From Octopus sinensis (Eukaryota), in contig NW_021831287.1 in assembly GCF_006345805.1 (NCBI RefSeq), positions 124,001 to 188,000 on the forward strand: DNA of 64,000 bases. Reading direction: 5' to 3'. The position numbers were made by a program, and so were the translations under genes. How positions within the stretch are numbered: the stretch's first letter is position 1; each line of letters opens with the position of its first letter. The notes below the pieces were generated by a model. The model made no database searches, was not told the DNA's origin, and saw nothing but the letters and a program-made list of their open reading frames with translations. This document shows, in pieces, positions 1 to 64,000 of this stretch.

Positions 1-516
1 TGGAATGACATATCATGCCGCTATAGATTATATTTTTTATGCCAATATCCAGGTTAATACGATTATCTAAATACCTCAGCTGCCCTTTTTACAACAACTG
101 TGCCACGGGCAACTTCCACTGTTCCACGGACAACTTCTACCGTGCCACGGACGACTTCCACCGTGCCACGAACGACTTCCACCGTTCCACGGACAACTTC
201 CACTGTTCCACGGACGACTTCTACCGTGCCACGAACAACTTCTACCGTGCCACGGACAACTTCTACCATTCCACGGACGACTTCTACTGTGCCACGGACA
301 ACTTCCACCGTGCCACGGACAACTTCCACTGTTCCACGGACAACTTCTACCGTGCCACGGACAACTTCCACTGTTCCACGGACGACTTCTACCGTTCCAC
401 GGACAACTTCTACCGTGCCACGGACGACTTCCTATGTCCAAAGGACGACTTCAACGGCTGCACCTGAAAATAAAGAACTGAACATTCTCTTCAATATATA
501 CGACTGTAATTGTTAA
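1..516 (+). CDS. C-type lectin domain (3' part only; 5' end lies outside the window) followed by a mucin-like PRTTSTV repeat tail
   Basis: Frame 1 from base 1 reads WNDISCRYRLYFLCQYP, a CTLD C-terminal WND..C...FLC motif. A 27-nt GT-AG intron (53-79) joins it in frame to ORF 100..516. Confidence 0.8.
103..459 (+). repeat. 21-bp tandem repeat, 17 units, coding PRTTSTV
   Basis: Unit ccacggacaacttccaccgtg and variants; variation is mostly synonymous in the PRTTSTV frame. Confidence 0.95.
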
Positions 517-1071
517 ATTGTGAATATTAACTACTTACTAATATAACAGTTATAAAAGTATAATATCAAACTAATAAATTGATTTTTGGTTTTGTCAAAA
601 TGATTTGACTTGAATTTTAAAATCGAATATTTTTGTTGTACTTCATTTGTTTGCCAAATTTTTTTTCGAAAGATGAAAATTCTTTTTAGAATCTGACAAT
701 ATTGAAGAACATGAAATTTTATCGTTGGTTCATTTAAGTGACGATTTCTTGCAAAAATATACAATTTGGTGCAAAAATCAAACGTTTTAGAAATTTTTTG
801 CAATCGACAAATAGAGAACTAAATATATAACAGGACTTTATAGGTTGGTTGGAAATCTCCATCTAACATGAGCCCATTTCTCTCTGTTTATACTAGGAAT
901 AGATTAAAAATACATTTTTAAGGTAATTAGTTATTAACACAGACTTGGCTATCAGGTAAACTCCCAAAAATAGCGATCATAACAATTTTTTGAAAATTAA
1001 TTAAGGTTATTATTAATAGCTTTAAATAATGGGGAAAAAGAATAATTATTTAAAAATAATAAATTATCAGC

Positions 1072-1088
1072 CACGTGATAACTTGTTG
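1072..1088 (+). promoter_or_regulatory. Candidate ribosomal-protein core promoter motif CACGTK-ATAW-CTTGTTG
   Basis: cacgtgataacttgttg ends 2 nt before the RPL13A ATG; the same spacing recurs at RPS13. Confidence 0.5.
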
Positions 1089-1090
1089 AC

Positions 1091-1861
1091 ATGAACAGTA
1101 ATAAGGTATACCTCGATGTATGGAATATTAGCCTCTAATTGTGGATGCCAGCAATCATATAGAAGGGAGACTCGCGAGTATAATCGCCAAACTACTCCTC
1201 ACAAGTATGAGAGCCCTTTTGATGTCTTTCAGCAAAGAGAGAAGTGGTGGTACTTCGATGTGAGAAACTGATCGTCTCAGGGTCAGAAAGGAAGAACAAA
1301 TGTAGTCCCGACATTTAAATCCTCAGTGAAATTCCAGTCGTATCTCCACAAGAGAACCAACACAAACCCAAAGAAGGGACCACTCCACTTCCGAGCCCCC
1401 GGGGGAATGTTTCGTAAGGCAGTCCGAGGTTGTGAGTGAGCATAACGAGAAGGAATGATCCCCTATCGGACATCCCGCGGATCAGAGGCCTTCTCCCGCT
1501 TGTCCACCTTCGAAGGAGTTCCTCTCCGATTCCAGAGAACAAAGAAAATGGTTTTCCCGCGTGCTGTGAAGGCGGTATGCTTGAAGCCCCACCGCAAGGT
1601 TGGTCATCCCTCTGACGGCAGTTCACCGTGTTGGGGCAAGTGGCCCGTCGATTTGGCTGGAAGAGTGCCGACTTGGTGGAGGAGTTGGAGGACAAGCGCA
1701 GAGCCAATGCCGCCGTCTTCTACGAGCAGAAGAAGGCCAGAAATGTTTAGTCTTGTTTTATGCCCTCCAAGGAACTCAATCGACAGGCGAGGGAGTTGTT
1801 GGACAAGGACAATAATCCACAGTATGAGAAACTAAAGGCCATTATTTCTCTCTACTCCTAA
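1091..1861 (+). CDS. RPL13A: 60S ribosomal protein L13a (uL13), copy 1; 7 exons, introns of 26, 28, 25, 24, 23 and 27 nt
   Basis: Spliced product (205 aa) MNSNKPLIVDASNHIEGRLASIIAK...VVVLRCE...KRTNTNPKKGPLHFRAP...VRGMIPYRTSRG...LKPHRKF...FGWK matches eukaryotic L13a throughout. Confidence 0.95.
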
Positions 1862-2229
1862 TTTACTTCATTTTTGGATGTTTTATTCCTTATTTTATGT
1901 TATTTTTGAAAGAATTGTACTTTTTGATAGTACAAGATAGGAATCTTTGATATTCGCACTGAAATTTTATTTTTGTACAAATTAAAATTAACACTTTTTA
2001 ATCAATAAAATTCTGGACACTTGGTTAATGCCCACATTTAAGCCGATTATTTCTTGTATTTTCTAATCAATTATTTTACAATGTATTTTACTAAAATTGA
2101 CCAAAGAAAATCTAAATGTTGCACAAAATCTGCATTTTAACTTAGCATGAAATCATTAGAAATAAAAATTGAATTTCATTTTTTAAATTATGCAGATATT
2201 TAAAACATTTGTCAATAATTATAATTATA

Positions 2230-2400
2230 TACAACTACTTTCCTGGGAAAAGGGTTCTGTCTATAACTGGGAAACTGATCGGAAAGAAGACCTTTAACCA
2301 CCGGGAAACCCTTTGGCTGTACCAGAGAATATCTATAGCAATCTTGCGAGGTGACTCGTTTGCTATGCGGGGTGCAGTCACTGGCGAATCCTATTTGTTT
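2230..2400 (+). mobile_element. CRE-clade non-LTR retrotransposon 3'-end relic
   Basis: WLYQRISIAILRG matches the C-terminal motif of the other CRE copies in the window. Confidence 0.6.
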
Positions 2401-2747
2401 TACCCTTTCATACTTTAAATCAGTTTATTATTTTCATTTATATATTTATCTTCTCTAACAAAACTACTTTTCTTCAAATTCAATTTGTTTGCTTATAACT
2501 AAAGCCTATAAATTCTGTATACTATCCACACTTTCAGGAAATTAGTAATAGGACCAATAGGGAGTGACAAAATCAACTGAATATTCTTGAAATAAGACCT
2601 TTTAAGTTTAGGAAAAATGTGGGAGGATAAATTAACGGAATGCAATATATGATTCTTGTATGTTAAAGTCAATATTAGAACGACTAAGGAATAAAATGAA
2701 CTAATTTAATGCAAATTTACGAATTAAACAGTTAAGAAAGTCATAAA

Positions 2748-3275
2748 TCAGTACTTATATCCGTAAAATGGATACCAGTCATTATTTGTCGAATATGATT
2801 GAGGTTCAAAATATTCCATCGTGTCAAAATTCGTGTAGTAAATATCTGGTTGGAGGTTCTCTGAGTTTTGAAAGTAATAATCATATTGAATTATATTTTT
2901 ATCAAATGTAGCGAATTCGACATTTTGAGTAGTGCTTGGAATTTCTAACGGTTTTTTGAATGATTTTTTAGATTTTCTTTTTCGGATTGGACAGTAAGTA
3001 TAGTCTGGATAAGTCTTAAGGTGAAGTATCCTCTCTTCTCTTGCTTTATCGAAGTAGGGTCTTTTGTTTTCTTCGTTCATTTCATTCCAAAACTGACCTA
3101 GCAGTTTTGAAATTTCATGATTTCTGTAATTTGTATACTTCGCAGAAAAATGTTTTCGAGCTTCAGTCGACCAAATAAAAAATGCATTTTTTGGTCGTTT
3201 TATATGAATTTTGTTCATGTCGTTGCTGATTAAGTTTTGGTAATAGTGCTGGTGTGGTCTATCTGGAAATTGCAT
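2748..3275 (-). CDS. Intronless SOX-family HMG-box transcription factor, divergent
   Basis: HIKRPKNAFFIW...RNHEISKLLGQFW...KRPYFDKA...HLKTYPDYTYCP resembles the SOX HMG box. The first ATG inside ORF 2748..3296 is at 3275. Confidence 0.85.
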   Translation of the reverse strand: MQFPDRPHQHYYQNLISNDMNKIHIKRPKNAFFIWSTEARKHFSAKYTNYRNHEISKLLGQFWNEMNEENKRPYFDKAREERILHLKTYPDYTYCPIRKRKSKKSFKKPLEIPSTTQNVEFATFDKNIIQYDYYFQNSENLQPDIYYTNFDTMEYFEPQSYSTNNDWYPFYGYKY

Positions 3276-4329
3276 TTTTGAACGCAGTAAGCTCAAACAG
3301 TCAATTTAAACTACGTTTCGTAACGTAAATCTCGATCGTTGAGATTTTTTTATTTTCGAATGCGGAATTTTCATTTTCGAGAATATTAACTTTTCAAAAT
3401 TAAACTATCATTTCTATTTTATTTTGAGATTTGTATTTTAGTAAGCATATAAACAATTTTTTAAATCTTACGTTTTGAATAAAATATTTTTTTCAACGAA
3501 AATTTAAAAAATCCAAATTAATCTACAAATATTTATTGAAATATTCATTTTTTAAAAATCAGTTTAGAATATTTGGGCTCTAGAGTCGGCTGATTTTTCT
3601 TCCCCTTTAGACACTGTCGGCTTTTTTCGAAGCGACGGTAAGCGTCTCGGGGATGAGGATATTTCCTTTCAGAGAAGGCAAGTCCCTTTTTGGGACGCCA
3701 CCTGCGTCGAATCTTTTTTGGTGACATCTCTACCCAAGACCTGCAGCAATCCGGAGTCCGCCAATGCTTAGAATGAAGAGTTAAGAGTTCGAAATAAGCA
3801 GGTATTTCTCTCTTTATTTTTAGTTTTCTCTCTGCCTTGTAATCTTAGGAATCGTCGGCAAGGCTAGGACTTAACTTTTCACTGACATTGGTAGAAGAAT
3901 CTCTACGAAAACAAACAAATTAAAATATCGACATATTTGCATAATCATCTAATTCACTTATAATAATCTTCCAATATAAATTTTGGAGCGACAAAATAAT
4001 TTTTCAATTAAAATGCAAACGTGAAAAGTAAAATTCCAAATTAGAGACAGAAACTTAAATTTAAATTAAAACAGATACGATAGGAAACTTAAAACAAAAT
4101 TAGAAACAGATATATAAAAGACATTAATTTAGAAAGAAAATTCAAAATTAGAAATTTGTCCATATAAATTTTTATTTACAAAATATAATGATTACATTTT
4201 CAACCACGCTGAGTTAGAATGATATTGAAATTCATAAATCTAAAAAATTATATTACAAAATCTGGAGAATCATCCAAGAATTTAACATTAAATAGAAAAA
4301 AATAAGCAAGATCTTAATATTTATTGGCT

Positions 4330-5340
4330 TTGTAAAAAGTGTTAAAAGATTAAACGATGGGAGGGCCAGCGGCCTGACGGATCACCAAACTGTTCCCCCG
4401 GATAACGGCAATCGAGAACCGCTGGTTTTGGCCCAGTGCTTGCGGAGGAATTTTTCCGTTTTTGGACCAAGAGCATCCAGGTCTCCACAGCTATTGGCAT
4501 CACGAAAAACTCGTCCGAAAGGGCAGAATATTTGGTTAGCTTTAAATCTTCAGCCTTCTTAACAGCAGATTTAGCCTCCAGAGCACACGAAGTCAAGCAG
4601 AAAAAGTATCCCAGCAGGTTGCGTCCCATGGGAGACCTTTTCCGTTCTCAAAAGAGAAAAGGGTCATCCCATCAGGACGTTTCCCGTCACCGCGGTCGAG
4701 ACCTGGTGGTTCGAGGACCGAAGGAAATCCCGCCAAATCGAGGGCCCTCCGTATGATGTCATTCATGGCTGAGTGCCTTGGAAAACGTCCGGCACTCCTT
4801 CTGCACGATAATAGATAAAGACCGAAAGAGTCAACAGTGCAGCCACAACGACGCACGTGCGGGACACATTGTCTTTTCCGAAGCGCAAAGAGATTCCAAT
4901 CCTTACCGATTCATAATCAAGGAGGGTGAGGGGTTCGGGAATGTGCAAAGCCATACTCAACTGGCCGGGGATGCTGCCGAAAGAAGGCAAGCGCGGGGGT
5001 GTTGGTTGGACGACTCGAGCAGCAGATTGAAAGTTTGCTTGCATCCTATTCGATCCTATGTCAAGACATTGTTCCCTCCAGACTTCGCTAAAATGAGCCA
5101 CATTTGTGTCCAAGAAAAATTCAGAAAAGGAGCGTAGAATTTATATGACAAGTGTGTGGCTCGGGGAGAGGGACGAGAGAAAAGCAGGGAATGATAAGTC
5201 GGAACATGAGCGGATGCCGAGATTGTCAAAGACTAACGGGAGGGTTGTCTGTCTCCAACCCCTATCGTCGAAGGGGGAATTGCATATGTTTTGAGTACAA
5301 GTACGGATAAGGTGGTCAATGATTAGTTTTATCGATGCCA
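4330..5340 (-). mobile_element. CRE-clade non-LTR retrotransposon fragment (late RT region, CCHC, restriction-like endonuclease), decayed
   Basis: [56 protein letters not shown] and GWRQTTLP...LGIRS across frameshifted ORFs. Confidence 0.85.
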
Positions 5341-5480
5341 CTAATAAAATAATTCTGTGTAAATGAAGATAATAGATTTTATTATGAAACAAAAAGCGTC
5401 CAAATTTATAATTGATATAATAATTGTTTTTTATGAATTTAAACTCGTAAATAATTTTAATAAAAATAATTAATATTAAG

Positions 5481-5497
5481 CACGTTATATCTTGTTG
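5481..5497 (+). promoter_or_regulatory. Candidate ribosomal-protein promoter motif (cacgttatatcttgttg)
   Basis: Same CACGTK-ATAW-CTTGTTG layout as at RPL13A, ending 6 nt before the ATG. Confidence 0.5.
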
Positions 5498-5503
5498 TCA
5501 AAC

Positions 5504-6037
5504 ATGGGTCGTATGTATGGAAAAGGGTTTGGAGAAACCATTGATTAGAGTAGGAAGGGAAAGTCTCGCTCTGTTCTGCCAATCCAGAAGTCTCGTCCAA
5601 AATGGGTGGGTCTGACTCCTCAGGAAATTGAGACAACAATCTGCCGTCTGGCCAGAAAGGGTCAGAAACCCTCACAAATAGGTTTGATTATGGAAAACAT
5701 CCTCGAGGAGTAACACTTCGAGACTGCTACGGAGTGCCGAATATATCTCGGTGTGCCTCCAACAAGGTGTTGAGGATCCTCAAGAAGAATGGTTTGGCAC
5801 CGAAATGTCCCGAGGACTTGTACTCGCTGATCAGCAAGGCCATCAGCATCCGCAAACACCTCGAGAAAAACAGGACGGACAAGGATTCCAAATACAGACT
5901 CCTCCTCACCGAGAGCAAAATCCACCGTCTGGCGAGATATTACCGAACCAAAAAAGTGTTGCCTCCCACATTTAGATAGTTCGGGTTGCTTGTTCACGTT
6001 TAGTACCTCCACCAATGCCTCCTCTATCATATCTTAG
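5504..6037 (+). CDS. RPS13: 40S ribosomal protein S13 (uS15), copy 1; 4 exons, introns of 27, 26 and 25 nt
   Basis: Spliced CDS of 456 nt (151 aa): [14 protein letters not shown]...PSQIGVTLRD...[45 protein letters not shown]. Confidence 0.95.
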
Positions 6038-6149
6038 ACTAATTGTTTCGTTTTAATAAATGTCGTTCCTTTTAAAATTTTTAGCTATATATGAATTACA
6101 TTGATACCAACTTGTAGAATATGTACAAGTGGATTAACTTATGTATTCG

Positions 6150-6650
6150 TAAGGGAAAATGCTAAGGCCAATTTTTAAGGTTGCATTACTAATCGGGTGA
6201 TTCCAGTTTCTTTAAGGACGGTCCTCATTTTTTCCTGACGTTCTTCCCTTGTTTCTGCACATTTTCTATAGGGGCGCGTCGGGTTTGTCAATGTGTGTGT
6301 CTTCCCCCTCATTTCTTCGCAAGATCCTCTCAAAAATGGCAACATTTAGTTGTTCGTTTGGTTATTCTAGAGTTTTGCAGATTCTTATTGAATTTTGGAA
6401 AATTTTTTCCAGATTGGTGTAGCTGATTGTATTTCCTCACGCTGCGCAGGCGTAACTAATTGTGGGTTCTATTTACTGCTTATAGACGGTTTTGAGAGTG
6501 GCGAGGTTTGTCAACTGCCTGCATTTTTGAAGGAAAACTCTGAGAATGTTGATTTTCTTCATACATCCCATGATCACATTATTCACTTGCTGCGAGAATG
6601 ACTATGGGTGTTGTATATTACTCCTAAAATATTTTGCGATTTTTGGAATG
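6150..6650 (-). mobile_element. CR1/L2-like LINE fragment (post-RT region), decayed
   Basis: The minus strand gives LKTVYKQ*IEPTISYACA, IENVQK and EDRLKETGITRL-like motifs with stops. Confidence 0.55.
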
Positions 6651-7047
6651 GTATTTCGACATCGGCTAAACATAGCTTTACCTCCGCTTTCCAGAGTATG
6701 TTTGCTGAAGTAAAAAAAGAGTAGTAATTGTTCAAGGAATATATTTACTTTACTTAAAACTGTAAAAGCTAGTGAGATAAAAGAAAGTATTATGACGCAA
6801 CAAGTAATGCACTGTCATCATTTTGATTTAAAAATCAAAAATACGAAATTTGGTAAAAATCTTCTTTTTGATTTGTGGGAAATAAAGTCACCTTCTAAAG
6901 TGATATAGTAAGAGATTGAGATATGAAAGAATTCACAATTCTGTCAAGTTTATTTGACTAAACTCAATAAAGTTTTTTTATTTGATTGTGTAAGAAGTAT
7001 TGGTGAATTAACACAGTTGGGCTGCAAATGAAGTAGGTAGATATTTC

Positions 7048-8505
7048 AGTAATAGGGCAGAGCAGACGTGCAAATATGTGGAACCTGCCATGAAGACTGT
7101 AAATGAGACACCAAGAGAGAAAATGTTTGTTTATTTGTGAGACTTCTGATGTGTGTGGTAGACGACGGATTCACAAACAAGTCAGTAAATATGAAACAGA
7201 TTCAAGAATCATACCAAAAATGTAGCAGTCTACCCCCATTTCATCTCCACGAAAATTAAGGGCAAAGTAATATATATTAACAAATACAGTTTAATAAATG
7301 TATTAATTCAATGTCTAACCAATGAGATATTGACAATAAAATTTGACGCTTAATTATAATGTTTCCACTTGTGCTGCTTTTTGTTCACTTTGGGATTCAA
7401 AGTGACTGTGATTTAACACAAAGGTTTTTAAAGAATTGCTCAATTAAAATTAGATCTTTGAGAAATTGTGAATTCAATGCAGAAAATGTTGCCGAACATT
7501 CAAAATCTATTATTATTGCGAACGACATTACTTTTCCCAATGGAGAAATATTCTCTAATTTAACTAACTTGGAGGAATTGTAATCATCATTTTATTAATA
7601 TTAGTATCTGTGGTGGAGTCTCGTTAACGAAAATACTAAACAACTCATTTGATAAATTGGATCGCTTATCCTCTATGTACATTTAAATATTTTGAATTAT
7701 TAGAGGTCTGTTTTCGTGTTATGGACTTCGTTACCTAGATGTAGAGGCCTTTGCAAATGTCATCAGTTTACGATCTTTGTAAAAATCGCATACTAATATT
7801 ACAGTGTAATGCCCTCATATGCCATTTTTCAGTCGCCAAAAATTAGTCGTCCGTTAACCCTTATGTATTTTAAGTTACTCATTGTATAGTATGTATGCGC
7901 GCCAGAAAATGTGCATTTTTACCAATGGATCTCAACCCACAACGTACACTTAAATATTCTCATATAAGTATTACGAATTTCAATCTTCCGCTGACTATAT
8001 TATTAACTGGCAAAAGTTTTAGAATAGATGCGGATTCAGGAATCGGAGCAAGACTAAGAACCGGGAATGCATATGGTGGGTTAGTTCACTCACAATAGAT
8101 TGCAACCTCTGTCGCTATCCAGCATCAAGAAATATGCTGTGCAGAAGGGATTGTGCATAATTAAAAATTCGGATATTACTAATTAACTAACTTGATTATT
8201 CATTCTGATATTTCCTTGTTCCCCTACTTATTTCTAATTAATGTTATATGCATACTTCCTGCATAAATATATACACTTCTTGAGTAGTCACTATTTAGCA
8301 TTCGACCAAACTTCGTTGCTAAGCGATCAACATTCTTCCAGTATTGCCGAAAATAAATGAATGTTCTGTATGAAACACAGAAACCCCTGGGTTATTTCTA
8401 TGCAAAAACCAATGGGAGGATTCAACAGCATCAACGTTGGGATCATTTAAACAATCAAAGAGAATTGCATCCAATGGTTTTTCATTATTTACTCAATTAA
8501 AGGGT
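7048..8505. repeat. Inverted segmental duplicate of about 36725-38165 (LRR gene block)
   Basis: Reverse-complement match over about 1.45 kb, roughly 90-95% identical by eye. Confidence 0.9.
7359..8160 (+). CDS. Secreted leucine-rich-repeat protein resembling a glycoprotein-hormone-receptor (LGR) ectodomain, copy 1; 7 exons
   Basis: Signal peptide MFPLVLLFVHFG. Short exons flanked by phase-2 micro-introns give LEELFICGGVSLTKILNNSFDKLDRL and LRYLDVEAFANVISL. It ends GNAYDCNLC...MLCRRDCA*. Confidence 0.7.
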
Positions 8506-8795
8506 TCTCCTACATTTCTTTCAGTATGTTAAGTCAAGTTTCCCAGTTTTTTTAGATGCTGTATTTGCGCTTGAGGTATTTCGCTATTATAAAAAAATCT
8601 GTTTGCTTTAATGACCCGAATAATCCCATTTTTTATGCATTAAGGACAGAGAATACAAGTCCTCCTTCATCATATCTTAGTTATTTTATTTATTGAATCA
8701 GAAAACCACCTTCATTACCAAAAATAACAAAATTCAGACGATCTAGCCTCCTTCAGCGGTTCTTGGAGCCTTTTTTGATGTACCGACACAATTCC

Positions 8796-10021
8796 CTAGG
8801 GCAAATTTAGTCTCAATATATTGGTCTTCTTTATAGGTCTAGAAGTATCATCAACATCTCCAAAGACGCTGAGCAACCACCGGGAATGTTCCCGAACTTC
8901 GGGGAAGTGTTGTCCAAGGAGAGGTCTTTTTGGATACAATTTAAGATTGTATTTGACGCCATCAGAAACGGGGAACCTTAATCCGATTAATTGTTTTGTT
9001 TTATTGAATAAATCGTGATTTTTATAGTACTTATAAAAAAATGAAATATTCAAAGAAACCAATCAATTGAAAATTAATAATAGCAAGACATTTTCCAGTC
9101 ATATTTGGCTACCATTGGGTCAAAAATATTAGTTTGATAAGACTTGTGGTAACAGGAATTCTGTTTTTTAAAAATATAATTTTACTGTTTTCGTATCCCA
9201 AGTCCATCTTAAATCATTGATTGCGTAACATTCATAATACAGATCAGAATAGTAATAGACGGGATAGACCAAATACATCGTCGGCTGTGGTTTTATTTTT
9301 GGGTCAGTTTCTATCCCAAATATTACATTTTAAAACCAATAGACGCTTTCCGATCATCTCTTTTGTATCTGGGAGTAAAGATGTGCCGAATGCGAATTTT
9401 CTGAATAAATACAAGGCGACAAACCCCCTTTTCTCTAAGTTGGTCGTAGACGAAGACCGCCTTGCCAAACGAGTCAGTATAGAGGACCCATTTGTCAACA
9501 AATTGCCGCCAAGCCTGTACTTCCACGTTTGTAATTCCTGCTGGGTTTAGCAGTTTTTCCCATAATTTCTGAATATTCAATAATTTAACTTGTTCTGTGT
9601 CGAAGCCTAGAATGTAGGCCTCAATTACAATTGGGAGGTTTTTAGCTTTTATTTTTGATTTTGATTTGTTTAAAATAAGAAATGATGAGACTAAAAATGA
9701 ATCTTACTCCTCACGTTCTGCAGCCGAAATGACATCGGCGGGAGTTGCTTTGAACTTGTTCATTCGCTTAAACTTGACTATTTGTGCAATTTCAACGAAC
9801 TCGTCGACGTCAATTATTTTTGGTATGTATCTGTCATATGCCAAGTTGATACTTAATTTTAAGAATTAGTGAATAACTCGGAAAAATAATATTCTAGTTG
9901 AGTCTGGACTTTGTGAATGCGTTCCAATTGTAGGGTAAAGTTGTCCTTTTGGTGGTCCTTTACTAAAATGGATAAATAGTCTGAATATTATACAGTCAAT
10001 TCCTTCATTGCAAACATTCAT
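8796..10021 (-). CDS. La-motif (LARP family) RNA-binding protein with an RRM-like segment and an unrecognised C-terminus
   Basis: Spliced exons give KVQTQLEYYFSDINLAYDRYIPKIIDVDEFVEIAQIVKFKRMNKF, the LAM consensus. Splicing of the 3' exons is less certain. Confidence 0.7.
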
Positions 10022-10515
10022 TAGGGGGAAGGAATACAAAATGGGATATTACAGGACTATATATACAAAAATGTAATCATTTATTATGAAGGTTATTTCA
10101 TAATTATTTGGTAATGTAATTTTGTTGTCTCAAATCGAATTGATCGAACCATGTTCATTTAATGAATAAAAAATGTTATATTTTATGATCTCAAAAATCG
10201 TTCATTATTTGATTAATAATACAGTAAACTATTTTTTTCATTCTAGGTTCCTGTCGAATTTGCGACAAATTTTTGAAATGGAAAATTTCAGAATTTAAAA
10301 TATTTATTAGAAACTTCTCGTAGATAAAAACAGCCAAATTCATGCATAAGTACAACCGAATTATTAAATTTTATCGAAATAATATTCAGTTCCAATTTTC
10401 TTCTTTTTGCTATTTAAAATTTTTTTTTCGAAGATGCATCTTCCCAAGCCATTTTTATAAATAGAACAATGTCTGTGAGTTTTAAATGTTTATATGGTTT
10501 ATATATCGACATGTT

Positions 10516-11100
10516 TTATTTTTCCAATAATCCAGTAAGATACTCCAATTTTTGTTTATTAAAATGCACTTTGAACGTTTTACTAATACCAAAATCCATT
10601 GGCTGAATTATTCTTGTATCTAAGCAATGAGAAGGACAATTGTCTATAAGAAGCAAAATTTTTTCTGCCTTCAAAAGGTAATCAAAGTTTATTATCCAGT
10701 TAGTAAAAATATATACGGCCATCCATGCTCTTTCAAAAACTGCAATACGAAACAAAACACAGATAATCATATTTGTTGAAAAACCTTGGCATTTTTGATT
10801 TTCTAACCAATAAAAACTTCAATTCAAGATTTCCAAACATATTTGCGCATAACATCATAAATACTCTATCTGTGATGTTTTTATATTCTCCAAACAGTCA
10901 TGTAAATACTTCTGGATAGAAGTAGTATATTCCAGTTTCATCCAGGTTAAATGACATTGAAAGTTCTTAAATTTTTTTGAGAAACCCTTCAATGTCGACA
11001 CTTATGTAATTGCACATTTGTTTATGTAATTTCCTTATCTGAAATATATTTCTGCTTAAGTTATGATAAAAATCCATGTGAGTTTTTGAATTATTTAAGA
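10516..11100 (-). mobile_element. pogo/Tigger (DDE_1) transposase fragment, decayed
   Basis: KILLLIDNCPSH and IIQPMDFGISKTFK motifs. Confidence 0.7.
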
Positions 11101-11469
11101 AAAATCTGCTTAGGAAATAATTCTCTCTTACAATAAGTTAAAGTGGGTCAAAAGCAAAGTGGTACAAAGAATAATTTCTGTTTTTAATAAAGTGACTAAG
11201 CAGCATTTAAAGTCGCGAGATCAATTGCAAAAGTGACTAAGCAAAACCTATATATTTGCATGTTTGCGCAAATATTTCATTTTTTCATTCGTTTGCCTGC
11301 ACAAATAAAAAAGTCTGAAGTTTCAATTAAAAAAATCTTATTATCGGGGCCTACGAGAGAGATGGTGACTGGAGGGAACTTACAAAATCTCTCGATGTTC
11401 CAAAAACTACTACCTATCGTTAGGTGAAAAAAAAGGATAAACCTGATCAGCAAAAAAATCAAAAGCAAA

Positions 11470-12230
11470 AAAATGTCTTGATCAACATAAAAATTATCGT
11501 TCTGAACAAATCGAACTTAACCCGAGGATTACTTATGTGACTTTGAAAATTCTTTTAAATTCTAATTTCAGTTTAAATGTGTCAAAAGAAACCATTCAAG
11601 TCCACTTAAACGGTTCCTGTTATTCTTTGAAAGATATCAGGTATGAACCAGAGGAAGGCAATAGTCAATTAAATAAAGAAAAAATTTTATTATTTCATTA
11701 TTGGAATATGAATCGGAGAAAATTCCAATATTATTTATGAATGAAACAAATCTCAACATGAACATATCCCGTAAAAAGGGTCGTTCAAACAAAGTAACAG
11801 TGGCTAGTGTCGTTTCAACAAGTTCGCGAGGTGCCAATGTACATTTCATTGGTTGTATCGGGTCTTTTGGATTGTTACATTATGAATTGAAACGTGGATC
11901 CTTTAATAAAGAATCTGTCCACGAATGGTTGAGAATTTGTCTACGAAAAGCCAGGGAAGCTTACAATTTCCCAGTAGTGTAGAGAATTGTTATTTATTAT
12001 AGATTTATGTATATAAAATTTTTTAAGGGGTCGATTAAATATTAGGGGGGTCAAAAAAATCAAGGGGTCGATGACTAAAAAAAGGTTGAGAACCCTTAGT
12101 GTAAACAATGCTCCATTACATTCAGAAATTGAAGAAATTGTCAAAAAAAAGGAATTCGTCAGAAATAAAATTTCAAGATTGGGTCCCTATAGCCCTATGA
12201 TCAACCCAATTGAAATATAAAGCTAGCATA
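11470..12230 (+). mobile_element. IS630/Tc1-like (DDE_3) transposase fragment, interrupted
   Basis: FMNETNLN...RGANVHFIGCIG...GSFN, then NAPLH and GPYSPMINPIE. Confidence 0.7.
11985..12098. mobile_element. Small hAT/Buster-like insertion relic (one terminal repeat left)
   Basis: Ends in aaaaggttgagaaccctta and is flanked by imperfect 8-bp repeats gtgTAgag / gtgTAaac. Confidence 0.4.
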
Positions 12231-13158
12231 AAAAGACATATCGCAACAGACATCAAAAATATTTTAAATGGTGTGGACAGGAAGTTTTATCAACAACTGA
12301 GTTTCAACTTCGAAAGTAGTAGAAACAATGAGTAACTCTTTTTTTATAATCACTCATCTTCATGCAACACCGTAAGTGCTAGAATTCAGAGGTTGGCCCC
12401 ATCGGTGTTAAATAATGATGAAATGGTTTATTACATAATTTTATTGTTCCACTTTGCTTTTGGTAAGACTCACTTTAAACCTGAAATAGTATAGATATTA
12501 ATGCACAGTTCAATAATGCGGCTAAAAATTAAAAAAACTAAGATATACTTTTTAATTCTATCAAATCCATACAATCAACAAGTTTTTCATCAAGTGGGAA
12601 CTTTGACTTTTTGACTGCATTTGTAAAATAGAATAGAATTGTTTTTATTACCCAAAAAATCAAAACTCAAAGAAAAAAAGGAAAATCGTTTAAGGAAAGA
12701 CAAAAACAAGGCACCGAAATGTCTCTTTTAGTGCGAACCCCAATTATAGTAATCAAACACAAGTTTTCTTGAGGACCATCCAGATTGTGGAATTGTTTAA
12801 TTTTCAGTAATTTTTTTTAAAATTCACTGGAAATTCACTGGAAATTTCCTTCAGAGAATTGTCAATTTCCACTAAAATTATAAAATTTCTTAAAATATTG
12901 AAGAATTGGCAAATTTTCTAGACAATTTATTGACCGAGTAATTATGACATGTTTTATTTTTTTAATTAACCATTAAGCCCACGGTAAAAACGGAACAAAC
13001 GTCACCCCGATGCAGTTGGACAAGGACCTCATCCTCGCTCGGTGATCTTTCCACGAGCCCACACGCTTTTGACAGGACATGTTTTATAAGAATAATAGTA
13101 TAAATTCAGTTGTATTAATATATTAATTACATTTTAAATAAAGATATAAAGTGTGGTT

Positions 13159-14697
13159 ATGTCCAGTGAGGCAATCAACGATGACTGGGAGAATAAGAGC
13201 TTTATTTCACGACATAAAAGATTATTTCGATACTCATTCATCCCCTTCCTATGTTTAAGCAGCTTCGGTAACATCAAAGACATAACTTTCAGGGAGTTAT
13301 TACTGCTTTGATATTCCCGGTGCTATTCAAGCAACAATAAAAAGTGATTTAAATATAAACTCAGCCACTTTTATGGGCTTCTACACATGGTATGCACTTC
13401 CCAACGTCCTCATGTGTTTTGTCGGCTCATTCCTCGTCGACCGCTACACTGGTCTCCCTCTCGGAGGAATTCTCTGCATACTTTTTCTGCTCCTGGGACA
13501 AGCCGTGTTTGCTTCGGGAGGATTTTCCCACGTGATTTGGGTCATGTATTTGGGAAGGGTCATTTTCGGGATTGGGGGAGAGACTCTTTCCAGTGTCCAA
13601 AACTCATATGCAGCACTCTGGTTTAAAGGTTCAGAACTCAACTTTGTCTTTGCTCTCCAACTAAGTTTTGCACGTGTGGTTAATTCCTTATATAATTCGC
13701 CCAGGGCAGCACTGCCTGTATGAAATCAATGTTTTATCTCTACAAACTAGCCCGTCATATCCAAGCGGGCTACCATCAGTTGGGCATAGCCTTGTACTTG
13801 GCTGTATTTGTTTGTGTCATTTCTTTACTTACTTCTGCCATTATGGCAGTCATGACTCGGACTGGGCAAAGGAAGGGAGGTTTATTTTCTGTATTTATAT
13901 GGCAGTGATTAAAACATGTACAAAGGATGTACAAATTGTCTGTTTGAGGGATGTTATTCACTTTGGGACTTCTTTTTGGCTAATAACTGGAATTATTTGT
14001 ACTTTTTATGTGGCGATACTCCCCTTTATAGGAATAGCACTGTTTTTTGTATTTTTTATGATTTAGATCATTATGTATGCTCAAATATGAACTGTCTTTG
14101 GACACTGCAACGACTGTGAATAGGTTTGGATTAATTTTTAGTTATTTTAGTCTTATTTATCTCGTTTCTGCATTTTCTTCGCCTTTTGTGGGGCTGAGTA
14201 TTGATAAAACTGGGAGGAATTTGATGTGGGTGATTTTGTCGATTATTTTGGGTATTTTGGGGACTTTTTTGATTGCTTTTACTTTTGTGTCTCCGTTTGT
14301 GCCTGTGGTTTGTCTGTTTTGTTTATTTTAGATAATTTTGGGTGTTAGCTATTCGTTTTTGGCTGCCTCACTGTGGCCTATTGTGGCCTATATTGTAAAA
14401 TTGTCACATTTAACGACTGCCTATGGAATGTAGTGGAATATTAAAAAAGTTTAGATTGCAGTCGATCCAAAATTTGGGATTGGCTGGAGCTTCTTATTTG
14501 GTTGGGATGATTGTCGATAAGTGGGGGTACTTTGCGATGGAATTGTTCTTCTTGGGTAATTTATATTGTGCTTTGTTGATTGCTGTGGCCTTGTTCTTTT
14601 TTAATGGAAGTAAGGGTGGTTGTTTGTGTTTGTAGAGAATGGAATACTTAATGCCAATGCCAGTCAAATAAAAGAATATTTGGATAATGATTACTAA
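13159..14697 (+). CDS. MFSD1: Major facilitator superfamily domain-containing protein 1 (lysosomal transporter), multi-exon
   Basis: FGSYYCFDIPGAIQ...FMGFYTWYALPNV...LGRVIFGIGGETLSSVQNSYAALWFKGSELNFVFALQLSFAR, with micro-introns. Confidence 0.9.
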
Positions 14698-14913
14698 TTT
14701 TTTTCTTTCCTTATAAATTAAAATGACTAATAATTAATACAGCACTGTCGTAAACAATAAGGTTCCACCTCGACATGAGTTTTTTTCCCACTCTTGTTTA
14801 AATAAAAATATTTTATTAAATTTTATTTAATTATTTTAAATTAAAATTGTAACTAGAAATAAAATACATCTAAATTATTTCCGTTGTGTGAAATTAAATC
14901 TTAGTTTATAAAA

Positions 14914-15723
14914 ATGTGTTCTAATGGGAAAGAAATAGACAAATTCGAACAAATATTTTTAAACAAAATAAAAACAATTTCCGAAGGAATTTCTCAAATC
15001 TCTGAAAGTGAGGATCACCTCGATCAACTCTCAAATGAAATTGACGAATTAATAAAATACACCACAAATTCCCTCCATTTTATTCCCGCCTTTACAATTC
15101 GAAAAAGATTGACAGAAATCAAAGCACTTCAAAACAAACTCGAAATTATTCGCCAAAAACGTCTCAGCCATAAAAAATTTAATTTTAAATCGACACTCAA
15201 TACCAAAAAATCGCCAAAAAATATTCAAAAAACGTCAAAAATTTTAGTCGAGGAATCATTTGGTTTTCATTCCCGCCAAAATGAGACCCTTACTTTATTC
15301 AGAGACGAACTTGTGAATAAAAATATAGTTCTGAAAAATTTAAAAAACTGCCACGTTTATTTGTTTGGACCAATGGCGGGAATTCAATTAATTGATTTGG
15401 AGAGCACAAGAGTACACAGCGGGCCAGTCTCCTCGTCAGTGTTGGCTCAAAATTGTCGAGAATGTCATTTTTATGTGGCTTGTTTACAACTGAGGATATC
15501 TTTTAGCAGAGACTGCAGATTTAATAGTCACGTGGGTAATCGAGCAGTGTTGGAGAATTCGTCGGGGATTGGATTTGGGGACTACTCTTATGAGTATGAG
15601 GGAGTTGAGGAGGATTTCGAGTTTGTTGGCTTGAGAAAAGGGGAGAGTAAATATGCAGGTGTAGATGACTTTAATTGGCTCAATCAACAAGAAAAATCAC
15701 CGAATTATTACTTTTTTGAATAA
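14914..15723 (+). CDS. TBCC: Tubulin-specific chaperone C, intronless
   Basis: N-terminal coiled region with KKFNFK, then a C-CAP/TBCC domain (LKNCHVYL, GPVSSSVL, ACLQLRI, VDDFNWL...SPN). Confidence 0.9.
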   Translation: MCSNGKEIDKFEQIFLNKIKTISEGISQISESEDHLDQLSNEIDELIKYTTNSLHFIPAFTIRKRLTEIKALQNKLEIIRQKRLSHKKFNFKSTLNTKKSPKNIQKTSKILVEESFGFHSRQNETLTLFRDELVNKNIVLKNLKNCHVYLFGPMAGIQLIDLESTRVHSGPVSSSVLAQNCRECHFYVACLQLRISFSRDCRFNSHVGNRAVLENSSGIGFGDYSYEYEGVEEDFEFVGLRKGESKYAGVDDFNWLNQQEKSPNYYFFE

Positions 15724-16399
15724 TCTTTTTGTACTTTCAAGTTTTCATTTCACTTTTGTATGAAGGATCATTCCAATTAAGAAAAATTTTGCAAAAATAG
15801 TTTTTAAGTAGCTTTATTTAATAGGTTAGATTGAGTTTATATGTTTTTTGTGTTTTCAGTGTGATTTATATTAGGGGGATTTGTCTCCTCTCTGGGGGCA
15901 CTAAAAGATGAATCAAGAGTTTTCCTAACATGATTATATTTGTGTAGATACGTTCTAACAAAGATATAGTGATAAGTATTTGAATGGGTTTGTTGAAAGT
16001 TTAGAAAAGACTGAAAAAAGTTGTAAAAATTTTAACTTTTTCTAAATATAATGGGCCTTAGGTTTTAAAACTTTTATTTGTGAATAGTTAGCATTCTACC
16101 ATCAGGCCTATAGTTTGAAAATTTTGTTTTTAAGGATCGAAATATTTCCTTGAACTGGCATTCCATAATTGAAATAGATCAAACAAAACTTATATTTAAT
16201 CACTGAGCAGCATATAGTTGTTGTAATAATCTGCGGTCTACGGCGGTCTCGAATTTTTGTAATGTTAGTTACAACTAATTGAATATCATTTCTATTGGCA
16301 ATTTACTCTCTTTAATAACTCACAAAATAAAGTACAGAGTGCGTACTCCAAACGAAAAAACGTAATGAAATTATAATTTATTTAAATTATTAGGATAAC

Positions 16400-16513
16400 A
16401 TTAGCTGAGAGAAAACGGGTAATCGTGTCCGATCCGTTCGAGGAGGCACAAATGGGCCGCTGACTCGAGACCAGTCTTCACGATTTCCTGAGTGCCTTGT
16501 GTCTGTGAACATA
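16400..16513 (-). mobile_element. CRE relic split by the Tc1 insertion (continues at about 17975-18000)
   Basis: QEIVKTGLESAAHLCLLERIG resembles the CRE motif [21 protein letters not shown]. Confidence 0.45.
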
Positions 16514-17974
16514 CACTAGGTGCAAAAAAAAACCGTTTTTTTAAATACGGCATATTTTGCAGAGATAACCGTGATTTTTCTTTGTCGATATCGAAAGGAA
16601 TCATTAAATTAACCCTAAATCAATTTTGTTATATTTTTTTTGTATTGTGTTATATGTCTAAATTAAAAATTTTAATTACACGAGCGCAATAAAAAACCGT
16701 TTATTCTGGTGAGTGTGACATTTTTTACTTTTTTTAGAATTTTACCCCTCGATAAAATTACGAATGCTTGATGTAATAACAAAAGGAAAGATTCTAAGCT
16801 TGAATGCGTTAAATTGGACCACTAAAAAATATCTGACGAGCTTAATATCCCGCGATCAACTATCGCTGACTTCATCCGAAAATTCATTAAATATGGTACG
16901 ACTGAAAGAATGAAAGGTTCGGGGAGACCAAAAATTCTTAATAAAAACGATATCCTTATTTTACTCAACCTGGTTAAAGAGGACCCCCAAAAAAAGCTGA
17001 TTGCTTAAGGAATGATCTCCGTAAAATAACCGGAAGAACAGTCGGTAAAAGATCCATCGCAATTATTTAAGAAGGGAGCAAATATATGCTCGTGTATGTA
17101 GAAAAAAACCATTATTGAACAAAATAAATAGTGAAAAACGCTATAACATGGCAAGGCATTTCATTACTGTGCCAAACACTGAATGGATGAGGACAATTTT
17201 CAGTGACGAATGCAGTTTCGAAGTTTTTAATATTAAAACACGGCAATATTGTTATCGGAAAAACATACAGGCCTTCAAAAATCAACCTTTCGCCTACTGT
17301 AAAATTTGGTGGGGGGAAAGTTATGGTCTGGGGCTGTTTTTCCTATTACGGAATGGGCTCGCTTGCTTTTATACACGGGAATATGAATTCCGCACTTTAT
17401 ATCAACACACTATGTAACCATTTATGGGAATCTGCAAAAAAATGGAGCTTAGTGACTTTATTTTCCACAAGACATGGCACCATGTCATACTTCCAAGATG
17501 ACTATGCGATTTTTTCAAGAAAAGAAAGTAAACCTTTTACCATGGGCACCTCAATCACCGGATTTAAATCCGATCGAACATATATGGGCTCATATGAAGA
17601 GGGAATTAAACACCTTTCATCCAAAGAATGTTTCGGAATTGAAAGAAAAAATCGAAAATATTTGGAACGAAATACCGATTAGTTTTATAAAAAAAATTAA
17701 TCGAAAGCATGCTGAATAGAGCACAAAAGCTTTTTAAGGCAAAAGGGGACCATATTGAAAACTAACTTTGAATAATCAAAAATAAAACGGTTTTTTATTG
17801 CGTTTGATTTTTTGTTAGTTATAATTTGTTAAGTAAAAATGATTACAAGTTCAAATATAAAAATAAAACTAGTGTTAAAAAATGATAAATTATTCAATTC
17901 TTTAATAAAAACAATATAGTTGCATAGTAAATTTTTGATATTTCGAAAAAACGGTTTTTTTTTTGCACCTAGTG
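16514..17974 (+). mobile_element. Full-length Tc1-family DNA transposon (1461 bp), IR/DR-type ends, frameshifted transposase
   Basis: Terminal inverted repeats cactaggtgcaaaaaaaaaccgtttttt flanked by TA; inner repeats gcaataaaaaaccgttt near 16685 and 17790; GSGRPK, RKKPLL, FSDEC, VMVWGCFS and SPDLNPIEHIW. Confidence 0.9.
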
Positions 17975-18099
17975 TACGTCCAACCCGAGTCGGTAATGAC
18001 TTTTTTTTGATATTCATTTCTTTGTGTGTACATTAAATTAACAAAAATAAGTCTATGATTAGAATACAAAGAATCTCGAACTCTGAAGAAACCTGAACT

Positions 18100-18460
18100 G
18101 TTCACTCACTTGTGTCAAACCCCGCAAATGGGGAATCAGGCACCCTCTGTAATGGCCATTTTCATCTGAGCTGTGTATCTTAGGCGACTGCAAGTGCTTT
18201 AGGCGCATAGCACTGTGCCTCTTCAATTCGTAGGGCATTGGGTCTAATCAGCGACCCGCTAGTGCTACTACCTTCTGCTAAAATCTCTCGACTGAGGAAT
18301 TTATCCCTGTCCTCCTTCCGTGGCACAAGAGAGATCCCCCTTCCCAAACAAACACGTTTGATGGCTGCTTCCTGGCTCAAAAAAATAATCTCGGAACCAC
18401 TCTCTTACGACAACGACCTCCCCTGGTTCGTATCTTCCTCTTTACTGAATTTTATATTGT
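18100..18460 (+). mobile_element. CRE-like retrotransposon 5'-region fragment
   Basis: GC-rich island encoding IPLPKQTRLMAASWLKKIISE...NDLPWF, similar to the pre-RT region of CRE ORFs. Confidence 0.4.
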
Positions 18461-18510
18461 GAATAAAATTGGCAATTTATTAATAAATTGTATACGCACG
18501 CGGGTAAGAC

Positions 18511-19347
18511 ATGCTATTAAAAAAATTAAAAATTCAAATTTATGCGGATGTGGGTGCTTCTGTTAACTCTACAAAAGCAATCTACTCGAGTCTCATTAAT
18601 CTCAAAATGGACAAACTCTACGACATAACCTACATCCTGGGCCCTCAACTCAAATCTGGTCCATCAATTGCCTTATTAAAGGATCGTGGGTGGAGGATAC
18701 CTCCCTTATCATCTTCCCAGGGGGATTTGATCGTGGATTTGTCTCCACCCTGGACACTAATGGATGCCAAATAATCTCCAAATATGTTCAAAATGGAGGA
18801 TCTTACCTCGGCATTTGTGCAGGCGGGTATTTCGGGGCTTCAAAAATTGAATTTGACAAAAATGGACCTCTCGAAATATGTGAGGACAGATTTTTGCACT
18901 TTTTCCCAGGTTTCCCGCCAATTCTTGATTTTAGGAACTTGTGTCGGGCCAACTTACAAGGAATTTAATTATAATAACAATAAAGGCGCGAAAATAGTCG
19001 CCTATAAATATATTTCAACAACAAACCCCCCAATTGAGGCAAGTGCTTATTATAATGGAGGAGGCAGCTTTATTTGCCCAGAAAATAGCTGTTTTTGGAA
19101 TCCAATTGGATTTTACTGTGAGGGAAGTGACTTGGGGGATATCAGAGGGTCGTTGGTGTCGACTGTGGAGTGTAGAGTTGGGCTTGGTCAGGTTATACTG
19201 ACTGGACTTCACCATGAGTATGGATTTGGACAAAATGAAGGCACACTCTTTGACGAAAATAAAGGTTTTGAGCGTCAACTCGAAAGGGAATATTCTACCA
19301 ATTTGAGTGTTATTTCTGATATGTTGAAAAGACTTAAATTATACTAG
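18511..19347 (+). CDS. Stand-alone biotin-protein-ligase N-terminal (BPL_N, class I glutamine amidotransferase-like) protein; 3 exons, introns of 23 and 25 nt
   Basis: IQIYADVG, IIFPGGFD, YVQNGGSYLGICAGGYFG, LHFFPG, AYYNGGGSF and VILTGLHHE; no catalytic ligase domain follows. Confidence 0.85.
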
Positions 19348-19502
19348 AATTATGTCATTTTTAATATATTTTTGAGTTTTATTTATGTGCTTGGGGGTCA
19401 ATCCACGTCACTCAATGTTAAAACATTTTATTAGTTGTGGTTAATTAGTGATTTGGATTAATTATTTTAGTTTATATTTTAACTATGTTAATTTAAATCT
19501 AT

Positions 19503-20442
19503 TCATATTCCGTTATCTCCATAAACAGGTTCCTCATAATTATTGTTTTCATAAAAAGGTTCATTTTCATATGTAGATTCTTCTTCATAGGGGGATTCCT
19601 CTTCATAGACAGGTCCTTCTTCATAATTGGATTCCTCCTCATAGGCAGGTTGTCCGTATTCTTGCTGGGGAGGAAAAGTTTTGGGCAATAACTTAGACAG
19701 GATCAATTCTTTGACTATTTCCATTGCTGCTTGTCCGAAAATTTCAGCACCAGACGACAATCCTTCAATCAAATTTGATTCTTTATTTTCTGCTGATTCT
19801 ACCTCTTCTGGTTTGTCTTTTTCTTGTTTACTAATTGCTGACGTGTCTAAAGGCTCCTCTGGTTTGTCCATAGGAATCGGGGACTTGTTTATCGGCTCTT
19901 TTGGTTTAGGAATAGGAATCGGGGACTCTTTTATTGGCTCTTTTGGTATGGGAATAGGAATCGGGAACTTTTTTATCGGCTGCCTTGGTATGGGAATAGG
20001 AACTGGGGATTTGTTTATTGGCTTCTTTGGTTTGTTTATTATGTTTTTGTGTCTGGCTATGGGGGTTCGAGGCTTTGGAAGGTTCCTTGGTTTAGTTATG
20101 GGGATGCGAGGTTTCTTCAAAGTTTTTGGTTTCCTTGCTATTTTGGGTCTACTTGGCCTGCTCTTTCTTATCAATTTTCTTGGACTTTTTCTTGATGATT
20201 TTCTTCGTCTAGGATTTGATTTCTTTCGTGAAGATTTTGAACGAAACTACGTTGATATACACACTGATTACTCTTTTTTCGATCTCACTTTCTTCATCCT
20301 CTTCAGAAATATCCTCGTCGTGTTGTTCCATGTCCTCAATTTGATTTTCTTCTTCATTTTCAAGCTCATTGTCTTCTTTAACCCGAGAATTGTCCACAAT
20401 TGTAACTCCAAAGAAAAGTAATAAGAAACAAATAAACATCAT
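19503..20442 (-). CDS. Orphan secreted low-complexity protein (acidic, then basic Lys/Arg/Pro, then PIPIP, then YEEE repeats); 2 exons
   Basis: Signal-like MMFICFLLLFFGVTIV; a 25-nt phase-0 intron (gtaatcagtgtgtatatcaacgtag) joins ORF 20209..20568 in frame to ORF 19503..20174. Confidence 0.75.
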
Positions 20443-21809
20443 TTTATAAGTATAGACTGAATCTGAATATTTAAAGTACAAGTTGCAGCAGAATGGATTA
20501 ATTATGATCAGTGACAGTTCCGAAGTAATTATCTTATCATCAGCTGTTCTAGTTTTGTGTACAAACATTCAAATTGGTGTAAACATTCCACTTGTGTACT
20601 CTTAAATAAACAAATTGACATGCCAGTTTTATCACATATAAACAAGTGTTTATGCCTGCATGACTTTTTGATTTGTTGTCTTGTTGTTTGAATAAAAATT
20701 AGAAACAAAACAAGTGTATATGAATATCAATAGTACAGTACTGCTATTATATGAAAATTGTGTTAGCTGCAAATTAATAAGGGCACTAAAAGGCATAACT
20801 TTTTTTTGATGAGTCTTTTATATGATTCACATTGTAACCAATATTAATCATATTTTTAGTCTTCAAGTCAATTTTAGTAGAGTTTAGATTAGTCATTTCT
20901 GATAACAATTTCTCTAGATATAGTTTATTTATGATGGAGAAGAAAACTAGTCACTGTTGATTTACTTGAATAAGACGACTTTATGAAAAATGGTAAATCA
21001 CTATAAAAAATGATACAATCATTCAACACATAAAATTAGAATTTAAGTTCTATTTGAATCGATGCTTTTGATAGTCTTGTAAGTTTTTCTTTATTCTATA
21101 AATATCACTGCGACTCAATTGTTTTCGAAGGAGTCGAATTTGAGAACAATCACAGAATAGGCCAACCCTGTGAGATATATGAGTGTGCTCATCAAAAAAA
21201 TTAGCTCTGGCTCGAGAGGAAAAGAATTAACTAATAGCGGAAGCATTAATTAAAAACTAAGTATTGATATAACCATTCTAAAACTGTTTTATTTTGTGAG
21301 ATAAATATTTATTAGCATATCGCAAATAAATTATAGGTTTTTTGGTGTGAATTAGAGAATACAATGTCTGAGGTACAAATAAATAAAAATTATTTTAGGA
21401 TAAATTGTCGTAACATTTGCGGATAAACTTTTTTCCTTTTATTCCATTTAAAAACAGTTAAAGAATTTTTAGCCAAATTTTTGATTTGAATACAGAGCTG
21501 AAGACTAATTGTTCAATGAATAAAAATCAAGTTTTTTTTATTATTTTTTAACTATTACAATCATTATGATTCTCAGAACTAGTCAAATAAATGACGATGT
21601 AACAAAGGAGATTATGACACCCCCTAACAGTTTTTTAATAAAAAGTTTTATCAATTTAGTGTGGTAGTGTTAATCAATTTGTAATTATGAGAACATATGT
21701 TGAGAATAATTATATAATACTATCAATTAAAAATATTTTTTGTAAAATTACCTATTTTAAATGCTGAGAAAATTAAAATAAAAATTTTCAAAAGCTATCC
21801 CTTCAACAG

Positions 21810-22200
21810 GAATTAATAATCGTGCTTTGTCTCTCGCATGGTTTTCCGCAAAAATAGTGTCTGGATATACGTCTTTACTTTGTTCTCTACTCCGAGCGCC
21901 TCCAAATGATTCTTGGAGAATTTTGACACAATTCCGTCACAAGTCATAACGACAGGGACTTTTAATTTTACCCGGTGGATTAGCTCCATTTGCTAGAAAG
22001 TCATATTTATGGAACTTTTTCACTTCTATCAGCTTGAGACAATTTTTTGAAGTTATCCCAACCTCGATAAGTGTAATCGTGTTGCTTGATTTATCGTCGA
22101 CAAAATGTCGAATTTTTTATTCGGGATAGTATTATTCGTCAGGAGCTTTGGATCAATTCGGATTTCCACAAATCTGACTGGGTTCTTAATTTATCGACTT
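21810..22200 (-). mobile_element. R2/NeSL-like retrotransposon restriction-like-endonuclease fragment
   Basis: FVDDKSSNTITLIEVGITSKNCLKLIEVKKFHKYDFLAN, a frameshift, then VPVVMTCDGIVSKFSKNHLEALG...YIQTLFLRKT. Confidence 0.75.
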
Positions 22201-22499
22201 TTATCTCACATTGACTGCAGATGAAAGCATTTTTCCACTTCGTTATGGTGTCAATTTCTTACAGACGTTTATTTTAAAAACATAATATTCATTAAGTGCT
22301 TCGGGACATACAATAAATAATGAATGTTCTAAAATATTAATTATATTCATCGTGTATTTGATGTTATGATTCACAATTTCAGTATCACACCCATCATATG
22401 AGTTATTTTCAGTTCCATCCAATGCTATTTGCACTAAATCTGAAATATGAGTCTCCAAAAGTTAAGCTTGAATGTTTTGATTAATTTCGAAATCATTAA

Positions 22500-23459
22500 T
22501 TCTTAATTCATTTATTTTATTAGTTATTGTGTCTTTTGTTACTCGATTCCATGCTTCTCTTACGAATATGATAACTTGTCGCATATTTATCTTCAATAAT
22601 GTCACATTATAATTCTCATAAATATCGCCAATACAAATTGCTTCATAAAGGACATTTGATTAAGATAATTTAAAAGAATTGATGATCTCCATATCAAGGG
22701 ATTGAAGAATGGTAGTTGTATTCTTTGGAAGTTTGAGGAAAATAATATTTGAATAATTTAGACATCTATGACACGTAGAATTATCAAAAAGAATTAAAAT
22801 TTTTCGATTTTGTGAAAAAATGTATAATTTAAAATCATTACTTCACAATCCTCAGTTCTTATATTTTTGAGGCATCTGAGTGATTTATACTTTCCAATAA
22901 CCAAAGGTTTTAACTTTTCACCTTTAATAAAACAGCATAAAAGGATTATTATTTTTTACAAATTTTTCTACCAAAGAAATTTTCATTTTTAGCGACAAAT
23001 GATTTACTCGGATTCTTTTTAATGAAAAGGCAGGTTTCATCACAATTAAAAATGTCTTCCATGTTGAAATTATTTATAGTCATCATACTCTTCGTAAAAT
23101 TTTTTAATTAAATTTTGTCGGAGAAATCCTTGTTTAGTTTCCATTTTTATTCTAGATACTCCTCCCTTCCCGACTTTGAACAGCTTGGATATTTCCTTTT
23201 CATATATGGTGTTTGCCAACGCCTCAAAAATTTTTTCCTTAAAGTACAGGAAAGTTTTTTTGGCAAAACCACACGCAATAATGAAATAATGCATAAAAAT
23301 TTCATTTATAAAATGGCCCAATAAGCGGGAATTTTTTAATTTAGTATTCTATTGGTAGAAAATTGGATAAACTGCTATAAAATGGACTTTAGAAATAAAA
23401 GTGCCCCAAATACAGAGGGTGCCCCAAGGCCAGGGTTTTATTGGGGCGGGGTCGGACTG
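22500..23459 (-). mobile_element. pogo/Tigger element, 5' end with terminal repeat, decayed; related to the 33177 element
   Basis: End ggggcggggtcggactg followed by TA; shared gagggtgcccca subterminal motif; KLFKVGKGGVSRIK HTH region; DDE_1 remnants near 22600-22800. Confidence 0.65.
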
Positions 23460-23559
23460 TACAACAAAAAAGTTTTTTTCCAATTTTTCCGTAAATGTTC
23501 AGATTTGGTTTGTCAATTCATTTACATTTCCAGTATTGTATTTTCAAGAAAAGAATTCT

Positions 23560-23850
23560 TATTTTTTTGGTTAGCCTTGATTCAGAAGATACCAGACAAG
23601 TTGTCAGACTGGTCACTAAAAGTAAACATAGAAAAAAAAGTAGATCACGGAACTGAATAAAATAAGAGAGAAGACAAAAAACTATACCACAAAACTAAGA
23701 AACTGGGCTCCCTCTTAGGTAAAGCAGAAGATATTACAATCGGAAGAAAACGAGATTTTGTTTCTACAATGAAATGGTAAAGCCCAAACTACTCTAAAAT
23801 ACGGAAACATGACGTTATACAAGACAGGAATACAAAAAGGTAAATTCTTT
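23560..23850 (+). mobile_element. RTE-like LINE fragment
   Basis: IPDKLSDWSLKVN and KKLGSLLG match the family at 57263..57481. Confidence 0.55.
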
Positions 23851-24888
23851 TCAGAGAAATCAGCCACGACTAATCATAATCTACTTGCCTCGGAGCCACG
23901 ACGCTTCAGATGCCGACCAAAAACAACATTGTCCTTGAAAAAAAACTCGAAGACATCGTGAAGCGCCTTGAGGATCTCAAATTGTTGTACAAAGCGGATT
24001 AAAACGAAAGGAGATTTTCTAGAAATTTTATTTTTTAGTTTTAACTTTTATGTAATATAACAGTTTTTTTGGATTGTTTTGACTAAATGTGCGTTAACAT
24101 GATTATTTAATGTATTGAATAATATAAAGTATATAAGTTGGAAATAATTCAATTATCACTAATTATTTGACGTTTTACATTGTAAAAATATTTGCTAAAT
24201 ATATTTTAAAAACTTTATCCATAATTCAACTTCAACTTTACATGATAAACCAGACATAGTACAGTGTACACAATTTCATACATTTTCTAAAATCTAATTA
24301 CAATAAAGTTTATAAGTCAATAAGTTTTTTGATTGAAACTTATTCAAAACAGAAGCAGTAATATAAAATTTATGTGCAAAATCAATCACTTTCTTCACAT
24401 CAGATCAAAATTAATCATCATTAAATTATTTAAAAAATCTTACCTTTTTTCGAGATAATGAAAATCATAATCTCGCATAAAATATCTTGTTGCATTATCA
24501 TCTCATAAAATACTCTGCTATTAAAATTGAAAATAATGCAGAAAGTTCATATAAATCACACATTGTCCAAATTTTCCAAAAAATAAAAATGATTAGGCTT
24601 GCATCTATTCTGAGATAAATAACTTAAGAGGGTTAATTTAAATTGATTTTTTTGACATTAAATAAAACTTTTTTAAAAAGGAATCTTTTTAGAATAGCTT
24701 TAACAGGTTTTTGGAGAAGAGTAATGTCGTTGACAGAAATAGCCCTTTTTTAATTTTCCTCAAATGAAGTATCTGGTGACATTTACTTCAAAGTTCAAAT
24801 ATTTAAAAAAATTACACTTTTTAATATTAAGTTAAATTTAATACAATAAAAAACAACAAAATTTATTTGTAATAAAAAAAACGTCAGA

Positions 24889-25286
24889 CTATTCCATGTC
24901 GTTGGGACTCTTCCTTTTCTTAGCATGGGAAAGTTTAAATTCTAAAAAATGGACATGAACACGTAACCTTCCATAAACTGCTTTATATGAGGAATGTAAG
25001 AAGAAAATGACCTTTCATGAAGGGAGGCATAGCAGTCAGCAGGAGTCATCATTTTCCGGTTTCTATCCAAGGTTATTTGGGTCGCACTAAATTGATTGTT
25101 AATTTTCAACTTTGATGTGATGTAGAGGATAAATACACTTGCTGCGTTAGCTATTGCTTTTTTGGCTTCTGAGGAGACGGAAACTCCCTCAGGTAGCTGA
25201 AATTTTGTAATTTAAATTACTGATTCTTTGATTATTTTTGAAACTATGGCCTGTGGAAGGCTTAGATCGGAGGGAGATTGAGCCAT
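24889..25286 (-). CDS. POLE3: DNA polymerase epsilon subunit 3 / CHRAC17 (histone fold); 4 exons, introns of 23, 24 and 26 nt; absent from the ORF track
   Basis: Spliced product MAQSPSDLSLPQAIVSKIIKESLPEGVSVSSEAKKAIANAASVFILYITSNATQITLDRNRKMMTPADCYASL...KKRKSPNDME*. Confidence 0.9.
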
Positions 25287-25682
25287 AAACGCACCACAAG
25301 AATGAAAATTGTAATAATTAATTTTATTCTTATCATAATATTAAGTCGCAAATAGTTTAGCAAAATTATCCCAAAAAGTTACCAAAATATAAAAAATAAT
25401 TCGATAATCAGAAATTGATATCTGGAATTGAAACAAGCTAGAAATTGTGCTAAATATACTACTAATAAAAATATGGATTATTTTAAGATCAAATTCGAAT
25501 ATTCCATCAAATTTTATTTTCTAGCAAAAAAAAATTTTGCGATATCCGAAACCAACGATATGTCGTGATTTGATGCGATCAATCAAACTCACTAAAATTA
25601 TTTATTTAGTCTCAATCAAGCAATTTATTAGTTTGTTGACTTTACTTAGTAGTTTGACCCTAATAAGCAGATTATCTTTGAT

Positions 25683-25706
25683 AAAAAAAAAAAAAAAAAA
25701 AAAAAA
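25683..25706 (+). repeat. A24 homopolymer
   Basis: Direct count; it may be a retroposed poly(A) remnant. Confidence 0.9.
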
Positions 25707-25769
25707 TCAAGCAAATTTATTTTGCACCTTCAAAAATATGAATTCTTATTTATTTGACTATAAATGAAT

Positions 25770-26640
25770 CGAAAGAAATTGTTAAGGACAATAAGAAGAA
25801 GAACTGATGGCGATCCTGTTTCCCCTCACTATTGCTCGGGACACGTTCTGGAGGAGCCATCTCGTCTCCAGAGGATTGTGTGTTCTCAAGGTCTTGAGAC
25901 GTCCAATACACTTGAGGAAGCACAACGACTCCTTCCCAGGGTTTCGACAGCAACCGGCCGGAAAACTTAAAGATCGGTGAGCCCATCATATTTCTTCTTC
26001 TGGATGTCCTCTGCTTTATCCGCAGCTGTGCCGGCATTGCAGGCACTTTCCAACATGTTTGTCTTGGACAAGGAGTCGAAACATGTTGAATCCCATACGA
26101 GAGGCTTTCCCTCTAAAAACGGAAAGATAGTCATCCCGTCTGGGCGTTTTCCATCTCCTCGGTCCAATCCAGGTTGTTCCAGCACTGATGGGAATCCGAT
26201 TGAATCGAGAGCTCTTCTTATAACGTCGTTGAGAGCTCGACAGGAAAGAGGGTGAATTCCAAATTGATCAATCGATGCACCACAGCGGAATTTGTGTGGT
26301 TCACAAACTTTGAGACCGATACGTAGACAGATACCAACTCGCAGTGTGTCAGAATCCAAGAGAGTCCCCAAGCTTCCGATCGGGAAGGCATCCAAACATT
26401 CTCCACTCCCCGTGGACCTCCCGGCAAGCAAGCATGCTCTACGGTGTTGATTCGATGTCTTTAGGAGACTCTCGAACCGACCTTCGCACACAATCTTGTC
26501 ATGTCAGTCCGACGGCAGCTTCGATTCGTTTGCGCTCCAACTGTCAAAGTAGGCAGTCATCTTAGGTATTGAAGATTCGGGGAGGATATGGAGAATCTTC
26601 CGAACCAGAGTATGACTGCTGTACAGTGAAGACAGGAATG
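25770..26640 (-). mobile_element. CRE-clade retrotransposon fragment
   Basis: [56 protein letters not shown] and PVAVETLG. Confidence 0.85.
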
Positions 26641-27827
26641 CGGGGCGGGACACATCGATAGGATAATATATACTTCAAAAATATTATACTGCAGATTGTT
26701 GATAAGATCGATTTTTTAATTTGTGAGAACAAAAAAAGCGGCAACTGTTGATAATTTGATCCAAAATCTTAATGACGAAAGAACTAATTTTATGTTTTTT
26801 ATTTCTAATGATATTGTTTTAATTCATTTATGTTTTTTTTTATTTTTAAAATTCTACATCCTAATTTTTTCCACGTCAATTGCGTAGCTCATACATTACA
26901 TACTTATTAGGAAAAACCAAAAGCAAAAATTGTTGTTTTCAGAAATTGGAATTCAGCCAAAGTCGTATTGACTATAAATTTGATTTAATTGATTTTTGCA
27001 ATTGCAACCTGAAGTTCGTAATTGCCAAATTGACTTGAAAATTGTATAGATAGAGTTCCTGATTAAAAGTTACATATTATTAAAGTCAAATCTTTCTAAT
27101 TTACCACCTCTATGATTTGTCACTCTCACTTTTTTACCAAAAAAATAAAATTCTGAAAATTCAAAAACTTCAATTATTCAGCATTTTCTAGATATTCACA
27201 CAACCAAACTTCGTGGATACCCTTAAAAAATTCAATTTATGGTTGATGGATATAGGTATAAAGATAAAAGGAAAAATATTATTGATTTTACCACCTCATT
27301 TTTGCCACTATTTTGTTCGGTCCCGTTAGTGGCAATAAATAGAGAGTTGACTGTATTCAAAAAATTGATTAATATGTTTGAAAACGAGGAAATTTCAGTA
27401 ACTTCTAAGAAAGTGCAGTAAAATATGATAGATTAGTACAAAGTTGTTCTTAAATAGTAATTTATAGAAAAATATTATTCCAAAACTGTCAGCCATTCTC
27501 AGCATTTGTCGAACGATGCTTTTGGTAATTCAGGAGTTTTTTGAGGTTAAATAGAAAAATTTAGTACGCAAAATCTGTAAACTTACGTTATGTGAATTAT
27601 CAGTAAATAGTTTTTAAAATTACTTGTATCTTTATTATCTGAAATAAAAGTTTAAACTAAGAACTTTACCAGTTTAAATTAAGAAAAAATAAAGTTAAGT
27701 TTTTTTTTAACTTTAAAGTTAAAAATCTTGGTTTATAGGTAATAAAGTCAACTTTTTAAAGATAAAAGTGTTTGCCCTATTTATAACACAAAATTAAATA
27801 TAACAAAACATCCAAAAATGAAGTAAA

Positions 27828-28597
27828 TTAGGAATAGAGAGAAAGAATGGACTTGAGCTTCTCATACTGTGGATTATTGTCCTTGTCCAACAACTCCCTC
27901 GCCTGTCGATTGAGTTCCTTGGAGGGCATAAAACAAGACTAAACATTTCTGGCCTTCTTCTGCTCGTAGAAGACGGCGGCATTGGCTCTGCGCTTGTCCT
28001 CCAACTCCTCCACCAAGTCGGCACTCTTCCAGCCAAATCGACGGGCCACTTGCCCCAACACGGTGAACTGCCGTCAGAGGGATGACCAACCTTGCGGTGG
28101 GGCTTCAAGCATACCGCCTTCACAGCACGCGGGAAAACCATTTTCTTTGTTCTCTGGAATCGGAGAGGAACTCCTTCGAAGGTGGACAAGCGGGAGAAGG
28201 CCTCTGATCCGCGGGATGTCCGATAGGGGATCATTCCTTCTCGTTATGCTCACTCACAACCTCGGACTGCCTTACGAAACATTCCCCCGGGGGCTCGGAA
28301 GTGGAGTGGTCCCTTCTTTGGGTTTGTGTTGGTTCTCTTGTGGAGATACGACTGGAATTTCACTGAGGATTTAAATGTCGGGACTACATTTGTTCTTCCT
28401 TTCTGACCCTGAGACGATCAGTTTCTCACATCGAAGTACCACCACTTCTCTCTTTGCTGAAAGGCATTAAAGGGCTCTCATACTTGTGAGGAGTAGTTTG
28501 GCGATTATACTCGCCAGTCTCCCTTCTATATGATTGCTGGCATCCACAATTAGAGGCTAATATTCCATACATCGAGGTATACCTTATTACTGTTCAT
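27828..28597 (-). CDS. RPL13A: 60S ribosomal protein L13a, copy 2, intact
   Basis: Same exon structure as copy 1; intron 2 is 27 nt instead of 28; C-terminus QYEKLKSILSLYS*. Confidence 0.95.
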
Positions 28598-28599
28598 GT

Positions 28600-28616
28600 C
28601 AACAAGTTATCACGTG
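28600..28616 (-). promoter_or_regulatory. Candidate RP promoter motif, RPL13A copy 2
   Basis: Reverse complement is cacgtgataacttgttg. Confidence 0.5.
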
Positions 28617-29908
28617 GCTGATAATTTATTATTTTTAAATAATTATTCTTTTTCCCCATTATTTAAAGCTATTAATAATAACCTTAATTAATTTTCAAAA
28701 AATTGTTATGATCGCTATTTTTAGGAGTTTACCTGATGATAAAAAATTAATTAACTAATTAATTGCCTAAGTCCTAAGCCATTAAAACGAACAAAAATGG
28801 CACTCCACACATCTCCTCCCCTTTTTCCTCCCATTTTCTGGCTCTGTAGATCTTCGAAAAAGTGCAGTCCGGCACCTCTAGATGACTAAATGTCAGAAAA
28901 AAACTGGATCGTCAATAATCAAACAAATACTCTTCAGACTCCTCTTAAAAATAGTAAACTGCATATAAACCTGTAGAGACTTATCTACACTAATGTATGT
29001 CGGTTATATGAATTTTCTCTGGCTGATTATGCTATGGATGTTGGAATATTAATGTCGGGGGTTTAATTCCGAAGGAAGCAAGTCTGCAGCTGGGGTCAGT
29101 TCCAACCCGTGAGGCGACGAGTCCATCTGGCACGACACAGATGTAGAAAGGAGATCTCCTGCCTTCCCTTGATCACATCACCAATGAAAAAATCTCCATT
29201 TCGTAAAACCCTTCCGAAAACAAATTATGTGGGGTGAGCGACGGTAGGAGGCTGACAAATGGGAACTGGGCACATCAGATATTCCCCACCTCTTTTTAAA
29301 TCCGGAAGACTGTATTAAAGATTTGGAGGCTAATGCTGATCGGCACAGACATTTCCTTCTTTTCTTGGCTTCTTCATTCGATTAGTTAGCTATAACTGTT
29401 TCTGCTGGGTTTGCTATGCAAGCTTGGGGGTTAATAAATAAAATGAATCTTCATATTTTTGAGTATTTTAAATGAAAAATTTCAGCTAAATTTGGTAGAT
29501 CTAAAAAAGTTTTCAACCACAAATAAAAATTATAAATGGATTTTAACAGTCATTGATGTTTATACTAGGCTTTGAAACATTTTATTCAGATTTGCACTTC
29601 TTCATAAATTATGAAGGCAATTGGACCAACACAAACCTTGGAAAATTTTGCAATCGAATAATAGTTCAGATTTTAAAAATTTATCTTTTAAGAAATCTAT
29701 GCGAAGAGTTTAACGCACTTCAAATACATAAAAGACAAAACAATTTTTTGACACAAGTTAAAATAAACTTTTCGTTGTGACTGAATAAATTCAAATCTCA
29801 ATTCTATCGAGATCATAAAATCATTCCTTTATTTAATAAACCCAACTCAAACAAAAAAAATTGAGTTTATTAGTATAACCGAATAATGTTAGTGGAGTAG
29901 AATCAGGA

Positions 29909-30551
29909 TTAGTTATATTCGATGCTATTGTCTAAATAAATCACCGACTGCATTTTGTTGTTCTCCTCATTGGCTGTCACATTCTTCCTAAGGGCTTTCA
30001 CATTCGTAATATTTTTGGAGATGGGAGGTTTTGTTGGAAGAACTTGAAAAATAACAAAAATAAATAAACTTTTTGTTTCACATAAATATTTGAGCTGACG
30101 ACGGCACACAATGTCATTCCAAAAATATGATGATGAAATCCACGCGACACAATCCTCAATATTTCGCCTACTGTTGGGTTGTCCTTTGAGCCAATAAAAC
30201 AATGACTCGATCAAAGTTGTGGAAATACCTGTTTTCGTCCGTAGGAATCTCGATAGTCCTCTTCTCTTTTGATGTCATTGAGTCCAATGTAAAAAGGTCC
30301 TTTTTCCTTTTTAACAAAATTGTCTTGGCATCACAGTGAAGTGTCTACCATATATATATTTGTAAGTAATTTTCGAATCAACCACGGCCAATACGCCACC
30401 ACGTTTTTTGCAATCAGCCTTTGCTTTCTGATAGTTCAATAAATTGTTGAAATAAGTGTAACACTTTCCATTAAAGCACTCTTTATTAAATATGTTTAAA
30501 TATACAACTTTTAGTCATTACAGCACTCATTACTGCAAAGATATACAACAT
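29909..30551 (-). CDS. Secreted single-domain C-type lectin; 5 exons
   Basis: MLYIFAVMSAVMTK signal; CFNGKCY, ADCKKRGGVLAVV, FYIGLND, WLKGQPN, EDCV and WNDIVC...YLCE; introns of 23-28 nt. Confidence 0.85.
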
Positions 30552-31441
30552 TTGTCGTAGTAGTATATCAATCACTCATATATGTAACATTAGCCATATG
30601 GAACCTCTCGACTCGAAATTTATTGACAGTACTACTTTAATTGTAGAATTTATGTACTTTTAGGTAGTTAAATATACTTTTCCATAGTTTAATATTCCGC
30701 GCTAAATTAGGAGGGTAAATCATAAAACTACAGCAGTCTAGAATAGAAACTAATCATACAATATCACATTTCTGAGTATTAAAATGTAAACCTCACATTA
30801 TTTTTGTGATAAATGGCCTTACAAGAACTTGGTAGCGACCAACTAAAACTGAGAGTCTTTACAAGTCAAGGTGAAATGTCGAGGATTGAAACATCTGTAA
30901 AACTGCGTGGTTGTAGTCCCCAATTTTAAGAAGCTACAAAATCTAAACACTTCGAAATGTCAGTAAAACAGAAAATTTTTGATTTTAGAACGATGGTTGG
31001 TCTGTATTAATAAATACAGCATTTTAACCCTCTATGCCTAAGAATAGTTTTTTTGATCTAAAAATATAGATTTAAGTTCCCGCAAGAAAATAAAATGATT
31101 GTAAATATTAAATCAATCTCTAGAATTCCCAAAAGTCGTTTTTATTTCCCATTCACTATTAAATGCACAATTTCTGGCTTTTTGACTTCCATTCTTACTT
31201 CTGAGATTAAAATTATAGAAAAAATGAAAAAACACAAAAAATAAAAATTTAAAGTTTTTTTGACATAAATTAATTTGTTTGAAAATTTCATACTTTCCAA
31301 TTAAAAAATAATTTTTGGCCTATTCGAGCTTGAAATGCAGTGAAATAAAAAAATTGAAAATACGCCTTATTAAAATAAAATTTGACTAAAAAGAAATTAA
31401 AACATTACATGGAAATTAAATAAGAAAAGAAATCTCTAATT

Positions 31442-32350
31442 TTAGAAAATGCTCAAATGAATTCTCTTTCGTATTGACATTGAATCAAAACAGAGTAAAC
31501 TCAAAGAATAGTACAAACAGACTAATACACTTATTCGCCAAAATGGAAAGTTAAAGTTTGATAACGCAAGGTAAGATACCCAAAGTGAATACAGATTTCG
31601 AAAGTCAGAGAAAGGAGAACTATGAAAAATATTGCTTGCATTGGAGATGAGAAACAAGTGCGACTCCATGAAGCAAGAAAAGAATTCCAAAAGCAAAATT
31701 AGTTCTTTGAACTGAACTAGAGACGCTTGAAAAAACAAATGAAAAGTTCACGTTTAGCGAGAGTGAATGCTTATCGTATTAGAAAAAATATAAGTTAAAC
31801 ACGAGAGGGATGGTAGTACAGTCCGATTAACAAAAGAGTCGGCAGAGAACGCATTTTCAGACTTTAGCATAGAAACAATCCTCGAAGTAATTAAACAACT
31901 CCCAAACTAGAAAGCTAGTAGATGCGACGGGGTGTACAACTTTTTTGAAAAAATAACCAAAAATCATGACCACTTGTATGAGGAACTTGTAATACATGAA
32001 GAGTATATAAAGAATAGTGATTGGGAACCTTGACTTAACATAGTGAGATAATTGCAAGAAAACCGCTTGAGTAAGCAAATAATAAAAGACCGTTGCATGA
32101 ATTCTCTTCGATTGTTTAAATGATCCCGACGTTGATGTTGTTGAATCCTCCATTGGTTTTTTCATAGAAATAACTCACGAGAACTGAGCAACTTCCGTGT
32201 TTCATACAAAACATTAATTTATTTTCGACAATGCTGGGGGAATGTTCAGTCACTGTAACTCAGCCAGGAAGACAGTTGATCGCTTAGCAACGAGGTTTGG
32301 TTAAATGGCAAGTAAAAACTACTAAAGAAGTGTACACATCTATATTTATG
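31442..32350 (-). pseudogene. Decayed hydrophobic (membrane-protein-like) ORFs; the 32085-32350 part is a third copy of the sequence downstream of the LRR genes
   Basis: Matches about 8270-8545 and 36725-36960 (ttgaatcctcc, gatcccaacgttgat); contains stops and frameshifts; product not recognised. Confidence 0.35.
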
Positions 32351-32539
32351 CAGGTTTGGTCGAACTAAAATTTGAATTTATTTATTTTTACACATAAAAT
32401 TAGTTATTAAAAGTTTTTTTCTTTTTTGTATCTTGCATTACATTTTGTAATTTACCCATAATTAATATATTTGAAGGTGAATTTTGTAGAATAAAAATTT
32501 TCATAGTCTCAATTGCACACATTGCATCTCAATCACCGG

Positions 32540-33058
32540 TCGAAGACCATTTGACGATGAGAAGACTCCAATTCCTACAGGAAATACAAGACGTTTCTCA
32601 TCCAAGTCACAAAATCTCTATTCCAGAAAACAACAGACACATCATTTCTACTTTGGCCGATCAATGTAGATTTCCTTCAAAAATACTTTCAACCAACAAT
32701 GGGAAAACTGCGAATAAACTAATCCATGACTACATCCCCTCTCGTGCTATCAGGATGCTTAAAAACAACAAACTTCTCAACTCTCCCCCCCCCGCCGGTC
32801 CACTCCTCAGAGCAATCACTCGGCAGATATCTCCGTGTCCAGCTTGCTCAGATTCGCTCGGGACATCATCCACTCATTTCCGAAACATACCGTTCCCTCA
32901 CCCCTGAAGACCTTTTCCCCTGTCCTGGACCGCCTCACTTGTCTCCGCCTATTGGGATTCGGGATCTCTGGGAGCGCCCGATCCTCGCGTCTCGCTACCT
33001 GATTGCAGCCGGCTTCCTACGTGTTAGTGAAGCCGGGGTAACATAACTAACTAACTAA
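32540..33058 (+). mobile_element. I-group-like LINE 3' end with (TAAC)n tail
   Basis: LAQIRSGHHPL...CPGPPHL...DLWERPILASRYL followed by taactaactaactaac. Confidence 0.65.
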
Positions 33059-33176
33059 CATTGCATCACAGAAACAATTTTCTCTATATCTTATCATTTT
33101 TATTCTCTTGATTCTTATCTTCACAGGACTTGTTCCCAAAAATTCTTCATCTTTGTTTTTGAAAATTTTATAAGTA

Positions 33177-35054
33177 CAGTACGACCCCGGTTTGGGGCAG
33201 CATTTTTATCATAGTGCCCCAAAAAGCGGGGGTGCCCCAAAATGCGAGGGTAAAGATTTTTTGCTTTTATTTTCTCCTCAATAGATTTTTATTGCATTTT
33301 AGACTATAAATTAAAATTATTTAATATTAATAAAAATTCTAACATAGTCCTTTCTTAATAAAATTAAAAATTTTAATAAATCCAACAAAAAATACTATTA
33401 AAAGTAATCAGTATTTTCTCACCGAATTGGTTTTTTTTCAGTTCTCCTGATAGGTTTTTTCTAAATTCGTAGTAGATTTTCAAAAATTGTGGACATGTAC
33501 TGAAAATATTATCTTCTAGAGAATTCACGATGTTTATGATTTCTTTAATTGATGATTTTTTAGATTCATATCCATCATAAGTAATTTTGTCCTCAATAAT
33601 ATCTGTCGAATCCATTGAAATAACATCTGAAATCACGTCATCTATTAATTCTTCGTCCAACTGTACATTATCCGAAATTTTTGATCTGTTTTCATTTATT
33701 TTCTGCCAGCAATTAATTATCGTTGTCTCTGACATCATTTTCCATGCCTCCCCGACAACTGTAATGACTTGTCTAAGATTGACATTATTCAAATTCAAAT
33801 CAGAAAGCTGTTCTTTTTCAAATATAAGAGTAAAATCAATCAGTTTATTGAAATAGAGGGACTTGAAGGATTTTATTATTCCCATATCTAGGGGTTGAAT
33901 TAAAGCGGTCGTATTTTTGGGAAGAAAAAGTAAATAAACATTGGAATATTCTGTATTTCTGTGACAGCTCGCATTATCCAGTATTAAGACATTTTTCTCT
34001 TTTCATTGATCATATCTTGATTTACTTTCCATAACCATTTCCCAAAAATATCACTAGTCATCCACGAATTTTTTGATGCAGCATATAGTACTCCGTGATC
34101 CTCAGCGTTAAAATTTTTTAAACACCTAGGAGATTTGAATTTTCCAATTAATAGAGGTTTTAACTTTTCACCAAGTGCATTACAACAAAGGAGAAGGGTA
34201 ACTTTCTCTTTGCTCATTTTAATTCCATTGCATTTGTCATTAAATTGAACAAAAGATTTCGACGGCGTTCGCTTTATGTATAAAGCTGTTTCATCACAGT
34301 TAAAAATATTTTCACTTCCTACAGTTTCCAAACAGTTGTCATAATCAGCAAAAAAATTGGAAACCGTAGAAAGGTCAGATGAATTCTTTTCTCCACTTAT
34401 AGTTTTAAATAGCAACTCGTGTCTTTTCTTGAACCGGTCTAGCCATCCATTTGATGCCTTAAATGATTCATAATTTATCTTTTTAGATAATTTTTTTGCA
34501 ATCAGTTTTAAGATAGTTCCAGAAATTGGAAGAAATTCATCTCTCAGACGTAGAAAAGTTTCAAAAACTAATCTATCTAATTCATTATTTGGATCATGTG
34601 ATTCCTTGATTCTATCGGATTCAGTTAATCCCGCGTCAAAATAATAAACAAAATTTTGTTTAATGCGAGAAATAGTACCTGTAATTAATAATTAGTTAAA
34701 AAAGATACCTTTGCTCGTTTTATACTTTTTAGCAAGATCTCTTTCTGAAAATTGACCATGTTTTATATCTTTAGCGATTTTAATTTTTGTTTCATAATTA
34801 ATCTTTGAATTCTTTTTACGAACCATACTAAAGTCAAAATAAACACGTGAAATAATAGTATTAATTAATAATTAATAAATAAACTAACATTTTGTAATTA
34901 AATAAATTAAATAAGTGCCCCAAACCGGGGTCATCAAAAATAAATAATAGAATGAAAAATTTACTGTTTTCAAAAACTGCCCCTAAAAGCGGGGGTGCCC
35001 CAAAACCCGAGGGTGCCCCACCCATGGGGTCTGCCCCAAACCGGGGTCGTACTG
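33177..35054 (-). mobile_element. Full-length pogo/Tigger transposon; transposase 34826..33373 with one 30-nt intron and one frameshift
   Basis: Perfect 24-bp TIRs cagtacgaccccggtttggggcag with TA on both sides; FKASNGWLDRFKKRH, IFNCDETAL, KVTLLLCCNALGEKLKPLLIGK, AWMT-like SWMTS, LILDNASCH and LPKNTTALIQPLDMGII. Confidence 0.92.
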
Positions 35055-35199
35055 TACAATTTTCATTATCATTTGAAACCGGAGAGTCATCCGGAGTGTC
35101 CTGTTTTGCCCAACTGTTAAATACTTTATCAAGCAATTCGTTACTGTTGTTCTTGTATTTTTTAGGGTAACAATGGAAAGAAAAGAAAATAACTAGAAT

Positions 35200-36725
35200 G
35201 CCACAGACTTGAGGGTCAGTCCGACAAAGACGCTTGCGAATCGAGAGGTAGTTCTTCCCCCTCTGGTCATTGGTCTTTGATGCGATTTTTTCGCCAACCA
35301 GCCGTAACAACTTATCGGCCTCTTTACCGACCAGGCCTGTGGTTTCGAAGGCGAGGGCCACGAACTCATAGGCCTCTGAAAGCTGAGCGTATTTCAATAT
35401 TTTCTTTTCCTCAGCAAGTGCGCAAACATAGCCTGGCGAATAAGCCGTTCTGGACAACAATGTCTCCAACAGGGAATCACACAAATCAAGTCCTAAACAA
35501 GAGACTTACCTCCCTTGAATGGGATTGTAGTCATCTCATCGAGACGTTTTCCATCACCCTGAAAGAGACCAACCGGTTGCAGGATAGACGGAAATCCCGC
35601 GGAATCAAAAGTCCTCTTAATCACTCCATTGAGTAGAGCATTGCGCAAAAATCAACCACCACTCCTTAACAAGACAAGACATGTAATCCGTTTGAAGGGA
35701 TCATAAAATCACATCAGCGGTTGGCATATATCAAGTCAAAGTCAAATACACACTCCGATTCGAACAACCTCGTTCTCCAAAAGTACACCGTTGGATGCCA
35801 ACAAAAGAGCGTTTAACCAATCTCCCGATTAGGGCTGGCAGGTGCAGTTCAAAAAAGCTAGTTGCATCTGATCGGCTTGCGAGCAAAGGCTTTTCAAGAG
35901 GTGTGAACAGTAACAGGGTATTTTGTAAACTCGCCGAGTTTGGGTGAGTTTATAAAAAGAGAGCGAACGACATTTCCAGAAGCGGACAATGAAGAGAGAT
36001 AGCAAGGCAAGATCTGCACAAGAACGAACCCCGATACCCCCAAAGCGGAGTGGGAGCGCAGCAGGAGAATATCCCACTATAGTAAACAAAGTGTTCAGAA
36101 GGAATTGTAGCGACAACGCAACAGCGTCATAAGCCAGAAGTTCTTGATGTAAACGATAACAATGAGATATGCGAAGCAAATAGGTCAGGCGAAAGATATA
36201 AAGTTTTTGAGTAAGAATAGCCCCAAATGAAACTCGAAATGTCGGATTCGGGTGCACAGAATCAAAATCTTTTTTGTTGCGAGGCAATAGTCTTCGCAAC
36301 ATGTTCATCACAAATCGGGGAACCAAGAATCACAAGATCTCCAAAAGCAGTTAAACAGAAATCATCAATTCTCTCCGAAAGGACCATGGAGGCATTATTT
36401 CGGTGTTTTTGGTGGAAAGTCAAATTACTTCACATTTATCTTCGTTTAATGAAGCCCAATTTTCGCAAATTCGGATTTTTCACCCTGTTGGATTCCACAT
36501 TCCTACCTAATGACTTTCCCGGAAAACAGCAAGTTGCTTGGAATAGAATATGCAAGAGAAACTATTGGAAATAACTCGGGACAGAGTTGGGACACTGCCT
36601 CGAGCATGTGATCCCTCCTGACGCTATTGAAAGCATTCTTAATATCAAGTTTGAAAAGAAAGGGAACATTCTTTGGCTTGGAAAACGACAATTGGCGGGT
36701 AGCGTTGGCTAGTGCTTCGCAAGCC
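35200..36725 (-). mobile_element. CRE-clade retrotransposon, 5'-truncated (RT to endonuclease), decayed
   Basis: KLDIKNAFNSVRRDHMLEAV...YSIPSNLLF, LPLRFGGIGVRS, AEEKKILKY and ALAFETTG. Confidence 0.85.
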
Positions 36726-37054
36726 CCTTTAATTGAATAAATAATGAAAAAACCATTGGATGCAATTCTCTTTGATTGTTTAGATGATCCCAACGTTGAT
36801 GCTGTTGAATCCTCCAAAAATAACTCAGGGGTTTCTGTGTTTCATACAGAACATTAATTTATTTTCGGCAATACTGGAAGAATGTTGATCGCCTAGCAAC
36901 GAGGTTTGGTCGAATGCTAAATAGTGACTACTCAAGAAGTGTATATATTTATGCAGGAAGTATGCATATAACATTAATTAGAAATAAGAAGGGGAACAAG
37001 GAAATATCAGAATGAATAATCAAGTTAGTTAATTAGTAATATCCGAATTTTTAA

Positions 37055-37856
37055 TTATGCACAATCCCTTCTGCATAGCATATTTCTTGATGCTGGATAG
37101 CGACAGAGGTTGCAATCTATTGTGAGTGAACTAACCCACCATATGCATTCCCGGTTCTTAGTCTTGCTCCGCTTCCTGAATCCGCATTTATTCTCAAATT
37201 TTTGTCAGTTAATAATATAGTCATCGGATGATTGAAATTCGTAATCCTTATATGAGAATATTTAAGTGTACGTTGTGGGTTGAGATCCATTGGTAAAAAT
37301 GCACATTTTCTGGCGCGCATACATACTATACAGTGAGTAACTTAAAATACATAAGGGTTAGCGGACGACTAATTTTTGGCGACTGAAAAATGGCATCTGA
37401 GGGCATTACACTGTAATATTAGTATGCGATTTTTACAAAAATTGTAAACTGATGACATTTGCAAAGGCATCTACATCCAGGTAACGAAGTCTATAACACG
37501 AAAACAGATCTCTAATGATTCAAAATATTTAAATGTACATATAGGATAAGCGATCCAATTTATCAAATGAGTTGTTTAGTATTTTCGTTAACGAGACTCC
37601 ATTACAGATACTGGTATTAATAAAATGATGATTACAATTCCTCCAAGTTGGTTAAATTAGAGAATATTTCTCCATTGGGAAAAGTAATGTCGTTCTCAAT
37701 AATAATAGATTTTGAATGTTCGGCAACATTATCTGCATTGAATTCACAATTGTTCAAAGATCTAATTTTAATTGAGCAATTCTTTAAAAACCTTTGTGTT
37801 AAATCACAGTCACTTTGAATCCCAAAGTGAACAAAAAGCAGCACAAGTGGAAACAT
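37055..37856 (-). CDS. Secreted LRR protein, copy 2
   Basis: Same 802-nt span and splice sites as copy 1, with an open spliced frame. Confidence 0.7.
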
Positions 37857-38227
37857 TATAATTAAGCGTCAAATTTTATTGTCAATAACTCATTGGTTAG
37901 ACATTGAATTAATACATTTATTAAACTGTATTTGTTAATATATATTACTTTGCCCTTAATTTTCATGGAGATGAAATGGCGGTAGACTGCTACATTTTTG
38001 GTATGATTCTTGAATCTGTTTCATATTTACTGACTTGTTTGTGAATCCGTCGTCTACCACACACATCAGAAGTCTCACAAATAAACAAACATTTTCTCTC
38101 TTGGTGTCTCATTTACAGTCTTCATGGCAGATTCCACATATTTGCACGTCTGCTCGCCCTATTATTGAACTCTTTGGAGTTGATTAGATTTATTATTATA
38201 ACACATTCCGTAAAAACATAAACAAAG

Positions 38228-38809
38228 TTATAATCCCACACGTGTCACAAGCGAAACAATCTTCTGGACCATCCTCGTCCATGCCCCTCTGTTCCGGGCG
38301 AGATCCCGCAAAGATTCTAGGTCGTCCCAGTTTTTGAAACTTTTGCCATGAAGTTTGAGACCCCTCTCCAGAACTGCCGGAAGAGTGGATCTAGGTCTTC
38401 CACGATATTTGTCTTCATGTTCGGAGAAATAATCGTCCATTGCCCGATTTGCCGGAGCTCTGGGGTCCATTCGCAAAATGTGGCCAAATAATTTCCACCG
38501 GCCTCCAACAATTTCTTGAGACAACGGCGTAGCATGGTAATGTTTATACAGAAATAGATTGTTAATTTTTGATGGCCAGTGTATTCCGTGTAAGAGACGT
38601 AGTTGTTTACGGTGAAAAGAGTCTATAGTCTTCAGTTCAGTGTCCGAGATCCCCCATGTTGACGAGTTGTATAGTAGAACAGGCTTTACGAATGCATTAT
38701 AAAGCCTGCTTGCTACCGCGGCTACGTAAAAATGGCTCCAAGCTTGGCCGATAAATCGGGCTCTCAGATCATAAGATTTATAATTTTTTCTATTTATAAA
38801 AAATTTCAT
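38228..38809 (-). mobile_element. RTE-like LINE 3' fragment
   Basis: RLYNAFVKPVLLYNSSTW, FHRKQLR, RWKLFGHILRM, GRPRSTL and ARNRGAW. Confidence 0.8.
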
Positions 38810-38899
38810 TACAATTTTTGCGTGTGAATAAAAAATCGGTTTGCTTAATTGAGTGATATTTTATTTGTTGAATTTTGAGTTTTATAAGCAAATGTTAAA

Positions 38900-39660
38900 T
38901 GCAATAATTAAAGGAAAAATCCTTGCTTTTTTAGTTAAATTGAACGATAAAAGATATCGCAAAACATCTCAATACTCCAATATCGACAATCGGAGATTTT
39001 CTTCTAAAATTCACAAAATATAGAACTGCTGATAGGATTCCTGGTTCCGGACGTCCTAAAAAGCTTTAGAAAACAGACATTGAAATTCTATTACACCTTA
39101 TTGAGTGCGATCCAAAAAAACTTCCAACACGTTGAGGAATGAAATAAAACATTTAACTGGTAAGAGTGTCTGCAGAAAGACAATTGGAACTTATTTAAAT
39201 TCATATTTTCTCTTTGGAAGAGTATGTCAACGCAAACCGTTGCTTTCGAAGAAAAACATAATAAAAAGATATGAATTGTCAAAAATGGTGAAGGTAGTGT
39301 TATGGTATCTCATATCAAGGAGTGGGCAATCTAGTTTTTGCTAGTGGAACACTCAATTCCGCTAAATAGATAAATGTAATAACGTATAATTTGTTTGGTT
39401 CGGCGCGATAAATGGGACTAAATAAGTTCACTTTCCAACAAGATTTGGCTCCCTGTCATCAATCTGCGTTGACAACCAAGTTTTTTGAAGAAAATAAAGT
39501 TCCAATTCTTGATTAGGCTCCGCAATCTCCAGACATGAACACAATAAAACATGTTTGGAGTATGATGATGCAAAAGTATTCATTAGATCCTGCAAAAAAT
39601 AAACTTGATCTCGAAGTCAAATTAATAAAAATTTGAAACGAATTGCCATCTGAAAATATT
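38900..39660 (+). mobile_element. Tc1 transposase fragment, decayed
   Basis: GSGRPK, QRKPLLSKKN, FQQDLAPCH and APQSPDMN motifs with stops. Confidence 0.7.
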
Positions 39661-39910
39661 CGGGGAAGACACACCAGCCGTGCCCCTACAGAAAATGTGC
39701 GGAAACAAGTCAGGGAAAAATGAGGACCGTCCTTAAAGAAACTGGAATCACCCGATTAGTAATGCAACCTTAAAAATTGGCCTTAGCATTTTCCCTTACG
39801 AATACATAAGTTAATCCACTTGTACATATTCTACAAGTTGGTATCAATGTAATTCATATATAGCTAAAAATTTTAAAAGGAACGACATTTATTAAAACGA
39901 AACAATTAGT

Positions 39911-40444
39911 CTAAGATATGATAGAGGAGGCATTGGTGGAGGTACTAAACGTGAACAAACAACCCGAACTATCTAAATGTGGGAGGCAACACTTTTTTGG
40001 TTCGGTAATATCTCGCCAGACGGTGGATTTTGCTCTCGGTGAGGAGGAGTCTGTATTTGGAATCCTTGTCCGTCCTGTTTTTCTCGAGGTGTTTGCGGAT
40101 GCTGATGGCCTTGCTGATCAGCGAGTACAAGTCCTCGGGACATTTCGGTGCCAAACCATTCTTCTTGAGGATCCTCAACACCTTGTTGGAGGCACACCGA
40201 GATATATTCGGCACTCCGTAGCAGTCTCGTAGTGTTACTCCTCGAGGATGTTTTCCATAATCAAACCTATTTGTGAGGGTTTCTGACCCTTTCTGGCCAG
40301 ACGGCAGATTGTTGTCTCAATCTCCTGAGGAGTCAGACCCACCCATTTTGGACGAGACTTCTGGATTGGCAGAACTGAACGAGATTTTCCCTTCCTACTC
40401 TAATCAATGGTTTCTCCAAACCCTTTTCCATACATACGACCCAT
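39911..40444 (-). CDS. RPS13: 40S ribosomal protein S13, copy 2, intact
   Basis: Same 534-nt span as copy 1; the coding differences I found are synonymous (aag/aaa, cgc/cgt, tct/tca, gaa/gag). Confidence 0.95.
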
Positions 40445-40450
40445 GTTTAA

Positions 40451-40467
40451 CAACAAGATATAACGTG
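40451..40467 (-). promoter_or_regulatory. Candidate RP promoter motif, RPS13 copy 2
   Basis: Reverse complement is cacgttatatcttgttg. Confidence 0.5.
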
Positions 40468-40568
40468 CTTAATATTAATTATTTTTTATTAAAATTATTT
40501 ACTAGTATATATAACCTATTAAAATAACGTTTTCATTTCTAATATTTAAATATATTATTTTAAAATTG

Positions 40569-43499
40569 ATGCAAGGTGGTTCAGAAATAACTGCTAATAA
40601 TCGTCACTCACTAAACTATGAAGAGTTAAATGAGAAATTCCAAAATATCAACACAAAAATCTGCAGTTTAGTAGAAGGCACTTTTTTAATAACTCAAAAA
40701 AACAGATGCGAAGGACTACCTTCCACAAATATTCAAAAATACATTTGAAATTAACGAAAAATTCAAATGTTTACATTTTTAGTGCATTTTATCAGTTTCT
40801 CAGCAAAAAATATGCTCAATTCGCACTAATCTACAGTCATGCAAAAAACTGCTAATTTGCAAAAAAAACGATTTGAAAAAACTGTGGAATGACCACCTCG
40901 AACAGCTCCAAATTGCCAAATACCTCGACAATTTGTACTAAACTCGTATTACCCTCAGGACTACTGTCAAAGCAGCCCCCAGTCTTACACGTAAATATCT
41001 TTCTGAGGGAAAATATATATCCGCCTGTCAAACAGTACTGTCCGCCGGTATTTCTGACTGAGTGTACCCACAGCCCACCTTTTGGATACTGAATTGGCCT
41101 CTCTGACATCACTCAGTACTACTAAGACCGAAATACATTCACTACAACAAGTATATAATAATAATAACACAACATGTATATAATAATACAACAAGTATAT
41201 AGTAATATAATAATAATTGAACAAGTATATAATAATATAATAATACAACCGAAATACATTCACTAAAACAAATATATAGTAATATAATAAGCAACTATAA
41301 GAGACTATATTATAATATAATAATATAAAAAGTATTTGTGTGTTATTATATACTAGGAACTCTACGAGACTATCTTAACTAATATAAATCACAATATCTA
41401 CAATGAATTTATAACTTCCTACGACATTTCTAATATTCTTTTGGAGTCGGAGACTGTCCCTTTGTCAATTCCTTCTCTACTATATGCTATCCACCTGCTT
41501 AAAAGACTACCAGATCTGCTCTTTGTGGGTGACATTTGATTATTTTAAAGGAACTGAGGACACGAATATGCACAAATTTGATATCTACTGCTGTCCGTCT
41601 CAGTCAGGAAGAGCAATCATTTCCCCAATTGCTGAGACGTATTTGTGAGAAATATACATCCGCTGGACTTGCCCACCAATTTGCCAGAGATGTGATCTGT
41701 CATTTAATTGGTGAAGATACTGACATAATAATATATGATATTGCACATGTCTGGGAGAGGATTTCTGCTGCTGTTTGACTTTTTGGTTTATTTTAGCTAC
41801 AAAAAGTGCTTGTGGTGTATTTAAAGGTGGATGCCGACACTTTGACTGGATTTGAGAATACAATAACTGAGGATTCATTCACTGGTGGTCAACCTAATAA
41901 TAAAAGCGCGGTTTTTTTTAATTGGATTAAATCTAGTTGTATGATTCGACTGCTTCGTTTGATTTAGGAGGACTTGAAGCCTTAAAGCCAGTTTGTAAGC
42001 CACAGGCTGGGAATGTGATTGGTTATATCTGTCTATTACTCTTAGTGGCCATTACAATCATAAAGGAGTCCTTCTTAGGGAAGGGCAGTGGAGAATTGGA
42101 CATTTGTGTCTCCATGCTGACAGAGTTCATAGACCAAGTATTCATCAAATCCTTCCAAGATGAACTCTCAGTCCTTATTGTTAAGAACACACGAGGTTAT
42201 TGATTATTTCCACGTGGAATATTTATTATTTAGATTTTGCCGCGCTTTCTGTTGGTGTTGATAAGAGGGTTCAAAGTGAGAAAAATATTCCTGGCTATTT
42301 GCTGCAGGCAGTATGTAATGATTGGTCAATTTAGCACGTTTCTATGGCCTTTCAAGTGATTGACAAAATAGAAGAGTGTAGTTCTCATGTGGAGACACGG
42401 AATGAAATTTTCTTACAACTATTATATACTCTTCTCCTGTTGTTCCAGTCAAACTGTCAATCTTGTATTAAAAGTACGTTTTTTGTGAGTATTTGGCCAG
42501 AATTTGTGAACTGGGAAGGATATAGTGTCGACTCGTCCTGTTCTACCCACGAGAGTGCATTCCATGCAATGAATTGCGATGAGTTGGACTATTTGCTTAA
42601 GATTGGGCACACTGTCAAAATTTTGGATAATCAAATATTGAGATTTTTAGCTTCTTTGTCATATAGTTCGGTAACCACATAATAAACAACAAACTTTATA
42701 ATTTTCGCGCTTAAAATTATTTTATTTTAGAAATGGTTAACCGCAAAAATCCAAGAAACCTTAGACCGAATGAGAGTATTTAATAATTAATTAATCAATT
42801 AGAAATATCTCGATCCTCAAACGGGAAAGTAAATTTTTTACTCATTATAGTAAATTCGAATCACTAATCCAGGAGGAGACGAGATTTTCTGTGGAATGTT
42901 GGGATGCGATTAAATTTGAACTTAAAAAAAGGGCAGCCGTGCATTTGGCAGCTCTTGGGAAACAGGTCTATTTGGGGTTTACTTCAGTCTTCCTACGACT
43001 GCCCATCGGGTGATGTTTCGATTGATTTTAACCTCATAAACATGGAGGAACAGTTGATGACGGTCATCGACGAATTTGATTTGTTATTTAAAGGTGAAGA
43101 ATCTCATCGATCAATGTTGAATGGATTTGATGAAGTGATCGCATTTCTGCTTATGAGGACTTCGACTTATTTGGCGCGAATAAATAAAGATGGGATTCAA
43201 AAAATGATGAGAAATATTTTTTTCCTTCAAAAGTTGTTTGGAAATATTTTTGGTCGTTCTTCTGTGGGATTGGAGAAGTGCAGGGAGTTTTACAGGATGC
43301 TGGAGATGAGTGAGTCGGTTGGTGGTTGTGTGGTGTATTGAAGGACATATTGTCCTCGGTTATGGAACGTGGGGGGCTTTTTCCGTTTTATATGTACAGG
43401 GATGTCTTGGATTTGATGTTGAGGTCTAATCTTGGGCAACAGGATGGACGACAGAGACAGGATTTTTTGAAACGACTTAAATCTATGCTCCCTGATTGA
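40569..43499 (+). CDS. EXOC4: Exocyst complex component 4 (Sec8), many micro-introns
   Basis: N-terminus NLQSCKKLLICKKNDLKKLW; C-terminus INKDGIQKMMRNIFFLQKLFGNI...LEKCREFYRML. Not every internal exon was resolved. Confidence 0.88.
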
Positions 43500-44530
43500 T
43501 TTAATAATAATTTACTAAAGATAACGTTTAAATATTTTTACCGCATCATTCCAGGTCATACCGCAGACCACAATTTAGTGAGAGAATATACAATGCGAAT
43601 ATCAGCTTAAACTGCTCATTATAAAAATATTTGTTTCTAAAGATTGATTACATTGTTCAAAATCTGAGGGAGAGTCTTCTTATTAGAAATTATTATTAGA
43701 AATCTTTGATTATTTGTAGAGTTTGATAGCATTTTTGGTGAATATCAGAATTTTTGTAGTTGGCGGGTTGAGAGACTTTACGGCAGAAAAATAGACCAAT
43801 CAGTTTCTAAACAATTCTGTGATTGATTTTTAAAAGATTGCTTTATTTTTCCATTTTTAGTTTATCACGTTCAAGAATTTGTTATAAATTGATTTTGTGT
43901 AAAAATGGACCGTTTATGACTGTTGAGCAATAAATAGTTTTTGTTAATTTGAAATGTAATGTAGTTCTTTATTGTATTGCAGTAAATAAATGGCCAGAAG
44001 ATAAACCCTGTCAATATTTCCAACTCAATGTCGTTAAAATTACATAAACGTTGATATTACAGTAATTATACTACAAGAAGTCATTAGTTTTATGTTCATT
44101 GAGCAGAGACTTGTCTTAGAAATATTCGAATATTTTATCTAAACCTTATTTTATACAAAATCATTCGTTATACAAGGTTTTGAAGATGTTTGTAAGTTGC
44201 GAACTTTTACGCTGATGGTTAAAAGAATTTAGAAAAAAACTAAACGTAGTATATTTATTTAGAGCAATGCTTATTACTCTTTTTGAATTAACAACATCAT
44301 GTTTATAGTAATATACAAATATGGAATAAACAGAATAGAATAAGCGTCTTCCGAGCCGGTAAAAAATCATTTGTTTTTAACTAGATACCATCACCTAAAA
44401 TTAAAATGTTACATAACTATGAAAAGAATTGAAATAAAGATTGCATCACCAACCTATCTAAGATTAAAACATAAAAAATACAACTAAATGGAAAAAAGAA
44501 CATAAGAAACCCAAACCAAAAATAAGTGAA

Positions 44531-46063
44531 TTAAGAAGCATTCTCGAAAAGAACATCAGCCTTTCCTTATAAATTAAAACAAATCACCACCAGTAGCCTC
44601 CCCGAGTTCCTCCATTTCGTGATCCGACAGTTTATTTCCCCCCATTCTGCATAACACAAGAACACTACCTCGGCTGCAGTTGTCTTATCTGTTCACGATA
44701 TGCCTTCATCTGAGCAAACTTATCCTCCAAATCCTTCACATCAACACCCACAGATCAACCTGAACTCTTCTGATCACAAAATTGAGCATAATCACAGCCG
44801 ACTCAACATTCACTTTTGTCCCGATTATATGCAGTTCATATATTTTGCTTTCCTCAATGAAATGAACAAACATTCTCCGCACGTCCGAACTGTCCACAAT
44901 TTTCTGAAAATGTTCTCCCTTCTCTCCAATCACCCTCGCTTTATATAACTCATCAAACAACTTACGAATCAACACCTTCTCCACCGGAATCACCGTCTCC
45001 ACATACTCCAACATATCCCGAGCTTTCGCAACGGCAGAAGCACTCTACAAATAACACTTCCCAACCAAATTCTTACATTTCCTGCAATCCGAACAGTGGA
45101 AGTGCTATCATCGACAACAACATTGAGAATTCCATCAATGTTACGAGCATTGTCAATATTGAACCCACGTGTGCCAATAACGTGGCACATGAGTGACTTG
45201 TCCACAGTGAACGAATCAAGAATGGTCCCCGGTTTAACATCCTTTATAGTCCCTGACGCTCTACACTGCACTGACACAAGCTCTGAGCTCAATTTCTGCT
45301 CTGTCTTAAAAAACTGGAAATGCATGTCCGCTATATTCACCACACGACTCAAATCGTCTTTATCCGGCGTCTAAAATTCTAAAAACTCAAAAATACAAGC
45401 AAATTTAAAATTCCGTTCTGCTGATCGAAATACATCGACATTGGCTGGGAACAACCCTCTGTCAATTTCTCAATACTCTCTCCACTCATCACACTTTACA
45501 ATAAAATGCGCGGGAAACCTTTCTCTGATTGACGTGGGAACCTTGATGTGGGCATATTGATAACGTGGGGCTCCTTTAACGTCCATCGGAGGACTAGATT
45601 GGTCAAATTGAGAAAATTGACTTTTCACAAACAGAACGGGCTTCTGATTTATCGAATGAAACTTGTTGGCCCACTGACTCACACACGGTAAAAAACCCGC
45701 CACGGATTCGATTAACACGGCACTTTGTCCAGCCAAAAACTCCTGTTTCTGGAATCTCGACGGGGACCAAAAAATCACGTTTATTTTAAACCTCGATTTC
45801 ATCACCGGCTTCGATTTTTTTTAGTTCTCGTGGGGTTGGAGGAACGCGGAGTTGACGGTAGTAATAGGCACCGGATGGATGACTTGGGTTTTAGGAGGAT
45901 TGGGTTACTTGTCGAATTCGACGAGTATTCCTTCCTCGTCGGCTGATTTAGCATAGCCCTAATAGAATTAGTTATTTTTCTGTATAAATAGTACTGTAAT
46001 CCAAATGTTTTGCTTTATGGCCACTTCGACCTGGTACATCGACTTTGATTTCGAAAAGGACAT
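44531..46063 (-). CDS. FMR1: Fragile X family RNA-binding protein (tandem Agenet/Tudor + KH1 + KH2), short C-terminus
   Basis: QVEVAIKQNIWITGYAKSADEEGILVEF, HVIGTRGFNIDNARNIDGI, ARDMLEYVETVIPV, RVIGEKGEHFQKIVDSS and IIGTKVNVESAVIML. Single invertebrate-type orthologue; the 3' end is less certain. Confidence 0.85.
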
Positions 46064-46336
46064 CACAACAAGACAAGATAGCGAATCAGCACGCGATTAT
46101 GTAATTAATATTTATTTATTAATAATTAATAAAAATTATATAAATATTATAATTTTTATATTGTATCATTTTAAAATTAGGTTTATTAAATCTTGTGCTA
46201 TGTGATCTCCCGATTTCTTGGTTCTCTTGCTAATGGTACAAAAAATATGAATTTACTAAGATATTTATATTTGTTTATATTTTTCATTATTTTTTAAAAA
46301 ATTCATACTTTAAATAAAATCTTATTAAATTTAAAA

Positions 46337-48360
46337 ATGGGTGTCGTGGGGTTGTGGAAACTATTACACAAATGTGCTACAGAAATAGATTTAAACTCAC
46401 TAAAAGGACAAATTATATTAGTCGGTATTAAAATATTCAAATATTATAGATACAAGTATATTACTTCATCAGGTTACACGAGGAGTGATTGACCCTAAAT
46501 CTTTCCTGAAAGTAATGTTCTTCAGAATTTGTAAATTACTATTCCATGGAATAAAACCAATATTCGTTTTTGACGGTCCTCCTGTAGTTTTGAAACGACA
46601 AATACTCGTAAATCATTATAATTTAATTCTAGGTCAAAAGACGTCTCGAAAGATCCAAAAATCAACTAAAAGTTCAAAAAATTGAGCAAAAACTCCGTTC
46701 AAATATGTTAAAAGCACATTTTCTCAATATTCCCACAAAAAACAGCTTTTCTCAGCCCGATCCTTTTGATCTGGCACCACTTTCTGCTGAACAAAAGTAA
46801 ATTTTGTCCAAACTAAAATTAGTCTTGTTTTTTCCCGATCTTTCGAATTAAAATCCCGTCAAAAAGCTTAATGTCCGCCAAATCTCGATTTTCTATACAA
46901 GATATTGATTCGGAGGATTTTTTGAGCCTTGAAGAGCAGGTTCAGGCAGATGTTTTGGCATATTTCAAAGAAATGGACAGTTCTACAGCCGATCATGTCA
47001 AACTGTCAAAAATAAACGTAAAATTCCATTTTTGATAACATTTTGTAGAAAGGGGAGGATTTTTCAAAATATCAGATTGAAAAGTTGTGCAAACATCGAA
47101 AAATAAGCGAGCGAATTGAACGTATTGAGAACGAACAGCAGTAGAAGAAGCAAAGGATTATGTAGCCGAGTTTGCTGCCAATTTCAAAGTAAAGCGAATG
47201 AAAATTGCCAATCAAAGTCAAGGGGCGTGTCTTCTTATTAAACCAGTCTCTATTTCCACTCCAAAGACAAATCAGGATGTGTATAAAACAGTGGATATTG
47301 ACTACAATGTGCTGACTAGTAGTAGGGGAATGGATTTATTTGGTGAGGATAGTTTAGAGGACTTTACTCAATTGACTAATCAGTGTGTTGTTAATAATGG
47401 GGGGTCTGAATGTAGTAGTGAGGGAGGGGAGTGTAGTGATGAGGAGTGTTTGGGTGATGTGGTGGTTGAAGAATGTGAGTTGAGTGTGTTTGATTCTGGG
47501 TTTAAAGATATTAAAAACCATCCGAGTTATCAAATTGATATTAAAGAACAAAATAATTCCAAATTTGTTAACAAAGTGATTTTATTTTATGTATTTAGGC
47601 CACTGAGGGGAAAATTGTTGAAAGTGAGGTTTCCAAGGAAAATAAGCAAATTCGCTATGAACTGGCCCGTGCTTCGGCCAGGAGTGAACAAATATCTGAT
47701 TCTCAGTACCTTCAAGTAAAGACACTTCTTGGACTATTTGGAATCCCTTTTGTGACTAGTCCTGGGGAGGCTGAGGCACAATGTGCTTACATTGAGTCAC
47801 TTGGGGAGGCGAGTGGGACTATCACCGACGACAGTGATATTTGGCCATTTGGGGGGAAAGTTGTCATAAGGAACGTGTTTGGTAAAAAGTCTTCCCCACT
47901 GCAGTACACCAGTGAAGAGATTTACAGACAAACAGGTCAAGTCATTCGTTATTATAAATAAGGATTGGGACAGACTGAAATGATACAATTGGCATATTTG
48001 GTGGGCAGTGATTACTCTCTGGGGGTGGGTGGTGTTGGTATAAAACACGCTTTAAAGATCATTGAGGACTATCCTGGGATGGAAGGGTTGGAACGATTTG
48101 CGTATATATATTGGTTTATTTGTAGTGAAAGTGTAAGAGGAGGGAGAACTAGATATACTCTGGTGGACGATTTGTTTCCTGATTATGAAATATATAGGGC
48201 TTATAAGGAGCCGGTTGTTGAAAGGAGGGATTGCTCGTTTAGTTGGGGGAGTGTTGACTTTGATGGATTACGAGCATTTTGTTTGGAGTGTTTTGATTGG
48301 TCAATTCAACAATTTGATAAATCTGTTTTTTCTATCAAAAACAAAATTAACAACAAATAA
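46337..48360 (+). CDS. ERCC5: XPG/Rad2 structure-specific endonuclease
   Basis: MGVVGLWKLL, KLLFHGIKPIFVFDG, SPGEAEAQCA, TITDDSDIWPFGG and LAYLVGSDYSLGVGGVG. Confidence 0.9.
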
Positions 48361-49065
48361 TTTATTTTTATATTAATAAATGTATTTATAATTTGTCTTT
48401 CAACTCTAGTTTTCTTTATTTTTACCATTTTGGATAATCAAAAATTAACTAAAAATATGTTGGGATATTTTTGCCTTTGAACAACTGAGGGGTTATAATA
48501 TTTTATTTAAAAAGGGGTTAATTAAATTATCGAAAAGAAAATAAAGAAAAGAATGTTCAAAACTTACATAAAAATTCAAATTTCTTACAAATACTGGCAA
48601 AAAGTAATAAAATCAGTCTCAACTCTAACGATAACAGTTCTAAATATGATCTAGCGCTTTTCTATCATAAAAAATGAACCAAACTTTAATCCAGAATTTT
48701 AGTAACATTGCGGACTCTAATCATTAAAAAGGAACCTCCAGGATAACTTGATTGCCGAAATGGCTTCCCTCTGTCAGTTGTACACAAATTTTGTTAAAGA
48801 TCTTTAACTGATCATTACGGTTATTATTTTTAACGAGAATGCAGCTATAGGTATCTTTACTGATGACGGAAGAATATTGGAGGAGATGACTATCTTTTTA
48901 AGCAGAGGTGTCTGTTTTTGAAAGCAGGATGCATAAATATATATCCTGAAACGAATTTTACACTATCAGTTTCAGAACTTGATAAACTATACAAACGTGT
49001 GACATAATCATTTGGATTATGAAAACATGAGAGAAGAATGAGAAGTAGAGTATTTAATTAAATTA

Positions 49066-51518
49066 CAGTCAACCCTCATTAATCTGAAAAATTCGAATCG
49101 ACTTTCTTATGAAGGAATCTAAAATTTATATGATTGTTAGATAAATGATCAAATTAGTGATCAAATTACTAATCTGTTTATAAACACAATTATTTATTGA
49201 AAAAATCGAATTTGTTATATTTTGAGAAAAGCAATTCAAACAAGAACTTGATTTAATGACAATTTGAATTGAATCTTACGATCCTCGGTGCCCCCATGGG
49301 GCCTTCTGCCCTCGAATGCTCACTGGCTGGAAAAATTTCCCACTTATCCAAAATGATCGAGAAGCTTAAAGTCATCAAGCCTCATGTGGCTCTTTTCCTT
49401 CTCCGAAACCACTTTTCCGTCCCTAAGATCCTTTACACCCTAAGATGTGCACCCTGCTTTGAAAGAGGCGACCTTCTTTCCGACCTTGACAATATCCTCA
49501 GGCTCGGTACAAGCTCTCTTTGCAATCTGGCTTTCGACGATCCAGGCTGGACTCAGGCATCCCTGCCTGTGCGCTGGGGCGGCCTTGGCTTGAGATCCTA
49601 TTCCGATCTTGCCCTCCCCGCATTCCTATCCGCTTATCACGCTTCTCGTACTCTCTCAGACATCGTTCTTAGAAACCTCCCCGAACGGAAATTGTCTGAA
49701 GATTACTCTGCTGCCCGTGGTCGGTGGGAGGCTCGGTTTGGTTTGAAGCTGCCCAATTCTCAGTCAATGGGACGAAATCTCTTGTCAGGCAATTTTCGAA
49801 GGCCTTCTTCCTGTCTCCAATCAACACCGTGTCGCTTGCCTCCGTGCAGGTCGCTGCGAAGGCAGCGGTGTCTGGTTAAAGGCTCTCCCTTCCATCGGGA
49901 ACCTGGTGGACAAGGAATGCCTAAGAATTGCAATCTCCCTCCGTGTTGGGCTGAAAATCTGCCAGACGCACAAATGCCGTTGTGGGGGAACTGTTGACGA
50001 GTACGGTTTGCACCCCCTCGCTTGCCGGCGGAGTGCCGGTCGTGCCCCCCGTCACAGTGAACTCAACTCAGTCATACAGAGAGCCCTCGCTTTAGCTGGC
50101 ATCCCGTCAATCCTTGAACCTGTTGGACTGGATAGAGGGGATGGCAAACGCCCAGACGGCATGTCCACCTTTCCATACGAGCAGGGGAAATCCCTTATTT
50201 GGGATTCTACCTGTTCGGACACGTTCTCGCTGGGAAATCTCGCTCTGTCCGTCGCCAATCCTGGGCACGTTTCGAGACAGGCCGAGGAGCGAAAGATTCT
50301 CAAGTACGGCCACCTTTCCAACTCGCTGTTCTTTACTCCAATTGCCGTGGAGTCCTCCGGGATTTTCGGCCCCAAGACACTCCGCTTCCTTCGCTCGCTC
50401 GGTCGACGGATTTCAAGGACTAGCCACGATCCAAGAGAGTATTCTTGGCTCATGAACGTCTGTCGATTGCTGTGATCCGAGGGAACGGCTTCGCCATTCG
50501 CGAGGCTGGCCGGTGTCTCGTGAGGCCTTTAATTAGCTTGGCTATCTTTTTACATTTCACAATTAAAATATTTTGAGTTAAAAAAAATTGTATTGCATCA
50601 AATAAAGTGGTTGGGCAAATATCGTAACTCTGGCCATCTTCATCATTAAGTATGATATCTTCAACAGTGTATTCTTCTTTAAACAGTGCAATGATTTCAT
50701 CGTCATCAATGACTTTTTCTGTTTTAAGCATATCTTCTTCAATCATAACTTGGTCTAGCTCATTATTGTGTACCTCAATAATTGGATCTGAAACAACTCT
50801 CCTTCAGCATAATGCTCATCCAGACCTTGAATAATTCTATCAGCATCATACATTGAATTTGCTTTTCGGTGAAGAACTTTCAATTTCACATTGAACCGAT
50901 TTTTGAATCTATATAGCCATCTTTTGCTAAATTGCAAATCTTCGATATTTATCTTTTGTCCAAATTCCTTTTCTTTAGTAATAATAATTTCATCAGTCAG
51001 GTAACATCCATTCGAAATATCCATTCTATCAATAAATTCTCAAGCAAATAATGATTTTTAGAAGCTTGTCTATAGTAAGTGTTGGAGCTCTCACTATTTT
51101 TCCATTGTTTTTTATTTTTCAAAATTTGAGATAAAGTAGAATTTCCTAGGTCCAGGTTTAATTCTCTTCTGATAATTTGAGACAATTCATTCAGCGACAT
51201 TTTCCTCGAATCCTTAATTTTACAAATCTGTTCTTTTAGATGAATTTTGATTTCAGTCCTTTTTCTAACCATTGAATTACAAAAAGTGTGCTGTTAATTA
51301 AATTTGAACAAATTAATTAAAAAAATTAATCAACAAAATTATTTTTTTAATAATAATAAATAAAATTAATCCGAAATTATATTAATCCTAGCGTTCGGAT
51401 TGCGGATTATTTAATTTTCGGAGCATTGAATCAAATTTGGCAGGAAAAAATTGGAAAATTTATAATTTCAATTAAAAAAATTCGGATTATTGAAGTTCGG
51501 ATTAACGAGGGTTGACTG
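49066..51518 (-). mobile_element. Tigger-like transposon interrupted by a CRE retrotransposon
   Basis: TIRs cagtcaaccctc(a/g)ttaatc(t/c)gaa with TA on both sides; MVRKRTEI...LENLLIEW and FSKRWLYRFKNRF. Confidence 0.8.
49269..50525 (+). mobile_element. CRE-clade retrotransposon, 5'-truncated
   Basis: ILGAPMG, ALFLLRNHFSVPKILYTLR, QASLPVRWGGLGLRS, CRCGGTVDEYGLHPLAC, KRPDG, AEERKILKY, PIAVESSG and RLSIAVIRGN. Confidence 0.9.
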
Positions 51519-52171
51519 TATGATGAGTCGTTAATAGAAGCAGGAAAATTTACATAATTGACCTAAATCCATATGACAATACTCATTTTTTATGTTAAAA
51601 ATAAATGCAAAATACATTTTTAATAATAGACTGGTTAGCTTTATTTGCTAGAATATTTTTAATTTGAAAATGTAATTTCTTTTTTCGTCGCTATATTTTC
51701 GACATCTAGTTTTTTTGTCGAAATATTTTAATATTTTCTAAAAAAATGTGAAACAAAGCTTCTTATTATCATTTATCGAAAGAAATGTAAGCAACTCTTT
51801 AAAACCCATTAGTGTTTATCGGTTGATAAATAATTTCAAACCACAATTGTGTATTGATCAATCTCCATGGGATTGACAGATTTATGTATGGCCCTTGAGA
51901 TATTTAACTAATTATTCAAAGAGATCTAATTTTAATACAATGTAATTTTCTTGATGTAGAAAAGAGCGATATGAATGGGTCAGATTTATAAAAAATTTTA
52001 TCAATAATTGATTTGTGAATTTTGAAAAATCCTGAGATAACATAAATGAAAACCAATAAGTATAATATTAACAATAGTGCAAATATTAAAAAATAATGAG
52101 CTCAATTAGTAATTAGGAGCATTGATAGAATAAATTGATTTGAATGAACTGTTATAGGTGTTAAATCACTA

Positions 52172-53880
52172 TTAAATATTGCATGTTCTATATTGATAAC
52201 TGTCCAGAGATCTAAAAAATGCGGGTACAGATTACCTCGTCTGCAACATATCGTGAAAATCTGGCATTTTAGTAACATAGCGGACTCTAAAAATAAAGAT
52301 TATGAAACGAAAACTCGTCAAATCGTTCTCTCGGAGGGGATTTTTTGGCATCAACTAAAAAATTGATAATAAGATTAATACCATTTTTCCATTTTTTGCC
52401 AACACTTTTTCTTTTATTTAGTATTCTCACGAATAATAAAATAAGTAAAAGCAAAAGTAAGAATCCAATTATGGAAAATGTGATTGTAAAGATCAGATTT
52501 TGGGACATCAAGTTACCGAGAATTATTTTCGTGTCTACGGAGAAATGGTATGATTTGAAATAAATCCCGCGGTCGTTCTTTAAAGTGAAGGCAACGATCT
52601 GAAGATCTCCAGAATACGAAAATATGATTTTAATACTTTTCTTGTCATGTCCAACCCAAAATTTGTTTGTTCCTAAAAATGTTTTTACTTTTATGACCAT
52701 TTGCAATAGGAAGCATTTTGTAGTCAGAATACCACGTGATCTCAGGACTTGGACTTCCAATGATTGACAGATTAAAAATATAAATTTGTCCAGATTTAAC
52801 AGTTGGCTGGTAATTGGTGATTATTCCTGTCGGTTTTTCTAATAAAAAATTAAAAACAAAACTGCCTTCAATTATCACTTTGAACTGCCGATGAGCTGAG
52901 AAAACATTGAGGTTAGTCCCCACACAGACGTACTCAAGGTTGTTCCCCATTTCAGATGGAATTACAGAGGTCCCTGTCAAATCGTAGTACTTCACAGAAG
53001 GTTCGGGTCTTATTTTCATCAAAAAAAGATAAACCTTCCATCAAATGCACACTTTATAGCAGACTGACCCCCATTTAATATTTTAAACACATAATTGGGT
53101 CTGGGAAATATAATTTTAGGCTTTCGGTTGATTAGACTAGCTATGAACTGAAAAATATTGAATACGGACGATTTGGGTTGACGATGAGACCAAAAGTTTG
53201 TGTGATTTGAGAAAAAGAGTTTGCTGATACTCTACAACGGAAAAATCCGCTGTCGGTTTGTTTCAGATTTGGAATAACCAATCGATCTATCAAAATATAT
53301 TCCCAAAAGCACGACTCGACTCAAAAATATACTTCTCATTCATTTTGCTGACAGTTTCAAAGGAATACTGTACAAGTCCTTGCGGAAGAGTGCTATCGGT
53401 CCCGCAAAAGATGTCCAAGCTCTCCCCTTCAAGTTTACTAAGTACCACAGAGGACTCTGTAAAATCTAAAAAATGAAGATTTCTGCTCACTTTGGTAGTA
53501 TACGTCGATTTTGGGGATTGACGAAATGCCACAAATAGTAGAGGCCACACACCTGTAAGCTCCTGCTAGAAGTGGAGAGGACATGAGAAATCTCAACTGT
53601 CCAGAGACATTTTGTAAAGTCAGACTAGCAAGAGAAGCATTGTGACTCAACAGTTTATCGTCCTTGTACCACTGAAATCTATTGTTGTGGTAATATCGAC
53701 TCTACTTTGCATTAAGTTGGCCACAGTTACTGCAACCACAAGTAAGGACCAAATTCTGATGAAGGACCTGAGCCCCAAGGGTAAAGTTGTGAATCAGTGG
53801 GTAATCGCAGGCTAAACAAATTTGTCGATACATAAATAACCTCGAAAAATGGGGGAAAAAATGAAAACCAAATAATACAT
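52172..53880 (-). CDS. Type I membrane immunoglobulin-superfamily protein (several Ig domains, TM, short Tyr-containing tail)
   Basis: Signal MYYLVFIFSPIF; LVLTC...FQWYKD...GAYRCVAS; SPSPEITWY; TM TFSIIGFLLLLLLILLFV; tail ...VRYVTK...SYQYRTCNI*. Confidence 0.7.
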
Positions 53881-54093
53881 ATTTACTAAATTGATTTGCG
53901 CGCAGCTGTTAAAGTATAAAGGACTCATAACGTAAGCAAAGCGTTGACACAAGTACATCATTGACGAGACCATATCGATCGCCAGTGACTCTACAATAAG
54001 CCCTAAACTGCCTACAATCACTTTAGTAACCAATTCCAAGCCCGGATGTAATACAAAATTAATAAGAACAAGTTGCGTAAGTGTTTTAATTTC

Positions 54094-55021
54094 CTAATGA
54101 TTTGTGTTCTGATCTGGCCCTTCCAAGGACACATCTCCTGAATAAGAACAGAGACTTCTCATCGATGGGGATGCCGGGGCTGACTGCGTATGACTGACCT
54201 TCATAGACTTTGCAGGAGGACACCGAAGAGGGGAAGCGGGAGCTGAGCTGAAAATAATCAAACAAACACTCACTCTGTCACAGGATATGACTTTTTATAA
54301 AACTTTCTTGTACTCGACCTCCTTTTCATAAATGCCGAAGACATCAAAAAATTATATTGGGATGGTTCAAAGCACCAATAGGACCCCTTTCCAAGATCAT
54401 TTGGAGATCTGGAGATTCTTATAAAGTTTGGACTCAACGACAAATTATGTCGGATAGAATTCTAAACCTCAAAAAATCAAAAGACCTGCCAACTTCTGTC
54501 CCCGGGACTGAAGTAGGAATAATTCTTGGTTATGTAATTGTATATTTCGCTGAGAGTGGCTCGCTTATTTGGGGAGGAACCGATGGCCTGGGCGATTATT
54601 TGTGCGTATGAATAAGGCGGTTTAGTTTTTGTGTCGACGGGCTCTTCCTCTTTTGGAGATTCGAGTGGAGTGGACAGAGGAAACAGATTTGATTCAAAAT
54701 AAACGACGATTGTTGTACTGGGGAAACGGAAAGAGGACCTGAAGGTCAATAATAATTGGGGAACCTTGGATTGATGGGGTAAAGTTGCTGGTTTTCTGTG
54801 ACGAGTATTTCGTCGACAAAAACACCATTTTTGCTCAAACATTTAATGTAAAAAATGTTATTTGAAAGAAGAATTGAAAAATGTTTTCGGGAAATAAAGT
54901 TGGATGAAAAAACTGGTAAATCGACCCCTTTTGAAGAAGCAGCTCGTCCGATCGTAAAAATATATTTGTTCATATAATACATAATATCTGTATGCTTAAA
55001 AATTGCCAACGGCTGCGACAT
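54094..55021 (-). CDS. FOXK: Forkhead box K transcription factor (FHA + forkhead)
   Basis: FTIGR...ISRKH...CLSKNGVFVD (FHA); KPPYSYAQIIAQAI...WQNSIRHNLSL...GKGSYW; SAPASP. Confidence 0.9.
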
Positions 55022-56849
55022 GCCACACAATTTGAATTTTTTTATTTTATGATAATTCGTTATTTGTCATTGTTTTTTAAATAATTTGAATTTAATTATT
55101 AATATAATAATAATTAAATGTTTGATTATTTAGTTATAAACATGCTTAATTATTCTATATCTCAGAATGTCCTAATTAATATGACCTAGACCTGAATACT
55201 TGTTCCAAAAAACAAAAAAACCAACCAAAAATCAAAATTTTAAACATTTTATCGGCTAATTAGGTTGAGCATAAATTCCATGTGCTTATTTTGGGTCGTG
55301 TCATGTCATCATTATATTTATTTACGTGTCCATAAACCACCGGTAACAGTCAATTATCGAAATATTATTTGTGGTCACTAATCTCCACGTAAAACCAATC
55401 GAAACCAAATTATTATTGTTATCAATCGTCGTTGTGTTTAAAAATTTTGCGTTTGCATTTTTGAACATACAGAAAAAAGTAATTAATTAAAAACTAGATT
55501 TAAAAGTATTTGAGAATAAAATAATATTGTTTTGGGTTTGATTGCATAAAGCATTTTGTTTATTCGAAATATTTTTCACATTTATTATACAAAATGCCAA
55601 ATTTGCTAGTTTATACAGTAATCAATGATTATTAATCAATCATTTAACTTTGATGTGTAAAAATTTACAAGCCCCAACTGATCTTTGTGCAACTGCCTGC
55701 ATTCCTTCGCTTTAAAACTTAGAAAAACGTGAACTACTGTAACACTAATGAAATAGAAATTAAAAACCAAATGGAGACTAAGAAGAGACTGGCTATCTTT
55801 TTTGGCATTTTCTGACAATAGAAAGACCTTCAAAATATTTATGTGGTTAGTTAAAAGTGGAGCTCTCATTAACCTTTTTGTTTTAAATTAATTACAGTAA
55901 TTCTTTGAACTATAAAACCATCAATTAATAGTCAAAATATGATATATCTGTTAGTTTCATCTACTAGGTTGTAAGTTTCATCTTGTAAACTCGACGTTCT
56001 TCAAACGCGGATATTCATTTTTCCCTTTAAGTTTTCTCTTCTATTCATAAAGTTCATCATGGACAATTTAGGTTGGAAAGCTCGTATATTGACTCTTGAT
56101 TCATCAACTGCAAGGATAATGAAAATTCCTGTCCATCGGAGAGATATTCTACTATTCCGATTATCATCTTTTTTCCGTTTCTTTGAAGTCACAAGTACAT
56201 CTCAAGTAAATACAATAAGGACAATCTTCACTTTTGCGTGTTATATCAGCTCCAACTTTTTAAATATATAATTGCTGGGCTACAGTGATTCAATGCTTAG
56301 AGATTATTTTTAAGAACGATTATATTAAAGATATTCTTATATAAATTAGCTAAATGCAACTATTTTTAATATTTTTTAGTATCCTACTACGTAGACAATT
56401 GGTGTGAGATTATATTGTAGTATTGCTACATTTTCGATTACCCATTGACTAATCTATATTTTCTTTTATTAAAAATACAAAAATTAATCAAAATTCTGAA
56501 TTTATGTGAATGACCCCACATATCTGCAAAGCAGGTTTTGTGAAAAGTCAAGTCTTTCTTTTAAAAAAAGAAATGTTTGATGATAGTTCACTAATGAATT
56601 AGTTATACGAATAATTGTCCTTTATCTTATGTTTTCAATGTCGTTTCTTGTCAGAAATGACAGTGGATGTCATGATTATTATAAAATAATCCCACAATGA
56701 TTTGCCTTAATCTCTCATTTCATGATTTATTTATGAAACACGAATAAATCGGGGTTCGGATTTCTAAATTCACAGGCGATGCCAGCGACTGAGGATATGC
56801 TCTGTTAGTCGTTTTCATTTTCCCCTGTTTTGTGCAAGATTTCTCAGTG

Positions 56850-57550
56850 TCCAGATCATCTATCGATTTCAGTTTTCTTCAGATTGTTTTGAGTGCATGG
56901 TCCAGCGTGGTCAGTAATTTGTTCTTTGTTTACCCGATATGTTGTATTGTTTGATAAGCAGAAGTAAGATTCCATGGCCTGATTAGCTGGAGTAATTTGC
57001 AATGTTCTTAAGATATGTCCGAAGAGCTGCCATTTCATGGCCATCACTTTATTTGCGGTTTGAGATGTATGAGTAATTCTGTACAGTTCTTCGTTGCTCA
57101 TCTTTTCAGCCATCGAACTCCTAGGAGTTGTCTTAATTTTCGTCCTTGGAACAAGTTGAGCTGTTCCAGTTCTTTAGCGGATAGACCCCAGGTTCCTGCG
57201 TTGTAAAGTAGGATTGGTTCAACGAAGGAATTTTTAATTCGAATACGAAGGCGTACTTCTATTTATTTGCGCCTCATCCAGATCGTCCACATTTTTTTGA
57301 AAGAAGCAATAGCCAGCACTTTCCTTCGAATAACGTCCTCTAAATCCCCAAGGAGAGATCCAAATTTCTTGCAAGTTCTCCACTTCCCCTCGCTTCTCGT
57401 CGCGAGGCGGGATATGGTTGTTTTCGCTGTTTTATCTGGGTTTACGACCAAAGACCATTCATTCAGCGAATAAGGAATCACTTTTAGTAAGTTTTCGAAT
57501 GAATTCTGGTCTCGGCAGACGAAATCATTGTCGTCGGCGTAAATTACTTT
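56850..57550 (-). mobile_element. RTE-like LINE fragment
   Basis: YADDNDF, CKKFGSLLG, EPILLYNAGTW and KWQLFGHILR. Confidence 0.75.
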
Positions 57551-58199
57551 TGTTTGACTAAACTGTTAAAATATCAAAAAAATATTATCAGTTTGAAGTA
57601 TAGGTTGAATAGGTAATATTCAAACCACCACTTCGTGGGATTAGCAACTGTTTCTATGGCCTATCATCTTAGAAAACAATTTGTTAGACATAAAAGATTT
57701 GAATATTTTAAATAAATATAAATTTACTCTTCTATTGGCTGGAACTTGGGAATTTGTTATGAAAACTGTTTTTAACAAACTTTATCACGAGTTTTCGTCC
57801 GTGGTTTGAAAATCCCGTCGGAATAATACAAATCTTACCAAGCATTAGTCAGCAAATATCATTCAAAGCAGTGAAATGAAAAATGTTATCAAAATCATCA
57901 AAAAACGATAATTTTGACTTTTAGCTTTGATTCGGAATTACAAGATTTAAGTCAAGACAGATTAAGGTCATGTAGATTAAACGATTATTGTTTATCCTTT
58001 CAAAATTAACATTATCGATTAATTATTGGTGATTTCGGATATTGCAATTAATAAAATTGCAAAAATATTTTTTTTAATTAACAGTCACCACCAAATTCAA
58101 CAGAAAAACAAACAACCAATCTCGTGTCACTCAATTTATTATTTCAATCTCCAGCAATTATTATTATTTTACACTAATGGAAAATCATGAGCTAATTAA

Positions 58200-58450
58200 G
58201 TTTTCCTTGTGTGACGGTTATTATCCTTCCACAAATACGTTTCCAAGCCCCCTTGTTGTTTGGTAATGTTCGTAGTGCTTCGCGATCTCTTCCACGGAAT
58301 GCACCTTCAGATAGCTTTCCATAGCTTTCAATCAAGATATTTGGCAGAGTGAGATTGTCTAGTCTTAATATGCGGCCAAAAAGTCGTCATCTGGAATTTA
58401 AAATGTCCATGGAGGTCGGTTTCAATCACATCTTTTTATAAGTTCGAGTT
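58200..58450 (-). mobile_element. RTE-like LINE 3' relic
   Basis: RLFGRILRL and NKGAW motifs. Confidence 0.45.
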
Positions 58451-59739
58451 TGATATTTTTTTGGAAATTGTATGTTTATAATTCTTCTTAGTTGTTTTCG
58501 ATGAAATTAGTTAAAATTGATTATTTCAGCTTTGGTGATTTCCCATATCTATCTGTTATACGTCAGGACTCGAACAACAAACATTTTATGAATCTTTAGT
58601 TTTTTCTTTGTACTTTGCTTTTTTAGACGCCAAATGTTTAAGAATTTATAGTATATTTATTTCGATGGATGACATCTTCAGAGTCACCTAGCATAGTGAT
58701 ACGACTTTTCATGCTTCAGGGTTCATCATAAATACGTTTAGCTCGAACAATTTTCGTGTATTACGTTTTATTATAATTTACGGTTAGAAACAATTTGGAA
58801 AATATTTTTTCCTTGTTCCCGTCGATACTGTTACTCACTTGACTCAACAGATGCGACGAAAGACGGATTGATACGTTCTTTTTTAGGAAGCAGGTTTCTC
58901 GTTTGGAATGCCACATGTTTTGACATCTTCTCAAAATGCCTATAGTCTTCGTCTGCGACATGCCTGTTTTTTGCCTAAGCTTAAAAGGAATCAAAATACA
59001 CCTTTCTAGAATTCGTCTCACTTGCATTTGAAACAAGTGATTTTCTCGGTATGTTAGGAGATCGAAACAAGAGACTTAGGAGATCGGAAGCATGATTTCA
59101 AAAAGTACACTGGAGAGAAGGAAGACGCTATGGCTGTTCCAGAAAATCTCAGTAACGGTCCAAGAGAAGACTGCATGGTTATCCACGATACGACCAATTC
59201 TCCACTCATACATATTTCTCATGAAATTTTCCCGAAAACAATTTATGAATTTTTTCAAAAAAATCACAAATAAACATTATACTAATTCTTCATATAAAAT
59301 GTTTAGATGATTAAATAAAACATTAAAGTAAATATTTAACATTGAAGAACAGTTTATCACATTGGATGACGTCGATTCCACGTTTTAGTCAAACTTTATG
59401 TCAAATTTGGTTTTGAATCTCCGACAATGACATAGTCAGTAATATTGATGGCAACACTGTAAGAATTAAACATTGTAATAGCTTAAAGGTGGTTGGACGG
59501 GAGCCCCTAAAATGTCATTAGATGTCTACAAATACGCGTTCAAGTAAATTCAGGGAATTTGTTTTGTGTGTTTGTTTTTATTTGAATACGACAGCTAACT
59601 TGTATGGTCTCAAAACCAGTTTCTAAACAATCCAAATTCGGTTCACATTGGCTGTCATTATTAAGACAACCATTATTATAGCACATCCCGTGGGAACATA
59701 AACAGAAAAAATTACATTCTTAAACGTATCACATACGAT

Positions 59740-61700
59740 ACGACCTTTCTAACTATTTCTTTCTAACTTCCGCGGTTTTGAGTCAGCCTCCGAAGTTCTT
59801 CCAGGTCATCACAGTCGTTTAAGGTTTTCTCCGAGCATATCAGATTATATTGCAGAGAAAAAGGCAGTGTTGTTCGGGGTTATCCACTAAATTTTAATCC
59901 ATTTGACAGAAAGTATTTCTCCATCGTTCGGTAGGTAAGTGCAGTTGGATCCATTCTTAGAATGTGCCCAAATAGCCTCCAGCGACCGTCAATGATGTTC
60001 CGACTGATTGGCACCGAGTTACTGAGCCTGTAGAGCTATGGATTGTGGATTTTCTTAGTTCTGTATTAGAAATGCAGTAAGACTAATCTAACAAAAACAT
60101 TTTAGATTCTAGCAGTAATGGGTGCGCAGACAATATTTTAACCAATCCTGCATGACGGTTTTTAGAGCAATAGTGACCAGTATCTTTCTGCCAACGATAT
60201 CTTTCCGGTCTCCAAGCAGTGAACCAAGTTTCTTCTACAGCAGGCATTCTCAACCTTTTTTGTTCATCGCCTTCTTAAATATTTTATCGCTCCCTTGTCC
60301 ACATACAAATTAAAAATTTTTGTGCATTGTCCCTTAATTGGTTGTTTTTTTGTATATAACTCAAAAATCAAAATATAAAACAATAAATCAAATGTAAAAA
60401 TTGAATTTTTACTAAAAATTATTAGCGAGACCCTTGATATTGATGTTTACTCGCTAAATATTCAATGTCTGGTTTAATTCTCAACTTTAGGCGTATATCC
60501 CCTCTATAACACACTTCCAGTTTATTTCTTTCACATTGTGTGTTATAATTGACAAAACTAAATCCACTATCAACTAAATAAGTGGTCGTGAATGTCAATA
60601 GTACATTTCTAATTTCCTTCCATAAATTTAGAAAATTTCGTTTGTAGATCTTTTAATTGACAAAATTTAGAGATACCATCCTATTGAAATCTGTGAATAT
60701 ATTCTTCATTATATTTCAATTCAATTATCTCTTCTTAGATTGTTTCGTTCATATCTTCTAGCACACATAGAAACGGATCAATCATCCATGCTTCAAATTC
60801 CAAATCAAACAAATCTTTGAATCTAAGAGATATATCCGCTTCTAGTTCCATCAAATGTTGACAATATGTCATAATATTGTTTTGACTAAAATATTTACTT
60901 TTCACAGATTATTGTGAAATGTTTCCAAGCTGATTTATAAAAAAATTATGTAAATAAAGCAATAATTTTCTTGCAAATGTTTTCATTAGTTGACAAAATT
61001 TACTTTGAATACACCCATATTTTAAATATTCGTTTTGATGATGACGACTTTTCTTATTTGAACGAGAAGACATCTCAGATATCAAACAAGAATGTAAAAC
61101 AGCGTGTTATTTAGAATATAAAATTAAAGGATAAACACTATAGAAGAAATATTAATAAATCTGAAACATTATTAAAATTAACATGTATAAATACTTGATT
61201 ATATTTAAATTCGAATATTTTATCGCCCCCTTTGACCTAATTATCGCCCCCTGTACAAAATTTTCGCCTCCGGTTAGAACATCTGTTTTACAGTCTCCAG
61301 TTTTTCATGAGTTGTGTATCCAAACGTGATACATCAATAACGTTGGTCTTGTAAATGTTAATGGTTTGAAATCATTCCTCAGTTTCTCTGGTGGAATCTC
61401 TAATAATTTTAGGAGCGCGGATTTGTTGGTCGATTCAGAGTTACTTCTGTAATTTACCCTTTATATAGGCTTCTCAGCTATTGCAAAGCAGCCTTAAAGT
61501 AAATCACAAGTAGCAGATATCTCCTTGATGGGTTCCCACATCTGTCGGGAAAAGTGTGGCGATTTTGTCTCAAGGAGAACAGTGAGATCCATTTTTGTCA
61601 GTCTTTTAGTGTCTTCTTTATAGAGAAGCTTTGCAGGACCTTCATGAGTAAATCTCGGTGGATGAAATTGAAAGTTCTTGACATATCAATACCAAAAATT
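59740..61700 (-). mobile_element. RTE-like LINE fragment interrupted by a hAT element
   Basis: VGTHQGD near 61520; GRWRLFGHILRMD near 59960; DDLEELRRLTQNRG near 59790. Confidence 0.65.
60241..61285 (-). mobile_element. Internally deleted hAT Buster-type transposon
   Basis: Imperfect TIRs caggcattctcaacc / ggttagaacatctg; 8-bp TSD ttcTAcag / tttTAcag; C-terminal transposase relic WMIDPF...DIRL...KPDIEYL...QYQGS. Confidence 0.75.
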
Positions 61701-62467
61701 GTTGTGGCACTTTTGTAACTTTGCAAACTGTTTTGATAATTTTTTGAAGAGAAAATAAATTAAAATAACATAGTTACGATTTTTTAGTTTTAATCAATTT
61801 TTAGCCAAGAAAAACGACGGGAAGTTGCCAAACTATTAAATAAACAGAAAGTTTGTCCCATATATTGCATTCATTATACCACTTCGACTAGACAAATTGT
61901 TAAAAAATTCCCAAAGGATACCCTCCAGTAGTTCATCATTCCGAATGTTTTTTTCCGGAGAAATTTCTGATAAATCTGGTGGTCATCACTTTGAGCTAGA
62001 AAATTACTGAATGAAGCCCTGAACTTTAAATTAATGTTTTTTCAAACATGCCGTTCTTCCTTAGGGACACATTTGTTATATAAAAGTTAATTTATTTCGG
62101 AAAATATTAAATGGTTATTTAAGCAGTGATTAAATCCCAAGACATAATAAAGTGGTAAAGTGTATCACCCATTAAATGAGGAGATCGATTATTTCTAAAA
62201 AAACAATTAAAAATAAAATTTTGGGATAGTTTTAGTACATTTTAACTCAAATATACTCGAAATAAAAATTATCTTACTTTGTACGCTGTGAATCATGTCT
62301 GTGAATGGTCAGGTGGGGGTCCCATCTTTTGGAGAGAGGTGTTAGTATCACTCAGGAATTTGTGCCATAAATATTTAATAATTCCCAAATATATTGTTGA
62401 AAGATATATCAACAAATATAATTAAATTAGTATTATAAATAAAGATGTTTATTTTGTAAAAAATAAT

Positions 62468-62481
62468 AACTCCTTGGCAAC
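62468..62481 (+). promoter_or_regulatory. Possible RFX X-box
   Basis: aactccttggcaac: perfect GGCAAC half-site with a degenerate left half, 13 nt before the SPAG1 ATG. Confidence 0.3.
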
Positions 62482-62494
62482 ACTAACCAAATCA

Positions 62495-64000
62495 ATGTTC
62501 TCAGCCAGACGCGGCAACAAATACGACATTCCAGTGGAGCATTTGGACTTTACATACATAGAAAAGTGCTCAAATGTTGGAGAATTGGAAAAAATATATC
62601 TCGTCTTAAAGTAGTCAAATTTATAGCTAAAAAATAAGAAATGGAGAAGAAGGTTTTTATGAGGCGTTGGAACAGGCTTGTGTAAATAAAATACGCAAAT
62701 TAAATCCAAAAAGGTTTTTATGATTACTTTAATTTATTTTTATTAATTAAAATTTATTATTTAGTAAAGTATTAATAAAGGATAACCCAATTGGTAATAA
62801 ATTTTCACTCGAAAGACCAGAAAGAAACGAAATAGAGGCACAAATTAAGGTTCTAAGCATATATGACTGAAGGAATGGCAAAAAACCACAAATTCTACAA
62901 CCAGACATGTCAGCAAAGACTACCCAATAAGAGAAAAAGTATAAAAATATACAAAATCCTCAAAAGAGAGATTTTCATGAAAAAAAGTACAACTTGTGTG
63001 CCAATTCGATCAAAATTCCAACCAAAACAGACCAACTGGGCCAACAGGAGGCAGTGGCCAGGTCAGAGGGACTCAGGGAGAAGGGCAACGAGGTACTGCC
63101 GACTGGAATGACTGCAGGCATTTCGTTGTGGGGAGTTTGTGGAGGCTCTTGAATATTACTCGGCCAGTTTATCCTATTTTGAGAACCATATGGCAGCCAA
63201 TAACCGCGGATTGACATGTAAGCCCGCCAAAATTGATTCAAAATGGATAGATTTGAAAATATGTAGATTTAAGGAAGCTGTTGATGACTTTGATTTTGTC
63301 CTCTTAAAAGATCCTGACAACCTTCGAGCTCTGTTTAGGAAGGGAAAGTGCTTATTAGAGTTGAAAAACTATGAAAAAGCTCAAAAATGTGTTGAAAAAT
63401 ATCTAGAAAGGCAACCTGAGGACACCCAGGGTCAGGTACACCACAAGAATAACTTTATGTAGGATCTTTTGAATAAAATAAAAAATTCAAAAAATACTAT
63501 CACAAAATCAACTGGAAAAAAACTAAAAATAATCGAAGTGGAGAATACTACTGACATTTCTAATTACAGCGAATTATACGACAGGGTTAATCAGGAAGAA
63601 ACTGCAAATAACTACGAAGGTGCAGTGGAGATTTTGTCCTGGATTTTTGCCCTTGAAAAAGGGTCTTCGCCCTGCAGAGATCTCCTCTCACGACGGGCCA
63701 CTTTCTACACTCTTTTGGACAACCATTGGGCTGCCTTGGCAGACCTTTCCTACCTCATCGAGCAAAATATTGAAGACAGTGAAATTTACACACAACGAGC
63801 AAAATGTTTTTATAAAATAGAAAAGTATTATTTATTATTAATTTATTTTTAGACATTGTCTAGCCTACAATGATATAAAAAAATCTTTAGAATTTAGTTC
63901 TGGTGATGATTTTGGCGGGAAAAGTTTGTTAAAAAATATTTCCCGCGAATTAAACACAATTTATGGCAAGGATTGGGAAAAGATTGCCAATTCAACGACT
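62495..64000 (+). CDS. SPAG1: Sperm-associated antigen 1 (TPR co-chaperone, axonemal dynein assembly); 3' end lies outside the window
   Basis: KYDIPVEHLDFTYIEKCSNVGELEKIYLVL, NGEEGFYEALEQAC and TPR NNRGLTYLK...DPDNLRALFRKG. Confidence 0.88.

What the first reader, a model, noticed from the sequence alone, without database searches (positions are those of the whole stretch)
33177..35054. pogo transposase with a host-style 30-nt intron absent from a sister element
The N-terminal HTH frame is interrupted at 34679-34708 by gtatc...tacag (30 nt, with an in-frame stop); removing it gives KTSKGTISRIK. The related element at 23.2 kb reads straight through the same spot (KVGKGGVSRIK). Both junctions carry AGGTA, the duplication signature expected from new intron creation at an AG|GT proto-splice site. 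TIRs are perfect and only one frameshift (near 33985) breaks the ORF, so the family is young. It suggests recent micro-intron gain, or loss, inside a mobile element, and possible splicing control of transposition.
Basis: partly seen in the sequence, partly recalled or inferred. Interest (0 to 1): 0.7.

Follow-up and report, generated by a model that had tools for sequence, protein, structure and literature searches.

The report
Micro-intron in a dicyemid pogo transposon
A young, probably still active pogo/Tigger "jumping gene" in what looks like a dicyemid parasite genome (filed under its octopus host) has its transposase gene split by one 30-base host-type intron. The intron is almost certainly real, but it is inherited and shared with a second, much more divergent transposon family, so it is not a fresh gain.

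Summary
Window 33177-35054 (minus strand) is a complete pogo/Tigger DNA transposon with 24-nt perfect TIRs and TA duplications. Its transposase gene is interrupted at 34708-34679 by a 30-nt GT..AG insert carrying an in-frame TAA. Removing the insert restores a motif (SKG|TISRIK) that is gap-free in every homologue examined.

Seven further copies (99.2-99.8% identical, unrelated TA-flanked sites) were fetched from the 'Octopus sinensis' assembly GCA_006345805.1. All carry the insert. One of them, and the family consensus, give an intact 466-aa ORF only after the insert is removed.

Host genes in the window have verified 24-26-nt introns. The host gene tested has no close octopus orthologue. The DNA is therefore best read as dicyemid (Dicyema-like) parasite DNA.

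- The 23.2-kb 'sister' is a decayed, truncated relic, 35-40% identical.
- A second family (~55% identical) has a 25-nt GT..AG intron at exactly the same codon and phase.
- The AGGTA 'signature' has only two free positions (~10% by chance) and is absent from that second family.
- Intact outgroups have no intron there, so the intron was gained within this pogo lineage, well before family A's current burst.

No transcript evidence was available, and splicing control is untested. This is a new member of a known kind, of moderate interest.

The parts
33177..35054 (-). Complete pogo/Tigger-type DNA transposon, family A, 1878 bp (family consensus 1881 bp)
   Evidence: Perfect TIRs. Pfam DDE_1 2.8e-38 and HTH_Tnp_Tc5 3.2e-13. 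Seven more copies at 99.2-99.8% identity in unrelated TA-flanked sites.
35031..35054 (-). 5' terminal inverted repeat CAGTACGACCCCGGTTTGGGGCAG
33177..33200 (-). 3' terminal inverted repeat (24 nt, perfect)
35055..35056 (.). TA target-site duplication (partner at 33175-33176)
   Evidence: The six other full-length copies are TA-flanked on both sides; the rearranged copy L001_a has TA at its 5' end only.
34709..34826 (-). Exon 1: codons 1-39 plus the first base of Gly40 (start of the first HTH)
34679..34708 (-). 30-nt phase-1 GT..AG micro-intron (83% A+T, in-frame TAA, CTAAT branch-like motif)
   Evidence: Removal restores an HTH motif that is gap-free in all aligned homologues that include this N-terminal region. 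Weak HTH profile matches (CENP-B_N, HTH_23, HTH_28) appear only in the spliced form. Present in 8 of 8 copies.
33398..34678 (-). Exon 2: rest of the 466-aa transposase (HTH_Tnp_Tc5 and DDE_1; catalytic D168, D274, D304; consensus-frame stop TAA at 33400-33398)
33990..33991 (-). Private 1-nt deletion (TT to T) that frameshifts this copy inside the DDE domain; it may be an assembly error
   Evidence: Other copies read KRKIVLILDNASCH. Sequence context.
33412..33413 (-). Second private 1-nt deletion; it changes the C-terminus from KITDYF* to KILITFNSIFCWIY*
22225..23459 (-).
54462..54485 (-). Host comparison: 24-nt GT..AG intron in a forkhead gene (WQ|NSIRHNLS)
   Evidence: The Forkhead domain is contiguous across the junction, E 3.3e-32.
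13679..13704 (+). Host comparison: 26-nt intron in an MFS transporter gene (a second one lies at 13880-13905)
   Evidence: The MFS_1 match spans both junctions.

Best explanation
Window 33177-35054 is one copy of a very young, probably still active pogo/Tigger (IS630-Tc1-mariner) cut-and-paste transposon. It sits in a genome with ultra-short introns, most likely a dicyemid mesozoan (Dicyema-like) whose DNA is deposited under its host, Octopus sinensis.

The single gene encodes a 466-aa transposase with an N-terminal HTH, a Tc5-type HTH and a DDE_1 catalytic core (DD29D). It is split by one phase-1, 30-nt GT..AG spliceosomal micro-intron inside Gly40, in the recognition region of the first HTH.

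Inferred mechanism: the host spliceosome must remove the intron to make transposase. Unspliced mRNA ends at an in-frame TAA after 44 codons.

The intron is an inherited feature of this transposon lineage. It is in all 8 family-A copies sampled. A second family about 55% identical at protein level carries a 25-nt intron at the identical codon and phase. Intact outgroup elements lack it. So it was gained after the lineage's ancestor was intronless, and long before family A's present burst.

Shown: anatomy, copy number, intact ORF after removal, host intron style, shared position.
Inferred: actual splicing, current activity, single origin of the A and B introns, host identity.
For: - GT..AG ends, 30 nt, in-frame TAA.
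- Family B's insert is 25 nt, which breaks the frame, is also GT..AG, also has an in-frame TAA, and sits at the same G|G of the Lys-Gly codons.
- The motif SKG-[TASM]-[IVL] is gap-free in all aligned homologues that include this N-terminal region.
- HTH profile hits appear only in the spliced form.
- 8 of 8 family-A copies carry the insert, one with a tolerated 1-nt loss in its T-run. Copy L009 and the consensus give an intact 466-aa ORF ending KITDYF* only after removal.
- The full-length copies have TA duplications in unrelated flanks, so they arose by transposition.
- Host genes in the window have verified 24-nt and 26-nt introns.
- Published values: Dicyema sp. median intron 27 bp with two thirds under 30 bp (PMC6543705); D. 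japonicum lives in O. sinensis, genome GC 36.7%, 49% repeats (PMC6736024); among animals only dicyemids and myxobolids have introns under 30 bp, with reduced splice motifs (PMC13644364).
- A host TBCC gene's best non-self hit is 31% identical (a scallop), with no octopus orthologue.
- Outgroups P0003 and P0005 are uninterrupted ORFs on their contigs.
Against: - No transcript or junction read was available. No spliced product exists in the protein collection. A metagenome scan for spliced or unspliced junctions found nothing.
- The order of families A, B and intronless C is unresolved. Identities are 57/55/55%. A+B has 70% NJ bootstrap and wins 58% of identity resamplings. Quartet counts are 9:6:7. 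A single origin of the A and B introns is therefore favoured but not shown.
- Host identity is inferred from intron size, composition, a divergent host gene and host-parasite biology. It is not based on a match to a named Dicyema sequence.
Confidence: 0.75

Rival explanations
1. The intron was created recently within family A at an AG|GT proto-splice site, leaving an AGGTA duplication, and the related element at 23.2 kb shows the pre-insertion state.
For: AGGTA occurs at both junctions. Elements D, C, E and L006 read straight through the site. Short direct repeats are a known mark of some intron gains (established knowledge; Huff et al. 2016 is cited in PMC9942856).
Against: - All 8 family-A copies have the insert and none lacks it.
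- Family B, about 55% identical, has an intron at the same codon and phase with only AGG shared at its junctions.
- Only 2 of the 5 repeated bases are free, so the repeat is expected about 10% of the time by chance.
- The intron is not a copy of adjacent exon sequence: 13 of 30 matches by hand count, not a tool result, about what A+T-rich sequence gives by chance.
- Element D is 35-40% identical and decayed, so it is not a sister.
Confidence: 0.08
2. Parallel gain. Families A and B each acquired a micro-intron independently at the same AAAG|G proto-splice site, which would imply an active intron-creating process in this genome.
For: A, B and intronless C form an unresolved trichotomy. In the N-terminal 52 columns, A and B are each closer to C (52%) than to each other (44%). 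The two intron sequences share no significant similarity. The CDS has only about 9-11 AG|G sites, so a coincidence is about 10% if gains are confined to such sites.
Against: It needs two events where one suffices if A and B are sisters (70% NJ bootstrap). The coincidence is about 1 in 70 if any AG can serve. The reverse route, loss of the intron from C, cannot be excluded either.
Confidence: 0.13
3. Not an intron. The 30 nt is an inactivating insertion carried by non-autonomous copies that an insert-free master element mobilises in trans.
For: No RNA evidence of splicing. The insert carries a stop codon.
Against: - 0 of 8 sampled copies lack it.
- One copy is otherwise completely intact.
- Both ends are canonical GT..AG, and the length and composition match host introns.
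- An independent family has a different GT..AG insert at the identical nucleotide position, which random insertions would not produce.
Confidence: 0.04

Closest known systems
Tigger / pogo superfamily transposons (NCBI labels the copies 'tigger transposable element-derived protein 6-like')
   Same: HTH + HTH_Tnp_Tc5 + DDE_1 architecture, DDD triad with 29-residue D2-D3 spacing, short TIRs, TA duplication, C-terminal KITDYF motif.
   Different: The closest intact relatives, and Tigger elements generally (from knowledge), are single uninterrupted ORFs (P0003, P0005). This lineage carries a 25-30-nt intron in the first HTH.
Drosophila melanogaster pogo, the founding element (Tudor et al. 1992; recalled from established knowledge, not checked here)
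   Same: A pogo-type transposase gene made of two ORFs joined by removal of one short intron near the 5' end.
   Different: The intron is about 55 nt in a host with ordinary small introns. I could not fetch the sequence, so whether its position matches Gly40 here was not tested.
Dicyemid host micro-introns (PMC6543705, PMC6736024, PMC13644364)
   Same: Length 24-30 nt, T-rich, GT..AG, weak extended splice motifs. Verified examples in this window's forkhead and MFS genes.
   Different: Here the intron lies in a mobile element whose outgroups are intronless. It is therefore a polarised gain, not a shrunken ancestral intron.
P element IVS3 (splicing-controlled transposition; established knowledge)
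   Same: Retaining an intron would yield a truncated, non-catalytic product, so splicing efficiency could in principle gate transposition.
   Different: There is no evidence here for regulated or tissue-specific retention. The retained product would be only 44 aa, not a repressor-sized protein. The transposon superfamily is different.
Introner elements and DSB-repair intron gains with flanking direct repeats (Huff et al. 2016, cited in PMC9942856; Daphnia gains, from knowledge)
   Same: An AG|GT-containing direct repeat at both junctions of the family-A intron.
   Different: The insert has 25 unique bases with no TIR or TE features. The repeat is largely forced by the splice consensus and the Gly codon. 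It is absent from family B.

Membership tests
pogo/Tigger (IS630-Tc1-mariner) DNA transposon | DDE_1 catalytic domain with D, D, D triad | tested here: met
   PF03184 E 2.8e-38, full-length match. D168, D274 and D304 with 29-residue spacing.
pogo/Tigger (IS630-Tc1-mariner) DNA transposon | CENP-B/Tc5-type HTH DNA-binding domains upstream of the catalytic core | tested here: met
   PF03221 E 3.2e-13. For the first HTH, only weak sub-threshold hits (CENP-B_N E 0.046), and only after the intron is removed.
pogo/Tigger (IS630-Tc1-mariner) DNA transposon | Terminal inverted repeats and TA target-site duplication; multiple copies at unrelated sites | tested here: met
   24-nt perfect TIRs and TA flanks. 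8 copies in different flanks.
Spliceosomal (U2-type) micro-intron of the host | GT..AG boundaries; length and composition within the host distribution | tested here: met
   GT..AG, 30 nt, 83% A+T. Host introns of 24 and 26 nt verified in the window. Published median 27 bp (PMC6543705).
Spliceosomal (U2-type) micro-intron of the host | Interrupts the reading frame, and precise removal restores conserved, contiguous protein sequence | tested here: met
   In-frame TAA. Intact 466-aa ORF only after removal. Gap-free homologous motif. Family B's 25-nt insert breaks the frame.
Spliceosomal (U2-type) micro-intron of the host | Spliced transcripts observed | not testable with these tools
   No RNA reads were accessible. 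No spliced product in the protein collection. 0 hits in the metagenome junction scan.
Newly gained intron (proto-splice-site duplication, introner or DSB-repair type) | Insert-free alleles or copies within the same family, or absence from the true sister family | tested here: not met
   0 of 8 family-A copies lack it. Family B has it at the same site. The intronless family C is equidistant, so its placement does not decide the question.
Newly gained intron (proto-splice-site duplication, introner or DSB-repair type) | Flanking direct repeat beyond what the splice consensus and coding sequence force | tested here: inconclusive
   AGGTA has only 2 free positions, about 10% by chance (reasoned). 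Family B shares only AGG.
Splicing-regulated transposon (P-element-like) | Regulated or tissue-specific intron retention that limits transposase | not testable with these tools
   No expression data.
Dicyemid (Dicyema-like) genomic DNA rather than octopus | Metazoan genes with introns under 30 nt; no close cephalopod orthologues; composition like D. japonicum | tested here: met
   Forkhead and MFS introns. TBCC best non-self hit 31%, a scallop. Window GC about 0.28-0.42 per 2 kb, mostly 0.30-0.39, against 36.7% published (PMC6736024). A direct match to a named Dicyema sequence was not possible.

The most novel reading that the evidence does not exclude
Micro-introns are being created de novo, possibly more than once at the same AAAG|G proto-splice site, inside horizontally acquired, originally intronless pogo transposons of a dicyemid. 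This is a lineage described as having a conservative exon/intron structure (title of Ogino et al. 2010, cited in PMC6543705). The sub-30-nt intron would then act as a gate: transposase could be made only where this unusual spliceosome removes it. That would throttle transposition through intron retention and would lock the element to micro-intron hosts.
Probability: 0.12. Interest if true: 0.6.

Novelty: new member of a known kind. Interest (0 to 1): 0.38.

Why it matters
Clear, polarised cases of intron gain in animals are scarce. Here the outgroups are uninterrupted ORFs, so this transposon lineage gained at least one intron while living in one of only two animal groups known to have introns under 30 nt. 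That gives a compact natural test case with 8 or more near-identical copies and one intact ORF. It could be used to measure micro-intron splicing efficiency and to ask whether an intron restricts a mobile element's host range.

On the practical side, large contigs (116-552 kb) of the public Octopus sinensis assembly and its RefSeq proteins appear to be parasite DNA. Their gene models are mis-spliced because they ignore micro-introns.

An intron in a transposase gene is not new in itself. Drosophila pogo, the P element, Tc3 and Ac all have them.

Tried and rejected
- A heuristic whole-window scan for ORF-restoring GT..AG segments, meant to give a host intron-length distribution. It was too noisy because frameshifted TEs dominate. 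I relied instead on three Pfam-verified introns and the literature.
- An empty-site test. The two flanks were joined and searched against the window and all fetched loci. Nothing matched except the flanks themselves.
- A metagenome scan for the exon junction with a 0-30-nt gap: 0 hits.
- A paper search for run ERR3671687, the source of the intact intronless relative P0003: 0 hits. Its organism is unknown.
- A possible second intron near the C-terminus (GTGAGAAAATACTGATTACTTTTAATAG). Rejected because other copies read straight through to the canonical KITDYF*.
- Tandem duplication of adjacent exon as the source of the intron. Rejected: 13 of 30 matches by hand count, not a tool result, about what A+T-rich sequence gives by chance.
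- Literature searches for the intron position in Drosophila pogo and for reported dicyemid contamination of the O. sinensis assembly. Nothing usable.
- Rfam scan of the window: no hits.

Full report
**1. What is at the coordinates**

On the minus strand, 33177-35054 is a 1878-bp element. It is bounded by perfect 24-nt terminal inverted repeats (CAGTACGACCCCGGTTTGGGGCAG) and by TA on each side.

From the ATG at 34826 the frame runs 39 codons. It then meets GTATCTTTTTTAACTAATTATTAATTACAG (34708-34679, 30 nt), which contains an in-frame TAA. The junctions are AAAG|GTATC and ACAG|GTACT. Deleting those 30 nt gives ...KKYKTSKGTISRIKQNF...

The conceptual protein matches Pfam HTH_Tnp_Tc5 (E 3.2e-13) and DDE_1 (E 2.8e-38, full length). 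Its catalytic aspartates are D168, D274 and D304, a 29-residue D2-D3 spacing.

Two refinements apply:
- The window copy has two coding 1-nt deletions, beside 33991 and beside 33413, not one.
- Roughly three quarters of the differences between copies are small deletions, mostly of one base and commonly in or beside short homopolymer runs. They may be long-read assembly errors rather than mutations.

**2. Whose genome this is**

Host genes in the window carry ultra-short introns.
- A forkhead gene has a 24-nt GT..AG intron at 54485-54462, between WQ and NSIRHNLS. The spliced product matches the Forkhead domain contiguously (E 3.3e-32).
- An MFS transporter gene has two 26-nt introns (13679-13704, 13880-13905). 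The MFS_1 match spans both junctions.

A single-exon tubulin-chaperone-C gene (14914-15723) has no relative closer than 31% identity, a scallop. It has no octopus orthologue.

Yet every close relative of the transposon lies on contigs of GCA_006345805.1, the 'Octopus sinensis' assembly.

The literature fits a parasite origin:
- Dicyema japonicum lives in the renal sacs of O. sinensis. Its genome is 67.5 Mb, 36.7% GC and 49% repeats, with a mean intron of 38 bp (PMC6736024).
- Dicyema sp. has a median intron of 27 bp, with two thirds under 30 bp (PMC6543705).
- Among animals only dicyemids and myxobolid myxozoans have such introns, and their splice motifs are reduced (PMC13644364).

I conclude, by inference, that the window is dicyemid DNA filed under its host. 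'Host-style intron' is then apt: 30 nt is at the upper end of the host's usual range.

**3. Is the 30-nt insert an intron?**

I could reach no transcripts, so splicing is inferred. The sequence evidence is strong.
- (a) It has canonical GT..AG ends, is 83% A+T against 70% for the CDS, and contains a CTAAT branch-like motif.
- (b) The site lies in the first HTH. In all aligned homologues that include this N-terminal region, the stretch SKG-[TASM]-[IVL]-x-R-[IL] has no gap. HTH profiles (CENP-B_N, HTH_23, HTH_28; weak, E 0.04-0.06) match only the spliced form.
- (c) I fetched seven further copies. Six are full length (one of them, L012, carries a nested insertion) and one is rearranged. They are 99.2-99.8% identical to the window copy. 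The six full-length copies are flanked by TA on both sides in unrelated sequence; the rearranged one (L001_a) has TA at its 5' end only.
- (d) All copies carry the insert. One has lost a single T from the insert's T-run.
- (e) Copy L009 (VCDQ01012107.1) and the family consensus give an uninterrupted 466-aa ORF ending in the canonical pogo C-terminus KITDYF*. This happens only when the 30 nt are removed.
- (f) Decisive point: a different family, B, has a 25-nt insert GTTTTTTATTAATGTAAGTTTTTAG at exactly the same nucleotide position and phase (AAA G|..|GC GCT = K-G-A-V-S-R-I-K).
  - Family B has TIR CAGTATAACCTCCATTTGGGGCA and is 1908 bp. Its two copies, L004 and L010, are 98.6% identical to each other and about 55% identical to A at protein level.
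  - Its insert breaks the frame and also carries an in-frame TAA.
  - Two unrelated GT..AG inserts at one codon position in two transposing families is what a maintained intron predicts. Random damage does not predict it.

**4. Is it a recent gain, absent from a sister?**

No.
- The element at 22225-23459 does read KVGKGGVSRIK straight through. But it is 35-40% identical to A over aligned columns, has multiple stops and frameshifts, lacks the Tc5 HTH region and has only one recognisable TIR. It is a distant relic, not a sister.
- Other families in the same assembly lack the intron: C (L003, ~55% identical) and L006 (~41%). So does the intact element E on Logan contig L005 (47%).
- P0003 and P0005 are verified uninterrupted ORFs. 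Other near-full-length relatives from metagenome and Logan contigs were not checked at the DNA level.
- The ancestral state is therefore intronless, and the intron was gained within this lineage.
- The gain predates the A/B split, or else it happened twice.
- The order of A, B and C is unresolved. Identities are 57/55/55%. A+B has 70% NJ bootstrap and wins 58% of identity resamplings. Quartet counts are 9:6:7. One gain, a gain plus a loss in C, or parallel gains all remain possible.
- With only 9-11 AG|G sites per CDS, a coincidental double hit is about 10% at best.

**5. The AGGTA 'signature'**

For a phase-1 intron in Lys-Gly (AAA G|GN), the left junction is AG|GT by necessity. The right junction is AG|G by necessity. 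Only the Gly third base (T) and the match between intron position +3 and the next codon's first base (A) are free. That is roughly a 10% coincidence. Family B shares only AGG. By hand count, not a tool result, the intron matches the adjacent exon at 13 of 30 positions, so it is not a duplicate of it. The signature is not evidence of recent creation.

**6. How it most likely works**

Shown by sequence: the domains, TIRs, TA duplications and multiple insertions of an autonomous cut-and-paste transposon.

Inferred:
- The primary transcript must be spliced by the dicyemid spliceosome to encode the first HTH and everything downstream.
- Retaining the intron gives a 44-residue peptide. The in-frame stop in a 3n intron fits the pattern known from other tiny-intron genomes (Paramecium; established knowledge).
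- Any regulatory use of retention, or a host-range lock, is speculation.

**7. Comparison and novelty**

Architecture and ends place the element firmly in the pogo/Tigger group. Introns in transposase genes are well known: Drosophila pogo itself, the P element, Tc3 and Ac (from knowledge). Dicyemid micro-introns are published.

What is new is modest: a dicyemid pogo lineage that acquired and kept a sub-30-nt intron, with an intact, evidently recent family. I rate it a new member of a known kind, with moderate interest. The main value is as a polarised intron-gain case and a handle on micro-intron splicing.

The apparent mislabelling of large parasite contigs and RefSeq proteins as Octopus sinensis is a useful by-product. 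For example, the models XP_029655427.1 and XP_029654418.1 splice around the micro-intron incorrectly.

Noticed in passing
whole window; L001-L004, L006, L009-L013 (GCA_006345805.1 contigs of 5-670 kb): The window and most of these contigs look like dicyemid parasite DNA deposited as Octopus sinensis; L006, on the 670-kb contig, was not checked for parasite origin. Evidence: 24-26-nt introns in metazoan genes, and a TBCC gene whose best non-self hit is 31% identical with no octopus orthologue. RefSeq Gnomon models on them (e.g. XP_029655427.1, XP_029654418.1, XP_029656091.1) are chimeric or mis-spliced because micro-introns are not modelled. I found no paper reporting this.
   Followed up: partly
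family A copies: window 33991, 33413, ~33366; L001, L002, L011-L013: About 21 of 28 differences between copies are small deletions, mostly of one base and commonly in or beside short homopolymer runs, against about 7 substitutions. This indel excess suggests long-read assembly errors, so several 'frameshifts', including the window's, may not be real.
   Followed up: partly
L001:3706-7464: Two family-A copies lie head to tail. The first has its last ~420 bp inverted in place (positions 1-1458 forward, then 1878-1457 reversed) and abuts the second, complete copy. This is either aberrant or nested transposition, or a misassembly.
   Followed up: no
L012:1273-2253: A ~980-bp insertion interrupts a family-A copy. 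It has a 10-bp duplication of the target (ATTTAAGGCA) and short inverted ends (GGCATTCTCAACC...GGTTGAGAAC). This is a different, unidentified DNA transposon nested in pogo.
   Followed up: no
one search hits P0010, P0011, P0013, P0016, P0019: Among named sequences, the closest relatives outside the octopus-labelled contigs are from microsporidian parasites of amphipods (Dictyocoela muelleri, Cucumispora dikerogammari; 39-48% identical). Unnamed metagenome and Logan contigs are also close (P0003, P0005). The pattern hints at horizontal transfer of this pogo clade among parasites and hosts.
   Followed up: no
window 10441-10743 (-), 50854-50970 (-); L003:5865-6421: Further short, decayed pogo-like fragments (29-38% identical to family A). 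Several pogo lineages have evidently lived in this genome.
   Followed up: no
window 951-1887 vs 27802-28737; 5455-6247 vs 39701-40493; 7060-8397 vs 36818-38155: Three pairs of long inverted interspersed repeats, 97-99% identical and relatively GC-rich, some with ORFs of about 130-146 aa. They are other young repeat families, consistent with a repeat-rich genome. The pogo copy itself sits inside a retroelement-like ORF (34861-35484).
   Followed up: no
window 40-522: A 21-nt tandem repeat of about 23 units. It is open in several frames (e.g. TTSTVPR x n).
   Followed up: no
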